In this document: positions 1 through 64,000 of the stretch, one piece after another
How positions within the stretch are numbered: position 1 is the stretch's first letter
Layout of the letters: every line of letters begins with the position of its first letter
From: Escherichia coli
GTDB taxonomy: Bacteria; Pseudomonadota; Gammaproteobacteria; Enterobacterales; Enterobacteriaceae
DNA: 64,000 nucleotides
Assembly (NCBI RefSeq): GCF_024298765.1
Contig: NZ_CP101210.1
Reading direction: 5' to 3' (one strand)
Notes under the pieces: model-generated
What the model was told of the DNA's origin: nothing
Seen by the model: the letters and a program-made list of their open reading frames with translations, nothing else
Database searches by the model: none
Program-made: the position numbers and the translations under genes

Positions 1-573
1 GCCACGGGGAAAACGGGTGCTGCCGGAGGTGTACTGGAGGTAGGCGATATCGTTCGGAACTGGACGCTGGAGCGCAACATCGGCTTCCGGTAATGCCTTA
101 AACCAGGCGTGGCTTAAAACATGTAATTCGGGGTTGTTGTTATGCGTCGCGGCATTGACCAGCGGTAACCACTCATCACCAGTGATAATGGCTGCGGGCT
201 GGCAACTTGCCAGTAAACCCTGCAGTTTGGCGCTCCAGGAATCCCGCTGACCGACGCCCATTGGAATCGCCAACGGGACGGCGACTAAGCCGGCACACTG
301 GCAGGAAAAAAAAGCCTCTACAAACCCGCTACTCGTTTCGGCAATCAGCGCCACGCGATCGCCTTTTTTCAGGTTCAGCGATAACAACCGCTTCGCACCA
401 GCTTCGGCACGCGCTTTTAACGTCTGATATTCCAGTTGATCTTCAAGTTGGCAACGTCTGTCATAAAAATTCATTCCGGCGCTACTCAGAGCGGCGTAGT
501 CCAAAGCATCAACCAGCGTTGGAAAATCGGCATAGCGCATAGGTAGGGAATGCGTAAAGATTTTATTAGACAT
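1..573 (-). CDS. AMP-dependent synthetase/ligase (fatty-acyl-AMP ligase-like), N-terminal part; continues past window start
   Basis: Reverse-strand translation from ATG at 573 (or 540) reads MSNKIFTHSLPMRYADFPTLVDALDYAALSSAGMNFYDRRCQLEDQLEYQTLKARAEAGAKRLLSLNLKKGDRVALIAETSS..., typical acyl-AMP ligase N-terminus; frame open to position 1. Not in ORF track because no stop lies inside the window. Confidence 0.55.
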   Translation of the reverse strand, partial: MSNKIFTHSLPMRYADFPTLVDALDYAALSSAGMNFYDRRCQLEDQLEYQTLKARAEAGAKRLLSLNLKKGDRVALIAETSSGFVEAFFSCQCAGLVAVPLAIPMGVGQRDSWSAKLQGLLASCQPAAIITGDEWLPLVNAATHNNNPELHVLSHAWFKALPEADVALQRPVPNDIAYLQYTSGSTRFPRG

Positions 574-943
574 ATACACCACGAAAAAATTGGATATCAA
601 AAATAAAATGACAATAATGCGGTGGATTATATAGGCATAAAAGATAAATGAGATAGTATTTTCATCAGTGTGAAAATGAACATTGATTTAAATAATGAGT
701 TTGAGTTTTTTTGTTTTTATTGTGAATGATATTTAATTTATGAATATATTAAGAAGAAGCCTTGTCCGGTCGCCTTAAATCGACAAAAGGCATTGTGGCG
801 CTTCTGTGTAGTCTCTGACCTTATCGTAATCATTAATAATACTATTTATTCGTCGTTTGTATTCATTGGGTTGATTGTTAAGGTGCCGTTCGTTGCTGTT
901 GCAACCTGTTTGTCACCGTTAATTATTTGTTACCCACAGAACT

Positions 944-2086
944 ATGGAATGCGATCTGCTGATGATTAAAATTGAAAAAGTAATTAATAAAAATGACCTT
1001 AAGGCATTTATCGCTTTTCCGTCATCACTTTATCCCGACGATCCAAACTGGATACCCCCTTTATTCATTGAACGCAACGAGCATTTGTCTGCGAAAAATC
1101 CGGGGACGGACCATATCATCTGGCAGGCGTGGGTGGCAAAAAAAGCGGGGCAGATAGTTGGGCGTATTACCGCGCAAATCGATACCTTGCACCGCGAGCG
1201 TTACGGCAAAGATACCGGTCATTTCGGCATGATTGACGCCATTGATGATCCGCAGGTTTTTGCCGCGTTGTTTGGCGCAGCGGAAGCGTGGTTGAAGTCA
1301 CAAGGTGCAAGTAAGATCAGCGGTCCTTTCAGCCTGAATATCAATCAGGAAAGCGGATTACTGATTGAAGGTTTCGATACACCACCCAGTGCGATGATGC
1401 CACACGGTAAACCGTGGTATGCCGCGCATATTGAACAACTGGGTTATCACAAAGGCATTGATTTACTGGCGTGGTGGATGCAGCGAACCGATCTCACTTT
1501 CTCTCCGGCGCTAAAAAAACTGATGGATCAGGTGCGCAAAAAAGTGACCATTCGCTGCATCAATCGCCAGCGGTTTGCCGAAGAGATACAGATCCTGCGT
1601 GAGATTTTCAATTCTGGCTGGCAGCACAACTGGGGATTTGTGCCGTTTACCGAACATGAATTCGCGACCATGGGCGATCAACTTAAATATCTGGTGCCGG
1701 ACGATATGATCTACATCGCTGAGATTGATTCTGCACCCTGCGCGTTTATTGTTGGCTTGCCGAACATCAACGAGGCGATTGCCGATCTGAACGGATCGCT
1801 CTTTCCCTTCGGCTGGGCAAAATTGCTGTGGCGTTTGAAAGTCAGCGGTGTGCGAACTGCGCGAGTGCCGCTGATGGGCGTGCGGGACGAGTATCAGTTC
1901 AGCCGCATCGGCCCGGTAATTGCGCTGTTATTGATTGAAGCCTTACGCGATCCGTTTGCCCGTCGGAAGATCGATGCGCTGGAGATGTCATGGATCCTCG
2001 AAACCAATACAGGCATGAATAACATGCTGGAACGCATTGGGGCGGAGCCGTACAAGCGTTACCGATTGTATGAAAAGCAGATTTGA
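944..2086 (+). CDS. yghO: YghO-like protein (380 aa), intact
   Basis: 380-aa ORF convergent with glcC, in the position yghO occupies next to glcC in E. coli; identity assigned from position and recollection, not from a search. Confidence 0.55.
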   Translation: MECDLLMIKIEKVINKNDLKAFIAFPSSLYPDDPNWIPPLFIERNEHLSAKNPGTDHIIWQAWVAKKAGQIVGRITAQIDTLHRERYGKDTGHFGMIDAIDDPQVFAALFGAAEAWLKSQGASKISGPFSLNINQESGLLIEGFDTPPSAMMPHGKPWYAAHIEQLGYHKGIDLLAWWMQRTDLTFSPALKKLMDQVRKKVTIRCINRQRFAEEIQILREIFNSGWQHNWGFVPFTEHEFATMGDQLKYLVPDDMIYIAEIDSAPCAFIVGLPNINEAIADLNGSLFPFGWAKLLWRLKVSGVRTARVPLMGVRDEYQFSRIGPVIALLLIEALRDPFARRKIDALEMSWILETNTGMNNMLERIGAEPYKRYRLYEKQI

Positions 2087-2092
2087 TGGCAG

Positions 2093-2857
2093 TCACCCCT
2101 GCTTCATCTCCAGCGGCACCGCCGAGCGAATCAAATGGTGGCCTTCCAGCTCGATATCGTGGAGATTCTTTTTCACGGTCCGCACATGATCACGTGCTGC
2201 GCGCTGGGCGACGTGCGGCAGCCGCTGCAACACCGCGTTGTAGATCCGCGCATGCTGGCGATCGATCTGCTTTTTTTGCTGTGGTCGATGGTAGAGATTA
2301 TTTACGCTGGCAAACACTGAATTAAACATCAGATCGGTCAATGATTGCAGCGTAAACACCAGCACCTGATTGTGAGAAGCCTGACAAATGGCGAGATGGA
2401 AAGCGTGATCCAACTGCGCATGTTCGATCAGCGAAATCTCTTTGTTGTTCTCACTGGCGGCGAGCATTTTTTCATAACAGCGGGTTATCACAACAAAATC
2501 AGCCTGGGTTCCCAGCGTTGCCGCCAGCCTTGCCGATTCGCCCTCCAGTAATGCGCGAACGTCGAGCAGATCGTACAGCGTTCGCGGCTGCGTACTGAAC
2601 AGATGGATCAGCGGGCTGGCGTCCTGCACCCGATTAAGCCGTGCGACACGAGAATCGCGACCCTGCGCCGTTTCAATAATCCCGCGCCCGCGCAGCACGG
2701 TCAGCCCTTCACGCAGTGCGGAGCGTGAGAAGCCGAGCTTTTCACACAGTCGACGTTCCGAGGGAAGCGGCTGACCGACCTTCAACACGCCGTCGATAAT
2801 TAACCGTTCGATACTCTCTGCAACCACTTCGCAAATAGGGCGACGTTCATCTTTCAT
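2093..2857 (-). CDS. glcC: GntR/FadR-family transcriptional activator of the glycolate operon
   Basis: Translation from internal Met MKDERRPICEVVAESIERLIIDGVLKVGQPLPSERRLCEKLGFSRSALREGL... gives ~254 aa with N-terminal winged HTH; divergent from glcD. Confidence 0.9.
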   Translation of the reverse strand: MKDERRPICEVVAESIERLIIDGVLKVGQPLPSERRLCEKLGFSRSALREGLTVLRGRGIIETAQGRDSRVARLNRVQDASPLIHLFSTQPRTLYDLLDVRALLEGESARLAATLGTQADFVVITRCYEKMLAASENNKEISLIEHAQLDHAFHLAICQASHNQVLVFTLQSLTDLMFNSVFASVNNLYHRPQQKKQIDRQHARIYNAVLQRLPHVAQRAARDHVRTVKKNLHDIELEGHHLIRSAVPLEMKQG

Positions 2858-3107
2858 TCCCGGACCTCGTGCACAGGTAGGACCAATTTTTCTGTTCTTA
2901 ACTCGCAAAACACGCACATCACGCAAGTGATTATGTTACATCAATTTAACATTAAGTTAACCAAGGCAAGGTCACAGAGCTGGAAAAAAAATGGTCTGAC
3001 CGGTAGCTAAAGAGATAGACGAAAACGAAAAGCCCGCTTAATAACTGTTCACAGAAGCAGCGCGCAAAAATCAGCTGCCACACAACACAACAAAGCGAAG
3101 CCTATTC
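2858..3107. promoter_or_regulatory. Divergent glcC / glcDEFGB control region
   Basis: 250-bp intergenic spacer between divergently oriented glcC and glcD; no individual promoter elements called. Confidence 0.45.
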
Positions 3108-4607
3108 ATGAGCATCTTGTACGAAGAGCGTCTTGATGGCGCTTTACCCGATGTCGACCGCACATCGGTACTGATGGCACTGCGTGAGCATGTCCCTGGA
3201 CTTGAGATCCTGCATACCGATGAGGAGATCATTCCTTACGAGTGTGACGGGTTGAGCGCGTATCGCACGCGTCCATTACTGGTTGTTTTGCCAAAGCAGA
3301 TGGAACAGGTGACGGCGATTCTGGCTGTCTGCCACCGCCTGCGTGTACCGGTCGTGACCCGTGGTGCAGGCACCGGGCTTTCTGGTGGCGCGCTGCCTCT
3401 GGAAAAAGGTGTGTTGTTGGTGATGGCGCGCTTTAAAGAGATCCTCGACATTAACCCCGTTGGTCGCCGCGCGCGCGTGCAGCCGGGCGTGCGTAACCTG
3501 GCGATCTCCCAGGCCGTTGCGCCGCATAATCTCTATTACGCGCCGGATCCTTCCTCACAAATCGCCTGTTCAATTGGCGGCAATGTGGCGGAAAATGCCG
3601 GTGGCGTTCACTGCCTGAAATATGGTCTGACCGTACAGAACCTGCTGAAAATTGAAGTGCAAACGCTGGACGGCGAGGCGCTGACGCTGGGATCGGATGC
3701 GCTGGATTCGCCTGGTTTTGACCTGCTGGCGCTGTTCACCGGATCGGAAGGTATGCTCGGCGTGACCACCGAAGTGACGGTAAAACTGCTGCCGAAGCCG
3801 CCCGTGGCGCGGGTTCTGTTAGCCAGCTTTGACTCGGTAGAAAAAGCCGGACTTGCGGTTGGTGACATCATCGCCAATGGCATTATCCCCGGCGGGCTGG
3901 AGATGATGGATAACCTGTCGATTCGCGCGGCGGAAGATTTTATTCATGCCGGTTATCCCGTCGATGCCGAAGCGATTTTGTTATGCGAACTGGACGGCGT
4001 GGAGTCTGACGTACAGGAAGACTGCGAGCGAGTTAACGACATCTTGTTGAACGCGGGTGCGACTGACGTCCGTCTGGCACAGGACGAAGCAGAGCGAGTA
4101 CGTTTCTGGGCCGGTCGCAAAAATGCGTTCCCGGCGGTAGGACGTATCTCCCCGGATTACTACTGCATGGATGGCACCATCCCGCGCCGCGCCCTGCCTG
4201 GCGTACTGGAAGGCATTGCCCGTTTATCGCAGCAATATGATTTACGCGTTGCCAACGTCTTTCATGCCGGAGACGGCAACATGCACCCGTTAATCCTTTT
4301 CGATGCCAACGAACCCGGTGAATTTGCCCGCGCGGAAGAACTGGGCGGGAAGATCCTCGAACTCTGCGTTGAAGTTGGCGGCAGCATCAGTGGGGAACAT
4401 GGCATCGGGCGCGAAAAAATCAATCAAATGTGCGCCCAGTTCAACAGCGATGAAATCACGACCTTCCATGCGGTCAAGGCGGCGTTTGACCCCGATGGTT
4501 TGCTGAACCCAGGAAAAAACATTCCCACGCTACACCGCTGTGCTGAATTTGGTGCCATGCATGTGCATCACGGTCATTTACCTTTTCCTGAACTGGAGCG
4601 TTTCTGA
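3108..4607 (+). CDS. glcD: Glycolate oxidase FAD-linked subunit
   Basis: 499-aa ORF MSILYEERLDGALPDVDRTS...; FAD-binding oxidase signature; first gene of glc operon. Confidence 0.95.
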   Translation: MSILYEERLDGALPDVDRTSVLMALREHVPGLEILHTDEEIIPYECDGLSAYRTRPLLVVLPKQMEQVTAILAVCHRLRVPVVTRGAGTGLSGGALPLEKGVLLVMARFKEILDINPVGRRARVQPGVRNLAISQAVAPHNLYYAPDPSSQIACSIGGNVAENAGGVHCLKYGLTVQNLLKIEVQTLDGEALTLGSDALDSPGFDLLALFTGSEGMLGVTTEVTVKLLPKPPVARVLLASFDSVEKAGLAVGDIIANGIIPGGLEMMDNLSIRAAEDFIHAGYPVDAEAILLCELDGVESDVQEDCERVNDILLNAGATDVRLAQDEAERVRFWAGRKNAFPAVGRISPDYYCMDGTIPRRALPGVLEGIARLSQQYDLRVANVFHAGDGNMHPLILFDANEPGEFARAEELGGKILELCVEVGGSISGEHGIGREKINQMCAQFNSDEITTFHAVKAAFDPDGLLNPGKNIPTLHRCAEFGAMHVHHGHLPFPELERF

Positions 4608-5659
4608 TGCTACGCGAGTGTGATTACAGCCAGGCGCTGCTGGAGCAGGTGAATCAGGCGATTAGCGATAAAACGCCGCTGGTGATTCAGGGCAGCAATA
4701 GCAAAGCCTTTTTAGGTCGCCCTGTCACCGGGCAAACGCTGGATGTGCGTTGTCATCGCGGCATTGTTAATTACGACCCGACCGAGCTGGTGATAACCGC
4801 GCGTGCCGGAACGCCGCTGGTGGCGATTGAAGCAGCGCTGGAGAGCGCCGGGCAAATGCTCCCCTGCGAGCCGCCGCATTATGGTGAAGAAGCCACCTGG
4901 GGCGGGATGGTCGCTTGCGGGCTGGCGGGGCCGCGTCGCCCGTGGAGTGGTTCGGTCCGCGATTTTGTCCTCGGCACGCGCATCATTACCGGCACTGGAA
5001 AACATCTGCGTTTTGGTGGCGAAGTGATGAAAAACGTTGCCGGATACGATCTCTCACGGTTAATGGCCGGAAGCTACGGTTGTCTTGGCGTGCTCACTGA
5101 AATCTCGATGAAAGTGTTACCGCGACCACGCGCCACCCTGAGTCTGCGTCGGGAAATCAGCCTGCAAGAAGCCATGAATGAAATCGCCCAGTGGCAACTC
5201 CAGCCATTACCCATTAGTGGCTTATGTTACTTCGACAATGCGTTGTGGATCCTCCTTGAGGGCGGCGGTGGATCGGTAAAAGCAGCGCGTGAACTGCTGG
5301 GGGGCGAAGAGGTTGCGGGTCAGTTCTGGCAGCAATTGCGTGAACAACAACTGCCGTTCTTCTCGTTACCAGGTACCTTATGGCGCATTTCCTTACCCAG
5401 CGATGCGCCGATGATAGATTTACCCGGCGAGCAACTGATCGACTGGGGCGGGGCGCTACGCTGGCTGAAATCGACAGCCGATGACAATCAAATCCATCGC
5501 ATCGCCCGCAACGCTGGCGGTCATGCGACCCGCTTTAGTGCCGGAGATGGTGGTTTTGCCCCGCTACCGGCTCCTTTATTCCGCTATCACCAGCAGCTTA
5601 AACAGCAGCTCGACCCTTGCGGCGTGTTTAACCCCGGTCGCATGTACGCGGAACTTTGA
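4607..5659 (+). CDS. glcE: Glycolate oxidase FAD-binding subunit
   Basis: 350-aa ORF; start overlaps glcD stop (ATGA-type overlap at 4605-4609). Confidence 0.93.
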   Translation: MLRECDYSQALLEQVNQAISDKTPLVIQGSNSKAFLGRPVTGQTLDVRCHRGIVNYDPTELVITARAGTPLVAIEAALESAGQMLPCEPPHYGEEATWGGMVACGLAGPRRPWSGSVRDFVLGTRIITGTGKHLRFGGEVMKNVAGYDLSRLMAGSYGCLGVLTEISMKVLPRPRATLSLRREISLQEAMNEIAQWQLQPLPISGLCYFDNALWILLEGGGGSVKAARELLGGEEVAGQFWQQLREQQLPFFSLPGTLWRISLPSDAPMIDLPGEQLIDWGGALRWLKSTADDNQIHRIARNAGGHATRFSAGDGGFAPLPAPLFRYHQQLKQQLDPCGVFNPGRMYAEL

Positions 5660-5669
5660 GGAGCAGGCT

Positions 5670-6893
5670 ATGCAAACCCGATTAACAGAAGAGATGCGGC
5701 AGAACGCGCGCGCGCTGGAAGCCGACAGCATCCTGCGCGCCTGTGTTCACTGCGGATTTTGTACCGCAACCTGCCCAACCTATCAGCTTCTGGGCGATGA
5801 ACTGGACGGGCCGCGCGGGCGCATCTATCTGATTAAACAGGTACTGGAAGGCAACGAAGTCACGCTTAAAACACAGGAGCATCTCGATCGCTGTCTCACT
5901 TGCCGCAATTGTGAAACCACCTGTCCTTCTGGTGTGTGTTATCACAATTTGCTGGATATCGGGCGTGATATTGTCGAGCAGAAAGTGAAACGCCCACTGC
6001 CGGAGCGAATGCTGCGCGAAGGATTGCGCCAGGTAGTGCCGCGTCCGGCGGTCTTCCGTGCGCTGACGCAGGTAGGGCTGGTGCTGCGACCGTTTTTACC
6101 GGAACAGGTCAGAGCAAAACTGCCTGCTGAAACCGTGAAAGCTAAACCGCGTCCACCGCTGCGCCATAAGCGTCGGGTTTTAATGCTGGAAGGCTGCGCC
6201 CAGCCTACGCTTTCGCCCAACACCAACGCGGCAACTGCGCGAGTGCTGGATCGTCTGGGGATCAGCGTCATGCCAGCTAACGAAGCAGGCTGTTGTGGCG
6301 CGGTGGACTATCATCTTAATGCGCAAGAGAAAGGGTTAGCGCGGGCGCGCAATAATATTGATGCCTGGTGGCCCGCGATTGAAGCAGGTGCCGAGGCAAT
6401 TTTGCAAACCGCCAGCGGTTGCGGCGCGTTCGTTAAAGAGTATGGGCAGATGCTGAAAAACGATGCGTTGTATGCCGATAAAGCGCGTCAGGTCAGTGAG
6501 CTGGCGGTCGATTTAGTCGAACTTCTGCGCAAGGAACCACTGGAAAAACTGGCAATTCGCGGTGATAAAAAACTGGCCTTCCACTGCCCGTGTACCCTAC
6601 AACATGCGCAAAAGCTGAACGGCGAAGTGGAAAAAGTGTTATTTCGTCTTGGATTTACCTTAACGGACGTTCCCGACAGCCATCTGTGCTGCGGTTCAGC
6701 GGGAACATATGCGTTAACGCATCCCGATCTGGCACGCCAGCTGCGGGATAACAAAATGAATGCGCTGGAAAGCGGCAAACCGGAAATGATCGTCACCGCC
6801 AACATTGGTTGCCAGACGCATCTGGCGAGCGCCGGTCGTACCTCTGTGCGTCACTGGATTGAAATTGTAGAACAAGCCCTTGAAAAGGAATAA
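5670..6893 (+). CDS. glcF: Glycolate oxidase iron-sulfur subunit
   Basis: ATG at 5670 preceded by GGAG; protein MQTRLTEEMRQNARALE... with two CxxCxxCxxxCP ferredoxin-like motifs (CVHCGFCTATCP, CLTCRNCETTCP). The longer ORF from 5481 is an in-frame upstream extension overlapping glcE. Confidence 0.9.
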   Translation: MQTRLTEEMRQNARALEADSILRACVHCGFCTATCPTYQLLGDELDGPRGRIYLIKQVLEGNEVTLKTQEHLDRCLTCRNCETTCPSGVCYHNLLDIGRDIVEQKVKRPLPERMLREGLRQVVPRPAVFRALTQVGLVLRPFLPEQVRAKLPAETVKAKPRPPLRHKRRVLMLEGCAQPTLSPNTNAATARVLDRLGISVMPANEAGCCGAVDYHLNAQEKGLARARNNIDAWWPAIEAGAEAILQTASGCGAFVKEYGQMLKNDALYADKARQVSELAVDLVELLRKEPLEKLAIRGDKKLAFHCPCTLQHAQKLNGEVEKVLFRLGFTLTDVPDSHLCCGSAGTYALTHPDLARQLRDNKMNALESGKPEMIVTANIGCQTHLASAGRTSVRHWIEIVEQALEKE

Positions 6894-6897
6894 CAAA

Positions 6898-7302
6898 ATG
6901 AAAACTAAAGTCATTCTTAGCCAGCAAATGGCGAGTGCAATTATTGCCGCAGGTCAGGAAGAGGCGCAGAAAAACAACTGGTCTGTTTCCATTGCTGTTG
7001 CCGATGACGGCGGTCATCTGCTGGCGTTAAGTCGCATGGACGATTGCGCGCCGATTGCGGCTTACATCTCCCAGGAGAAAGCGCGTACCGCCGCGCTGGG
7101 GCGTCGTGAAACTAAGGGCTATGAAGAGATGGTGAACAACGGACGTACCGCGTTCGTGACTGCGCCGTTACTGACGTCGCTGGAAGGCGGCGTACCGGTT
7201 GTTGTTGATGGGCAAATTATTGGTGCCGTGGGCGTTTCTGGTTTAACCGGAGCACAGGATGCGCAGGTCGCGAAAGCGGCAGCAGCGGTGTTGGCGAAAT
7301 AA
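6898..7302 (+). CDS. glcG: GlcG protein (heme-binding-like, DUF336)
   Basis: ATG at 6898 with AAGGAA SD; MKTKVILSQQMASAIIAAGQEEAQKNNWSVSIAVADDGGHLLALSRMD... Confidence 0.9.
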   Translation: MKTKVILSQQMASAIIAAGQEEAQKNNWSVSIAVADDGGHLLALSRMDDCAPIAAYISQEKARTAALGRRETKGYEEMVNNGRTAFVTAPLLTSLEGGVPVVVDGQIIGAVGVSGLTGAQDAQVAKAAAAVLAK

Positions 7303-7323
7303 GCGAAAACGAGGAGAGAAACA

Positions 7324-9495
7324 ATGAGTCAAACCATAACCCAGGGCCGTTTACGCATTGACGCCAATTTTAAACGTTTTGTGGATGAAGAAGTTTTGCC
7401 GGGCGTGGAACTGGACGCTGCCGCGTTCTGGCGCAATGTTGATGAGATCGTTCACGATCTGGCGCCAGAGAATCGTCAGTTGCTGGCAGAGCGTGATCGC
7501 ATTCAGGCGGCGCTTGATGAGTGGCATCGCAGCAATCCGGGGCCGGTAAAAGATAAAGCGGCCTATAAATCTTTCCTGCGTGAACTGGGCTACCTGGTGC
7601 CACAGCCTGACCACGTTACGGTGGAAACCACGGGCATCGACAGCGAAATCACCAGTCAGGCGGGGCCACAGCTGGTGGTTCCGGCGATGAACGCCCGCTA
7701 CGCGCTGAACGCGGCGAACGCTCGCTGGGGCTCACTGTACGATGCGTTATACGGCAGTGACATCATCCCGCAGGAAGGGGCGATGGTCAGCGGCTACGAT
7801 CCGCAGCGTGGTGAGCAGGTTATCGCCTGGGTTCGGCGTTTCCTCGATGAATCACTACCGCTGGAAAACGGCAGCTATCAGGATGTGGTGGCGTTTAAGG
7901 TGGTCGATAAACAATTACGCATCCAGTTGAAAAATGGTAAAGAAACCACGTTACGTACTCCAGCACAGTTTGTCGGTTACCGTGGCGATACTGCTGCGCT
8001 GACCTGCATTTTGCTGAAAAATAACGGCCTGCATATTGAGCTACAAATCGATGCCAACGGGCGGATTGGCAAAGACGATTCGGCGCACATCAACGATGTT
8101 ATCGTCGAAGCGGCCATCAGTACCATTCTCGACTGCGAAGATTCGGTTGCGGCGGTTGATGCGGAAGATAAAATCCTGCTGTACCGCAACCTGCTGGGCC
8201 TGATGCAGGGGACTCTGCAAGAGAAAATGGAGAAGAACGGTCGGCAAATCGTGCGTAAACTGAATGACGATCGTCAGTACACTGCCGCCGATGGATCTGA
8301 AATTTCTCTGCACGGACGCTCGTTGCTGTTTATCCGCAACGTGGGTCATTTGATGACCATTCCTGTGATTTGGGACAGCGAAGGCAATGAAATCCCGGAA
8401 GGCATTCTTGATGGCGTCATGACTGGCGCGATTGCCCTCTATGATTTAAAAGTGCAGAAAAACTCGCGCACTGGCAGCGTCTATATTGTGAAACCGAAAA
8501 TGCACGGTCCGCAGGAAGTGGCGTTCGCCAACAAACTGTTTTCCCGCGTTGAGACAATGCTCGGTATGGCACCGAATACCCTGAAAATGGGCATTATGGA
8601 TGAAGAACGCCGGACCTCGCTGAACTTGCGTAGCTGTATCGCTCAGGCGCGCAACCGCGTGGCGTTCATCAATACCGGTTTCCTCGACCGTACCGGCGAT
8701 GAAATGCATTCGGTGATGGAAGCGGGCCCGATGCTGCGTAAAAACCAGATGAAATCGACGCCGTGGATCAAAGCCTACGAACGTAATAACGTGCTTTCCG
8801 GTCTGTTCTGTGGGCTACGTGGAAAAGCGCAAATCGGTAAAGGCATGTGGGCAATGCCGGACCTGATGGCAGACATGTACAGCCAGAAGGGCGACCAATT
8901 GCGTGCCGGGGCAAACACGGCCTGGGTTCCGTCGCCAACTGCCGCTACGCTCCATGCGCTACACTACCACCAAACCAACGTACAGAGCGTGCAAGCCAAC
9001 ATTGCCCAGACCGAGTTCAATGCTGAATTTGAACCGCTGCTGGACGATCTGCTGACTATTCCGGTTGCTGAAAACGCTAATTGGTCGGCGCAAGAGATCC
9101 AACAAGAGCTGGATAACAACGTGCAGGGGATTCTGGGGTACGTGGTGCGTTGGGTGGAGCAGGGGATTGGTTGTTCAAAAGTGCCGGATATTCACAACGT
9201 GGCGTTGATGGAAGACCGCGCAACGCTGCGTATTTCCAGCCAGCATATCGCCAACTGGTTACGTCACGGTATTCTGACCAAAGATCAGGTGCAGGCGTCG
9301 CTGGAGAATATGGCGAAAGTGGTTGATCAGCAAAACGCTGGCGATCCGGCTTATCGTCCAATGGTGGAGAATTTCGCTAACTCGTGTGCTTTTAAAGCTG
9401 CCTGCGATTTGATCTTCCTCGGAGTGAAACAGCCAAACGGCTATACCGAACCGTTATTACACGCATGGCGTTTACGCGAAAAAGAAAATCATTAA
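7324..9495 (+). CDS. glcB: Malate synthase G
   Basis: 723-aa [30 protein letters not shown]..., size and sequence typical of malate synthase G. Confidence 0.95.
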
Positions 9496-9850
9496 TAGCG
9501 TCAAAAAAAGCCCCGGCAAGATTTATTGTCGGGGCTATGATAGTAACTGCGGTAGTACATTTATCCCGGAAATAACCGGAGCGATTATCAGGGGTTAACA
9601 ATATTAAATACCCGTAGCGCATCACTAGCGGGATTAAAACAACAATATGGACATCTTAACGATACTCTGCGCCTGCGTGTGCGGAACAGAAACCCTTACC
9701 CGATATACTTGTTATGCCAGAGGTAGCAATTGCGTTAGCGGCGTACTGTTGCTGTAAAGTATAACGCCTATATTTTACAGTTCAGTCCTCTTTTGCTTAT
9801 TACAACCTTAAGTATATCAAGCATATAAAGATAATAAGAGACTGAACAAT

Positions 9851-11533
9851 ATGGTTACCTGGACCCAAATGTATATGCCGATGGGAGGACTGGGGCTATC
9901 CGCTCTGGTCGCCCTGATCCCAATAATATTCTTCTTCGTTGCACTCGCGGTATTACGTCTGAAAGGACATGTCGCTGGAGCAATAACCCTTATATTATCT
10001 ATTCTGATTGCGATATTCGCCTTTAAAATGCCGATTGATATGGCATTTGCTGCTGCGGGCTATGGCTTTATTTATGGTTTATGGCCTATTGCGTGGATTA
10101 TTGTCGCGGCGGTATTCCTGTATAAATTAACCGTTGCCAGCGGCCAGTTCGATATTATCCGCAGCTCGGTTATCTCCATCACCGACGATCAGCGTTTGCA
10201 GGTGTTACTGATTGGTTTCTCCTTTGGTGCGCTGCTGGAAGGGGCGGCTGGCTTTGGCGCGCCGGTGGCGATTACCGGTGCGCTGCTGGTGGGCCTGGGC
10301 TTCAAACCGTTATACGCGGCGGGGCTGTGTCTGATTGCCAATACTGCGCCGGTGGCGTTTGGTGCGTTGGGCGTGCCGATTCTGGTCGCCGGTCAGGTAA
10401 CGGGAATCGATCCGTTCCACATTGGCGCAATGGCGGGACGTCAGTTACCGTTCCTGTCGGTTCTTGTACCGTTCTGGCTGGTAGCAATGATGGACGGCTG
10501 GAAAGGGGTGAAAGAGACGTGGCCAGCGGCGCTGGTTGCTGGGGGAAGCTTCGCTGTCACGCAGTTCTTTACCTCTAACTATATTGGTCCGGAACTGCCG
10601 GATATTACTTCGGCGCTGGTGAGTATCGTCTCACTCGCTTTATTCCTTAAAGTCTGGCGGCCGAAAAATACCGAAACGGCAATCAGCATGGGACAATCCG
10701 CAGGAGCGATGGTGGTGAATAAACCATCTTCTGGCGGTCCCGTGCCTTCAGAATATAGTCTGGGGCAAATCATTCGTGCGTGGTCACCGTTTTTAATCTT
10801 AACGGTGCTGGTCACCATCTGGACCATGAAGCCGTTTAAAGCGTTATTTGCTCCGGGCGGCGCGTTTTATTCACTGGTGATTAATTTCCAGATCCCTCAT
10901 TTGCATCAACAAGTGTTGAAAGCGGCACCCATTGTCGCCCAACCAACGCCAATGGATGCGGTGTTTAAATTCGACCCTCTCTCGGCTGGCGGCACCGCTA
11001 TTTTTATTGCGGCGATTATCTCTATCTTCATCCTCGGCGTGGGCATCAAGAAAGGGATTGGCGTCTTTGCCGAAACGCTAATTAGTCTGAAGTGGCCGAT
11101 ATTGTCGATTGGCATGGTGCTGGCGTTCGCCTTCGTCACCAACTATTCCGGTATGTCCACCACGCTGGCGCTGGTACTGGCAGGTACAGGCGTGATGTTC
11201 CCGTTCTTTTCGCCATTCCTCGGCTGGCTGGGGGTATTCCTTACCGGCTCGGACACCTCCTCTAACGCCCTGTTTGGTTCACTGCAATCGACCACGGCGC
11301 AGCAAATCAACGTCTCTGACACACTGCTGGTGGCAGCAAATACCAGCGGCGGCGTAACTGGCAAGATGATCTCCCCGCAATCTATCGCCGTGGCCTGCGC
11401 CGCGACGGGCATGGTGGGCCGGGAATCTGAACTGTTCCGCTACACCGTGAAGCACAGTCTGATTTTTGCCAGCGTTATCGGCATTATCACGCTGTTGCAG
11501 GCGTATGTGTTTACTGGGATGTTAGTCTCGTAA
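9851..11533 (+). CDS. glcA: Glycolate/lactate permease (LctP family)
   Basis: 560-aa polytopic membrane protein [35 protein letters not shown]... Confidence 0.9.
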
Positions 11534-12017
11534 ATCAATAATGCCGGATGATCGTTAATATCATCCGGCTTCATTTACATTATTCTGTCTTATTAATTGA
11601 AAATTATTTCTCGCTTTATTATCCATGCGGCAATAATATTTTGTGTTTAGATAACCTGCTAAATAATTAAGATCGTGAGAACATCTATTTTTTATCACGC
11701 AAAACAAGTCTGTACTAATTATGTTCGCTTGATGAGCAAACACCGTTCTATCTGTTGCTTTTGCAATCTTAATCGTTAAAACTACCAACAAATTTATATA
11801 GTTACGTTGTGAATGGTTGTTAATTTTTTGTTTATTGAAATTTCGTAAAAATAACCATCCAGACATCGAATAGGGGTTATTCTTATAAATTTTACCTGTT
11901 TTTCTATCAATGATGCCGTTTTCTTAAGAATGGAGGAAGTTATTAAAGAAGATAAAGCATAAAACTATTTCTCCCAGTTACGAATTTTTTAACATTGTTT
12001 TGTCACTTGCGTTATTA

Positions 12018-15000
12018 ATGAATAAGAAATTTAAATATAAGAAATCGCTTTTAGCGGCTATTTTGAGCGCAACCCTGTTAGCCGGTTGTGATGGCGGTGG
12101 CTCCGGATCTTCCTCCGATACGCCGCCTGTAGATTCTGGAACAGGGTCTTTGCCGGAAGTGAAACCTGATCCAACACCAAACCCGGAGCCGACGCCTGAG
12201 CCAACGCCGGACCCAGAACCAACGCCGGAACCGACACCTGATCCAGAGCCAGAACCGGAGCCAGAACCTGTTCCTACGAAAACGGGTTATCTGACCCTGG
12301 GCGGAAGCCAGCGGGTAACTGGTGCTACCTGTAATGGTGAATCCAGCGATGGCTTTACATTTACACCTGGTGAGGACGTTACTTGCGTGGCGGGTAACAC
12401 GACAATTGCCACCTTCAACACTCAGTCAGAAGCTGCGCGTAGCCTGCGTGCGGTTGAAAAAGTGTCGTTTAGTCTTGAGGACGCGCAAGAACTGGCGGCT
12501 TCCGATGACAAGAAAAGCAATGCGCTCTCGCTAGTCACCTCCATGAACAGTTGCCCGGCGGATACAGAACAGGTGTGCCTGGAGTTCTCCTCAGTGATCG
12601 AGAGTAAACGCTTCGACTCGCTGTATAAGCAAATCGATCTGGCACCGGAAGAGTTCAAAAAGCTGGTCAATGAAGAGGTGGAAAACAATGCCGCGACCGA
12701 TAAAGCGCCATCCACTCATACTTCACCGGTCGTGCCCGTCACCACTCCGGGAACAAAACCGGATCTGAACGCTTCCTTCGTGTCGGCTAACGCGGAACAG
12801 TTTTATCAGTATCAACCTACGGAAATCATTCTCTCTGAAGGCCGACTGGTAGATAGCATGGGCAATGGTGTGGTTGGCGTAAATTACTACACCAGCTCAG
12901 GCCGTGGCGTAACTGGCGAAAACGGCAAATTCAACTTCAGCTGGGGCGAAACCATCTCCTTTGGTATCGACACCTTTGAACTGGGCTCAGTACGCGGCAA
13001 TAAGTCGACCATTGCGTTGACTGAGCTGGGCGACGAAGTTCGCGGCGCGAATATTGATCAGCTTATTCATCGCTATTCGACGACCGGGCAAAATAATACC
13101 CGTGTTGTGCCGGACGATGTACGCAAGGTCTTTGCCGAATATCCCAACGTGATCAACGAGATTATCAATCTCTCGTTATCCAACGGTGCGACGCTGGATG
13201 AAGGTGAGCAAGTTGTTAATCTGCCAAACGAATTTATTGAGCAGTTTAAGACGGGTCAAGCCAAAGAGATCGATACCGCGATTTGTGCGAAAACCGACGG
13301 TTGTAACGAGGCTCGCTGGTTCTCGCTGACGACGCGCAATGTTAATGACGGCCAGATTCAGGGCGTTATCAACAAGCTGTGGGGTGTGGATACAAGTTAC
13401 AAATCTGTCAGCAAGTTCCACGTCTTCCATGACTCTACCAACTTCTATGGCAGCACCGGTAACGCGCGCGGTCAGGCGGTGGTAAATATCTCCAACTCGG
13501 CATTACCGATTCTGATGGCGCGTAATGATAAAAACTACTGGCTGGCGTTTGGCGAAAAACGCGCCTGGGATAAAAATGAGCTGGCGTACATTACGGAAGC
13601 GCCTTCCATTGTGCAGCCAGAGAACGTTACGCGCGATACTGCGACTTTCAACCTGCCGTTTATTTCGCTGGGGCAAGTCGGTGAAGGCAAACTGATGGTT
13701 ATCGGTAACCCGCACTACAACAGCATCCTGCGTTGCCCGAACGGTTACAGTTGGGGCGGTGGTGTTAATAGTAAAGGTGAGTGTACGCTCAGCGGTGATT
13801 CTGATGACATGAAGCACTTTATGCAGAACGTCCTGCGCTACTTGTCAAATGACATCTGGCAGCCAAATACCAAGAGCATCATGACTGTCGGCACCAACCT
13901 GGAGAACGTTTATTTCAAAAAAGCGGGCCAGGTATTGGGAAATAGTGCACCATTTGCTTTCCATGAGGATTTCACTGGTATCACGGTTAAACAGTTGACC
14001 AGCTATGGCGATCTGAATCCGGAAGAGATTCCGTTGCTGATCCTCAACGGCTTTGAATATGTGACTCAGTGGTCTGGCGATCCCTATGCTGTGCCTCTGC
14101 GTGCAGATACCAGCAAACCGAAGCTGACTCAGCAGGATGTGACCGATCTGATCGCTTATCTGAACAAAGGTGGCTCGGTGCTGATCATGGAAAACGTGAT
14201 GAGCAATCTTAAGGAAGAGAGCGCGTCCAGTTTTGTGCGTCTGCTGGATGCCGCGGGTCTGTCAATGGCTCTGAACAAATCGGTGGTGAACAACGATCCG
14301 CAAGGGTATCCGGATCGCGTTCGTCAGCGTCGCGCGACTGGCATTTGGGTTTATGAACGTTATCCTGCTGCAGACGGCGCGCAACCGCCGTACACCATCG
14401 ACCCAAATACAGGGGAAGTGACCTGGAAATACCAGCAAGACAACAAGCCTGATGACAAGCCGAAACTGGAAGTTGCGAGCTGGCAGGAGGAAGTTGAGGG
14501 CAAACAGGTAACGCGTTATGCCTTTATTGATGAAGCGGAATACACAACAGAAGAATCTCTGGAAGCGGCAAAGGCAAAAATCTTTGAGAAGTTTCCTGGG
14601 TTACAGGAGTGTAAGGACTCGACTTACCATTACGAGATTAACTGTTTGGAGCGCCGCCCAGGCACGGATGTTCCGGTAACAGGTGGCATGTATGTTCCGC
14701 GCTATACGCAACTGAATCTTGACGCCGACACCGCGAAAGCGATGGTGCAGGCGGCGGATTTAGGCACCAACATTCAGCGCCTGTATCAGCATGAGCTTTA
14801 TTTCCGTACCAAAGGCAGTAAAGGTGAGCGTCTGAACAGTGTTGATCTGGAACGTCTGTACCAGAACATGTCGGTCTGGCTGTGGAACGATACGAAATAT
14901 CGTTACGAAGAGGGCAAGGAAGATGAGCTGGGCTTTAAAACGTTCACCGAGTTCCTGAACTGCTACGCCAATGATGCCTATGCAGGCGGCACCAAGTGCT

Positions 15001-16574
15001 CTGCAGATCTGAAAAAATCGCTGGTCGATAACAACATGATCTACGGTGACGGTAGCAGCAAAGCGGGCATGATGAACCCAAGCTATCCGCTCAACTATAT
15101 GGAAAAACCGCTGACGCGTCTGATGCTGGGCCGTTCCTGGTGGGATCTGAACATTAAGGTTGATGTGGAGAAGTACCCAGGATCCGTATCGGCAAAGGGT
15201 GAGAGCGTTACGGAAAACATCAGCCTGTACTCGAATCCGACCAAATGGTTTGCGGGTAACATGCAGTCAACCGGCCTGTGGGCACCGGCCCAGCAGGACG
15301 TCACCATTAAGTCTTCGGCGTCAGTCCCAGTGACTGTTACCGTGGCGCTGGCTGACGACCTGACTGGACGTGAGAAGCATGAAGTTGCGCTGAACCGTCC
15401 GCCAAGAGTGACTAAAACGTATACTCTGGAGGCTAACGGTGAAGTGACCTTCAAGGTGCCTTATGGTGGTCTGATTTATATCAAGGGCGACAGTAAGGAT
15501 GATGTTTCTGCTAACTTCACCTTTACCGGTGTAGTAAAAGCGCCGTTCTATAAAGACGGCGAATGGAAAAACGATCTGGACTCACCGGCGCCGCTGGGCG
15601 AGCTGGAGTCTGCGTCGTTCGTCTATACCACGCCGAAGAAGAACCTTGAGGCCAGCAATTTCACTGGTGGTGTAGCAGAATTCGCTAAAGATCTGGATAC
15701 CTTTGCCAGCTCGATGAATGATTTCTACGGTCGTAATGATGAAGACGGTAAGCACCGGATGTTTACCTATAAAAACTTGACGGGCCACAAGCATCGTTTC
15801 ACCAACGATGTGCAGATCTCCATCGGTGATGCGCATTCGGGTTATCCGGTAATGAACAGCAGCTTCTCGACGAACAGCACCACGCTGCCGACGACGCCGC
15901 TGAACGACTGGCTGATCTGGCACGAAGTTGGTCACAACGCCGCCGAAACGCCGCTGACTGTTCCTGGCGCAACTGAAGTAGCGAACAACGTGCTGGCGCT
16001 GTACATGCAGGATCGCTATCTCGGCAAGATGAACCGTGTCGCTGACGATATTACTGTCGCGCCGGAATATCTGGAGGAGAGCAACGGTCAGGCATGGGCG
16101 CGCGGCGGTGCGGGTGACCGTCTGCTGATGTACGCACAGTTGAAGGAGTGGGCAGAGGAAAACTTTGATATCACGAAGTGGTATCCAGATGGCAAGCTGC
16201 CAGCGTTCTACAGCGAGCGTGAAGGGATGAAAGGCTGGAACCTGTTCCAGTTGATGCATCGTAAAGCACGCGGCGATGATGTTGGTAACAGCACCTTTGG
16301 TGGCAAGAATTACTGTGCTGAATCCAATGGTAACGCTGCCGACACGCTGATGCTGTGTGCCTCCTGGGTCGCCCAGACGGATCTTTCGGAGTTCTTTAAG
16401 AAATGGAATCCGGGTGCAAGTGCTTACCAGTTGCCGGGAGCAACGGAGATGAGTTTCCAGGGCGGTGTGAGCTCTTCGGCTTACAGCACGCTGGCGTCAC
16501 TCAAGCTGCCGAAACCGGAAAAAGGGCCGGAAACCATTAACAAGGTTACCGAGCATAAGATGTCTGCCGAGTAA
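12018..16574 (+). CDS. yghJ: SslE/YghJ secreted lipoprotein, M60-like zinc metalloprotease (mucinase)
   Basis: ~1518 aa; signal peptide with lipobox LLAGC; Pro/Glu-rich PEPTPEP repeats; HEVGH zinc-binding motif ([14 protein letters not shown]); immediately upstream of pppA and the T2SS genes. ATG at 12018 chosen over the TTG at 12000. Confidence 0.9.
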
Positions 16575-16715
16575 GCCTGTAGGCCGGATAAGGCGTTCAC
16601 GCCGCATCCGGCATGATATAAGGCGCATCGGGTCAACACATATGCCCGATGCGCCAGCTTATCGGGCCTGGAGGAAAGCCATATGGCATACACCCGCAGG
16701 CCCGCATCCGGCAAG
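16575..16715. repeat. REP/BIME-type extragenic palindromic repeats
   Basis: gcctgtaggccggataaggcgttcacgccgcatccggca and further gccgcatccggc / cccgcatccggc palindromic units between yghJ and pppA. Confidence 0.6.
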
Positions 16716-16737
16716 TTACAACAAACAACCTTTAACC

Positions 16738-17547
16738 ATGCTTTTTGATGTTTTTCAGCAATACCCCGCGGCGATGCCCATACTGGCAACCGTCGGAGGA
16801 TTGATCATCGGCAGTTTTTTGAATGTGGTGATTTGGCGTTACCCCATCATGCTGCGCCAACAAATGGCGGAGTTTCATGGTGAAACGCCGAGTACGCAGT
16901 CAAAAATAAGCCTGGCGCTGCCACGCTCGCACTGTCCGCATTGCCAGCAGACTATCCGCGTTCGTGACAATATTCCGCTGCTCTCCTGGTTGATGCTCAA
17001 AGGGCGCTGCCGCGACTGTCAGGCGAAAATCAGCAAGCGTTATCCGCTGGTGGAGTTATTGACGGCACTCGCTTTTTTGCTGGCGAGCCTGGTGTGGCCG
17101 GAAAGTGGATGGGCGCTGGCGGTGATGATATTATCCGCCTGGCTGATTGCCGCGAGCGTCATTGACCTCGATAACCAATGGCTGCCCGATGTTTTTACTC
17201 AGGGCGTATTGTGGACGGGACTAATTGCGGCATGGGCGCAGCAGAGTCCGCTCACGCTACAAGACGCAGTCACCGGCGTACTGGTGGGATTTATCACTTT
17301 TTACTCCCTGCGCTGGATAGCCGGAATAGTTCTGCGTAAAGAAGCATTAGGCATGGGCGATGTATTACTCTTCGCCGCTTTAGGTGGCTGGGTGGGGGCG
17401 TTATCACTGCCCAACGTTGCTTTAATCGCCTCATGCTGCGGCCTGATATATGCCGTTATTACAAAAAGAGGATCAACCACACTGCCTTTTGGACCGTGTT
17501 TAAGTCTGGGCGGTATAGCAACACTTTATCTACAGGCATTGTTTTAA
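16738..17547 (+). CDS. pppA: Prepilin peptidase (A24 family)
   Basis: 269 aa from [36 protein letters not shown]...; CxxC...CxxC zinc motif (CPHCQQ...CRDCQA) and polytopic membrane body. The longer ORF from 16642 would run through the REP repeats. Confidence 0.85.
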
Positions 17548-17612
17548 TGATAACAACGTCATTATCAAAGTGACATTTTAACTCTTATTAATAACCTTAG
17601 AGATTATTTACC

Positions 17613-18023
17613 ATGTCGATAAAACAAATGCCAGGGAGGGTATTAATATCGCTATTGTTGAGCGTTACAGGATTATTAAGTGGCTGCGCCAGCCATAATG
17701 AAAACGCCAGTTTACTGGCGAAAAAACAGGCGCAAAATATCAGCCAAAACCTGCCGATTAAATCTGCGGGATATACCTTAGTGCTGGCGCAAAGTAGTGG
17801 CACGACGGTAAAAATGACCATTATCAGCGAATCGGGTACTCAGACCACGCAGACACCTGACGCCTTTTTAACCAGCTATCAACGACAAATGTGCGCTGAC
17901 CCAACGGTGAAATTAATGATCACCGAGGGAATTAATTACAGCATAACGATTAATGATACACGTACAGGTAACCAGTATCAGCGGAAACTGGATCGTACCA
18001 CCTGTGGAATAGTCAAAGCATAA
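17613..18023 (+). CDS. yghG: T2SS pilotin lipoprotein (YghG/GspS-beta-like)
   Basis: 136 aa, signal peptide with lipobox LLSGC, positioned between pppA and gspC. Confidence 0.75.
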   Translation: MSIKQMPGRVLISLLLSVTGLLSGCASHNENASLLAKKQAQNISQNLPIKSAGYTLVLAQSSGTTVKMTIISESGTQTTQTPDAFLTSYQRQMCADPTVKLMITEGINYSITINDTRTGNQYQRKLDRTTCGIVKA

Positions 18024-18157
18024 CGTCGGGTAGATATAAATTGGCGCGGGTTGTTTTTCGTGACGCACGAATTTATCTCATTCAATGGCTGACTAAAATT
18101 CGTCACATTCTTAGCCAGAGACAATCTCTTAATACAGACAAAGAGCATCTGCGAAAA

Positions 18158-19000
18158 ATGGTGCGCGGGATGTTCTGGCTCATGCTGCTTATTATTTCTG
18201 CAAAAATGGCGTATTCACTCTGGCGCTATTTCTCCTTTTCTGCGGAATATACGGTGGTTTCCTCATCGGCGAATAAACCGCTCCGTGCGGATGCAAAACC
18301 GTTCGATAAAAATGACGTGCAATTAGTCAGCCAACAAAACTGGTTTGGCAAATATCAACCCGTCGCCGCACCGGTAAAACAACCTGAATCTGCGCCTGTG
18401 GCAGAAACGCGTCTTAATGTGGTGCTGCGTGGGATCGCCTTTGGTGCCAGACCCGGCGCGGTGATTGAAGAAGGCGGCAAACAGCAGGTCTATTTGCAGG
18501 GTGAACGGCTTGGCTCTCACAACGCAGTGATTGAGGAAATCAACCGCGACCATGTGATGCTGCGCTATCAGGGGAAAATGGAACGTCTGAGTCTGGCAGA
18601 GGAGGAACGCCCCCCTGTGGCGGTCACCAGCAAAAAAGCCGTCAGCGACGAAGCAAAGCAAGCTGTTGCTGAGCCTGCTGCCAGTGCGCCAGTTGAGATC
18701 CCGGCTGCCGTGCGTCAGGCACTGGCGAAAGATCCGCAGAAAATTTTTAACTATATCCAGCTTACGCCTGTGCGTAAGGAGGGAATTGTCGGTTATGCAG
18801 TGAAGCCGGGGGCAGATCGTTCTCTGTTCGATGCCAGCGGTTTCAGGGAAGGCGATATCGCCATTGCACTAAATCAGCAGGATTTCACTGATCCACGAGC
18901 AATGATTGCTCTGATGCGGCAGTTACCTTCAATGGATTCCATTCAACTTACGGTTTTACGCAAGGGTGCGCGCTACGACATTTCCATCGCACTGCGCTAA
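18158..19000 (+). CDS. gspC: Type II secretion system protein C
   Basis: N-terminal TM helix (MFWLMLLIISAKMAYSLW) and C-terminal PDZ-like region; start uncertain (TTG at 18041 versus ATG at 18158). Confidence 0.7.
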   Translation: MVRGMFWLMLLIISAKMAYSLWRYFSFSAEYTVVSSSANKPLRADAKPFDKNDVQLVSQQNWFGKYQPVAAPVKQPESAPVAETRLNVVLRGIAFGARPGAVIEEGGKQQVYLQGERLGSHNAVIEEINRDHVMLRYQGKMERLSLAEEERPPVAVTSKKAVSDEAKQAVAEPAASAPVEIPAAVRQALAKDPQKIFNYIQLTPVRKEGIVGYAVKPGADRSLFDASGFREGDIAIALNQQDFTDPRAMIALMRQLPSMDSIQLTVLRKGARYDISIALR

Positions 19001-19029
19001 CCGCATTTAATCCAGGAGAATCATTCATC

Positions 19030-21090
19030 GTGTTTTGGCGTGATATGACGTTGTCTATCTGGCGTAAGAAGACAACTGGCCTCAAAACAAAAAAGCGTTT
19101 ACTGCCGCTGATGCTGGCAGCGGCATTGTGTAGTTCACCGGTCTGGGCGGAAGAAGCCACTTTCACCGCTAATTTTAAAGATACTGACCTGAAATCGTTC
19201 ATCGAAACCGTCGGCGCTAACCTTAATAAAACCATCATTATGGGGCCGGGCGTTCAGGGGAAAGTGAGTATTCGCACTATGACTCCGCTCAATGAACGCC
19301 AGTATTACCAGTTATTCCTTAACCTGCTGGAAGCACAGGGGTATGCGGTCGTACCGATGGAAAACGACGTGCTGAAGGTGGTGAAATCAAGCGCCGCGAA
19401 AGTCGAGCCGCTGCCGCTGGTCGGTGAAGGCAGCGACAACTACGCGGGCGATGAAATGGTTACCAAAGTCGTGCCGGTACGCAATGTGTCGGTACGCGAG
19501 CTGGCACCGATTCTGCGCCAGATGATTGACAGCGCAGGCTCAGGCAACGTTGTTAATTACGATCCCTCCAACGTGATTATGCTTACCGGACGCGCCTCCG
19601 TTGTGGAGCGCCTGACGGAAGTGATCCAGCGCGTGGATCACGCGGGTAATCGCACCGAAGAGGTGATCCCGCTGGATAACGCCTCAGCCTCGGAAATTGC
19701 CCGCGTGCTGGAAAGCCTGACCAAAAACAGCGGCGAGAACCAGCCAGCAACGCTGAAGTCTCAAATTGTCGCCGATGAACGCACCAACAGCGTGATTGTC
19801 AGTGGTGACCCCGCCACGCGAGACAAAATGCGCCGCCTGATCCGTCGGCTGGATTCAGAAATGGAGCGCAGCGGCAACAGCCAGGTGTTCTATCTCAAAT
19901 ACAGCAAAGCGGAAGATCTGGTCGATGTGCTGAAGCAGGTCAGCGGTACGCTCACGGCGGCTAAAGAAGAGGCGGAAGGCACGGTCGGTAGCGGGCGTGA
20001 GGTTGTCTCCATCGCTGCCAGCAAACACAGTAATGCCCTGATTGTTACTGCGCCGCAGGACATTATGCAGTCGCTGCAAAGCGTGATTGAACAACTGGAT
20101 ATTCGCCGTGCTCAGGTGCATGTCGAGGCGTTAATCGTGGAAGTTGCCGAAGGTAGCAATATCAATTTCGGCGTGCAGTGGGGGTCAAAAGATGCTGGAT
20201 TAATGCAGTTTGCCAACGGTACGCAAATCCCTATTGGTACGCTGGGGGCAGCGATTTCTGCAGCCAAGCCGCAGAAAGGTTCCACGGTGATCAGCGAAAA
20301 CGGTGCTACCACCATAAATCCGGATACTAACGGCGATCTCTCCACGCTCGCTCAGCTCCTTTCTGGCTTTAGTGGTACGGCGGTTGGCGTGGTGAAAGGC
20401 GACTGGATGGCGCTGGTACAGGCGGTCAAAAACGACTCCAGCTCGAACGTGCTCTCCACGCCGAGTATCACCACGCTGGACAACCAGGAAGCCTTCTTCA
20501 TGGTGGGCCAGGACGTTCCGGTATTAACCGGCTCTACCGTTGGTTCCAATAACAGCAATCCTTTCAATACGGTAGAGAGGAAAAAAGTCGGCATCATGCT
20601 GAAAGTCACGCCGCAGATTAACGAAGGTAACGCGGTACAGATGGTGATTGAGCAGGAAGTCTCGAAAGTGGAAGGGCAGACCAGCCTCGATGTCGTGTTT
20701 GGCGAGCGCAAACTGAAAACCACCGTGCTGGCTAACGATGGTGAGCTGATCGTGCTTGGCGGTCTGATGGACGACCAGGCGGGAGAAAGCGTGGCGAAAG
20801 TGCCGCTGCTGGGTGATATCCCGTTGATTGGTAACCTGTTTAAATCGACGGCGGATAAAAAAGAAAAACGTAACCTGATGGTGTTTATCCGCCCGACCAT
20901 TTTGCGTGACGGTATGGCGGCAGACGGCGTGTCGCAGCGCAAATATAACTACATGCGCGCTGAGCAAATCTACCGCGATGAGCAAGGCTTAACCCTGATG
21001 CCGCACACCGCGCAGCCGATATTGCCAGCGCAAAATCAGGCCTTACCGCCGGAAGTACGCGCGTTCCTCAATGCCGGGAGAACGCGTTAA
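19030..21090 (+). CDS. gspD: Type II secretion system secretin
   Basis: 686 aa with signal peptide, N-domains and secretin C-domain ([16 protein letters not shown]); GTG start with upstream AGGAG. Confidence 0.9.
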
Positions 21091-22583
21091 TGGTGCCTGT
21101 AGCACAGGAAACCACCGCTAACACCGTGCGTCTGCCCTACAGTTTCAGCCGTCGGTTTGGCCTGGTGGCATGGTGCGAAGCGTCGCTGGAGATCCTCCAT
21201 GTTCATCCGTTGTCGCTCTCTGTTTTACAGGAGCTACAGCGGGGGCTGAATGCGCCCTTTACACTGCGGCAAATCGACGAGGCTGAATTTGAACAGCGGC
21301 TGAATGCGGTCTGGCAGCGGGACTCTTCCGAAGCTCGCCAGCTGATGGAAGATCTCGGTTCCGCCGAGGACTTTTTTACCCTCGCTGAAGAACTGCCGGA
21401 AACGGAAGATCTGCTGGAAAGTGACGACGATGCGCCGATCATCAAACTGATCAACGCCATGCTGGCAGAGGCAATCAAAGAAGGCGCTTCGGATATCCAC
21501 ATCGAGACGTTTGAAAAGAGTCTGGTGATCCGTTTTCGTGTTGACGGCACATTACATGAAATGTTGCGCCCCGGTCGTAAACTGGCCTCGCTGCTGGTCT
21601 CGCGTATCAAGGTGATGGCGCGGCTGGATATCGCCGAAAAGCGCGTACCGCAGGATGGCCGTATTGCGCTGCTGCTGGGCGGTCGGGCGATTGACGTCCG
21701 TGTATCTACCATGCCTTCCGCCTGGGGGGAACGGGTGGTGCTGCGACTGCTGGACAAAAACCAGGCTCGCCTGACGCTGGAGCGTCTGGGTTTAAGTCTT
21801 GAACTGACTGCGCAGTTGCGCCAGCTGTTACACAAACCGCACGGCATTTTTCTGGTGACGGGGCCGACCGGTTCCGGCAAAAGCACCACGCTGTACGCTG
21901 GATTGCAGGAGCTGAACAACCACTCGCGTAACATTCTCACGGTTGAAGACCCTATCGAATACATGATTGAAGGGATCGGTCAGACGCAGGTTAACACCCG
22001 CGTCGGCATGACATTCGCCCGTGGCCTGCGCGCGATTTTGCGTCAGGACCCGGATGTGGTGATGGTCGGTGAAATCCGCGATACCGAAACCGCAGAAATC
22101 GCTGTTCAGGCTTCACTGACCGGACACCTGGTACTTTCCACGCTGCATACCAACACAGCGGTGGGGGCGATCACGCGTTTGCAGGATATGGGCGTGGAGC
22201 CTTTCCTGCTCTCTTCCAGTCTGACGGGCGTGATGGCGCAGCGACTGGTTCGCACGCTGTGTCCCGATTGCCGCCAGTCCGTGCCTGCCACTGACGAAGA
22301 AAAACGCCTGCTGGGGATTACCGATGCGCGTACCGTCACGCTGTACCATCCGCAGGGCTGCCCCGCCTGTAATCACAAAGGTTTTCGCGGACGCACCGCT
22401 ATCCATGAACTGATTGTGGTGGACGCCACATTGCGTGATTTGATCCACCGTCAGGCCGGGGAACTGGAGCTGGAACGTTATGTCCGGCAACACTCTGCGG
22501 GTATCCGCAGCAACGGCATTGAGAAAGTGCTCGCCGGAGAAACCTCTCTCGATGAAGTTCTGCGGGTAACCATGGAGGCGTAA
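21090..22583 (+). CDS. gspE: Type II secretion ATPase
   Basis: 497 aa; Walker [10 protein letters not shown]; tetracysteine motif CPDC...CPAC; start overlaps gspD stop. Confidence 0.95.
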
Positions 22584-23806
22584 TGGCACTGTTTTACTAT
22601 CAGGCGCTGGAGCGTAATGGTCGCAAAACCAAAGGCATGATTGAGGCGGATTCCGCGCGTCATGCCCGTCAATTGTTGCGTGGTAAAGACCTCATTCCCG
22701 TGCACATTGAAGCCCGGATGAATGCATCGGCAGGGGGAATGTTGCAGCGTCGGCGGCACGCACATCGTCGCGTGGCGGCGGCAGATCTTGCGCTGTTCAC
22801 TCGTCAACTGGCAACGCTGGTGCAGGCAGCAATGCCGCTGGAAACCTGCTTACAGGCGGTCAGTGAGCAAAGCGAAAAACTGCATGTAAAAAGCCTCGGA
22901 ATGGCGCTGCGCAGCCGGATTCAGGAAGGTTATACCCTGTCGGACAGCCTGCGCGAACATCCCCGCGTCTTTGACTCCCTGTTTTGTTCGATGGTCGCTG
23001 CCGGAGAAAAATCCGGACATCTCGACGTGGTGCTCAATCGCCTGGCGGATTACACCGAACAGCGGCAGCGTCTGAAATCACGCCTGCTGCAGGCCATGCT
23101 CTACCCGCTGGTACTGCTGGTGGTGGCAACGGGCGTGGTCACTATTTTGCTGACGGCAGTAGTGCCGAAAATTATCGAACAGTTTGATCATCTCGGACAC
23201 GCGCTGCCCGCCTCCACCCGAATGCTCATCGCCATGAGCGACACGTTACAGACCAGCGGCGTGTACTGGCTGGCGGGTTTGCTGGGGCTTCTGGTGCTGG
23301 GGCAACGGCTACTCAAAAATCCTGCGATGCGCCTGCGCTGGGATAAAACCTTGCTGCGTTTGCCCGTGACGGGGCGTGTTGCGCGCGGGCTGAATACGGC
23401 GCGTTTTTCCCGCACGTTAAGCATCCTCACCGCCAGCAGTGTTCCGCTACTGGAAGGCATTCAGACCGCTGCCGCCGTGTCGGCAAATCGCTATGTCGAA
23501 CAACAACTGCTGCTGGCGGCAGATCGCGTCCGCGAAGGAAGCAGTCTGCGCGCCGCGCTGGCGGAGTTGCGGCTGTTCCCGCCAATGATGCTGTACATGA
23601 TCGCTTCCGGCGAACAGAGCGGCGAACTGGAAACCATGCTTGAGCAAGCCGCAGTTAACCAGGAACGAGAATTTGATACCCAGGTGGGGCTGGCGTTGGG
23701 GCTGTTTGAGCCTGCGCTGGTGGTGATGATGGCGGGCGTGGTGCTGTTTATTGTCATCGCCATCCTCGAGCCGATGCTGCAACTGAATAATATGGTTGGA
23801 ATGTAA
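22583..23806 (+). CDS. gspF: Type II secretion inner-membrane platform protein
   Basis: 407 aa, GspF-type repeat domains; overlaps gspE stop. Confidence 0.9.
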   Translation: MALFYYQALERNGRKTKGMIEADSARHARQLLRGKDLIPVHIEARMNASAGGMLQRRRHAHRRVAAADLALFTRQLATLVQAAMPLETCLQAVSEQSEKLHVKSLGMALRSRIQEGYTLSDSLREHPRVFDSLFCSMVAAGEKSGHLDVVLNRLADYTEQRQRLKSRLLQAMLYPLVLLVVATGVVTILLTAVVPKIIEQFDHLGHALPASTRMLIAMSDTLQTSGVYWLAGLLGLLVLGQRLLKNPAMRLRWDKTLLRLPVTGRVARGLNTARFSRTLSILTASSVPLLEGIQTAAAVSANRYVEQQLLLAADRVREGSSLRAALAELRLFPPMMLYMIASGEQSGELETMLEQAAVNQEREFDTQVGLALGLFEPALVVMMAGVVLFIVIAILEPMLQLNNMVGM

Positions 23807-23822
23807 TTTACGGAGTTATCAC

Positions 23823-24278
23823 ATGAATTCGTTATCCCGCACACAAAAACCACGGGCAGGTTTTACCCTGCTGGAAGTGATGGTGGTGATTGTTATTCTT
23901 GGCGTCCTGGCAAGTCTGGTGGTGCCTAACCTGTTGGGCAACAAAGAGAAAGCGGATCGGCAAAAAGCCATCAGCGATATCGTGGCGCTGGAGAATGCGC
24001 TGGATATGTACCGACTGGATAACGGGCGTTATCCGACCACAGAACAGGGGCTTGAGGCGCTGATCCAGCAACCGGCCAATATGGCGGATTCCCGTAACTA
24101 CCGTACCGGTGGATACATTAAACGACTGCCAAAAGATCCGTGGGGCAATGATTATCAGTATCTCAGTCCGGGTGAAAAAGGACTGTTTGATGTTTACACC
24201 CTGGGGGCGGATGGTCAGGAAAACGGGGAAGGCGCTGGCGCAGATATCGGTAACTGGAATTTGCAGGAGTTTCAGTAA
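23823..24278 (+). CDS. gspG: Major pseudopilin
   Basis: Prepilin leader and processing site in MNSLSRTQKPRAGFTLLEVMVVIVILGVLASL; GGAG SD before ATG 23823. Confidence 0.9.
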   Translation: MNSLSRTQKPRAGFTLLEVMVVIVILGVLASLVVPNLLGNKEKADRQKAISDIVALENALDMYRLDNGRYPTTEQGLEALIQQPANMADSRNYRTGGYIKRLPKDPWGNDYQYLSPGEKGLFDVYTLGADGQENGEGAGADIGNWNLQEFQ

Positions 24279-24281
24279 GCA

Positions 24282-24845
24282 GTGCCTGAACGCGGATTCA
24301 CTCTTCTGGAAATCATGCTGGTGATTTTCCTTATCGGCCTTGCCAGTGCGGGCGTGGTACAGACGTTTGCGACCGATTCTGAATCGCCCGCGAAAAAAGC
24401 GGCGCAGGATTTTCTGACTCGCTTTGCGCAGTTTAAAGACAGGGCAGTGATCGAAGGGCAGACACTCGGTGTACTAATCGACCCGCCGGGATACCAGTTT
24501 ATGCAGCGTCGTCAGGGGCAGTGGTTGCCCGTTTCTGCGACCCGGTTATCGGCACAGGTTACGGTGCCGAAACAGGTGCAGATGCTGTTACAACCCGGAA
24601 GTGATATCTGGCAGAAGGAATATGCGCTGGAGCTGCAGCGTCGCCGCCTGACGCTGCACGATATTGAACTGGAGCTGCAAAAAGAGGCGAAAAAGAAGAC
24701 ACCGCAGATCCGTTTTTCGCCTTTTGAACCCGCCACGCCGTTTACGCTGCGCTTCTACTCGGCGGCGCAAAACGCATGTTGGGCGGTAAAGCTGGCGCAC
24801 AATGGCGTGTTATCCCTCAATCAATGTGATGAGAGGATGCCATGA
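24282..24845 (+). CDS. gspH: Minor pseudopilin
   Basis: GFTLLEIMLVIFLIGL prepilin N-terminus; GTG start. Confidence 0.8.
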   Translation: MPERGFTLLEIMLVIFLIGLASAGVVQTFATDSESPAKKAAQDFLTRFAQFKDRAVIEGQTLGVLIDPPGYQFMQRRQGQWLPVSATRLSAQVTVPKQVQMLLQPGSDIWQKEYALELQRRRLTLHDIELELQKEAKKKTPQIRFSPFEPATPFTLRFYSAAQNACWAVKLAHNGVLSLNQCDERMP

Positions 24846-25213
24846 AGCGCGGATTTACCTTGCTGGAAGTGATGCTCGCGCTGGCGATTTTTGCGTTGGC
24901 CGCCATGGCGGTGTTACAGATTGCCAGCGGTGCGCTGAGTAATCAGCAGATTCTTGAGGAGAAAACGGTAGCGGGCTGGGTAGCTGAAAACCAGACCGCG
25001 CTGCTTTACCTGATGACCCGTGAACAACGAGCGGTCAGGCACCAGGGCGAGAGTGATATGGCAGGAAGCCGCTGGTACTGGCGAACCACACCGCTGAGTA
25101 CAGGCAACGCGCTGCTCCAGGCGGTGGATATTGAAGTCAGCCTTCACGAAGACTTTTCGCCGGTGATTCAGTCACGACGCGCCTGGTTTAGCGCCGTGGG
25201 AGGCCAACAGTGA
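24842..25213 (+). CDS. gspI: Minor pseudopilin
   Basis: MKRGFTLLEVMLALAIFALA prepilin N-terminus; overlaps gspH stop. Confidence 0.8.
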   Translation: MKRGFTLLEVMLALAIFALAAMAVLQIASGALSNQQILEEKTVAGWVAENQTALLYLMTREQRAVRHQGESDMAGSRWYWRTTPLSTGNALLQAVDIEVSLHEDFSPVIQSRRAWFSAVGGQQ

Positions 25214-25815
25214 GAAGGACTCGCGCTGGTTTCACGTTACTGGAAATACTGGTGGCGATAGCCATTTTTGCCTCGCTGGCACTGATGGCGCAGCAGGTGA
25301 CTAACGGCGTCGCACGCGTGAATAGCGCCGTCGCCGATCACGATCAAAAACTAAACCTCATGCAGCAAACGATGAGTTTTCTGACCCACGATCTGACCCA
25401 AATAATGCCGCGTCCGGTAAGAAGCGATCAGGGCCAGCGTGAACCAGCGTTACTGGCTGGCCCTGGCGTGCTGGCGTCTGAGAGTGGAGGAATGCGTTTT
25501 GTGCGCGGCGGTGTGGTTAACCCGTTGATGCGTCTGCCACGCAGCAATCTGCTCACCGTCGGTTACCGCATTCATGACGGCTATCTCGAACGGTTAGCCT
25601 GGCCGCTGACCGACGCAGCAGGCAGCGTGAAGCCGACAATGCAAAAGTTGATTCCGGCGGATTCGCTCCGCTTGCAGTTCTACGACGGCACGCGCTGGCA
25701 GGAGAGCTGGTCGTCAGTACAGGCGATCCCTGTGGCAGTGCGCATGACCCTGCATTCGCCGCAATGGGGCGAGATTGAACGCATCTGGTTGTTACGCGGG
25801 CCGCAATTATCATGA
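25210..25815 (+). CDS. gspJ: Minor pseudopilin
   Basis: RAGFTLLEILVAIAIFASLA prepilin N-terminus; GTG start overlapping gspI stop. Confidence 0.8.
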   Translation: MRRTRAGFTLLEILVAIAIFASLALMAQQVTNGVARVNSAVADHDQKLNLMQQTMSFLTHDLTQIMPRPVRSDQGQREPALLAGPGVLASESGGMRFVRGGVVNPLMRLPRSNLLTVGYRIHDGYLERLAWPLTDAAGSVKPTMQKLIPADSLRLQFYDGTRWQESWSSVQAIPVAVRMTLHSPQWGEIERIWLLRGPQLS

Positions 25816-26789
25816 TCACCTCACCACCAAAACGCGGAATGGCACTGGTCGTGGTGCTGGTATTGCTGGCGGTTATGATGCTGGTGACCATCACGCTTTC
25901 CGGGCGAATGCAGCAACAACTTGGGCGAACGCGCAGCCAGCAGGAGTACCAGCAGGCGCTGTGGTACAGCGCCAGTGCGGAAAGCCTGGCGTTGAGCGCA
26001 CTCAGTCTGAGCCTGAAAAATGAAAAGCGCGTGCATCTGGCGCAGCCGTGGGCTTCCGGCCCTCGTTTTTTCCCACTGCCGCAGGGGCAAATTGCCGTCA
26101 CCCTGCGTGACGCCCAGGCCTGCTTTAACCTGAATGCCCTCGCTCAGCCGACAACGGCGTCGCGTCCTATCGCGGTACAACAACTGATTGCCCTGATCTC
26201 GCGCCTGGATGTGCCTGCTTATCGGGCCGAACTGATAGCCGAAAGCCTGTGGGAGTTTATTGACGAGGACCGCAGCGTGCAGACGCGTCTGGGGCGTGAA
26301 GACAGCGAGTATCTCGCCCGCTCGGTGCCGTTCTACGCCGCCAATCAACCGCTGGCCGATATCAGTGAGATGCGCGTGGTACAGGGAATGGACGCCGGAC
26401 TTTATCAAAAACTGAAACCGCTGGTCTGTGCGCTGCCGATGACCCGCCAGCAAATCAACATCAATACCTTAGACGTCACGCAAAGTGTGATTCTTGAGGC
26501 GCTGTTTGACCCGTGGTTAAGCCCTGTTCAGGCGCGGGCGTTATTACAACAACGTCCGGCGAAGGGCTGGGAAGATGTCGATCAGTTTCTTGCTCAGCCG
26601 CTACTTGCAGACGTCGATGAGCGTACTAAAAAACAGCTAAAAACCATCCTGAGCGTGGACAGCAATTACTTCTGGCTGCGTTCAGATATCACCGTGAATG
26701 AGATTGAACTGACGATGAATTCGTTAATTGTCCGCATGGGCCCACAACACTTTTCTGTTCTCTGGCATCAGACAGGAGAAAGTGAGTGA
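25812..26789 (+). CDS. gspK: Minor pseudopilin
   Basis: 325 aa, N-terminal hydrophobic segment GMALVVVLVLLAVMMLV; overlaps gspJ. Confidence 0.8.
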   Translation: MITSPPKRGMALVVVLVLLAVMMLVTITLSGRMQQQLGRTRSQQEYQQALWYSASAESLALSALSLSLKNEKRVHLAQPWASGPRFFPLPQGQIAVTLRDAQACFNLNALAQPTTASRPIAVQQLIALISRLDVPAYRAELIAESLWEFIDEDRSVQTRLGREDSEYLARSVPFYAANQPLADISEMRVVQGMDAGLYQKLKPLVCALPMTRQQININTLDVTQSVILEALFDPWLSPVQARALLQQRPAKGWEDVDQFLAQPLLADVDERTKKQLKTILSVDSNYFWLRSDITVNEIELTMNSLIVRMGPQHFSVLWHQTGESE

Positions 26790-27964
26790 GTTCCATGCTT
26801 GAGATTTTTTTCCCGCTTTGCGCCGCTGATCCCATCCGTTGGCAGCGCCATACACCCGACGTGGAGCACGGTATCTGGCCTGACGTTGCTGACGAACGTC
26901 TCCAGCAATGGCTGCAAACTGATGCGATTCGACTCTACATTCCCGGCGAATGGATCAGCGTCTGGCAGGTTGAACTGCCTGATGTGCCCCGCAAGCAGAT
27001 ACCGACGATTCTGCCCGCCTTGCTGGAAGAAGAGCTGAACCAGGATATCGATGAACTGCATTTCGCCCCGTTGAAAATCGACCAGCAACTGGCAACCGTA
27101 GCTGTGATTCACCAGCAGCATATGCGCAACATTGCGCAGTGGTTGCAGGCAAACGGCATCGCCCGCGCTACCGTCGCGCCGGACTGGATGTCCATTCCTT
27201 GTGGGTTTATGGCTGGCGATGCGCAACGGGTTATCTGCCGTATCGATGAATGCCGGGGATGGAGCGCCGGGCGGGCGCTGGCTCCGGTCATGTTCCGCGC
27301 ACAGCTCAATGAGCAGAATTTACCGATTTCACTAACTGTGGTCGGCATTGCACCGGAAGAACTGTCTGCATGGGCTGGTGCGGACGCCGAACGCCTGACC
27401 GTTACGGCTCTGCCCGCCATTACCACTTATGGCGAACCGGAAGGGAACCTGCTAACAGGGCCGTGGCAGCCTCGTGTTAGCTACCGAAAACAGTGGGCGC
27501 GCTGGCGGGTGATGATTCTGCCGATATTGCTGATTCTGGTTGCGCTGGTAGTGGAACGGGGCGTGACGTTATGGAGCGTCAGCGAACAGGTGGCGCAAAG
27601 CCGCACCCAGGCGGAGAAACAGTTCTTAACGCTATTCCCGGAGCAGAAGCGGATTGTGAATTTACGCTCGCAGGTGACGATGGCGCTGAAAAAATATCGC
27701 CCACAGGCTGATGATACCGATCTGCTTGCCGAGTTGTCTGCGATCGCCAGTACCCTGAAATCCGCATCACTTTCCGACATTGAGATGCGTGGTTTCACCT
27801 TTGATCAAAAACGCCAGACGCTTCACCTCCAGCTACGGGCTGCGAACTTTGCCAGCTTCGACAAACTGCGTAGCGCACTGGCGGTAGATTATGTTGTGCA
27901 ACAGGACGCGTTACAGAAAGAGGGTGATGCGGTTTCCGGCGGCGTAACGTTGCGGAGGAAATAA
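26786..27964 (+). CDS. gspL: Type II secretion system protein L
   Basis: 392 aa with cytoplasmic domain, single TM (VMILPILLILVALVV) and periplasmic domain; start uncertain (GTG 26786 or ATG 26795). Confidence 0.8.
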   Translation: MSSMLEIFFPLCAADPIRWQRHTPDVEHGIWPDVADERLQQWLQTDAIRLYIPGEWISVWQVELPDVPRKQIPTILPALLEEELNQDIDELHFAPLKIDQQLATVAVIHQQHMRNIAQWLQANGIARATVAPDWMSIPCGFMAGDAQRVICRIDECRGWSAGRALAPVMFRAQLNEQNLPISLTVVGIAPEELSAWAGADAERLTVTALPAITTYGEPEGNLLTGPWQPRVSYRKQWARWRVMILPILLILVALVVERGVTLWSVSEQVAQSRTQAEKQFLTLFPEQKRIVNLRSQVTMALKKYRPQADDTDLLAELSAIASTLKSASLSDIEMRGFTFDQKRQTLHLQLRAANFASFDKLRSALAVDYVVQQDALQKEGDAVSGGVTLRRK

Positions 27965-27965
27965 C

Positions 27966-28502
27966 ATGTTACGCGATAAATTTATTCACTATTTTCAGCA
28001 ATGGCGTGAACGCCAGTTAAGCCGTGGCGAACACTGGCTGACACAACACCTGGCGGGGCGTTCGCCGCGTGAAAAGGGCATGTTACTGGCAGCGGCGGTG
28101 TTTCTGTTTAGCGCCGGATATTACGTCCTCATCTGGCAGCCTTTGAGCGAACGGATTGAGCAACAGGAGACGATGTTGCAACAGATGGTGGCGATGAACG
28201 CGCGACTGAAGAGCGCCGCGCCGGATATTATTGCGGCGCGAAAATCCGCCACAACAACGCCTGCACAGGTATCGCGGGTCATCAGCGATAGTGCTTCTGC
28301 GCACTCAGTGGTTATCAAGCGGATAGCCGAGCGCGGGGAGAATATTCAGGTCTGGATAGATCCGGTGGTGTTTAATGACCTGCTGAACTGGTTAAAAGCA
28401 CTGGATGAAAAGTATGCGCTGCGGGTGACACAAATTGATGTCAGCGCAGGTGAGAAGCCTGGAATGGTGAATGTGCAGCGGCTGGAATTTGGACGGGGAT
28501 AA
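27966..28502 (+). CDS. gspM: Type II secretion system protein M
   Basis: 178 aa with single N-terminal TM (GMLLAAAVFLFSAGYYVLIW); last gene of the cluster. Confidence 0.8.
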   Translation: MLRDKFIHYFQQWRERQLSRGEHWLTQHLAGRSPREKGMLLAAAVFLFSAGYYVLIWQPLSERIEQQETMLQQMVAMNARLKSAAPDIIAARKSATTTPAQVSRVISDSASAHSVVIKRIAERGENIQVWIDPVVFNDLLNWLKALDEKYALRVTQIDVSAGEKPGMVNVQRLEFGRG

Positions 28503-28613
28503 AGTATCAGGAGATTAATATCAATAAAATTACTCTCGTTAACGTGGCGAGAGTAATTCCCCCAGACTTTATAAGCTAATTTTTTTCGTGAAGGTTATTG
28601 TCAGAGCCAAAAG

Positions 28614-28640
28614 CAAAAACCCGCCTTGTGGCGGGTTCTT
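28614..28640 (-). terminator. Rho-independent terminator-like hairpin
   Basis: Minus-strand reading cccgccacaaggcggg stem-loop followed by TTTTTGCTTTTGG; lies just 3' of the tRNA-Phe remnant and downstream of gspM. Confidence 0.5.
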
Positions 28641-28649
28641 AAGAATTAG

Positions 28650-28668
28650 TGGTGCCCGGACTCGGAAT
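28650..28668 (-). other. tRNA-Phe 3'-end remnant (19 nt, island attachment-site repeat)
   Basis: TGGTGCCCGGACTCGGAAT is the reverse complement of the 3' end of E. coli tRNA-Phe (…ATTCCGAGTCCGGGCACCA); sequence diverges immediately after, so no tRNA body is present here. Confidence 0.7.
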
Positions 28669-28915
28669 GAAACTGGTTATATAACCAATTGTTTTGTATC
28701 GACTGTTTTATCCTTGTTCTTTTTGAGGCCACCAATGAGGCCCCCATGTGCAATTCGAATTCTTTTGACGCTATAATCCCTCTTTCTTGTGGTTTGTTGT
28801 AATCATTTTGTCTGGTTCGATATGCTGAATCGCGGAATCGAAGTGACAACAAAATACAGAGATTTATAAAATACCTGGCTACCTGTGTTAGGGAGCGTTA
28901 ACGCACAGATTTTGT

Positions 28916-29242
28916 TTATGGCTGCCAGAAATGATCTGATGGTTTGTCGTCTGGCTCTGCAAGTACCCTGTTGATATCCCGGGAACCATGAACGATACGT
29001 TCGATACGAACTTCAGTATCCAGTACCCTGAACAGCAGAAGGTAACGACCATACGAACAACCTCTGATCCCAGCCCCTAACTCGGGTCTTTCTCTGTAGA
29101 GTACTGGCGATTCGGCTATCAACAGACATTGTTGGTAAAGCTCTTCGGTAAAACTGATTGCACGGACAGGATTATCCTGAGCGATCCAGTCACCTATAGC
29201 TTCAAGATCGTGTTCTGCTAATGGTGAAACAGTCAGTTTCAT
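28916..29242 (-). CDS. parE: ParE/RelE-family type II toxin
   Basis: 108 aa MKLTVSPLAEHDLEAIGDWIAQDNPVRAISF...RIVHGSRD; overlaps upstream antitoxin gene by 4 nt. Confidence 0.75.
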   Translation of the reverse strand: MKLTVSPLAEHDLEAIGDWIAQDNPVRAISFTEELYQQCLLIAESPVLYRERPELGAGIRGCSYGRYLLLFRVLDTEVRIERIVHGSRDINRVLAEPDDKPSDHFWQP

Positions 29243-29502
29243 ATTGGCTGTTCACCTTCTGCCATCTTTTTGTATTTGTGCGTCAGTCGCCCGAATACCT
29301 CTTCAGCACTTTTACTTTCACCGCTGTTGATGCCTGCGGCCACGGCGCTCTGGAGTGATTCAAGCTTTATCTGCTGTTCCCGTTCTTCCAGAGCACGAAG
29401 TCCGGCACGAATGACTTCACTTGTATTGTTGTACCGACCACTTTCTATTTGTTCGCGGATAAACGTTTCAAAGTAAGGACTGAGGGATACACTGGTAGGC
29501 AT
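29239..29502 (-). CDS. parD: ParD-family (RHH) type II antitoxin
   Basis: 87 aa MPTSVSLSPYFETFIREQIESGRYNNTSEVIRAGLRALEEREQ..., ribbon-helix-helix antitoxin pattern. Confidence 0.75.
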   Translation of the reverse strand: MPTSVSLSPYFETFIREQIESGRYNNTSEVIRAGLRALEEREQQIKLESLQSAVAAGINSGESKSAEEVFGRLTHKYKKMAEGEQPI

Positions 29503-29573
29503 GGTTATTTTCTCGCCGATTGATTACTATCAATTAATAATAGTTAATATTCGCGAATTGTAAAATACCTCTT

Positions 29574-30440
29574 TTATGCCTTGCGGCTTTTGTTCACTGT
29601 GCTTGCCAGGGCTTCCGGGTAGTGTCTGGCAATAATATCATTAAGCCTGTCAACCAGCTCTGGTTTCCTGAACGTGATGTGCGCGGAGCCCTTCTTAAAG
29701 TATCTGATGCTGAACATCTCATCTTCATAGTCCTCTTTACCCTGAACAGACTGGATGTGATCATCCAGATGAATGGTGATGTTTTCCCGGTTGTCGGGGA
29801 TCGGTTTGCCGCTGAACAGGTGCAGCATTCTTTCCAGATCGGCAAGTCGATCGGCCTGTTGTCCGGTGATAAGATGAAACCCCCACCGGTCCCACCTCAC
29901 CAGATTGTTGACGATAATTTTACTGCCAAATTTGCAGGGTGAATTGGTTTTGTAATTCCAGCTCAGTCCTCTGAAAACGTTGAGCACCCCTCGCTCAAAC
30001 ACTTCATCTTTGTTCTGGTGCAGTTGTTCAAACGTGCTCAGGATATTTGCTTCGCTGATTTCCGGAAAATTATCGTACTCCAGTGACCGGTACCATGTAT
30101 CACGGGCTTGTGCATCCATTAATGACAGCATCCCTGAACGTTGCATCAGATCACGCCAGATTTCGCGGTCAAGGTTGCGGGTGATGGCTTTCATTGCGGT
30201 TTCCGGTTTTTCCATCAGCCAGCAACCGCAGCGAAAATCCTGTTTCATGGCCCAGTCCAGTGCAGTTTTACCTCCGATGCTTTCCGTCAGCACCGAGATT
30301 TCTGCCAGTTGCCGGATAAGTGTGTCGATTTGCAGCAGCGCACTCTTTCGTACAGCCAGAATGTGGCGGATGCTGGTTGAGCCGATAACGTCCGTATGCC
30401 CGTTGACCACTTCCGGACGGGGGGCTGTGATTTCAGACAT
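29574..30440 (-). CDS. Hypothetical protein (DUF4942-like, CP4-type island cargo)
   Basis: 288-aa ORF with no recognisable catalytic motif; family assignment from recollection of genes adjacent to cbtA/cbeA modules. Confidence 0.45.
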   Translation of the reverse strand: MSEITAPRPEVVNGHTDVIGSTSIRHILAVRKSALLQIDTLIRQLAEISVLTESIGGKTALDWAMKQDFRCGCWLMEKPETAMKAITRNLDREIWRDLMQRSGMLSLMDAQARDTWYRSLEYDNFPEISEANILSTFEQLHQNKDEVFERGVLNVFRGLSWNYKTNSPCKFGSKIIVNNLVRWDRWGFHLITGQQADRLADLERMLHLFSGKPIPDNRENITIHLDDHIQSVQGKEDYEDEMFSIRYFKKGSAHITFRKPELVDRLNDIIARHYPEALASTVNKSRKA

Positions 30441-30524
30441 AATCGATATTCCTTTTTGCAGATAAATGAAAACGCCAGCCCTGTTCAGGCTGGCGTCAGT
30501 GGAATGAAGTCTGGTGAGTAAGAC

Positions 30525-30722
30525 TCACCGGTTCTGTTGCAGAAGCTGCAACTGGCGCAGGATACGGATATCCTCCCTGGCCTGTTCGATACAGGGCAAC
30601 AGTGCTGCCGAATCCGTTCTATCCTCATCGTTGTCAAAGATAATTCCCGATTCGCAGTCGATATTGTCCTGTAGCCACGCAATCAGAATATCCAGTGCGG
30701 TTTCCGTGGTTAATGATTTCAT
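30525..30722 (-). CDS. Small hypothetical protein (CP4-like island)
   Basis: 65 aa from MKSLTTETALDILIAWLQDNIDCESGIIFDNDEDRTDSAALLPCIEQ...; resembles small conserved ORFs near cbtA modules. Confidence 0.4.
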   Translation of the reverse strand: MKSLTTETALDILIAWLQDNIDCESGIIFDNDEDRTDSAALLPCIEQAREDIRILRQLQLLQQNR

Positions 30723-30733
30723 GTTGTTCCTGG

Positions 30734-31225
30734 TTACCAGTCGAAAGTGGGCAGGTCCGGCAGACATTCAGCGCTGGCATCCAGATGAATGAGACTGACG
30801 CCATAACGTCGGGTAAGTGTGACAACCAGACGACGGAACGTTTTTGACAGGCCCAGGCGCTTAAGCCGCAGAACCGGGTATGACCACGCATCGGTACGTA
30901 ACAGATATCCGCTACCTGTGAAATGAATCCATTCTGATTCGCCGGTGCCATTCGTCTGATGTGACAGCGAGTACAGCCAGGCGTTGTCCTTTGCCGTGAT
31001 ATGCGCGGTACTGCAGCGTATGCCGGTAAGGGCCGCCGCAGATGATGGCGTGCGCTCTGCTGATGTCCGGTCAGATTCATCAACAACACGAAGGGAGTAA
31101 CCGTTATCGCAGACCACGTTAATCAGTTCAGCGAGAGTAACACCATCGACGTCAACGACAATGCGCCCCATGTTCAGTGCCTGCACGTTAATGCTGTCGG
31201 CTTCCAGCGTCAGGGCCAGTTTCAT
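30734..31225 (-). CDS. Hypothetical protein downstream of cbtA (YeeW-like position)
   Basis: 163-aa ORF whose start overlaps the cbtA stop; no motif recognised. Confidence 0.4.
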   Translation of the reverse strand: MKLALTLEADSINVQALNMGRIVVDVDGVTLAELINVVCDNGYSLRVVDESDRTSAERTPSSAAALTGIRCSTAHITAKDNAWLYSLSHQTNGTGESEWIHFTGSGYLLRTDAWSYPVLRLKRLGLSKTFRRLVVTLTRRYGVSLIHLDASAECLPDLPTFDW

Positions 31226-31599
31226 TGTTTCGCCCCCGGATGTTTACCCAGGGTAATGTTATTTACCGTTCTGTAATTGTCGCGGGCCATCAGGCCGGTT
31301 GCCCGGCGGGCCCGGAGGATATCAATACTGTTTATTAACTGAGAACGGGTACAGGCGCTGAATCCTGGCTGGTCGGTACGTACCAGTGCGTATTTTTCAA
31401 CGAGAAAGTTCACCGCATCGCACAGTGAAATGCCTGCCTCAATATGCTGCTCAATCACACGTTCATCAGCGAACGGTGTGTCATTCAGTGTGAGGCCGTA
31501 ATGCTGGTCCAACAGTCGGGTGAGCAGTGTCTGCCAGATGGTGACGGGAGACGGGCAGCGCGATGCCTCCCGTACGTGTGTGTCAGGTAATGTTTTCAT
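31222..31599 (-). CDS. cbtA: CbtA/YeeV-family type IV toxin
   Basis: From MKTLPDTHV...; ...WQTLLTRLLDQHYGLTLNDTPFADERVIEQHIEAGISLCDAVNFLVEKYALVRTDQPGFSACTRSQLINSIDILRARRATGLM is near-identical to CbtA/YkfI/YpjF toxins as I recall them. Confidence 0.85.
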   Translation of the reverse strand: MKTLPDTHVREASRCPSPVTIWQTLLTRLLDQHYGLTLNDTPFADERVIEQHIEAGISLCDAVNFLVEKYALVRTDQPGFSACTRSQLINSIDILRARRATGLMARDNYRTVNNITLGKHPGAKQ

Positions 31600-31645
31600 C
31601 TTAAGTTCTCTGTAACTGGTAGTGCTAAAGGTGAGATATTCGGGG

Positions 31646-32020
31646 TTATGAGGTGGTTGCGGGTGCCAGTGTCGGATAAACAGCCATATAAACGTAACCA
31701 CAGCTGCCGAGGGTGTCGGCTTCGCAGGTCAGCCCTCTGGCATACAGCGTGACGGTATGCTGATGGCGGGGATTCAGTTCACCGCTGGTGAGCATGAGTT
31801 CCAGTTGTTTCATCAGCAGCGGAAAGGCCTGGTCCAGATGATACGCATCCGCGTCGCTAAACTGCCCCCTGATACCGGCGCGGTCGGCAAGGTAATGCAA
31901 CCGGTTACCCTCCTGCACCAGACGTGCCCCGAAACAGGGCGTCACGGTGCAGGGGAGCCCCCACCAGGGGCGGTCGTTGTTGTTGTCGGGATGCGTTGTC
32001 CCGGGGTGTGTGTCTGACAC
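31646..32020 (-). CDS. cbeA: CbeA/YeeU-family type IV antitoxin
   Basis: MSDTHPGTTHPDNNNDRPWWGLPCTVTPCFGARLVQEGNRLHYLADRAGIRGQFSDADAYHLDQAFPLLMKQLELMLTSGELNPRHQHTVTLYA... Confidence 0.85.
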   Translation of the reverse strand: MSDTHPGTTHPDNNNDRPWWGLPCTVTPCFGARLVQEGNRLHYLADRAGIRGQFSDADAYHLDQAFPLLMKQLELMLTSGELNPRHQHTVTLYARGLTCEADTLGSCGYVYMAVYPTLAPATTS

Positions 32021-32099
32021 GATAAAATCCTCACAGAAAATCGGTTAAGAATGCTCCGATGGTGGCGATAATTCGGCTCATCAGAATGCCCTTTCTGAT

Positions 32100-32321
32100 T
32101 CAGTTCAGGGTAACGCTCATCAGACGGACATACGGACCAAAACTGTCCTTACGGCGTTCAGCAAACACGGCCAGCACACCGGGAATATCCTGCACTTCAC
32201 GGCCGGTATACGTATCCGTGCTACCGTGCCAGCGGTATTTACCGGTACAGAACGGAAAAAGACGGGATGCAGGATGCTGTTGGTGAATACGCATGGCTTC
32301 ACCACGGGTGATGATTTTCAT
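32100..32321 (-). CDS. yeeT: YeeT-like protein (DUF987)
   Basis: 73 aa MKIITRGEAMRIHQQHPASRLFPFCTGKYRWHGS... Confidence 0.8.
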   Translation of the reverse strand: MKIITRGEAMRIHQQHPASRLFPFCTGKYRWHGSTDTYTGREVQDIPGVLAVFAERRKDSFGPYVRLMSVTLN

Positions 32322-32383
32322 AATGGGATACCTCTGAAGACAGAAGATAAAAGTGAAAACAGGTGTGATGTGGTTGTGACGGG

Positions 32384-32860
32384 TTAAAGCAGACCGTGTT
32401 CGGCAAAGGAGAATACCTGGTTGCCACCGACTATCAGATGGTCCGGCACCCGGATATCCACCAGGGCCAGCGCCTGTACCAGACGTTCAGTGATAAGCCG
32501 GTCTGCCTTACTGGGGGTGACTTCACCGGACGGGTGATTGTGCGCCAGCACCACGGCAGCGGCATTGTGGTACAGGGCACGTTTAATCACCTCCCGGGGA
32601 TGGACTTCTGTGCGGTTGATGGTGCCTGTGAAGAGGGTTTCACCCGCAATCAGCTGATTCTGGTTGTTCAGATACAGCACCCGGAACTCTTCCCGCTCCA
32701 GTCCTGCCATGTTCAGAATCAGCCATTCCCGTGCCGCATGCGTGGAGGTGAAGGCCACGCCGGGCTCATGAAGATGACGGTCCAGGGTTTTCAGGGCCCG
32801 CTGAATGAGGCTGCGCTCGCCGGGCGTCATCTCTCCGGGCAGAAAGGAAAGCTGTTGCAT
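32384..32860 (-). CDS. yeeS: RadC-like JAB-domain protein
   Basis: JAMM-like motif in VVLAHNHPSGEVTPSKADRLITERL; start placed at MQQLSFLPGE. Confidence 0.8.
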   Translation of the reverse strand: MQQLSFLPGEMTPGERSLIQRALKTLDRHLHEPGVAFTSTHAAREWLILNMAGLEREEFRVLYLNNQNQLIAGETLFTGTINRTEVHPREVIKRALYHNAAAVVLAHNHPSGEVTPSKADRLITERLVQALALVDIRVPDHLIVGGNQVFSFAEHGLL

Positions 32861-32875
32861 TGTGCTTCTCTCCAT

Positions 32876-33361
32876 TCAGTCGATGATGCGCATAATGGCG
32901 TTGCATTCCGGATGCTGCAGGGCGTAATCCCGCAACCGATAATAATGGACCGTCATGGCATAATTCTCTGTACGACAGGCGTGATGACTGTACGCCATCA
33001 GACAGGCGGCAATGCCGGCGGCTTCCGGGCTCATTTCAGCGCGGTTGCCGTTCATGGCATTGAACAGTACCCATGTTTCGTCATCATCGTCATCCGGTTC
33101 GGGTACCATAAATGCCCCACCGTTGTTCAGGGTGTACAGATTCCAGATACCACCGCAGTAGTCTTCGCAAAGACGGTCCATCCAGCCGAAGACACGGGGC
33201 TCCAGGGTCACCCACTGTGGAATGAGGCCAAAATGTTGCGGCCAGAAACTGATGCGCTGTTCATCAGGGACGGGAGTGGCAACCAGTTGAGACTGGTTAT
33301 TCCCTGGTGCAGTGGTTACGGAAACAGAAGGCGTGGTGGAGCTATGCGAAAAGGTTGTCAT
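32876..33361 (-). CDS. Antirestriction protein (ArdB/KlcA-like, YfjX family)
   Basis: 161 aa with acidic stretch PEPDDDDDETW and WVTLEPRVFGWMDRLCEDYCGGIWNLYTLNNGGAFMVP motif region recalled from YfjX/YafX proteins. Confidence 0.65.
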   Translation of the reverse strand: MTTFSHSSTTPSVSVTTAPGNNQSQLVATPVPDEQRISFWPQHFGLIPQWVTLEPRVFGWMDRLCEDYCGGIWNLYTLNNGGAFMVPEPDDDDDETWVLFNAMNGNRAEMSPEAAGIAACLMAYSHHACRTENYAMTVHYYRLRDYALQHPECNAIMRIID

Positions 33362-33452
33362 GAGATGATTCCTTATAAAAAGTAAATGAATGGAAGAATG
33401 CCCGGGGACTGGTACAGACGTGAGTCAGGGTTGCACTTTCAGGGAAACAGCA

Positions 33453-34271
33453 TCAGCGCATGCTCTCCAGCAGCGTTTCTGCCATCACCCACAATGCGCG
33501 ATTGAGCTTAATGTCCGTGTCGATGCTGTGAATGGCACGGGTGTGGATACGTTTTCCTTTAGCGCTGCGACCAGAAATCCCGCCTTTCAGCATATTTTCC
33601 TGGATGGTCTGATAAGCACTCCACAGGTCCTTACCGTAATCCTCCCGGCGTCGTGGCGTCAGAATGTCGGCGGTGGTGACGGGCTGATGTTCGTCACCAT
33701 AACGGTAAGTCAGTGCCGCCTGTGCCAGCGCCTGGCGTGCCGGTGGCGGCAGGACCAGCGACTGCATGGCATCACGCTTTTCCTCAATCCGGTCAAAAAC
33801 GCCCACCACTTCGTAAGCCCCTTCAATGACTCTGTCCACCACATTTCCCCGGTGCGGAACACGCACTTCCCCCAGAGACTGACCACAGACGCAGCCGTTC
33901 TGGCAGACGAACCTGAAGTAACCCGGCAGCATCTGGTAGCTGGAGGTACCGTCATGGGAGTTCAGCAGGATGATTTCAGGGACATGTTGTCCGTTTATCT
34001 CCCCGTCACGGCGCAGACGCAGCATGTGTTTGGTATACCCCCGGCGGCCCGGGTCACGTACGCGGGTCTGGCAGGCAAAGAAGGGCTGAAAGCCTTCCCG
34101 CTGCAGGCTTTCCAGCACGGTGATGGTGGGGATCCAGGTATAGTTCTCGCTTCTGGATGTGTGCTTATCTTCCCCGAATACGCTGGGGACGACCTGCATC
34201 AGTTCTTCGCGAGTTAAGGGGCGGTCACGGCGTATCTGGTTCGCATAACCAAAACGACTTGCTAATCGCAT
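33453..34271 (-). CDS. DUF932-family protein (YfjQ/YafZ-like)
   Basis: 272 aa; position and sequence typical of CP4-type islands. Confidence 0.65.
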   Translation of the reverse strand: MRLASRFGYANQIRRDRPLTREELMQVVPSVFGEDKHTSRSENYTWIPTITVLESLQREGFQPFFACQTRVRDPGRRGYTKHMLRLRRDGEINGQHVPEIILLNSHDGTSSYQMLPGYFRFVCQNGCVCGQSLGEVRVPHRGNVVDRVIEGAYEVVGVFDRIEEKRDAMQSLVLPPPARQALAQAALTYRYGDEHQPVTTADILTPRRREDYGKDLWSAYQTIQENMLKGGISGRSAKGKRIHTRAIHSIDTDIKLNRALWVMAETLLESMR

Positions 34272-34361
34272 GATTTGCTCCTTATGAATGAGTTAGCGAT
34301 ATAAATGAAAAAGCCGCGCCTCCCGGAGAAGACGCGGCCTGATGGATGAAATGAATGACGT

Positions 34362-34571
34362 TTATTGTCTGAGAAGCCCTTCACTGGCGAGCCACACATT
34401 AAGCTGTTTTCCGGCATCGGATTCAAAATTCCAGTACCGCCAGCGCAACTGACCTTCAGCATTACGGATAACCAGCCGGAAATGCGTTCCCTGGTCATCT
34501 TCAATAAGCACATTGCGGTAAGCTGTTGTGACGGCAACCGCCTGTTCGCGTGAGAAAGGGCCTTCGGGCAA
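34362..34571 (-). CDS. Small DUF905-like protein
   Basis: 69 aa [49 protein letters not shown]... Confidence 0.45.
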
Positions 34572-34600
34572 TTAAACAGGGTGACAGTCCGACATACCGG

Positions 34601-35278
34601 CTATTTTCCGATAAATTCAACGCTGGCACCGGTGGCATTACCGTCAGCACCAACCGTGACGGTCACTTTGTCGTACGCACGGTCTTCAGGATTGAACACT
34701 TCAAACTCAACCTTATTGCCTTTTACTTCGTAAGAGCCAAAATCAGCGGTTTCTGTTGTTTCCTCGTCATATTCCCGGGCGTATGCCAGCCGGGCAGCCT
34801 GCAGGACGGAATCTTTATTAATGGCGGGTGTCTGTTTCGGGGAAAAACCGGCAAGTGATGTGACAAATTTCGGACAGACCTTCAGCATATCACCGCGGGT
34901 GAATTCCATTCGTACACCAAATGCCTGTAAAACGGACACATCACGCTCTGCTATGGAGTGAACGGCTTTTTTGACCATTTCCGGCGCCTGTCCGATTTCC
35001 ACCTCAACAGCCCTGAATCCCGTCTGCTGATTACACATTTGTGATGTGGGGATCAGGTTACCGTTAATACTGATACGGCTGCCCAGGAGCGTCTGTACAC
35101 CATTCGGGCATCCCTGCATCAGGCCGGTAATACCAATCGTGCCATTTTTCAGCATTACCAGCGCCTGACCATCTTCCGTCATGGTCTGACACCAGCCGTT
35201 TTTGACAGCCCAGTTGCCGGCGGAGGCGGAGAATGATGCCACAGTGAACAGCAGGGGAAAAAGAGCTCTGGTATTCAT
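34601..35278 (-). CDS. Exported hypothetical protein (signal peptide)
   Basis: From MNTRALFPLLFTVASFSASAG...; cleavable-looking signal peptide; no functional motif recognised. Confidence 0.45.
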   Translation of the reverse strand: MNTRALFPLLFTVASFSASAGNWAVKNGWCQTMTEDGQALVMLKNGTIGITGLMQGCPNGVQTLLGSRISINGNLIPTSQMCNQQTGFRAVEVEIGQAPEMVKKAVHSIAERDVSVLQAFGVRMEFTRGDMLKVCPKFVTSLAGFSPKQTPAINKDSVLQAARLAYAREYDEETTETADFGSYEVKGNKVEFEVFNPEDRAYDKVTVTVGADGNATGASVEFIGK

Positions 35279-35425
35279 GACTGACCTCTGAAATGAACGT
35301 ACGGTGTTATTGATAATGATGGAAGGTATGCAGTGACTGTTCAGGGAATGACGTAGCCGTATATTTAGTTTTCTGTTCAACATATTGTCTCCATACCTGT
35401 CGGGACGGCTTTGGCAGGCCGGCGA

Positions 35426-36106
35426 TCACAGGTTAAAGGTGTTGATAAGTTTATGGATGAAAGAGAAATGTGGCAGGGCGGAGATAAAACGCTCTTCAGC
35501 GACCAGACTGTGGATGTGGCCTCTCCGTTCAAACCGTTCTGATGTCAGGCTGACTGATTTGATATCTGCCAGAGGAAAGACCTGCAGTTTTCCCTTCTGT
35601 AACGCGATCAGATACCAGCTACCGCTGTAATAAATGAGCCGGCAGGGCTCCAGTGACGGATACCATCGCTCAGTCATCAGAGAGATGTGGATACACTGTC
35701 TTATTGCCAGGATGAGTTGCGAGAAACACTCGGGGAACGTTGCAGTGATATCCGGCGCCGGTAGCCAGATAAGGCAGGGAGAGGGCTCCTGGTTGTCGGT
35801 AAGACAGGTTATCAGTCGTCCGTTCCGGAGCGGAAGTATCCGTGCGATCCCGGTATTCTGTATAAAAGAAAGCATTTCAGGGATCGCACCTGGGCTGCTC
35901 TGTCGTCTGAGGCTGTACCTGCCATTTCTGTACTCTAAATCCAGGTGAACCAGACGCTGATGAAAATCGCGCTGTAAAGTACGTTCTGTAACGCCAAATT
36001 CATCTGACAGTGTTTTTAGTGACAGAGATTCTCCGGCCATCAGTCGGCTGATAATGAGTGATAAGCGAACCGCCAGGCGATCATGCCGGGAACGATTATC
36101 AGACAT
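35426..36106 (-). CDS. HTH + WYL-domain transcriptional regulator (YfjR-like)
   Basis: MSDNRSRHDRLAVRLSLIISRLMAGESLSLKTLSDEFGVTERTLQRDF... N-terminal HTH, C-terminal ...GSWYLIAL... WYL-like segment. Confidence 0.7.
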   Translation of the reverse strand: MSDNRSRHDRLAVRLSLIISRLMAGESLSLKTLSDEFGVTERTLQRDFHQRLVHLDLEYRNGRYSLRRQSSPGAIPEMLSFIQNTGIARILPLRNGRLITCLTDNQEPSPCLIWLPAPDITATFPECFSQLILAIRQCIHISLMTERWYPSLEPCRLIYYSGSWYLIALQKGKLQVFPLADIKSVSLTSERFERRGHIHSLVAEERFISALPHFSFIHKLINTFNL

Positions 36107-36308
36107 AGATGTGCACTCCGTAAGAAAACATCTTTTATTTCATGATGTTATTATGCATCATGATGTTGAAAGGATGTGTCGCATCCGAATAATCAGAAAT
36201 AAAATGCAGCAGAAAAAATATTCCTTTAATTATCTGATTTTTAAGCAGGGTTTCATAAAAAGAAGAATGCTTGTTAATCCAGCGACACATCCTGTCGGCG
36301 TGAGTGTG

Positions 36309-37193
36309 TCAGAACAGACGATCCCACAGTGTGACCAGCAAGTGGATAATGCGGTCCCGGGCCTTACGCAGAAGCTGTAACATCCAGGCCGGAAAGCTGA
36401 ATTGGGCAACGGCAGCGTCAAAGCTTTTCCCGATGGCGTCACCAAAAGTTTGTTGTGCGTGTTTCCGGGCCTGTTCAGAGCGGTTTTCCCCCCGGATATG
36501 TGAATAAACTGCGCTGGTTGCCTGTGGTGGCAGTGCGTGGATCATCAGCGACACCAGTGCCGGAAGATTCCAGCCGACAGGTGCGGCAACGGAGAGTACC
36601 GGAAATGATGACGGGAACAGGGGTGCCACCCGGGCTGTTACTGTCGCCAGTGAGAGTTCCTGCTGACGGGACGGGCATTTTTCTGTGTCGTTCCATTCTT
36701 CAGCAGGAAACACGCGATCGGCATGGCTGAGAACAAACAGAAAACGCGAGGGATCTGCACCTTCATTCAGTAAAAACTGATGCATGGCAATATCAGCAGC
36801 ATACGCACGTTCATCAGCCCGCAGGATCCAGATAATCAGATCCAGTTCCGGCAGTAACTGACGGTAAAGCTCCCGGTATTCCTGATCATGCTGCGGTGTC
36901 TCACCAATGCCGGGCATATCGACCAGCGTCATTCTGCGTTCACCGAGCTGCAGGGTAAGACGATGAGCCTGGCGGGTGCAGCCGTTCAGGGGATGCGTGG
37001 CGCAGATACGGGACTGAAAAATGGCATTACACAGACTGCTTTTGCCGGTGCCGGATTTACCCATAATGCCAATTACGGGCTCGTAATGAATAACACCGTG
37101 GAGATGTTCAAGGATTTTCTGGCGAATTTCTTCAGGAAGAAACGTCAGATATGATTTTACTTGTGCAGAGAGGGAAGAATGGCTGAATGACAT
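36309..37193 (-). CDS. GTP-binding protein (YfjP/YkfA/YeeP family)
   Basis: G1 motif GIMGKSGTGKSS, G3-like DMPGIGE; 294 aa. Confidence 0.8.
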   Translation of the reverse strand: MSFSHSSLSAQVKSYLTFLPEEIRQKILEHLHGVIHYEPVIGIMGKSGTGKSSLCNAIFQSRICATHPLNGCTRQAHRLTLQLGERRMTLVDMPGIGETPQHDQEYRELYRQLLPELDLIIWILRADERAYAADIAMHQFLLNEGADPSRFLFVLSHADRVFPAEEWNDTEKCPSRQQELSLATVTARVAPLFPSSFPVLSVAAPVGWNLPALVSLMIHALPPQATSAVYSHIRGENRSEQARKHAQQTFGDAIGKSFDAAVAQFSFPAWMLQLLRKARDRIIHLLVTLWDRLF

Positions 37194-37377
37194 ACCGGTA
37201 TCCTGTTGATTTCGCTGAACCGGATCACACTAATCCGGTTTATCATTCAGGTAATATGGACGTGAAAAATGATGGAATGTCTGAATTACGGACATGATTG
37301 TTAAAGTGTAATGGAGTATGAAGTGAGTTTTTCCGAACGGGAACTAATGACATACTGCGGTTTCAGGAGATGAGAGG

Positions 37378-38508
37378 ATGACCGGACGTAAAAACAAATG
37401 TGTCAGAAAAAATTGTAACAATCAGGTTTTCTCAGTAAAAATGGCAGTGGAGAAAAGACTGTGCAGAAAACATTATGAGAGGTTTTGTGAGCTCAAAAAA
37501 AGAAGAGAGCAAAATCCTGTTCACAGATTAAATGAAGCATTGCCAAGAAAGATAAAAGGACCAAAAAGTAAGAAAAAATTAGTAAAAGAAAGAGAAATCA
37601 TTAACAGCAGAAAAAAACATAAACAGGAGCAGGGACCATCGCTGACTGAACTTAATAAAAAAGTTCGTGAGATACTGAAAACTCCTGCATGGAGAACGCT
37701 GGAAACGAGAATTCGAAGAAACGGAATCACATTTAACTCAAAAGCAGAGTTAGATGCGCTTTCTGAACTTTATGCAATTTATTCATGGGTTTCATATTGC
37801 AAACGGGGCGATAATTATTCTGTGTGGTTTTTGAATTGTCCGGATGTAAATATAAACCTTCATGTGTGCGAATGCCGGTCTTCTGAAAGCGATTGTTATC
37901 TGCCATCTCGTTTTATTATTCTTCCAGCTCCATTAAGGCAAAAAGTAAAAAGAAAATACTCGGCTAATTCGTCTGGGGTACCAGGACATAATGATTCAAA
38001 AAGTCTTTATAAGACAGTTTTGTCTGTTTGTGGTGGGAAAAGAGAAACCGAAATGTTCTTTTATTCATTGCCAGTAAAGACTAATCATCATCCTTACTGG
38101 ATTAAAAGTGGTGTGGTTAAAAGATTCCCTCCTGTTTTTGGTTTGTTGTTTTATGAACAGGAAAGATTAACAGGAGGTGTTTTTCGTTATGTGTTGATAA
38201 GATTTTATAATACTTTTAAAGAGAATTTGTTTTTTGTTGAGATTGTATCGTGCTGTTTTCTTGTTGAGCTTTTTCATGATATTGATTCATTTTTTATAAA
38301 TCAACGATTAAGTAAGCTGGAAAGTTTTATAGATAAGTGGAGGGAGGGTAAAGAAATCTGGATAAAAGTATATTTACAACTGATACATACTATATTGGGA
38401 ATAACTGAAACAGAAAAACTCGTCAATCTATATAATTCATTTTTTACTGATAAAGTGGTTCTCTGGGATGAATCAGTAAAAAAAGTTAAGTGGATTTATG
38501 AGAAATAG
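37378..38508 (+). CDS. Hypothetical Lys-rich protein with Cys-rich N-terminus (orphan)
   Basis: 376-aa ORF, strongly AT-rich by eye; N-terminus CVRKNCNNQ...CRKHYERFC; no recognisable homolog. Confidence 0.45.
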   Translation: MTGRKNKCVRKNCNNQVFSVKMAVEKRLCRKHYERFCELKKRREQNPVHRLNEALPRKIKGPKSKKKLVKEREIINSRKKHKQEQGPSLTELNKKVREILKTPAWRTLETRIRRNGITFNSKAELDALSELYAIYSWVSYCKRGDNYSVWFLNCPDVNINLHVCECRSSESDCYLPSRFIILPAPLRQKVKRKYSANSSGVPGHNDSKSLYKTVLSVCGGKRETEMFFYSLPVKTNHHPYWIKSGVVKRFPPVFGLLFYEQERLTGGVFRYVLIRFYNTFKENLFFVEIVSCCFLVELFHDIDSFFINQRLSKLESFIDKWREGKEIWIKVYLQLIHTILGITETEKLVNLYNSFFTDKVVLWDESVKKVKWIYEK

Positions 38509-40013
38509 TACCATTTAACTGAAAGCCACCATAACGTCTTTTTGACTACATTTATGATAATGCGTCTCATTTTGTTTTCGTTTTTTTGTTCAGGGAAATT
38601 TTCCGAACATCAGTGATAATGAGGGTTTTGTTGTTTTTGTTTCTGCAATGTTTGAGGACTGTTCCTGGAGACGATTCGTTGCTTGTGAGCAAGAGGTGGT
38701 CCGCTTTACTGGACAAGTTTTGCATTTGTTGAGTGGTGAAATGGAAGTAAAAAGAGCCCCTTTCTGGCAATGGTTGAAAAAGTCAGTAGCGTGTGACAGT
38801 AAAAGCTAACATAAAGTGATTATCGTATGATTATGACAATGACTTATAACTTTTATGAAAAGAACAACAGAAACTACGAAGCCATAGCAGATTCCTGAGA
38901 CCATGTTTTCTGAGGTAGAGAAAATAATTCCAGAGTAAATCTGTTCTGTTTTTAGGACAGAAAACTCCATGCTGGCTGTAAAAGTGAAAAATTAACACCC
39001 AGTATGTATGGAAGTCTGAAGATGTTGAGAATGTCGGTATGATACTATATACACATATTTTACTAAGTATTTTTACTAAGCATTTCAGTAAGTGTTATAC
39101 ACGTATTTTCATAAACACTTCTACAATTGTTTTCGTTAAGCATTGCTATACACATCCAGTTTAGTAAATCTTTACGTTAACTAAATCAGTTTAATGCTGC
39201 TGTAAAACCTTTCTGCTTCAGCAATCAATCTGCTATTCGATTTTACTGATGTTACGTTTAACCTTTCCTGAGATTTCGAGTTTCGACGTTAGCATGAGAA
39301 AAGTATCTTTACGCTAAATCAACCCGAACTTTCCTGAAGTAATCTGACGTTCTTTTCGATGTGCTTACAACGATTCTGTTAAATGACTTTCTGGATGTTT
39401 TGATAACAATCAGATTTAGGCATTAACGATTCCTGACGTTTTTCTTTTCCGTGTAAGGTCATTGTTTTCGTCATGAGGTTTCTTCTTGCATTGCGAAAGT
39501 GTGATGAACGGTTTTGGTGTTTTGATTCAGATGAAGTTTACGTTATCGATGGTTAATCGTTTTTATGGTGCGTAGTGAAACGTAACGCTTTCAGGAAGGG
39601 AAAATCGATTCTGATGGGGATGATCGTGTAACGGCGTTATCTGTAAACAGGTTTTAAACATGTCATTCGCATCCGTGATTGAGTTGTGTGATTAAGCTGT
39701 AGGTTTTGGGGTTGTTGTTGATTTGCATTACCAGGAAGCGTTCTGGTTGCGTTTCTGGTGTTTTGTTTGAATGTTCTGTGGATCCTTTTCCCTTCTGACT
39801 TTTCTCGTTGTCTATGTCGTTTTTAAATCCATTCGCTGTTCTTGAGTGTTTTTACCCTGTGTGTAGAATTATCTTTTCGTTCCGGGATGGTTTGTTCCGT
39901 TTCAATCACTCTTAATCAGAAAGTTGTAGCATTGCTCAATGCCGGATGCCGTAAAGTTTTACCGCGGTGATTAATGATGTGAAGTCAATCCAAATCAACG
40001 GAGATCTCTCATC

Positions 40014-40745
40014 ATGAATCAACCAATACACAATGCTTACTGGTTATCCCGTTTTGACAGCCTTCTCGACAGTGCCCTGGCGCAGCACCGTGCCGTCTCG
40101 TTAATCCGGGTGGATTTACGTTTCCCTGAGTATATGCCTGTCACCATCATGGATCCCGATCCGGATTCAGCGGTGATTTCTCGTTTTTTTGCATCCCTGA
40201 AAGCCAAAATTCAGGCTTACCAGCGGAAAAAAAGATGTGCCAATCAGCGTGTGCATGCAACCAGCCTGGGTTATTTCTGGTGCCGGGAGTTCGGCAAGAT
40301 GTATGGCAGGAAACATTATCACGTGATATTACTGCTCAACAAAGATACCTGGTGCTCGCTCGGGGATTTCAGCGAACCGTCTTCGCTGGCGACGATGATC
40401 CAGGAGGCATGGTGCAGCGCCCTGCATCTTGAGCCCTGGCAGGGTAATGGACTGGTTCATTTTTCCAGGCGGACGCCTTTCCGTAAACCGACATCATCTG
40501 ATGCTCGCCCTTCTTCCGATGATACGCCTTTGTCGGGTGGATGTTCTGAAACCAGGAAGGTTTCAGACAAAAAGTCTGGTGAAGCCGCTGTTCTCTGGAT
40601 CAAGCGTGGTGATGTGGAAGCGATGCAGAAAGCCCGGAACAGAGCCAGTTATCTCGTGAAAAATGAAACGAAGTTGCATGATGGTTCAGGTCAACGTAAT
40701 TATGGTTGCAGTCGTGGGCCGGGGCGTCTACTGGATGGCAGGTGA
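40014..40745 (+). CDS. YfjJ/YagK-like (inovirus Gp2-family) protein
   Basis: 243 aa MNQPIHNAYWLSRFDSLLDSALAQHRAVSLIRVDLRFPEY...; resembles prophage-island YagK/YfjJ proteins. Confidence 0.6.
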   Translation: MNQPIHNAYWLSRFDSLLDSALAQHRAVSLIRVDLRFPEYMPVTIMDPDPDSAVISRFFASLKAKIQAYQRKKRCANQRVHATSLGYFWCREFGKMYGRKHYHVILLLNKDTWCSLGDFSEPSSLATMIQEAWCSALHLEPWQGNGLVHFSRRTPFRKPTSSDARPSSDDTPLSGGCSETRKVSDKKSGEAAVLWIKRGDVEAMQKARNRASYLVKNETKLHDGSGQRNYGCSRGPGRLLDGR

Positions 40746-41111
40746 ACCCTGTAAAACAGCATCTGGTGCCTGAGTGTATACCACGGTAAGGGCGTTGGAT
40801 GATGTCTTTAAATAATACAGTGCATTTTCATTCGTTTCCGCACTTTATGTTTTCACTAATCATAATAGGAAAAGTGACCACTAGCCTTGATAAATTGTAT
40901 TCACGGCCATTTCAGGAGTGGATTGTTGTGAATAACACGATGAGATCAGGGGGCTGAAGATTTTTTCTTTATCCGTTCAGACTTCAGTAACTGGAAAAAG
41001 CTTTCTGTAACCGCATTATAGTGGCAGTTACCGCGATGGTCGTGTTATTTCAGGAACGACTGACGCTCATGGCTTGTACACTAAAGAGTGAACTTAGGTA
41101 ATGACTCCAAC

Positions 41112-41615
41112 TTATTGATAGTGTTTTATGTTCAGATAATGCCCGATGACTTTGTCATGCAGCTCCACCGATTTTGAGAACGACAGCGACTTCCGTCCCA
41201 GCCGTGCCAGGTGCTGCCTCAGATTCAGGTTATGCCGCTCAATTCGCTGCGTATATCGCTTGCTGATTACGTGCAGCTTTCCCTTCAGGCGGGATTCATA
41301 CAGCGGCCAGCCATCCGTCATCCATATCACCACGTCAAAGGGTGACAGCAGGCTCATAAGACGCCCCAGCGTCGCCATAGTGCGTTCACCGAATACGTGC
41401 GCAACAACCGTCTTCCGGAGACTGTCATACGCGTAAAACAGCCAGCGCTGGCGCGATTTAGCCCCGACATAGCCCCACTGTTCGTCCATTTCCTCGCAGA
41501 CGATGACGTCACTGCCCGGCTGTATGCGCGAGGTTACCGACTGCGGCCTGAGTTTTTTAAGTGACGTAAAATCGTGTTGAGGCCAACGCCCATAATGCGG
41601 GCAGTTGCCCGGCAT
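41112..41615 (-). CDS. insB: IS1 InsB (expressed as InsAB by frameshift)
   Basis: ...[64 protein letters not shown]... Confidence 0.9.
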
Positions 41616-41809
41616 CCGACGCCATTCATGGCCATATCAATGATTTTCTGGTGCGTACCGGGTTGAGAGGCGGTGTAAGTGAACTGTAGTTGCCATGTTT
41701 TACGGCAATGAGAGCAGAGATAGCGCTGATGTCCGGCAGTGCTTTTGCCGTTACGCACCACGCCTTCAGGAGCGGAGCAGGAAGGACATCTGATGGAAAT
41801 GGAAGCCAC
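41534..41809 (-). CDS. insA: IS1 InsA
   Basis: [43 protein letters not shown]... Confidence 0.9.
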
Positions 41810-42072
41810 GCAAGCACCTTAAAATCACCATCATACACTAAATCAGTAAGTTGGCACCATTACCTGACCAAGCTTCCTCTATTGCGGCACCTGATTGCAT
41901 CAATATCGAAAGTGATAAGATCCTCTCACTAGCAGGGCATGACAAGTGTAACTGCTGATTTGTTAGCCTGTTTTAAGTTTTTTAAGATCAATTATTTCTC
42001 ATTTTTTGACTTTATTGCTAGCCGTGAAAATGCAAAGCCTATAGGATACAAAAATTACAATTTGTAGGTTTT

Positions 42073-42579
42073 GTGAGTCATATGAAGGCAACCAATATAG
42101 ACCCTCAACTGCTTGAAAAAGCCACGAGTATCTTTGCTGAGTTGGGCTTACCTATTGAGCAGGCTATTAACGTCTTTTTAGCTAAATCCGTTCAAGCCAA
42201 AGGTTTTCCGTTTTCTGTTGCTCTTGAAAATGAAGTAGAGACACGGGAAGTTGCACAAACGCAACACAATATCAGCAATGCAGAGATAACCGAAGCTATC
42301 CAAGACTTGGTTGAACATGCTCTACCACTGAGTGAAATAGAAAACCTCACGCAGCTAACCTATTGTCGCAACATTTTTGGGTTGTCATTCCCCGTGCTCA
42401 AACTGGCTAAATCATCACGGCCAGAAGACATTCGCAGTGCAGCCAAAGATGCCAAAGAGCGAAACCGCTACTCCACCACTAAAGTGGCCCAGCGAGATGA
42501 AAAAACCTATGTTATTTGCACCCAATGGACCGACAGACATCGTTCTGCATTTTGCCGTTGGCAAGCCATCTTTAGCTAG
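42073..42579 (+). CDS. RelB/DinJ-like antitoxin-domain protein with C-terminal extension
   Basis: N-terminus MKATNIDPQLLEKATSIFAELGLPIEQAINVFLAKSVQAKGFPF resembles DinJ/RelB RHH antitoxins; ~90-aa C-terminal extension unrecognised; no adjacent toxin ORF. Confidence 0.5.
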   Translation: MSHMKATNIDPQLLEKATSIFAELGLPIEQAINVFLAKSVQAKGFPFSVALENEVETREVAQTQHNISNAEITEAIQDLVEHALPLSEIENLTQLTYCRNIFGLSFPVLKLAKSSRPEDIRSAAKDAKERNRYSTTKVAQRDEKTYVICTQWTDRHRSAFCRWQAIFS

Positions 42580-42645
42580 AACGCAAAATAATAACCAAAC
42601 AATACACTGATTTTTTAACGATTTAACTTCATTTAGGTAGTATCA

Positions 42646-44625
42646 ATGAACTTACAAGACAAAGAACAAAGCGCCAAACTCTCCAGTGCTATTTGGCGTA
42701 TGGCAGATGATTTATGGGGTGATTTCAAACACACCGATTTTGCGCGGATTATCCTGCCATTTTTGCTACTGCGTCGTATTGAATGCGTGTTAGAACCCAC
42801 CCGTGAGGAAGTTCGTAAGTTCTATCTGGCCGAAAAACAATCCGGCATAGACCTTGGTTTAGTGTTGCCAGAAATTGCGGGATTCGCCTTTTACAACACC
42901 AGTGAATATAGCCTAGAAACCTTAGGCGCGTCAGACACCGGCGACAACCTAGAACACTACATCAGCCAGTTCAGCAAAAACGTTCGTACCATCTTTGATG
43001 AGTTTAAATTTGGTCAAACCATAGAAGATCTGGAAAAAGCCAAGTTGCTGTATCGCATGGTAAACCATTTTGCCAACCTCGACTTGCATCCTGATGTAGT
43101 GTCTGACCGCGTATTATCAGATGCTTATGAAGAGCTGATTCTAAAGTTCGCCAGTTCGGTTAATGAAAAGGCCGGGGAATTTATGACCCCGCGTGATGCC
43201 GTGCGTCTTGCCACCAAACTGGTGCTGGCGGCGGATGAAGATATCTTTAGTGAAAAGGGTGTGATCCGCACCATCTATGACCCAACCTGTGGCACGGGCG
43301 GTTTCCTTTCCGATGCCATTAGCCAAATTGAAGAAATGGGCAGCAGCGCTAAAGTCGTGCCTTTTGGTCAAGAGCTCGACCCCGCGACCCATGCCATGGC
43401 GCTGACCAATATGATGATCCGCGGTTTTGATGCCAATAACATCAAGCAAGGCAACACCTTATCAGACGATCAGTTACGTGCCGACAAGTTTCACTACGGC
43501 CTTGCCAACCCGCCATTTGGCATTAAGTGGGAAAAAGCCAAGAAAGAAGTAGAACGTGAGCACAAACAGCTCAAATACGCCGGACGCTTTGGGCCAGGCC
43601 TGCCGAGTATTTCTGATGGTTCAATGCTGTTTTTACTGCACTTGGTATCAAAAATGGAAACGCCGGAAAATGGTGGTGGCCGAGTGGGTATAGTCCTTTC
43701 TGGCTCGCCACTGTTTAATGGCGATGCAGGCTCAGGCCCATCAGAAATCCGCCGTTGGCTGCTAGAACAAGACTTAGTCGAAGCGATTGTTGCCCTGCCA
43801 ACCGATATGTTCTTCAACACCGGCATTGGCACCTACATCTGGATTTTGACTAACCATAAAGAGCCAAGACGCAAGAATCAGGTGCAACTGATTAACTTGG
43901 CAGATATTTGGACTCCCATGCGTAAATCGCAAGGCGATAAGCGCAAGTACCTGAGTGATGAACAGATTGACGATATTGTCCGTGCGTACGATGGCTTTGA
44001 AGCCAGTGACAACTGTAAGATCTTCCAGACTACTGATTTTGCCTACCGTAAAGTCACCATTCAGCGTCCACTGCGTGCCAAACTAGATATTACCGCTGCG
44101 GGCATTGCTGCATTTGTGCAGCAAGATACGTTTAAAAAACTCAAACCAGAGCAACAAGCGGCATGGGTACAATACCTCACCGATAACCTTGGCCTTCAGC
44201 CTTATGAATGGGCACGTTTGGCGGTTAAGAAGAATAACAATAAGGGTGACTTTGGTAAGTGCTCAAAAGCACTGGCTACGGCCTTAACTGCGCACTTTGT
44301 AAAAATTGATCCGCAATTTGAGCCTGCACTGGATGAAAAAGGCCAAGTGATCGCCGACCCTAAACTCAAAGACACCGAAAGCATTCCTTTTGACCGCGAC
44401 GTTGAAGATTACTTCGCACAAGAGGTGCTGCCACATGTACCGGATGCCTTTATTGATCACTCAGTGCGTGATGAAAAAGACGGCGAAGTGGGCATTGTCG
44501 GTTATGAAATTAACTTTAACCGCTATTTCTACCAATACGTGCCACCACGCGAGTTGAGTGTGATTGATCGTGAGCTAAAAGCATGTGAAGCGCGCATTCA
44601 GGCTCTGCTGAATGAGGTGGCGTAA
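42646..44625 (+). CDS. hsdM: Type I restriction-modification system, DNA methyltransferase subunit
   Basis: AdoMet motif DPTCGTGGFL and catalytic NPPF (GLANPPFGIKWEK); 659 aa. Confidence 0.9.
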   Translation: MNLQDKEQSAKLSSAIWRMADDLWGDFKHTDFARIILPFLLLRRIECVLEPTREEVRKFYLAEKQSGIDLGLVLPEIAGFAFYNTSEYSLETLGASDTGDNLEHYISQFSKNVRTIFDEFKFGQTIEDLEKAKLLYRMVNHFANLDLHPDVVSDRVLSDAYEELILKFASSVNEKAGEFMTPRDAVRLATKLVLAADEDIFSEKGVIRTIYDPTCGTGGFLSDAISQIEEMGSSAKVVPFGQELDPATHAMALTNMMIRGFDANNIKQGNTLSDDQLRADKFHYGLANPPFGIKWEKAKKEVEREHKQLKYAGRFGPGLPSISDGSMLFLLHLVSKMETPENGGGRVGIVLSGSPLFNGDAGSGPSEIRRWLLEQDLVEAIVALPTDMFFNTGIGTYIWILTNHKEPRRKNQVQLINLADIWTPMRKSQGDKRKYLSDEQIDDIVRAYDGFEASDNCKIFQTTDFAYRKVTIQRPLRAKLDITAAGIAAFVQQDTFKKLKPEQQAAWVQYLTDNLGLQPYEWARLAVKKNNNKGDFGKCSKALATALTAHFVKIDPQFEPALDEKGQVIADPKLKDTESIPFDRDVEDYFAQEVLPHVPDAFIDHSVRDEKDGEVGIVGYEINFNRYFYQYVPPRELSVIDRELKACEARIQALLNEVA

Positions 44626-45911
44626 TGAATGCTGGCAACATAGTAGATGCTTTCGTATCTGACTCGAAATGGAACTCAGTACCAGCTAAACGTTTATTTA
44701 CGAGTAGCAAAGAAATCAATCAAGGAATGAAAGAATCTAATCGTCTTGCACTAACAATGAAAGGTGTCATAAACCGCTCGTTAGACGATTTACAAGGACT
44801 TCAATCTTCTGATTACTCTGTTTATCAGATTTTTGAAAAAGATGACTTAGTTTTTAAGCTCATAGATCTTGAAAATATAAAGACTAGCCGAGTGGGGATT
44901 GTGCATGAACGAGGAATAATGAGCCCTGCATACATCCGTGTTTCAGCGAGTTCAAATAGCATCTACCCAAGGTTCTATTACTGGTACTTTTTTGCTCTAT
45001 ACCTAACCAATATTTATAACAAACTGGGTGGAGGAGTTCGTCAGAACCTAACAGCTGGTGATCTTTTAGAAATACCTGTTCCACTGATTGATATTTCATT
45101 ACAGAAGCAGGTTAGCACATTCCTTGATCGCGAAACCCAGCGCATCGACAGTCTGATCGAGGAAAAGCAGACCTTTATTAAGCTGCTCAAAGAAAAACGC
45201 CAAGCACTGATCAGCCATGTGGTCACAAAGGGGCTCTATCCCAATGTGGAGATGCAGGACTCTGGCATCGAGTGGATTGGGCAAGTGCCGAAGCATTGGG
45301 AAGTCAAAAAGATAAAGCATATTTGCTCCAACTTTATGTATGGAACCTCTCAAGACTGTAACCAGTCTGATGTTGGCTATCCTGTTCTCAGGATACCAAA
45401 CATCAAGAGTACCAATGTTGATTTTGAAGATCTCAAATATGCAAATATCAGTGATGTTGATGCTTTAACTTATCTTTTATCAAGAGGCGACATTTTAGTC
45501 ATCAGAACTAACGGTAACCCTAATCTGGTCGGCCAAAGCGCGCTTTTTGATTCAAATGGGCAGTATTTATTTGCGTCGTACCTAATAAAGTTAACACCAA
45601 AGCAAGGAGTGGATACTAGCTTCTTAGTGGAAGCGATGAACTCACTATCTGTTCGTCAAGCATTAACATTTCAGTCAAGAACATCGGTAGGTAACTACAA
45701 CCTGAGCATTCCTTCACTAGCTAATACAAGTATTGCTATCCCACCAATTGATGAGCAAAAGACAATAACGAATTACTTGAGTGCAGCAACGATAAACATT
45801 GATTTACTGATTCAAGAGACTGATAAATCGATTGATCTTCTAAAAGAACACCGCACATCGCTGATCAACGCGGCTGTCACAGGAAAAATAGACGTCAGGG
45901 AGGCGGTGTAA
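44625..45911 (+). CDS. hsdS: Type I restriction-modification system, specificity subunit
   Basis: 428 aa with two target-recognition domains separated by conserved repeats (LIEEKQTFIKLLKEKRQALISHVVTKGL / LLIQETDKSIDLLKEHRTSLINAAVTGKIDV); start overlaps hsdM stop (TAATG). Confidence 0.85.
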   Translation: MNAGNIVDAFVSDSKWNSVPAKRLFTSSKEINQGMKESNRLALTMKGVINRSLDDLQGLQSSDYSVYQIFEKDDLVFKLIDLENIKTSRVGIVHERGIMSPAYIRVSASSNSIYPRFYYWYFFALYLTNIYNKLGGGVRQNLTAGDLLEIPVPLIDISLQKQVSTFLDRETQRIDSLIEEKQTFIKLLKEKRQALISHVVTKGLYPNVEMQDSGIEWIGQVPKHWEVKKIKHICSNFMYGTSQDCNQSDVGYPVLRIPNIKSTNVDFEDLKYANISDVDALTYLLSRGDILVIRTNGNPNLVGQSALFDSNGQYLFASYLIKLTPKQGVDTSFLVEAMNSLSVRQALTFQSRTSVGNYNLSIPSLANTSIAIPPIDEQKTITNYLSAATINIDLLIQETDKSIDLLKEHRTSLINAAVTGKIDVREAV

Positions 45912-48900
45912 TGGCTGCACATCATGAAGTGCATTTTGAACAATATATTACCGAGCAGTTGGTGAACAATGGCTGGAAAGAAGGCCATTCCTGCCACTAT
46001 GACCAGCAACGCGCCCTTTACCCGCAAGATGTCATGGATTGGGTAAAGGCCACCCAGCCAGATGCCTGGCACAAACTGAATAAACTGCATGGTGTGAATG
46101 CCGAGCAGGTGCTGTTGGAGCGTTTGGAAAAAGCCCTCTCTTCCCACAAAGCTGGCAGTAAAACAGGTGGCACCATTAATGTGCTGCGTAAAGGCTTTAC
46201 CATTGCAGGTTGCGGCACGATTGCCATGGGCCAACGCAAACCCGAAGATGCGCGCAATGAAGAGCGTATAGCCCGTTATGAGCACAACATTTTGCGCGTG
46301 GTGCGCCAACTGAAATATTGCCCGACTCGCGAGTGGGAAATTGACTTGGTGTTCTTTATCAACGGTCTACCCGTTGCCACCGCCGAGCTAAAAACCGATT
46401 TTACCCAGTCGCTAGAATCGGCGATTGCGCAGTACAAAGAGGATCGTCTGCCCGTTGACCCAAAAACCAAGCGTAAAGAGCCGCTGTTAACCTTTAAACG
46501 CGGTGCAGTGGTACATTTTGCCATGTCTGATACAGAAATCGCCATGGCGACCAAACTGGCGGGAGAAAATACCTATTTTCTGCCCTTCAATAAAGGCCAT
46601 GATGGTTCTACCTCTGATTTGCCCGTACACATCAACTTGCCGGGTGAAGATGGAGAGTATCCGGTCAGCTATTTTTGGCAAGAAATTGCCCAAAAAGATA
46701 ATTGGCTACGCATTTTCTACAGCTTTGTGTATGTCGAAACCAAAGAGGTTGCCGATAGCAATGGCAAGGTTGAGCGTAAGGAAACACAGATTTTTCCGCG
46801 TTATCATCAGTTAGCCGCAGTCAACAAGATGATTGATGATGCCCGCCAGAACGGCGCAGGCATGCAGTATCTTTGTGAGCACAGCGCCGGTTCGGGAAAA
46901 ACCTCTACCATAGCCTGGACGGCCCATGATTTGATTCGTTTACGCAGCACCGATGGTAAAGCGGTCTTTAAATCAGTGATCATTGTGACCGACCGCACCG
47001 TGCTGGATTCGCAGTTGCAAGATGCGGTGCAACAGCTGGATCATCAATATGGGGTGATTAAGGCGATTGATCGCGAAAAGAGCAGCGAGTCGAAATCAAA
47101 ACAGCTGACTGAAGCGCTATTGACTGGCACGCCGATCATTGTAGTGACGATTCAAACCTTCCCATATGCGTTAGAAGCGATTCTGACCAATCAATCTTTG
47201 GCACAAAGTAACTTTGCGGTGATCATCGATGAAGCACACACCTCGCAAACAGGCTCTACAGCCAAAGGGTTACGCGCAGCGCTTACTCTAAACCTTAGCC
47301 CTCAAGAGTTGGAGCAAATGAGCATTGAGGACATTCTTACTAAGGTGCAAGAAGCGCGCGCCATGCCCAAGAACGTTTCGCACTTTGCTTTTACGGCAAC
47401 ACCCAAGCACAGCACCAAGATGTTGTTTGGCCGCCCGAAAGACCCTAACCAACCAGTGTCAGATGACAATCTTCCTGAATCGTTCCACCTCTACACCCAA
47501 CGTCAGGCCATTGATGAGGGTTTTATTCTTGATGTGCTGGAGAATTACACCCACTACGATACAGCCTACAAAATTGGTGAGAACAATCTGGATGAGAAGC
47601 GCGTAGACAGCAAACAAGCTCGCCGCGCGTTGGCGCGCTGGATGTCACTGCACCCAACCACGGTCAGCCAAAAAGTCGAATTTATTATTAAGCACTTCAA
47701 GGCCAATATCGCTCACCTACTGGAAGGTGAAGCCAAAGCCATGGTGGTCACATCGGGCAGGCCACAGGCGGTGAAATACAAGCTTGCTTTTGATAAATAC
47801 ATTAAAAAGCATGGTATTGAAGGTATCCAAGCCTTGGTTGCCTTCTCGGGCAAAGTCCCCGGCAAAGATTTGGGTGATGAAGACAGCCAAGACCCGCTAG
47901 AAATTGATTTCGATAAAGAGTACACCGAGTACAACTTAAACCCAGACACGCACGGGGCTGACCTGCGCCATGAGTTTGAGAAAACCGAATATCGCGTCAT
48001 GTTAGTCGCCAACAAGTTCCAAACGGGCTTTAATCAACCAAAACTGGTTGCCATGTATTTGGATAAGAAAATATCCGATGTAGAAGCGGTGCAAACGCTG
48101 TCTCGCCTAAACCGCACCTATCCAGGCAAAGACACAACCTTCGTGATTGATTTTGTTAACGATCCACAAACCATTCTCAATGCGTTCAAAAAGTACGACA
48201 AAGGCGCGCAGCTTAATGAAGTGCAAGATGTGAACGTCATCTATGACATCAAAGATATTTTGGATGAACAGAACATATACAACCATCAAGATTTAGAGTT
48301 GTTTAAGCAAGCGCGTGGTAAATCGATTCTCGGCCAATCACCTGACAAAAAGCCACACGCGCACAAGAAACTGCTAGCTGCCACACAACGCCCTACCGAT
48401 GTGTTCAACGTTAAGCTCAAAGAGCTGGTTGATGCTGCAAACCATTGGGATCAGCAATACAACAAAGCGCACCTTGCGGGTGATGAAAAAGCGGCGAACT
48501 ACGCAGAATCTCAGCGCAGTGATTTCACCAAGCAGCGCGAAGCACTAATGCGTTTTAAGTCAGATTTAGCTCGATTTGTGAAGCACTATAGCTATATGGC
48601 GCAATTGATTGAGTTTGGTGATCCTGAACTGGAAAACTTTGCCGCGTTTGCTCATTTGCTATCACGTCGATTGAAAGGGGTAACACCAGAAAACATCGAT
48701 CTCAGTGCACTGGTACTAGAAAAATTCAAAATCAAATACGACAAAGAGCCGCTTCCAGAAGCGTTTAATCAGGTACTTGAACCTATCCGCCCCAACTATA
48801 ACGACCCTGCGGATCGTGAACAGGCATTTCTTGCCGATATCATTCGCCGCCTAAACGAACTGTTTGGCGATGTCGGCGACGAACCCGGTCGCCGAAACTT

Positions 48901-49147
48901 TGCCAACGGTACTATTACGCGTGTCACCCAAAATCCAATTGTGGTTGAGCAGATAGAAAAGCACGACAAGTCGATTGCCCTCAAAGGCGACTTGCCGCAA
49001 GCGGTGAAGCAAGCCGTTGTGCAGGCTCTGCTGAAAGAAGGTGATATAGCCCGAACGCTACTCAAAGACCCACAAGTTATGGCAAGTTATGTTGAGTTGA
49101 TTTTTGACATGATGAAGCAAGGTGCAGAACAGGCGGCGGTGAAATAA
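45911..49147 (+). CDS. hsdR: Type I restriction-modification system, restriction/helicase subunit
   Basis: 1078 aa; Walker A SAGSGKTST, DEAH box (IIDEAHTSQ); start overlaps hsdS stop (TAATG). Confidence 0.9.
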   Translation: MAAHHEVHFEQYITEQLVNNGWKEGHSCHYDQQRALYPQDVMDWVKATQPDAWHKLNKLHGVNAEQVLLERLEKALSSHKAGSKTGGTINVLRKGFTIAGCGTIAMGQRKPEDARNEERIARYEHNILRVVRQLKYCPTREWEIDLVFFINGLPVATAELKTDFTQSLESAIAQYKEDRLPVDPKTKRKEPLLTFKRGAVVHFAMSDTEIAMATKLAGENTYFLPFNKGHDGSTSDLPVHINLPGEDGEYPVSYFWQEIAQKDNWLRIFYSFVYVETKEVADSNGKVERKETQIFPRYHQLAAVNKMIDDARQNGAGMQYLCEHSAGSGKTSTIAWTAHDLIRLRSTDGKAVFKSVIIVTDRTVLDSQLQDAVQQLDHQYGVIKAIDREKSSESKSKQLTEALLTGTPIIVVTIQTFPYALEAILTNQSLAQSNFAVIIDEAHTSQTGSTAKGLRAALTLNLSPQELEQMSIEDILTKVQEARAMPKNVSHFAFTATPKHSTKMLFGRPKDPNQPVSDDNLPESFHLYTQRQAIDEGFILDVLENYTHYDTAYKIGENNLDEKRVDSKQARRALARWMSLHPTTVSQKVEFIIKHFKANIAHLLEGEAKAMVVTSGRPQAVKYKLAFDKYIKKHGIEGIQALVAFSGKVPGKDLGDEDSQDPLEIDFDKEYTEYNLNPDTHGADLRHEFEKTEYRVMLVANKFQTGFNQPKLVAMYLDKKISDVEAVQTLSRLNRTYPGKDTTFVIDFVNDPQTILNAFKKYDKGAQLNEVQDVNVIYDIKDILDEQNIYNHQDLELFKQARGKSILGQSPDKKPHAHKKLLAATQRPTDVFNVKLKELVDAANHWDQQYNKAHLAGDEKAANYAESQRSDFTKQREALMRFKSDLARFVKHYSYMAQLIEFGDPELENFAAFAHLLSRRLKGVTPENIDLSALVLEKFKIKYDKEPLPEAFNQVLEPIRPNYNDPADREQAFLADIIRRLNELFGDVGDEPGRRNFANGTITRVTQNPIVVEQIEKHDKSIALKGDLPQAVKQAVVQALLKEGDIARTLLKDPQVMASYVELIFDMMKQGAEQAAVK

Positions 49148-49701
49148 TGAATACTGCGTTTCGGGTTTTACTTACGTTCAATGCAACATCACTACTAGTG
49201 ATTATCTTTGCGGTACAAAAAGGGTACTCACTCGGATATTTCTTTGGTGGTTTCGCTTGCTTCGATTGGATAGCAGCACTTCCGAACGCAGTATCATATT
49301 TACTCTATTTTCTTATCCCTGTTTTATCGACTGGATTGAGTATTTGGCTGAGTAAGTATTTGGGTAAAGACGATTTTAAGGCGGGTGAAGTAGCGAGTAT
49401 TGAGCATGCCAATAACAGCTTCCTACCAAGTTATTTGGGTTACTTTTTCGTGGCGTTGAGCATTGGTAACTGGGAGACATTGTGGTTTGTTTATGGCGTT
49501 TTGTTTGTTTTTACTCTCTTATCGCAAGCACTCTACTTTAACCCATTGTTTTTACTGTTTGGTTATGAGTTTTATAACATTACAACCAAAAACGGAACGG
49601 CCATTTTCCTTATTAGCCGAGAGCGCTACAAGAAGCCAGATGACATCGAAATATCATTGGCTTATCGAATCAATAATTACACATTTATCGAGCGAGGATA
49701 A
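49147..49701 (+). CDS. Small polytopic membrane protein (about 4 predicted TM helices), candidate defense component (KwaA-like architecture)
   Basis: 184 aa with hydrophobic segments LLVIIFAV, WIAALPNAVSYLLYFLIPVLSTGLSIWL, YFFVALSIGNW, LWFVYGVLFVFTLLSQALYF; ATG overlaps hsdR stop (TAATG); AT-rich. Confidence 0.55.
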   Translation: MNTAFRVLLTFNATSLLVIIFAVQKGYSLGYFFGGFACFDWIAALPNAVSYLLYFLIPVLSTGLSIWLSKYLGKDDFKAGEVASIEHANNSFLPSYLGYFFVALSIGNWETLWFVYGVLFVFTLLSQALYFNPLFLLFGYEFYNITTKNGTAIFLISRERYKKPDDIEISLAYRINNYTFIERG

Positions 49702-50543
49702 TGATGGACCATGTACTGGCACATATAAAAACTAGAGCAAAAAAACGCATTTTCAAATTGGTTTCTGATCAATCTCTTTTTGATACCGTCACAATCGACT
49801 TAAATGCCTGTATTCCATACAATCCAGACCATAACCTTGACGAAGACTCATGGTTTAAAATTGAAGACTTTAGTCAAAAAGAGTTTTGTATTGAACTGCT
49901 AAAAAAAGACTATGATTCAAAAGACTACGATGACTTAACCAAAGATAACTTCGCCAAGATCGCCTACTTATTTGCAATTCAAGGTAATGATTTTTACTTT
50001 CAAAAAATCACTCCAAGCCTATTCGTAAAACGCAAAACGCTTGTTTTTGGTGAAGCCGCAGAAATTGAGAAGAGCCAAACACGTTTAGTAATAAACGCCT
50101 TACCTGATGCAGTGTACTTCAAAGTGGCCGATACCTTGATATTCAAAAATCTGGCAACGATCTCGAGCATTTTTAAAGGTATCGATGAGTTGTACAAGGA
50201 AGCAACAAAAGAAGAAGTTGAGCAGTTTTTAGATGCACAGTTTATAGAGTTGGGTAATGACTACAACGTAGATAGCGTCTCAAAACCTAATAGAAAACGT
50301 ATTGGCCTTGCTATGGCAACACTTGATGCGATGTCTGCTGACGATAAAGCTAACATGCTTGATTATATCGACGGTTACTGCGGTGAACAGAAGCTGAAAT
50401 TCGATAAAGAAAATCAGAAGTTTGAAATATCTAATGACGATGAGTTGAAGTTACTGCTTTATGGCATTGAACAACGCTTCTATACGACCCCGTTTGGCAA
50501 AGAAAAAAGGCTCGCTAACTCTGTAACCGCTATGGATAAATAA
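49701..50543 (+). CDS. Soluble acidic protein, partner of the membrane protein (KwaB-like position)
   Basis: 280-aa ORF, no TM segment, no recognised catalytic motif; ATG overlaps preceding stop (TAATG), GAGG SD. Confidence 0.55.
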   Translation: MMDHVLAHIKTRAKKRIFKLVSDQSLFDTVTIDLNACIPYNPDHNLDEDSWFKIEDFSQKEFCIELLKKDYDSKDYDDLTKDNFAKIAYLFAIQGNDFYFQKITPSLFVKRKTLVFGEAAEIEKSQTRLVINALPDAVYFKVADTLIFKNLATISSIFKGIDELYKEATKEEVEQFLDAQFIELGNDYNVDSVSKPNRKRIGLAMATLDAMSADDKANMLDYIDGYCGEQKLKFDKENQKFEISNDDELKLLLYGIEQRFYTTPFGKEKRLANSVTAMDK

Positions 50544-50578
50544 TAGCCCATTATCAGTAACATATGAAGGTTGATTCA

Positions 50579-51613
50579 ATGGCCGATAACATCCCACAAG
50601 CTCCTCAAGGTGAGTTTGTTCTTTTCACCAGTGCTGATGGTCAAACCCGCGTTGAGTGTCGTTTTGAGTCTGACACCTTGTGGCTTTCTCAGGCTGCAAT
50701 GGCAGAGCTTTATCAAGTTAGCTCTCAAGCAATCACCCAACACGTAAAAGCTGTCTATTCTGAAGAAGAGCTTGAGCAAATTTCAACTTGTAAGGATTAC
50801 TTACAAGTTCAACTGGAAGGTGGCAGAGAAGTAAAGCGAAGCATTCGTCACTACAGTCTTCCGGTTATTCTTGCAGTAGGATACCGAGTTCGCTCAACAC
50901 GTGGCACCCAGTTCCGCCAATGGGCAACCAGAATGTTGCAAGAATACCTAATCAAAGGATTCGTCATGGATGACGAGCGCCTGAAAAATCCGCCCATTGG
51001 CCATTCTGCTGTGCCAGATTACTTTGATGAAATGCTGGAACGCATTCGTGATATCCGAGCTAGTGAGCGTCGCGTTTATCTGCGAGTCAAAGAAATCTTT
51101 ACCATGGCTGCTGATTACGAGCCATCTAACCAAGAGACCAACCGCTTCTTCCAAACCATTCAGAATAAGCTGCATTATGCTTGTACGCATATGACGGCTG
51201 CTGAGCTTATCGCCAGCCGTGTGGATGCCAGTAAGCCGGATATGGGCTTAACCAGCTATAAAGGCGATGAAGTGCGCAAGACAGACGTTACTGTTGCCAA
51301 GAACTATTTGCGTGAAGACGAAATCAAAGAGCTTAATCGCATCGTCAATATGTGGCTCGACTTTGCTGAAGACCAAGCACTGCGTCGCAAGCAGGTATTT
51401 TTACAGGACTGGGCCGATAAGCTTGACCAGTTCTTGAGTTTTAACGATAGAGATGTATTAAACGGTGCAGGAAAAATCTCCAAGAAAGACGCTGATGACA
51501 AAGCGAAATTGGAGTTTGACCGCTTTGCCCAGCAGCGCCGTCGTTTAAAAGAAGCCGAAGGCGCACGGGCCAATATCGCAGCCCTCAAGGCCATACTAAA
51601 AAAAGATAAATAG
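50579..51613 (+). CDS. rhuM: RhuM-family virulence-associated protein
   Basis: ...RHYSLPVILAVGYRVRSTRGTQFRQWATRMLQEYLIKGFVMDDERL... matches the conserved RhuM core as I recall it. Confidence 0.7.
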   Translation: MADNIPQAPQGEFVLFTSADGQTRVECRFESDTLWLSQAAMAELYQVSSQAITQHVKAVYSEEELEQISTCKDYLQVQLEGGREVKRSIRHYSLPVILAVGYRVRSTRGTQFRQWATRMLQEYLIKGFVMDDERLKNPPIGHSAVPDYFDEMLERIRDIRASERRVYLRVKEIFTMAADYEPSNQETNRFFQTIQNKLHYACTHMTAAELIASRVDASKPDMGLTSYKGDEVRKTDVTVAKNYLREDEIKELNRIVNMWLDFAEDQALRRKQVFLQDWADKLDQFLSFNDRDVLNGAGKISKKDADDKAKLEFDRFAQQRRRLKEAEGARANIAALKAILKKDK

Positions 51614-51670
51614 CCGATATAGTACAGCCCTGATCTCTAATGAGTTGAGGGCTGTGTTGTAAGATCATAA

Positions 51671-52057
51671 CTATAAAGGATTATCCATCTTAAAATCGTC
51701 GATATCGCCTGTCATTTTGAATAGATTGGTGTCATTCCAACGGCACAGTTGTCTAACCCGCATTAGATTTGAGTTGGCTCTGCGGATTATTGAGAAAGCA
51801 TCTTCAACAGCAGTAATCACCGATTTTTCCCAATCTTGTGCTCGGGTAAAGGTGCTTTGTGAATAGCGATAATTGCCCTCACGGGGGAGGTAATGGCTGA
51901 TCACCTGGTATTTGTCAGAATTCTTTTTAGGTTTAAACTCGTTGTAAACCCAGAAAATTTCGAGTTTTTTGTTTCTTTGCCTTACACGACAACCAAAATG
52001 ACCTGGGTAGCCTTCAGAGTTTTTACCTCTATGTGCAACGTTGTTCAGCCAGAACAA
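51671..52057 (-). CDS. Hypothetical protein (possible gene fragment, TTG start)
   Basis: 128-aa ORF with non-ATG start; no homolog recognised; upstream in-frame sequence closed by a stop. Confidence 0.25.
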   Translation of the reverse strand: MFWLNNVAHRGKNSEGYPGHFGCRVRQRNKKLEIFWVYNEFKPKKNSDKYQVISHYLPREGNYRYSQSTFTRAQDWEKSVITAVEDAFSIIRRANSNLMRVRQLCRWNDTNLFKMTGDIDDFKMDNPL

Positions 52058-52399
52058 GTCTGCAATTTTTTGTGCTATGTAGAAGTAGCGGAGCTGTTCT
52101 ATTTCGGTTGATTTATGGGTGTAGTGTAGATATTGCTCTGATATGGTTAAGGAAAAAGCATTGCGTCGTCTTGATTAACATTTGTGCTATTGACAATAAA
52201 GGTTTCCCAAATATTAATTTGTGTTTCTAGTCCTTTAAATGATTTTGAGAAGGCTTCTATGTACTCAGATTGCGGTTGATTTCCCCCATTTAGTGCTGCA
52301 CCAAATGTAGCTATCTATTGTTCTAAAAATGAATGATTTTTGGTCATTACATAATCCTCTGTGTGGTTGATACTGCGTATTTTCATGAAAGGAGATCAC

Positions 52400-54050
52400 T
52401 CAATAACCCCCCTGTGTCAGCATAGTTGTCGCCTCAATTTTTTAAGGAGATAACAATGCCAGGACAACCAATACCAAATGAGCTCAAAGAAAAAGGACTG
52501 ATATGGCTTTTGCCACCATACTGTTGGTCACACCGTCAGATAGCCCGGAAGCTGAAGATCAGTGCCTCAGTTGTATCAAAATGGAGATGTGAGTTAGTGG
52601 AGCAAGGACTTTTACCTGAAAATGAAAAGATTACCTCCGTTGATGTTGAAGACTGGACACCGGAGCGTCGATTCTCAGTTGTTCTTGAGACGGCTACGCT
52701 GTCTGTCACGAACGGTGCAATAGTGGATCACTTTTCATCCGTCGTTGACACTGTCAGAAATGGAGCTTGCCGATTATTGCCGACGCATGGGATTGTTTGT
52801 TGAACAGGTTAAAGAATGGCGGGCTATCTCAATTCAGGCGCATGAAAAAAATTGACGGAAAATATTCGAACAGACAGGGCATTGCGTGACGCAAAAAATA
52901 AGTTACGAGAACTGGAGAAAGAGCTTAAGCGCAAAGATAAAGCTCTGGCGGAAGCTGCGGCCCTGCTTATATTAAGGGAAAAGTTCAATGCCCTCTGGGA
53001 CAACAGCGAGGAAGACTGCCCCCTCTCCTGGAGCGGCATAAAATTATTTCTCTTGTCCGTGAGGCCGTCGCCAACGGCGCCCGGAAAGGTCAGGCTTGTA
53101 GGTGTATCGGTATTTCTATTCGGACACTTCAGCGCTGGACTAATGGCAACATCATCACCACGGACCGAAGATCCGATACTGTAAACAGCTCTCCCCGAAA
53201 TAAGCTGTCAGAAGCGGAAAGATTGCGAATACTGGAGTTGTGCAACTCTCCAGAGTTTGCATCCTTGCCTCCAAATGTGATCGTACCAACTCTGGCAGAC
53301 AGAGGTATTTATATTGCTTCTGAATCAAGTTTTTATCGTGTACTGAAATCAGCCAAGCAGTTGAAGAAACGATCCCGTGAATGCCAGTATAAACTGGCCT
53401 GATGTACTCAGGGCCGTTGCACCGAATCAAGTCTGGAGTTGGGACATCAGCTATTTGCCGTCCTGGGTCAGAGGCCAGCATTTTTACCTCTATATGATCG
53501 TCGATATTTACAGTCGCAAAATTATTGCTGCTGAGGTATTTGCCAGCGAATCTGGAAAACATGCAGCAGAACTACTCCAGCGTGCAGTATGGAATGAAAA
53601 ATGTTCATCCAACAATCTGGTACTCCATTCTGATAACGGTGGTCCCATGCGCAGTGACACGTTGTTGGCGAAAATGTATGCGCTTGGTGTGCTAAGTTCT
53701 TATTCCCGGCCAAGAGTCAGTAATGATAATCCTTACTCAGAATCTTTGTTCCGGACTCTCAAATATTGTCCCTGGTGGCCTGAGAACGGTTTTCGCACTA
53801 TTGATGATGCCAGAGTATGGGTAAACCAGTTTTGTAAACTGGTACAACTTTGAACATAAGCACAGCGGGATCAAATACGTCACGCCAGCCGAGCGTCATC
53901 AAGGTAATGACATGAAAATACTGGCAGCCTGAAAAGCGGTATACCAGCTAGCTCGCGAGCAACATCCTGAACGTTGGGGCAAGTATCTACGTAACTGGAA
54001 CTACATATCAGAAGTCTACCTGAATCCAGAAAAAGAGGCTGCATAACGTA
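52400..54050 (+). mobile_element. Degenerate IS3-family insertion sequence (frameshifted orfA/orfB)
   Basis: OrfA-like HTH segment (52456-52803), leucine-zipper segment in another frame (LRELEKELKRKDKALAEAAALLILREKFNALW), and DDE-domain pieces (VWSWDISYLP...LHSDNGGPMRS...SNDNPYSESLFRTLKY) spread over three frames. Boundaries approximate. Confidence 0.7.
52456..53853 (+). pseudogene. IS3-family transposase orfAB, disrupted by frameshifts
   Basis: Transposase domains recognisable but distributed over three reading frames with internal stops. Confidence 0.65.
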
Positions 54051-54180
54051 ATTTTATTACAAAAAGCGACAACTACCTTGAAAAACACCGCCAAATCATG
54101 ATCGATTCGAATGCCAAACTGCGATCGATTCAGATGCCATTTTGCATGCTGCCAGAGCAATATTCCCCCTGATGGTTGTA

Positions 54181-54855
54181 TCAGAGATGGTATGCCGGTA
54201 CTTTGCGGGTTGTTCCTGTCAGGTTATCGTGCACCTCCACATTCGTTGTCACTACCGGCATTCCGTTCTGTCTTAGTCTCAGGACATCAGCCGCAATACG
54301 CTGACTGCCAGACCAGAACAGGCCGTCCAGCGCAGTCACCAGCAATCCCGCCTCCAGCGCATACTTCAGCCGTTCACGGGGCACTTTCACTTCCCGGGCA
54401 ATCTGCTGATAGGGTGATGATGTATTTTCATTCCCAACCATCCGGCGAATACGGTGAGACAGATGATACCGGAATGTATCCGGCACACCGGAAAGACTGG
54501 CCTTCAGGCTGTACACGCAGCCAAATCGCTTATCGTTGAACACCACATTTTTCTGGCTGATATCCCATTCTTCTCGAAGCGCAGCAATCAGCTGTGGCGT
54601 GCGGGTTAAAAGCAGACGAAAAGGCAGTTCAAAACTGGTGACGTAATCCACATTCAGCAGGGCAATACGCAGCCGTTCTTCTGGTCCGGCCTCTGTCTGC
54701 CGACACTCCTCCAGAACATCCTGCCACTGCTGGCAAAGGCGTGGAGATTCATTCAGTTCTGTAAAACAATATTTATCCGCAAGATAGTCAATTTGTGCAG
54801 GCATACTGAAGAGAATTCCGTATAAAGATTCAGCAGACAAAACTTTATCAGTCAA
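54181..54855 (-). CDS. Hypothetical protein (224 aa)
   Basis: Intact ORF between two IS elements; no motif recognised. Confidence 0.35.
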   Translation of the reverse strand: MTDKVLSAESLYGILFSMPAQIDYLADKYCFTELNESPRLCQQWQDVLEECRQTEAGPEERLRIALLNVDYVTSFELPFRLLLTRTPQLIAALREEWDISQKNVVFNDKRFGCVYSLKASLSGVPDTFRYHLSHRIRRMVGNENTSSPYQQIAREVKVPRERLKYALEAGLLVTALDGLFWSGSQRIAADVLRLRQNGMPVVTTNVEVHDNLTGTTRKVPAYHL

Positions 54856-54986
54856 TAAGAATCAACGGAAGCACAGAAGGTTCATACGTCCATCACCAAC
54901 TGATTGTTGTCATAACGGGTAACATAAAGGACTGAACGACTGTTTGAACCGCCCCGGGTTTCCTGGAGAGTGTTTTATCTGTGAAC

Positions 54987-57729
<2,743 letters not shown>

Positions 57730-58237
57730 CGTAAGTAAAATCAGCCACCCACAGCTGGTCAGGTCGTTCTGCCACGAACTGACGGTTTACGCGGTCGCCT
57801 GCGGCAACGGCTTTCCGGCTGATGGTCGTACGGACCTTTTTACCCCGGAGAACACCGGCAAGTCCCATAACCGCCATGAGACGTGCCACTGTACATCTGG
57901 CCACCCTGATTCCTTCCCGTAACAACTGACGCCAGACTTTACGCACACCGTACACCTGATGATTTTCATCGTATACGCGCTGTATCTCTCTCTTCAGCCA
58001 GTCGTCGTGCTGCGCACGGGCACTGCGTTTATCCGGATGATGTCGCTGTTGCTGACAATGGTAATACGTTGACGGGGCAATATGCAGTTCGCTGCATACC
58101 GGTCCGACCCCGTACTGCTCACGCAGCTTATCCAGCAGTGGCATCATTTTTCCAGAGGCGGTCGAACTCCGCCTTCGCAAAATAAGCGGAAGCCTGGCGA
58201 AGGATATCGTTACTGCGGCGCAGTTCACGATTTTCAC
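57730..58237 (-). CDS. IS3 transposase OrfB, 5' exon (upstream of intron)
   Basis: ...[73 protein letters not shown]...[10 protein letters not shown] then intron. Confidence 0.8.
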
Positions 58238-58469
58238 GTTCCAGCTCTTTCAGACGCTGACGTTCAGCGCTGGTGAGCCCACCATCACCGCCCCCGGTAT
58301 CCCGCTCATGCTGGCGAACCCAGACACGCAGAGTCTCCGGCGTACAGCCAATCTTTGGAGCAATGGAACAAATTGCCGCCCACTGTGAGTCATATTCATC
58401 CTGACTTTCCAGAACCATACGAATCGCCCGCTGACGGACTTCGGGGGAAAAACGAGTATTTTTAGTCAT
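58128..58469 (-). CDS. IS3 transposase OrfA
   Basis: [107 protein letters not shown]. Confidence 0.9.
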
Positions 58470-58922
58470 CCTGTTTACCTCTTTCTCAGGGAGTTTAGTC
58501 TCCAGGATTTCCGGGGCGGTTCAAATACTGGGCGAAGGGAGATGTTATTGCGAAGCGCGCGCCAATTGGTCAGTGGGAACCTTATTCGGAAGAGTCACTA
58601 CTTGGCATCATCGTCACCAGCGTCTGTCGTATTAAAGTCGCGATGCTAAAACCTGAACCTCCCAGAGATCCCCATATCCCGCTGATGGGGGATTTTAACT
58701 AAAACTTAGCGCTATCGCTGCGTATCGTAACTATCCCGTATTACGTAGCGTAAATTATGACGCCATACGGGGAACAAATACACAGAGGAAGAAAAAGATT
58801 AGATTGGTTTTAAGGGATGTTTTTATCATAAATGGCACTGCTAAAATTATGAGATTATCGAAGATAAAATTCTTGATCATACATAAAAGGCCTCCTGAAT
58901 TAAATCAAGAGGCGTATAGTTT

Positions 58923-60041
58923 TTACATTACTGATGTATGTTTAATGATCTCACTGATTTTCACTTTCCTGTCCTGCGATCTTGAAAGAGTGGCAGCATC
59001 AGCAGTAGCAATCGCCGACATGGCCGCCTCACCATTGAGAAGGTCAATATAATCTTCTTCAGGTTTTGCACCACAGAGGATATTATGGAGGAATAACGTC
59101 TCCTTTCTTATTAAACTGGCAAGCCATAATGGTGTTTTTTTTCCTGGATGACCATATGCTATAGCGCCATCCATTTCTGAGGTCATATTGCCTTTCCGAC
59201 GATCATCATCTTCTTCTTGTGTTTCATGGACCAAAAAATGCTTTGTCTGACCGCCAATCCTAAGTGACCCTGCTGTTTCTTGCATATCAATTTTAATAGA
59301 GCCTTTAGTTCCATTGATGATGACATAATGTTCCGGCCAGTTAAATGCACTCCCCCACTCTAAGGTTGCTAGTTTTCCTGACGGGAATTCCAAGGTCATA
59401 AATAACATATCATCTTCATTGCCAAATCCTGGACCAGAATGGGCCAAATTTCCACCAATCATAGTAACCGTCTCTGGTATTTCTCCAAGTAAATGCTGAA
59501 CACAATCTAACTCATGTATATGATGATATAGATGTCCACCAGATTTTTCTTTCATCTTTTTCCAGGAAAGTCTCTCTTGTTTGTTTTCCCAGCCATTTCT
59601 CTTAGTATGACATGATAATATTTCGCCGATAACACCTTCTTTAATTAACTTCCGTGCATATTGAACCCCATTGAAAAAATTCATAATATGCCCGGCCATA
59701 AAGGTCACACCAGCTTCTTTACACGCTTTGACCATATCCACACAATCTTCATAACTTAATGCAATTGGTTTTTCACAAAAAACATGCTTCTTATTCTTTG
59801 CTGCTTTAATTACTGGTTCTTTATGCAGATAATTTGGGGTGGCTACGATCACGCAATCGACTAATTTACTTGAGACTAAAGCATCCAAGCTTGACATATT
59901 GATACACTGCAATTCACGGGCAATATTTTCTCCATTTTCAGGATCGTATACACATGTAATTTTTGCATTATCATGCATATTCATAAAACGAGCTAATTCA
60001 GCGCCAAAGTATCCAACACCAACAACGCCATAATTAATCAT
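58923..60041 (-). CDS. yjhC: Gfo/Idh/MocA-family NAD-dependent oxidoreductase (YjhC/NanY-like)
   Basis: MINYGVVGVGYFGAELARFMNMHDNAKITCVYDPENGENIAR... Rossmann N-terminus; paired with the upstream MFS transporter. Confidence 0.8.
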   Translation of the reverse strand: MINYGVVGVGYFGAELARFMNMHDNAKITCVYDPENGENIARELQCINMSSLDALVSSKLVDCVIVATPNYLHKEPVIKAAKNKKHVFCEKPIALSYEDCVDMVKACKEAGVTFMAGHIMNFFNGVQYARKLIKEGVIGEILSCHTKRNGWENKQERLSWKKMKEKSGGHLYHHIHELDCVQHLLGEIPETVTMIGGNLAHSGPGFGNEDDMLFMTLEFPSGKLATLEWGSAFNWPEHYVIINGTKGSIKIDMQETAGSLRIGGQTKHFLVHETQEEDDDRRKGNMTSEMDGAIAYGHPGKKTPLWLASLIRKETLFLHNILCGAKPEEDYIDLLNGEAAMSAIATADAATLSRSQDRKVKISEIIKHTSVM

Positions 60042-60052
60042 AAAGCCTCCAA

Positions 60053-61270
60053 TTATTTAGCCACGGATAGTTTATAAATTTTACCTGGAATATCAAAACC
60101 AACTAACAAAATTAATAAGGCAGAGAATGCAACCGTAACAATGAATAATGAAACACCTAAGCCATAATATCCTGAAATGTATGTAGCTAATACAGGTGCG
60201 GCCATTCCTCCAGTTGCCCCTAAGTTATAAATAAGACCGGTCCCTAATCCTCTTAATTTTGTTGGAAAGTAATCATATATAAATTTTGGAACCAACCCTG
60301 CAATACCTAAATTTGTAAACATTAATCCAAAGAGACATAATCCTATAAGAGAAGAGTTTTTCACAGAAATAAAAAAAAGAGGACAAAGGAAAACAAATGA
60401 AGTTATTAGACCGACTACAAAGGCTTTTTTTACACCAATCTTATCACCAACAAAACCAAAAAATATTGTACCTGTCAGTGTTCCTAAACCTGCTATTGTC
60501 ATCAGAGTTGAAATAACCACTGTATTAACTCCATTATCTGCCAGGTAGGAAGGAAGTAGTCCGTTTATCGGCCAGTTTGCACCAAATAGACAAAAACAGA
60601 CGAGGAAAACGATCATAGAGATTGAAAGATGTGGTTTTCTGAAGACAGACAAAAAAGTTGATTTATCCTTATATTTATCTTCAATCCACTCCTGACTTTC
60701 TGGAGCACTTTTTCTGATCCAAAGAACTAGTAAAACTGGTAACAGGCCTATAAAAAAAGAGTTTCTCCATCCATATACTTCAGCAAACTGAGGGATTATT
60801 TGTGCCGCAATAATATTTCCAACAGAAAAACCACTTACCAAAAAAGCACTAGCTTTAGATTGAAGATTTTTAGGCCAACTTTCTACCGCATAAGTTGAAG
60901 CACATGCATATTCACCAGACATCCCTAAGCCAACAATAAAACGGCAAACTGCGAGCATATATAAGTTTGTAGCAATACCGCTAAGGCCTGTTCCGACTGA
61001 GTAAATGATAATTGCCCACATCATCATTGGCTTACGACCATATTTATCAGCCATGGCACCAAAAAAACCACCTCCAATAGGTCTGGCTATGAAGGCCACT
61101 GTCCCTATTAAAGTAGCCTGAATATCCGTAATGCCAAGATCTGCTTTTATAATATGAAGAATGTAAAATATCATCATAAAATCAAAGCCATCAAATACAT
61201 ATCCAAGCCATGCGGAAAAAAGAGCTTTCCGTTGTGGTGGATTAACTTGTTTATACCATGCTGTTGCCAT
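60053..61270 (-). CDS. yjhB: MFS transporter (YjhB/NanX-like, sialic-acid-derivative uptake)
   Basis: 405 aa from MATAWYKQVNPPQRKALFSAWLGYVFDGFDFMMI...; 12-TM MFS pattern. Confidence 0.8.
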   Translation of the reverse strand: MATAWYKQVNPPQRKALFSAWLGYVFDGFDFMMIFYILHIIKADLGITDIQATLIGTVAFIARPIGGGFFGAMADKYGRKPMMMWAIIIYSVGTGLSGIATNLYMLAVCRFIVGLGMSGEYACASTYAVESWPKNLQSKASAFLVSGFSVGNIIAAQIIPQFAEVYGWRNSFFIGLLPVLLVLWIRKSAPESQEWIEDKYKDKSTFLSVFRKPHLSISMIVFLVCFCLFGANWPINGLLPSYLADNGVNTVVISTLMTIAGLGTLTGTIFFGFVGDKIGVKKAFVVGLITSFVFLCPLFFISVKNSSLIGLCLFGLMFTNLGIAGLVPKFIYDYFPTKLRGLGTGLIYNLGATGGMAAPVLATYISGYYGLGVSLFIVTVAFSALLILLVGFDIPGKIYKLSVAK

Positions 61271-61680
61271 ATTTGTTTCCTGTGTTATTCTAATATAGCC
61301 CTTAAAGTAAATATTAGGGAGCCTCAACAATATCCAGAAATAATTATATTGTCTTCAAATACGCCAGTACTATTGATGGTTATCAATACCTAATCAGTAC
61401 AATCTTTTCCTCCATTTCTTCTTAACATATTTCACTCTATGAAAGATAAAACTGATACCCACCTACAGTTTTGGGTCACCAACAAAAAACAATGTTCGCC
61501 AGATATTCCACCACTGGCACAGTTCAACCCTGCTTCAAAAATTGACTTATTCATTGTGCTCATTTTCGTAGTCCGTTCAGGTTGAATAAAACTCCCTTAG
61601 TCAAATGAGGAAAGACTGAGAGGTTATTACTTTAGCTTACGTTATAGCTGTTTTCCTTTGCAGTATTTCCTTGCTTTTCT

Positions 61681-61705
61681 GTATACCTTTATACCTGTTA
61701 TACCA
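61681..61705 (-). promoter_or_regulatory. NanR operator (Nan box, three GGTATA repeats)
   Basis: Minus strand reads TGGTATAACAGGTATAAAGGTATAC = GGTATA-N3-GGTATA-N2-GGTATA, upstream of yjhB. Confidence 0.65.
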
Positions 61706-62300
61706 GATCAAAAAACAAGCAATCCACATAACAAAACGCGTTTTGTTACTGATGTCACAAATTGAGCATATTTTTGTAGCTGATAGTTTGTTACAAACAC
61801 CAGAACCAAGATGCCTATTTCGTTTCAGCATCAACTGTTAAATTATCTGGTTGCCAACGAGAATACTGAGCTTTTTTGTCCCCAAGACTGACCGTCAACG
61901 CCACAATCTTTGACTGTTTGACATTGTCATGCCCGCAGGCCAGCGGATCTAAAGACATTAGACTGCTTGCATCAGCCAGTTGCGTATCTGGCTATGTCCC
62001 TTAATTGGTAAGGGTTCGAGGAACTCAACATTAACGCATTTTTCAGCGCATCACCGACAGTGTATATGAACGATTGCACTCTGACGATGGTTGATTTATT
62101 TGGTTGCGTAGGGGCTAGCTAGTCTGGTACCGGAGGCTGGATCTGAAGTACTGACCCCAGGAATAACGCCGGGCTGACTCATATTCTGACCCATTGTCAG
62201 CCCGCGTGTTTACTGCTCTAGCTCATTTCCTGTTGTCAGGCGTTCAATTCCCAACTGCAGGTTATGGCCCGGTGCACAAACACCTGACGGCAGGTATCAC

Positions 62301-62630
62301 TTACCCGAAGAAGGTAAAGCCCTCAAGAGGCAGTAACTCAGCCAACCTCTCCTCCGGCCACTCCGGCAGACGCGTCAGGACGTCCGTCAGCCAAGCATGT
62401 GGCTCCAGACTGCGGTTCCCAGAAGGCTCATTATCTGTGCCGCGCGGTTCCCGGCCATCAGTGAACCAGCGAACAACCAGGCCTTTCGTCCCATAACGAC
62501 CAGACGGATAGCACGCTCGCAGATATTGTTGTGTGTGCCTTGAAATGCACGATCTTTCCGTCGGTGAAAGTCCGCCCCGGCTAACTCTCGCTCCGACTGG
62601 AAGGACAAGAAGCGGTCCAGGAGGTAACAA
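62301..62630 (-). pseudogene. IS66-family transposase C-terminal fragment (frameshifted)
   Basis: Two overlapping frames carry ...NNICERAIRLVVMGRKAWLFAGSLMAGNRAAQIMSLL... and ...HAWLTDVLTRLPEWPEERLAELLP..., matching the conserved C-terminus of IS66 TnpC as I recall it. Confidence 0.5.
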
Positions 62631-63098
62631 AAGGGCTGAATCTCTCCCTGAAACGACTTCTTCAGGAAGTCAACGGGTTATGCGGGCCGTAATGTGAGTG
62701 AACACTGAGCAGCCATCGAAATGCCGTCGAGGGTGCTGACACGCCACAATAACGGGGAAGGCCGACGATGACCGGGAAGAGAGTGAGAAAGGCATCGGTC
62801 ATACCCACCGGGGTTGTGGTGTCAGCATGCATAACAATTGATCGATCGTGCAACAAGAGAAGTCCATAACGATGTCTGTCCGGGTGACGGGCAACAACGC
62901 CTCGCGAGGGGGTGAATCGGTTGTTATGGATGGCAGATGGGGTGTAGTAGTGAAAATACTGAGTAATGTCAGAGGAGCGAAGGCCCCCTCTTGCAGTACC
63001 AGTGTAACATGCAGGAAGAGCCCGGGGATTGCCATCAGCCTCACAACCCCGCTCGAACCGGTTCAGAACCTACAGAAAACACTACAGGAGAAAGCAAA

Positions 63099-64000
63099 GT
63101 GAACCGCCCCGTGTTTCCTGTTTATCATTTTCTGGTCAGTGCCGCGATTCTGGTATTCGTGGTGATTTTCTGGCGGACACACCATCGCGACCACCGTAAC
63201 TGGCTGGCTCTACGGCTATTCGTATTATGCTCTGTAAACCGTTGGCCATTGCGGATGGTTAAAGGAACAGTTGTGGGGACAACTGACACATTACGTGAAA
63301 TGCAGCGTTATGAACAACTGAGTCAGCACGGGGCTGACAACTGGAAAATCCAGCCGGGAGCACCGTTATATGATACGATTGTTATTGTCACTGGTGAGAA
63401 TGTGCGCAGGGATTATATGTCAGTGTATGGCTATCTCGTACCAACCACACCGTGGCTGAATACGGCACCCGGTTTATTTATTGACGATTATACCTTGACA
63501 GCCTCCAGTACAGTGTCTTCCCTGAGCCGGACACTGATTTATGACTATGAGCAGAACCCTGATTCCGGCAACAATGTGGTGGCGCTGGCAGCAAAAGCAG
63601 GATACAGCACATGGTGGATATCCAATCAAGGAAAACTGGGGGAGCATGACACACGCATCTCTGTTATTGCTTCTGATGCGGAGCATGCCACTTTCCTCAA
63701 GAAAGGCAGCTTCGCTTCCCGTAAAACAGATGACAAACTGTTGTTACAGGAAACAGAACGTGCGCTGGCGGATACATCCTCTCCGAAGATAATTTTCCTG
63801 CACATGATGGGTTCTCATCCAAATCCGTGTGACAGCCTTAACTCCTGGCCGAATAATTACCTGGAGCAGTATCCCCGAAAAATTGCCTGTTACCTCGCCA
63901 GCATCAGTAAACTGGATAACTTTCTTGGCCAGCTTGATGGTATCCTTCGCCGGTACTCACATCATTTCGCCATGCTTTACTTTTCTGGCCTTGGGCTGTC
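63099..64000 (+). CDS. Sulfatase/phosphoethanolamine-transferase-family protein (YjgX-like), partial; continues past window end
   Basis: Frame from GTG 63099 open to the window end (MNRPVFPVYHFLVSAAILVFVVIFW...DTIVIVTGENVRRDYMSVYGY...KIIFLHMMGSHPNPCDSLNSWP...); only one N-terminal TM, so probably N-terminally truncated relative to EptA-type enzymes. Absent from ORF track because no stop lies in the window. Confidence 0.5.
   Translation, partial: MNRPVFPVYHFLVSAAILVFVVIFWRTHHRDHRNWLALRLFVLCSVNRWPLRMVKGTVVGTTDTLREMQRYEQLSQHGADNWKIQPGAPLYDTIVIVTGENVRRDYMSVYGYLVPTTPWLNTAPGLFIDDYTLTASSTVSSLSRTLIYDYEQNPDSGNNVVALAAKAGYSTWWISNQGKLGEHDTRISVIASDAEHATFLKKGSFASRKTDDKLLLQETERALADTSSPKIIFLHMMGSHPNPCDSLNSWPNNYLEQYPRKIACYLASISKLDNFLGQLDGILRRYSHHFAMLYFSGLGL

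Follow-up and report, generated by a model that had tools for sequence, protein, structure and literature searches.

The window, a 64,000-nt stretch of the Escherichia coli contig NZ_CP101210.1, closes on the remains of an IS66-family element, a piece of a group II intron and a truncated transferase gene. Positions 61400-64000 gave 100% identity with many E. coli chromosomes in a sequence search, and one of the 100%-identical records, that of E. coli strain 165 (NZ_CP020509), served as the reference for reading past the window end. PGAP annotation of NZ_CP020509 runs from nanY through nanX, a small hypothetical ORF and a transposase-domain CDS to a phosphoethanolamine (PEtN) transferase CDS. 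The K-12 annotation of the KpLE2/leuX island lists nanX/nanY, IS4, yjgZ (b4277) and yjgX (b4575, a pseudogene). Because the gene order nanY-nanX-yjgZ-yjgX equals that of K-12 KpLE2, the end of the window is, on this collinearity, identified as the yjgZ/yjgX locus of E. coli. The K-12 yjgZ/yjgX DNA is ~99.3% identical to the window and has the same gene order and the same intron/yjgX junction, but K-12 differs from the window in having IS4 between yjgZ and nanX.

PGAP labels the IS66 piece a 'transposase domain-containing protein' that is frameshifted and missing its N-terminus, labels yjgX a phosphoethanolamine transferase pseudogene with a missing N-terminus and an internal stop, and leaves the intron stretch without annotation. 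That yjgX is a pseudogene is already known, and to this extent our core finding is not new. The literature likewise records it as a pseudogene, and the yjgX site serves chromosomal integration in strain engineering. The features discussed below are as follows.

62009..62530, minus strand: right-end remnant of an IS66-family element, 522 bp (similarity to an intact element, Pfam, PGAP)
62009: terminal inverted repeat GTAAGGGTTCGAGGAACTC, the far end of the IS66 remnant (comparison with the intact element L005:3241-6013)
62301-62530, minus strand: 3' part of the tnpC transposase gene, last ~77 codons, within the IS66 remnant and beside its non-coding end
62301..62630, minus strand: yjgZ ORF, 109 aa (ORF list; K-12 annotation 'uncharacterized protein YjgZ', b4277)
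62531..63110, plus strand: group II intron fragment, 5' ~580 nt, ending at ~63099-63110 (Rfam, homology to a complete intron)
63099..64000, plus strand: in-window part of the yjgX pseudogene (translation, PF00884, paralog homology, PGAP and K-12 annotation)
63399..63401, plus strand: Asn codon AAT in place of the Ser of the GES motif (Ser in 13/13 intact homologs)
63987..63992, plus strand: Gly-Leu codons GGC CTT in place of the Asp-His of the SDHG motif (GAC CAT in the paralog)

The IS66 remnant and the group II intron fragment

For the insertion sequence, we took as intact comparison the element L005:3241-6013 on the E. coli plasmid pZ1323CEC0016-3, the bounds of which were set by its inverted repeats and the 8-bp target duplication GCTGATGA. 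At window positions 62126-62532 the DNA shows 85% identity to the 3' end of this element, and at positions 62021-62154 it shows 77% identity to the element. Pfam matches on the minus strand, in ORFs 62301-62630 and 62387-62608, are to the IS66 C-terminal element PF13817 (E 3.5e-10) and to DDE_Tnp_IS66, PF03050 (E 5e-7), the latter at profile positions 255-282 of 284. Relative to intact IS66, a 10-bp deletion near 62422 shifts the tnpC frame, and the ~77 last codons are spread over two frames. Remnant and intact element thus have in common the 85%-identical 3' 400 bp, the GTAA... terminal repeat and the C-terminal transposase motifs. In contrast to the intact element, the remnant consists of the last 522 bp alone, with a shifted frame; tnpA, tnpB and the IS66 left end are absent next to it, and its one terminal repeat, at 62009, faces away from yjgX. 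The segment 62009-62530 is a fragment and not a member IS66 element. A search elsewhere in the window found no sequence resembling it, and the other IS66 pieces and a second group II intron within the window were rejected as kin of these remnants for want of similarity. Strain 165 has other IS66 parts in a region whose counterpart would be at ~48-49 kb of the window, but collinearity between the window and strain 165 does not hold there.

A first-pass annotation of this DNA had placed an IS66 transposase fragment near the transferase gene, and Pfam together with the 85% DNA identity bears this out at 62301-62530 on the minus strand. It had also set the gene just beyond IS66; the gene is indeed nearby, but the ~580 bp between the two belong to a group II intron rather than to IS66. 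The intron starts with GUGUG at 62531, a position fixed by three-way alignment, in agreement with the GUGYG expected of such a 5' end, and takes in the ribozyme portion that precedes the ORF of its encoded protein. On the plus strand, 62558-62697 matches the Rfam model RF02003 (group-II-D1D4-4) at 67.2 bits, above its gathering score of 49 (E 6e-14). The fragment is homologous throughout its 580 nt to introns on an Enterobacter plasmid (L004, 90% identity) and an Azotobacter salinestris plasmid (L003, 76% identity), both of which run directly from the matching stretch into a reverse transcriptase gene. The reverse transcriptase ORFs of these relatives carry RVT_1 and GIIM domains, and the Azotobacter intron (L003, ~4059-6056) is complete, leading from RF02003 through reverse transcriptase and maturase to domains V-VI (RF00029). 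Unlike its complete relatives, the window copy has lost the reverse transcriptase/maturase ORF and domains V-VI. Some 7 codons of the intron-encoded protein (IEP) ORF (..LQEKAK) are left before the yjgX junction; RF00029 has no match in 61300-64000 at E<=1, and no intron-encoded reverse transcriptase or maturase was found in that same part of the window. Minus-strand ORFs at 62662-62856 and 62799-63044, such as 'IVMHADTTTPVGM', were considered as degraded IS66 transposase and rejected, as they have no Pfam match and the stretch is plus-strand intron.

The intron lies antisense within the IS66 tnpC gene. In 3/3 loci the opposite strand of the 5' exon encodes NN(I/R)AE(R/N)A(I/L)R...GRK, a conserved IS66 transposase motif, and the insertion point of the Azotobacter and Enterobacter introns is identical to that in the window, again in antisense orientation within an IS66 transposase gene. 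Because this 5' exon motif is the same in all three independent loci, the intron is predicted to home at a fixed site on the antisense strand of tnpC, before the NNxAE(R/N)A codons. IS679 is a member of the IS66 family. Another E. coli group II intron, E.c.I3, is reported to home into IS679 (PMC3522654), and the genes flanking E.c.I3 in strain 536 are annotated as IS66 family. E.c.I3 and the window intron are thus alike in sitting in an IS66-family transposase gene, but their identity was ruled out: at the nucleotide level the window intron does not resemble the copy in strain 536, where E.c.I3 is sense-oriented. The same survey of enterobacterial introns lists E.c.I4-tr1 as its only K-12 entry (PMC3522654), and for this reason the present fragment seems to have been missed there.

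The mixed origin of this stretch also accounts for yjgZ, which extends across the intron/IS66 boundary at 62530/62531. Its codons 1-33 run antisense through the group II intron, the central part reads IS66 tnpC out of frame, and the true transposase frame is used only in the last ~35 codons. The PF13817 match in yjgZ is accordingly limited to residues 75-101. Judged by this composition, yjgZ is a junk ORF, a chimera of intron and IS66 sequence.

Truncation and later lesions of yjgX

The yjgX ORF opens with a GTG at 63099, takes its first 4 codons from the intron and runs off the window end, and homology to PEtN transferases starts at 63112, corresponding to codon 105 of an intact paralog. Read onward in NZ_CP020509, the ORF is cut short by a TGA at codon 372 (window-equivalent 64212-64214, 212 bp past the window), and the ancestral yjgX frame ends at window-equivalent 64298. 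The paralog, WP_072644945.1 (500 aa), is encoded ~2 kb past yjgX in strain 165 and is 90% identical to it in amino acids and 92% in nucleotides over the 396 retained codons. This protein and WP_001347976.1, the intact island PEtN transferases of strain 165 (~500 aa), adjoin tia-like outer-membrane-protein genes and have the same sulfatase domain as yjgX (PF00884 Sulfatase, E 6.3e-31, ORF residues 93-352). In contrast to yjgX, both possess residues 1-104 with three additional hydrophobic segments, the Ept membrane domain PF08019 and the SDHG motif, and neither has an internal stop. A hydropathy scan found one strong hydrophobic segment in yjgX (ORF residues 5-23) versus 4-5 in the intact paralog, of which the three most N-terminal are absent from yjgX, and PF08019 gave no match in yjgX as opposed to one in the paralog.

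All 13 intact subfamily members that we aligned (34-89% identity) carry ~100 further N-terminal residues and align with one another up to the junction. By these alignments yjgX is N-terminally truncated, being without its first 104 codons. The missing codons were not found in other upstream frames, and no paralog-upstream (tia-like) sequence was found left of the IS66 end, at 61331-62010. Among 5.8 billion proteins there was no intact protein more than 90% identical to yjgX; a 98%-identical cluster of that set (P0002, 501 members) is the 371-aa truncated yjgX ORF. Relatives of yjgX in other genomes are repeatedly fused to IS66 or other fragments (clusters P0050 and P0031). The first-pass annotation had described a sulfatase/PEtN-transferase domain with one N-terminal transmembrane segment and had proposed N-terminal truncation. 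PF00884, the lack of PF08019 and the single strong segment agree with the description, and the full-length alignment, which takes in the gene beyond 64000 and the intact homologs, confirms the truncation at paralog codon 105 and shows no intact gene with a different start.

The nearest characterised family is EptC/CptA (PDB 5zzu, E 8e-18), EptA and MCR-1 being more distantly related. EptC/CptA and the intact paralog have the same alkaline-phosphatase/sulfatase fold, and the GES motif, the Thr region, HxxGSH and SDHG are common to both. The best NCBIfam matches of yjgX are CptA and EptA models, all far under their cut-offs. Because the CptA model scores 109 bits where its cut-off is 404, the YjgX subfamily is best placed as a branch of putative PEtN transferases apart from EptC/CptA; its members are ~500 aa long versus 547-577 aa for EptA, EptB and EptC. 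Set against the features that define PEtN transferases, yjgX has the PF00884 domain and is without the membrane domain, a complete metal/nucleophile site and an uninterrupted frame.

The catalytic domain has itself been damaged. The Asp and His of SDHG, invariant in 13/13 intact homologs, are replaced by Gly and Leu. Together with other active-site residues, this pair supplies zinc ligands in the published EptA and MCR-1 structures. In our alignment it corresponds to the SDHGE of the solved EptC (5zzu) and Neisseria EptA (4kav). The resulting SGLG is common to the window, the K-12 allele and the 371-aa cluster P0002. By contrast, the Asn that replaces the GES Ser is specific to the window allele, the Ser being kept in the K-12 and P0002 alleles. 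Across the columns invariant in the 13 intact homologs, the deviations confined to yjgX are S101N, R246S, D297G, H298L, E372stop and N378K; at codon 372 a TGA stands where the homologs have Glu, and the last 28 residues are lost. The active-site Glu, the putative Thr nucleophile and HMMGSH are retained.

Some of these lesions occur in all alleles seen (Asp-His to Gly-Leu, Arg246Ser and the codon-372 stop, all three also in K-12), whereas others are lineage-specific: Ser101Asn and Pro113Leu in the window allele, and a frameshift from an extra 1-bp deletion together with Trp350stop in K-12. The window and K-12 alleles differ by 7 non-synonymous changes (one of them nonsense), 1 synonymous change and one 1-bp deletion, a pattern that fits neutral drift. 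In comparison with the paralog the dN/dS of yjgX is 0.21, and the gene was therefore under selection before it broke. Overall, no enzymatic activity would be expected of yjgX.

The window allele keeps an uninterrupted 371-codon ORF, and an AGGAG lies 8 nt 5' of the GTG at 63099, start and AGGAG both being derived from the intron, where they formed the start region of the IEP. Because of this open frame and the AGGAG before its start, translation would be possible if the region were transcribed. A promoter scan of 61900-63100 returned no sigma-70-like promoter, which we regard as a weak negative. In the literature, a K-12 microarray meta-analysis places yjgX among genes up-regulated under several stresses, and in a cationic-peptide assay its Keio deletion proved a false positive, complementation being without effect. 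A C. elegans dauer screen lists the yjgX deletion as a weak, low-ranking match.

Origin of the junction and alternative readings

The yjgX junction (63100-63111, where microhomology leaves no more than ~4 nt ambiguous) joins the interior of the intron to the interior of the gene. Among 5426 complete E. coli genomes, 1534, K-12 included, contain a 151-bp sequence spanning this junction, and 1543 contain the intron fragment; elsewhere, matches to the 151 bp are confined to its paralog side. None of the 5426 genomes contains a longer or full copy of the intron, which amounts to a stump of 570 bp at most. The recurrence of the same junction in 1534 genomes, with an intron that is never longer, indicates one old event that has been inherited with the island module. 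The yjgX module stands beside differing island contexts in different strains, as reported previously (PMC6174562) and as seen in our own strain comparison.

We consider it very probable that the region is a non-functional relic, made up of the island pseudogene yjgX and the debris of the elements that truncated it. Anatomy, junction positions, lesions and distribution across the population can be read directly from the genomes, and from them we infer the following order of events. An IS66-family element would have come to lie either within the 5' portion of a YjgX-subfamily gene on the island or upstream of that gene, whose product would have had ~500 aa, with a membrane domain of 4-5 helices and a periplasmic sulfatase-fold domain. 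Retrohoming would then have brought the group II intron into the IS66 transposase gene, on its antisense strand and at the point that codes for NNxAERxxR. A single deletion, reaching from ~7 codons into the reverse transcriptase ORF of the intron to codon 104/105 of yjgX, may next have removed the 3' three-quarters of the intron, ~2.2 kb of IS66 (tnpA, tnpB and most of tnpC) and, on the yjgX side, the promoter and the first 104 codons. Neutral drift of the remnant would have added the shared lesions and afterwards the lineage-specific ones. Because we found no pre-deletion genome, neither the exact end-points within 63100-63111 nor a deletion in one step can be proven.

The first-pass annotation had suspected that IS activity truncated the gene, and mobile elements were indeed involved. 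The form this would take for IS66 itself, an insertion into the gene or a deletion adjacent to an IS end, is nevertheless very unlikely. An IS66-family remnant does lie 580 bp from the gene, and fusions of related genes to IS66 and other fragments (P0050, P0031) would fit such a history, but no IS66 end is present at the junction, the sole terminal repeat (62009) is on the far side, and at 62530 the intron interrupts what is left of the transposase gene. Since it is the intron interior that adjoins the gene, we attribute the truncation to a deletion between intron and gene rather than to an IS end. The arrangement at the junction bears equally on the idea that yjgX is whole and belongs to a subfamily of naturally short, single-TM proteins whose start is unlike that of EptA, EptB and EptC. 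YjgX-type proteins are, at ~500 aa, shorter than those three, but the sequence upstream of 63112 is intron and not family coding sequence, and every one of the 13 intact members has the ~100 additional N-terminal residues with three more hydrophobic segments; we give this idea almost no credence.

It had further been proposed that the gene, if still expressed, could modify envelope structures. A single-pass, periplasm-facing protein with a sulfatase fold, modifying the envelope or co-opted for another role, would be compatible with the open frame of 371 codons behind a plausible Shine-Dalgarno sequence, with the retained active-site Glu and Thr, and with the transcript signals of the K-12 meta-analysis. 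Against it stand the replacement of Asp-His metal ligands found in every intact homolog, the loss of the membrane domain and of the last 28 residues, the nonsense and frameshift lesions across alleles with their 7:1 ratio of non-synonymous to synonymous changes, the negative promoter scan and the failure of Keio deletion and complementation to affect killing by cationic peptides. With envelope modification contradicted by the SDHG-to-SGLG change, the codon-372 stop and the strain-variable lesions, we judge continued expression of a functional product to be highly improbable. A co-opted, non-catalytic periplasmic protein made from the former IEP ribosome-binding site is much less likely than even the intron-lineage reading offered below. 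Candidates for envelope modification are instead the intact, 90%-identical paralogs elsewhere in E. coli islands.

As a relic, the locus carries little biological weight, being a recognised pseudogene amid ordinary genomic wreckage. The value of its dissection lies in annotation, where it shows how yjgX was broken and explains the chimeric YjgZ. We offer more tentatively, and with the odds rather against it, the reading that the 580-nt fossil represents an uncatalogued E. coli intron lineage which homed antisense into the NNxAERxxR stretch of IS66, left one fixed remnant with YjgZ as an artefact ORF, and is otherwise extinct. Such an intron would have disabled its host element, since an antisense intron could not be spliced from the transposase mRNA. 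The small additions made here to the description of the locus are the antisense homing site in IS66 and an unannotated intron remnant in ~28% of complete E. coli genomes.

Intact and broken relatives of yjgX

Outside the window, the E. coli chromosome of strain 165 (NZ_CP020509) carries two intact modules in which a tia-like outer-membrane-protein gene is followed by a phosphoethanolamine (PEtN) transferase gene, at the following positions in two of its stretches, L001 and L006:

L001:9624-12047, tia-like gene and PEtN transferase, intact
L006:19979-22366, tia-like gene and PEtN transferase, intact

The two transferases, of 499/500 aa, share about 90% identity with yjgX. For the putative envelope modification they would be more promising candidates than this truncated pseudogene. 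Such modules are recurring island cargo. Chimeric proteins from other genomes retain only parts of the family: P0050 joins its N-terminal 160 aa to the middle part of an IS66 transposase, and P0031 joins a restriction-type helicase to its C-terminal 190 aa. Overall, island rearrangements seem to break genes of the yjgX family repeatedly.

A second group II intron and the interval beside yjgZ

An apparently full-length group II intron, recognized by its intron-encoded protein (IEP) ORF and an Rfam RF00029 match, interrupts an IS3-family element in the window:

55460-57730 (-), group II intron
55550-57073 (-), IEP of 507 aa with RVT_1 and GIIM domains
55460-55546 (-), domain V-VI, RF00029 match
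58073-58188 (-), ALIL frameshifting pseudoknot, RF01497, 115.7 bits, inside the IS3-family element

The halves of the element (54944-55468; 57730 onward) match an unsplit copy in strain 165. With a length of ~2.26 kb and an IS3 target, the intron resembles E.c.I4. In sequence, it is unrelated to the intron fossil at 62531-63110. The ALIL pseudoknot is expected, because the element uses a programmed -1 frameshift.

Near yjgZ, K-12 carries an IS4 insertion at about window 61802-61813, whereas the window has no IS4 there. The K-12 'yjgZ-insG' intergenic interval, from which an Hfq-bound sRNA of ~300 nt has been reported (PMC4152368), corresponds to window ~61813-62300, a stretch that takes in the IS66 remnant's non-coding end. 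An ORF in this stretch is called by PGAP:

61815-61958, hypothetical ORF of 47 aa

Restriction-modification genes and overall layout

A type I restriction-modification operon comprises three hsd genes, with further ORFs behind them:

42646-51613 (+), HsdM (659 aa), HsdS (428 aa) and HsdR (1078 aa)

Within these coordinates, on the same strand, the hsd genes are followed by two ORFs of 184 and 280 aa, neither of which gave a match in a Pfam search, and then by a RhuM-family protein of 349 aa.

ARAGORN detected no tRNA genes in the whole window (1-64000). Window 1-12420 is collinear with a strain-165 stretch annotated yghO/glcC to glcA. In its middle part, the window departs from strain 165. Beginning at about 28.6 kb, its matches in strain 165 are genes of mobile-island type, among them toxin-antitoxin pairs and one for an antirestriction protein; this part of the window also holds IS fragments.
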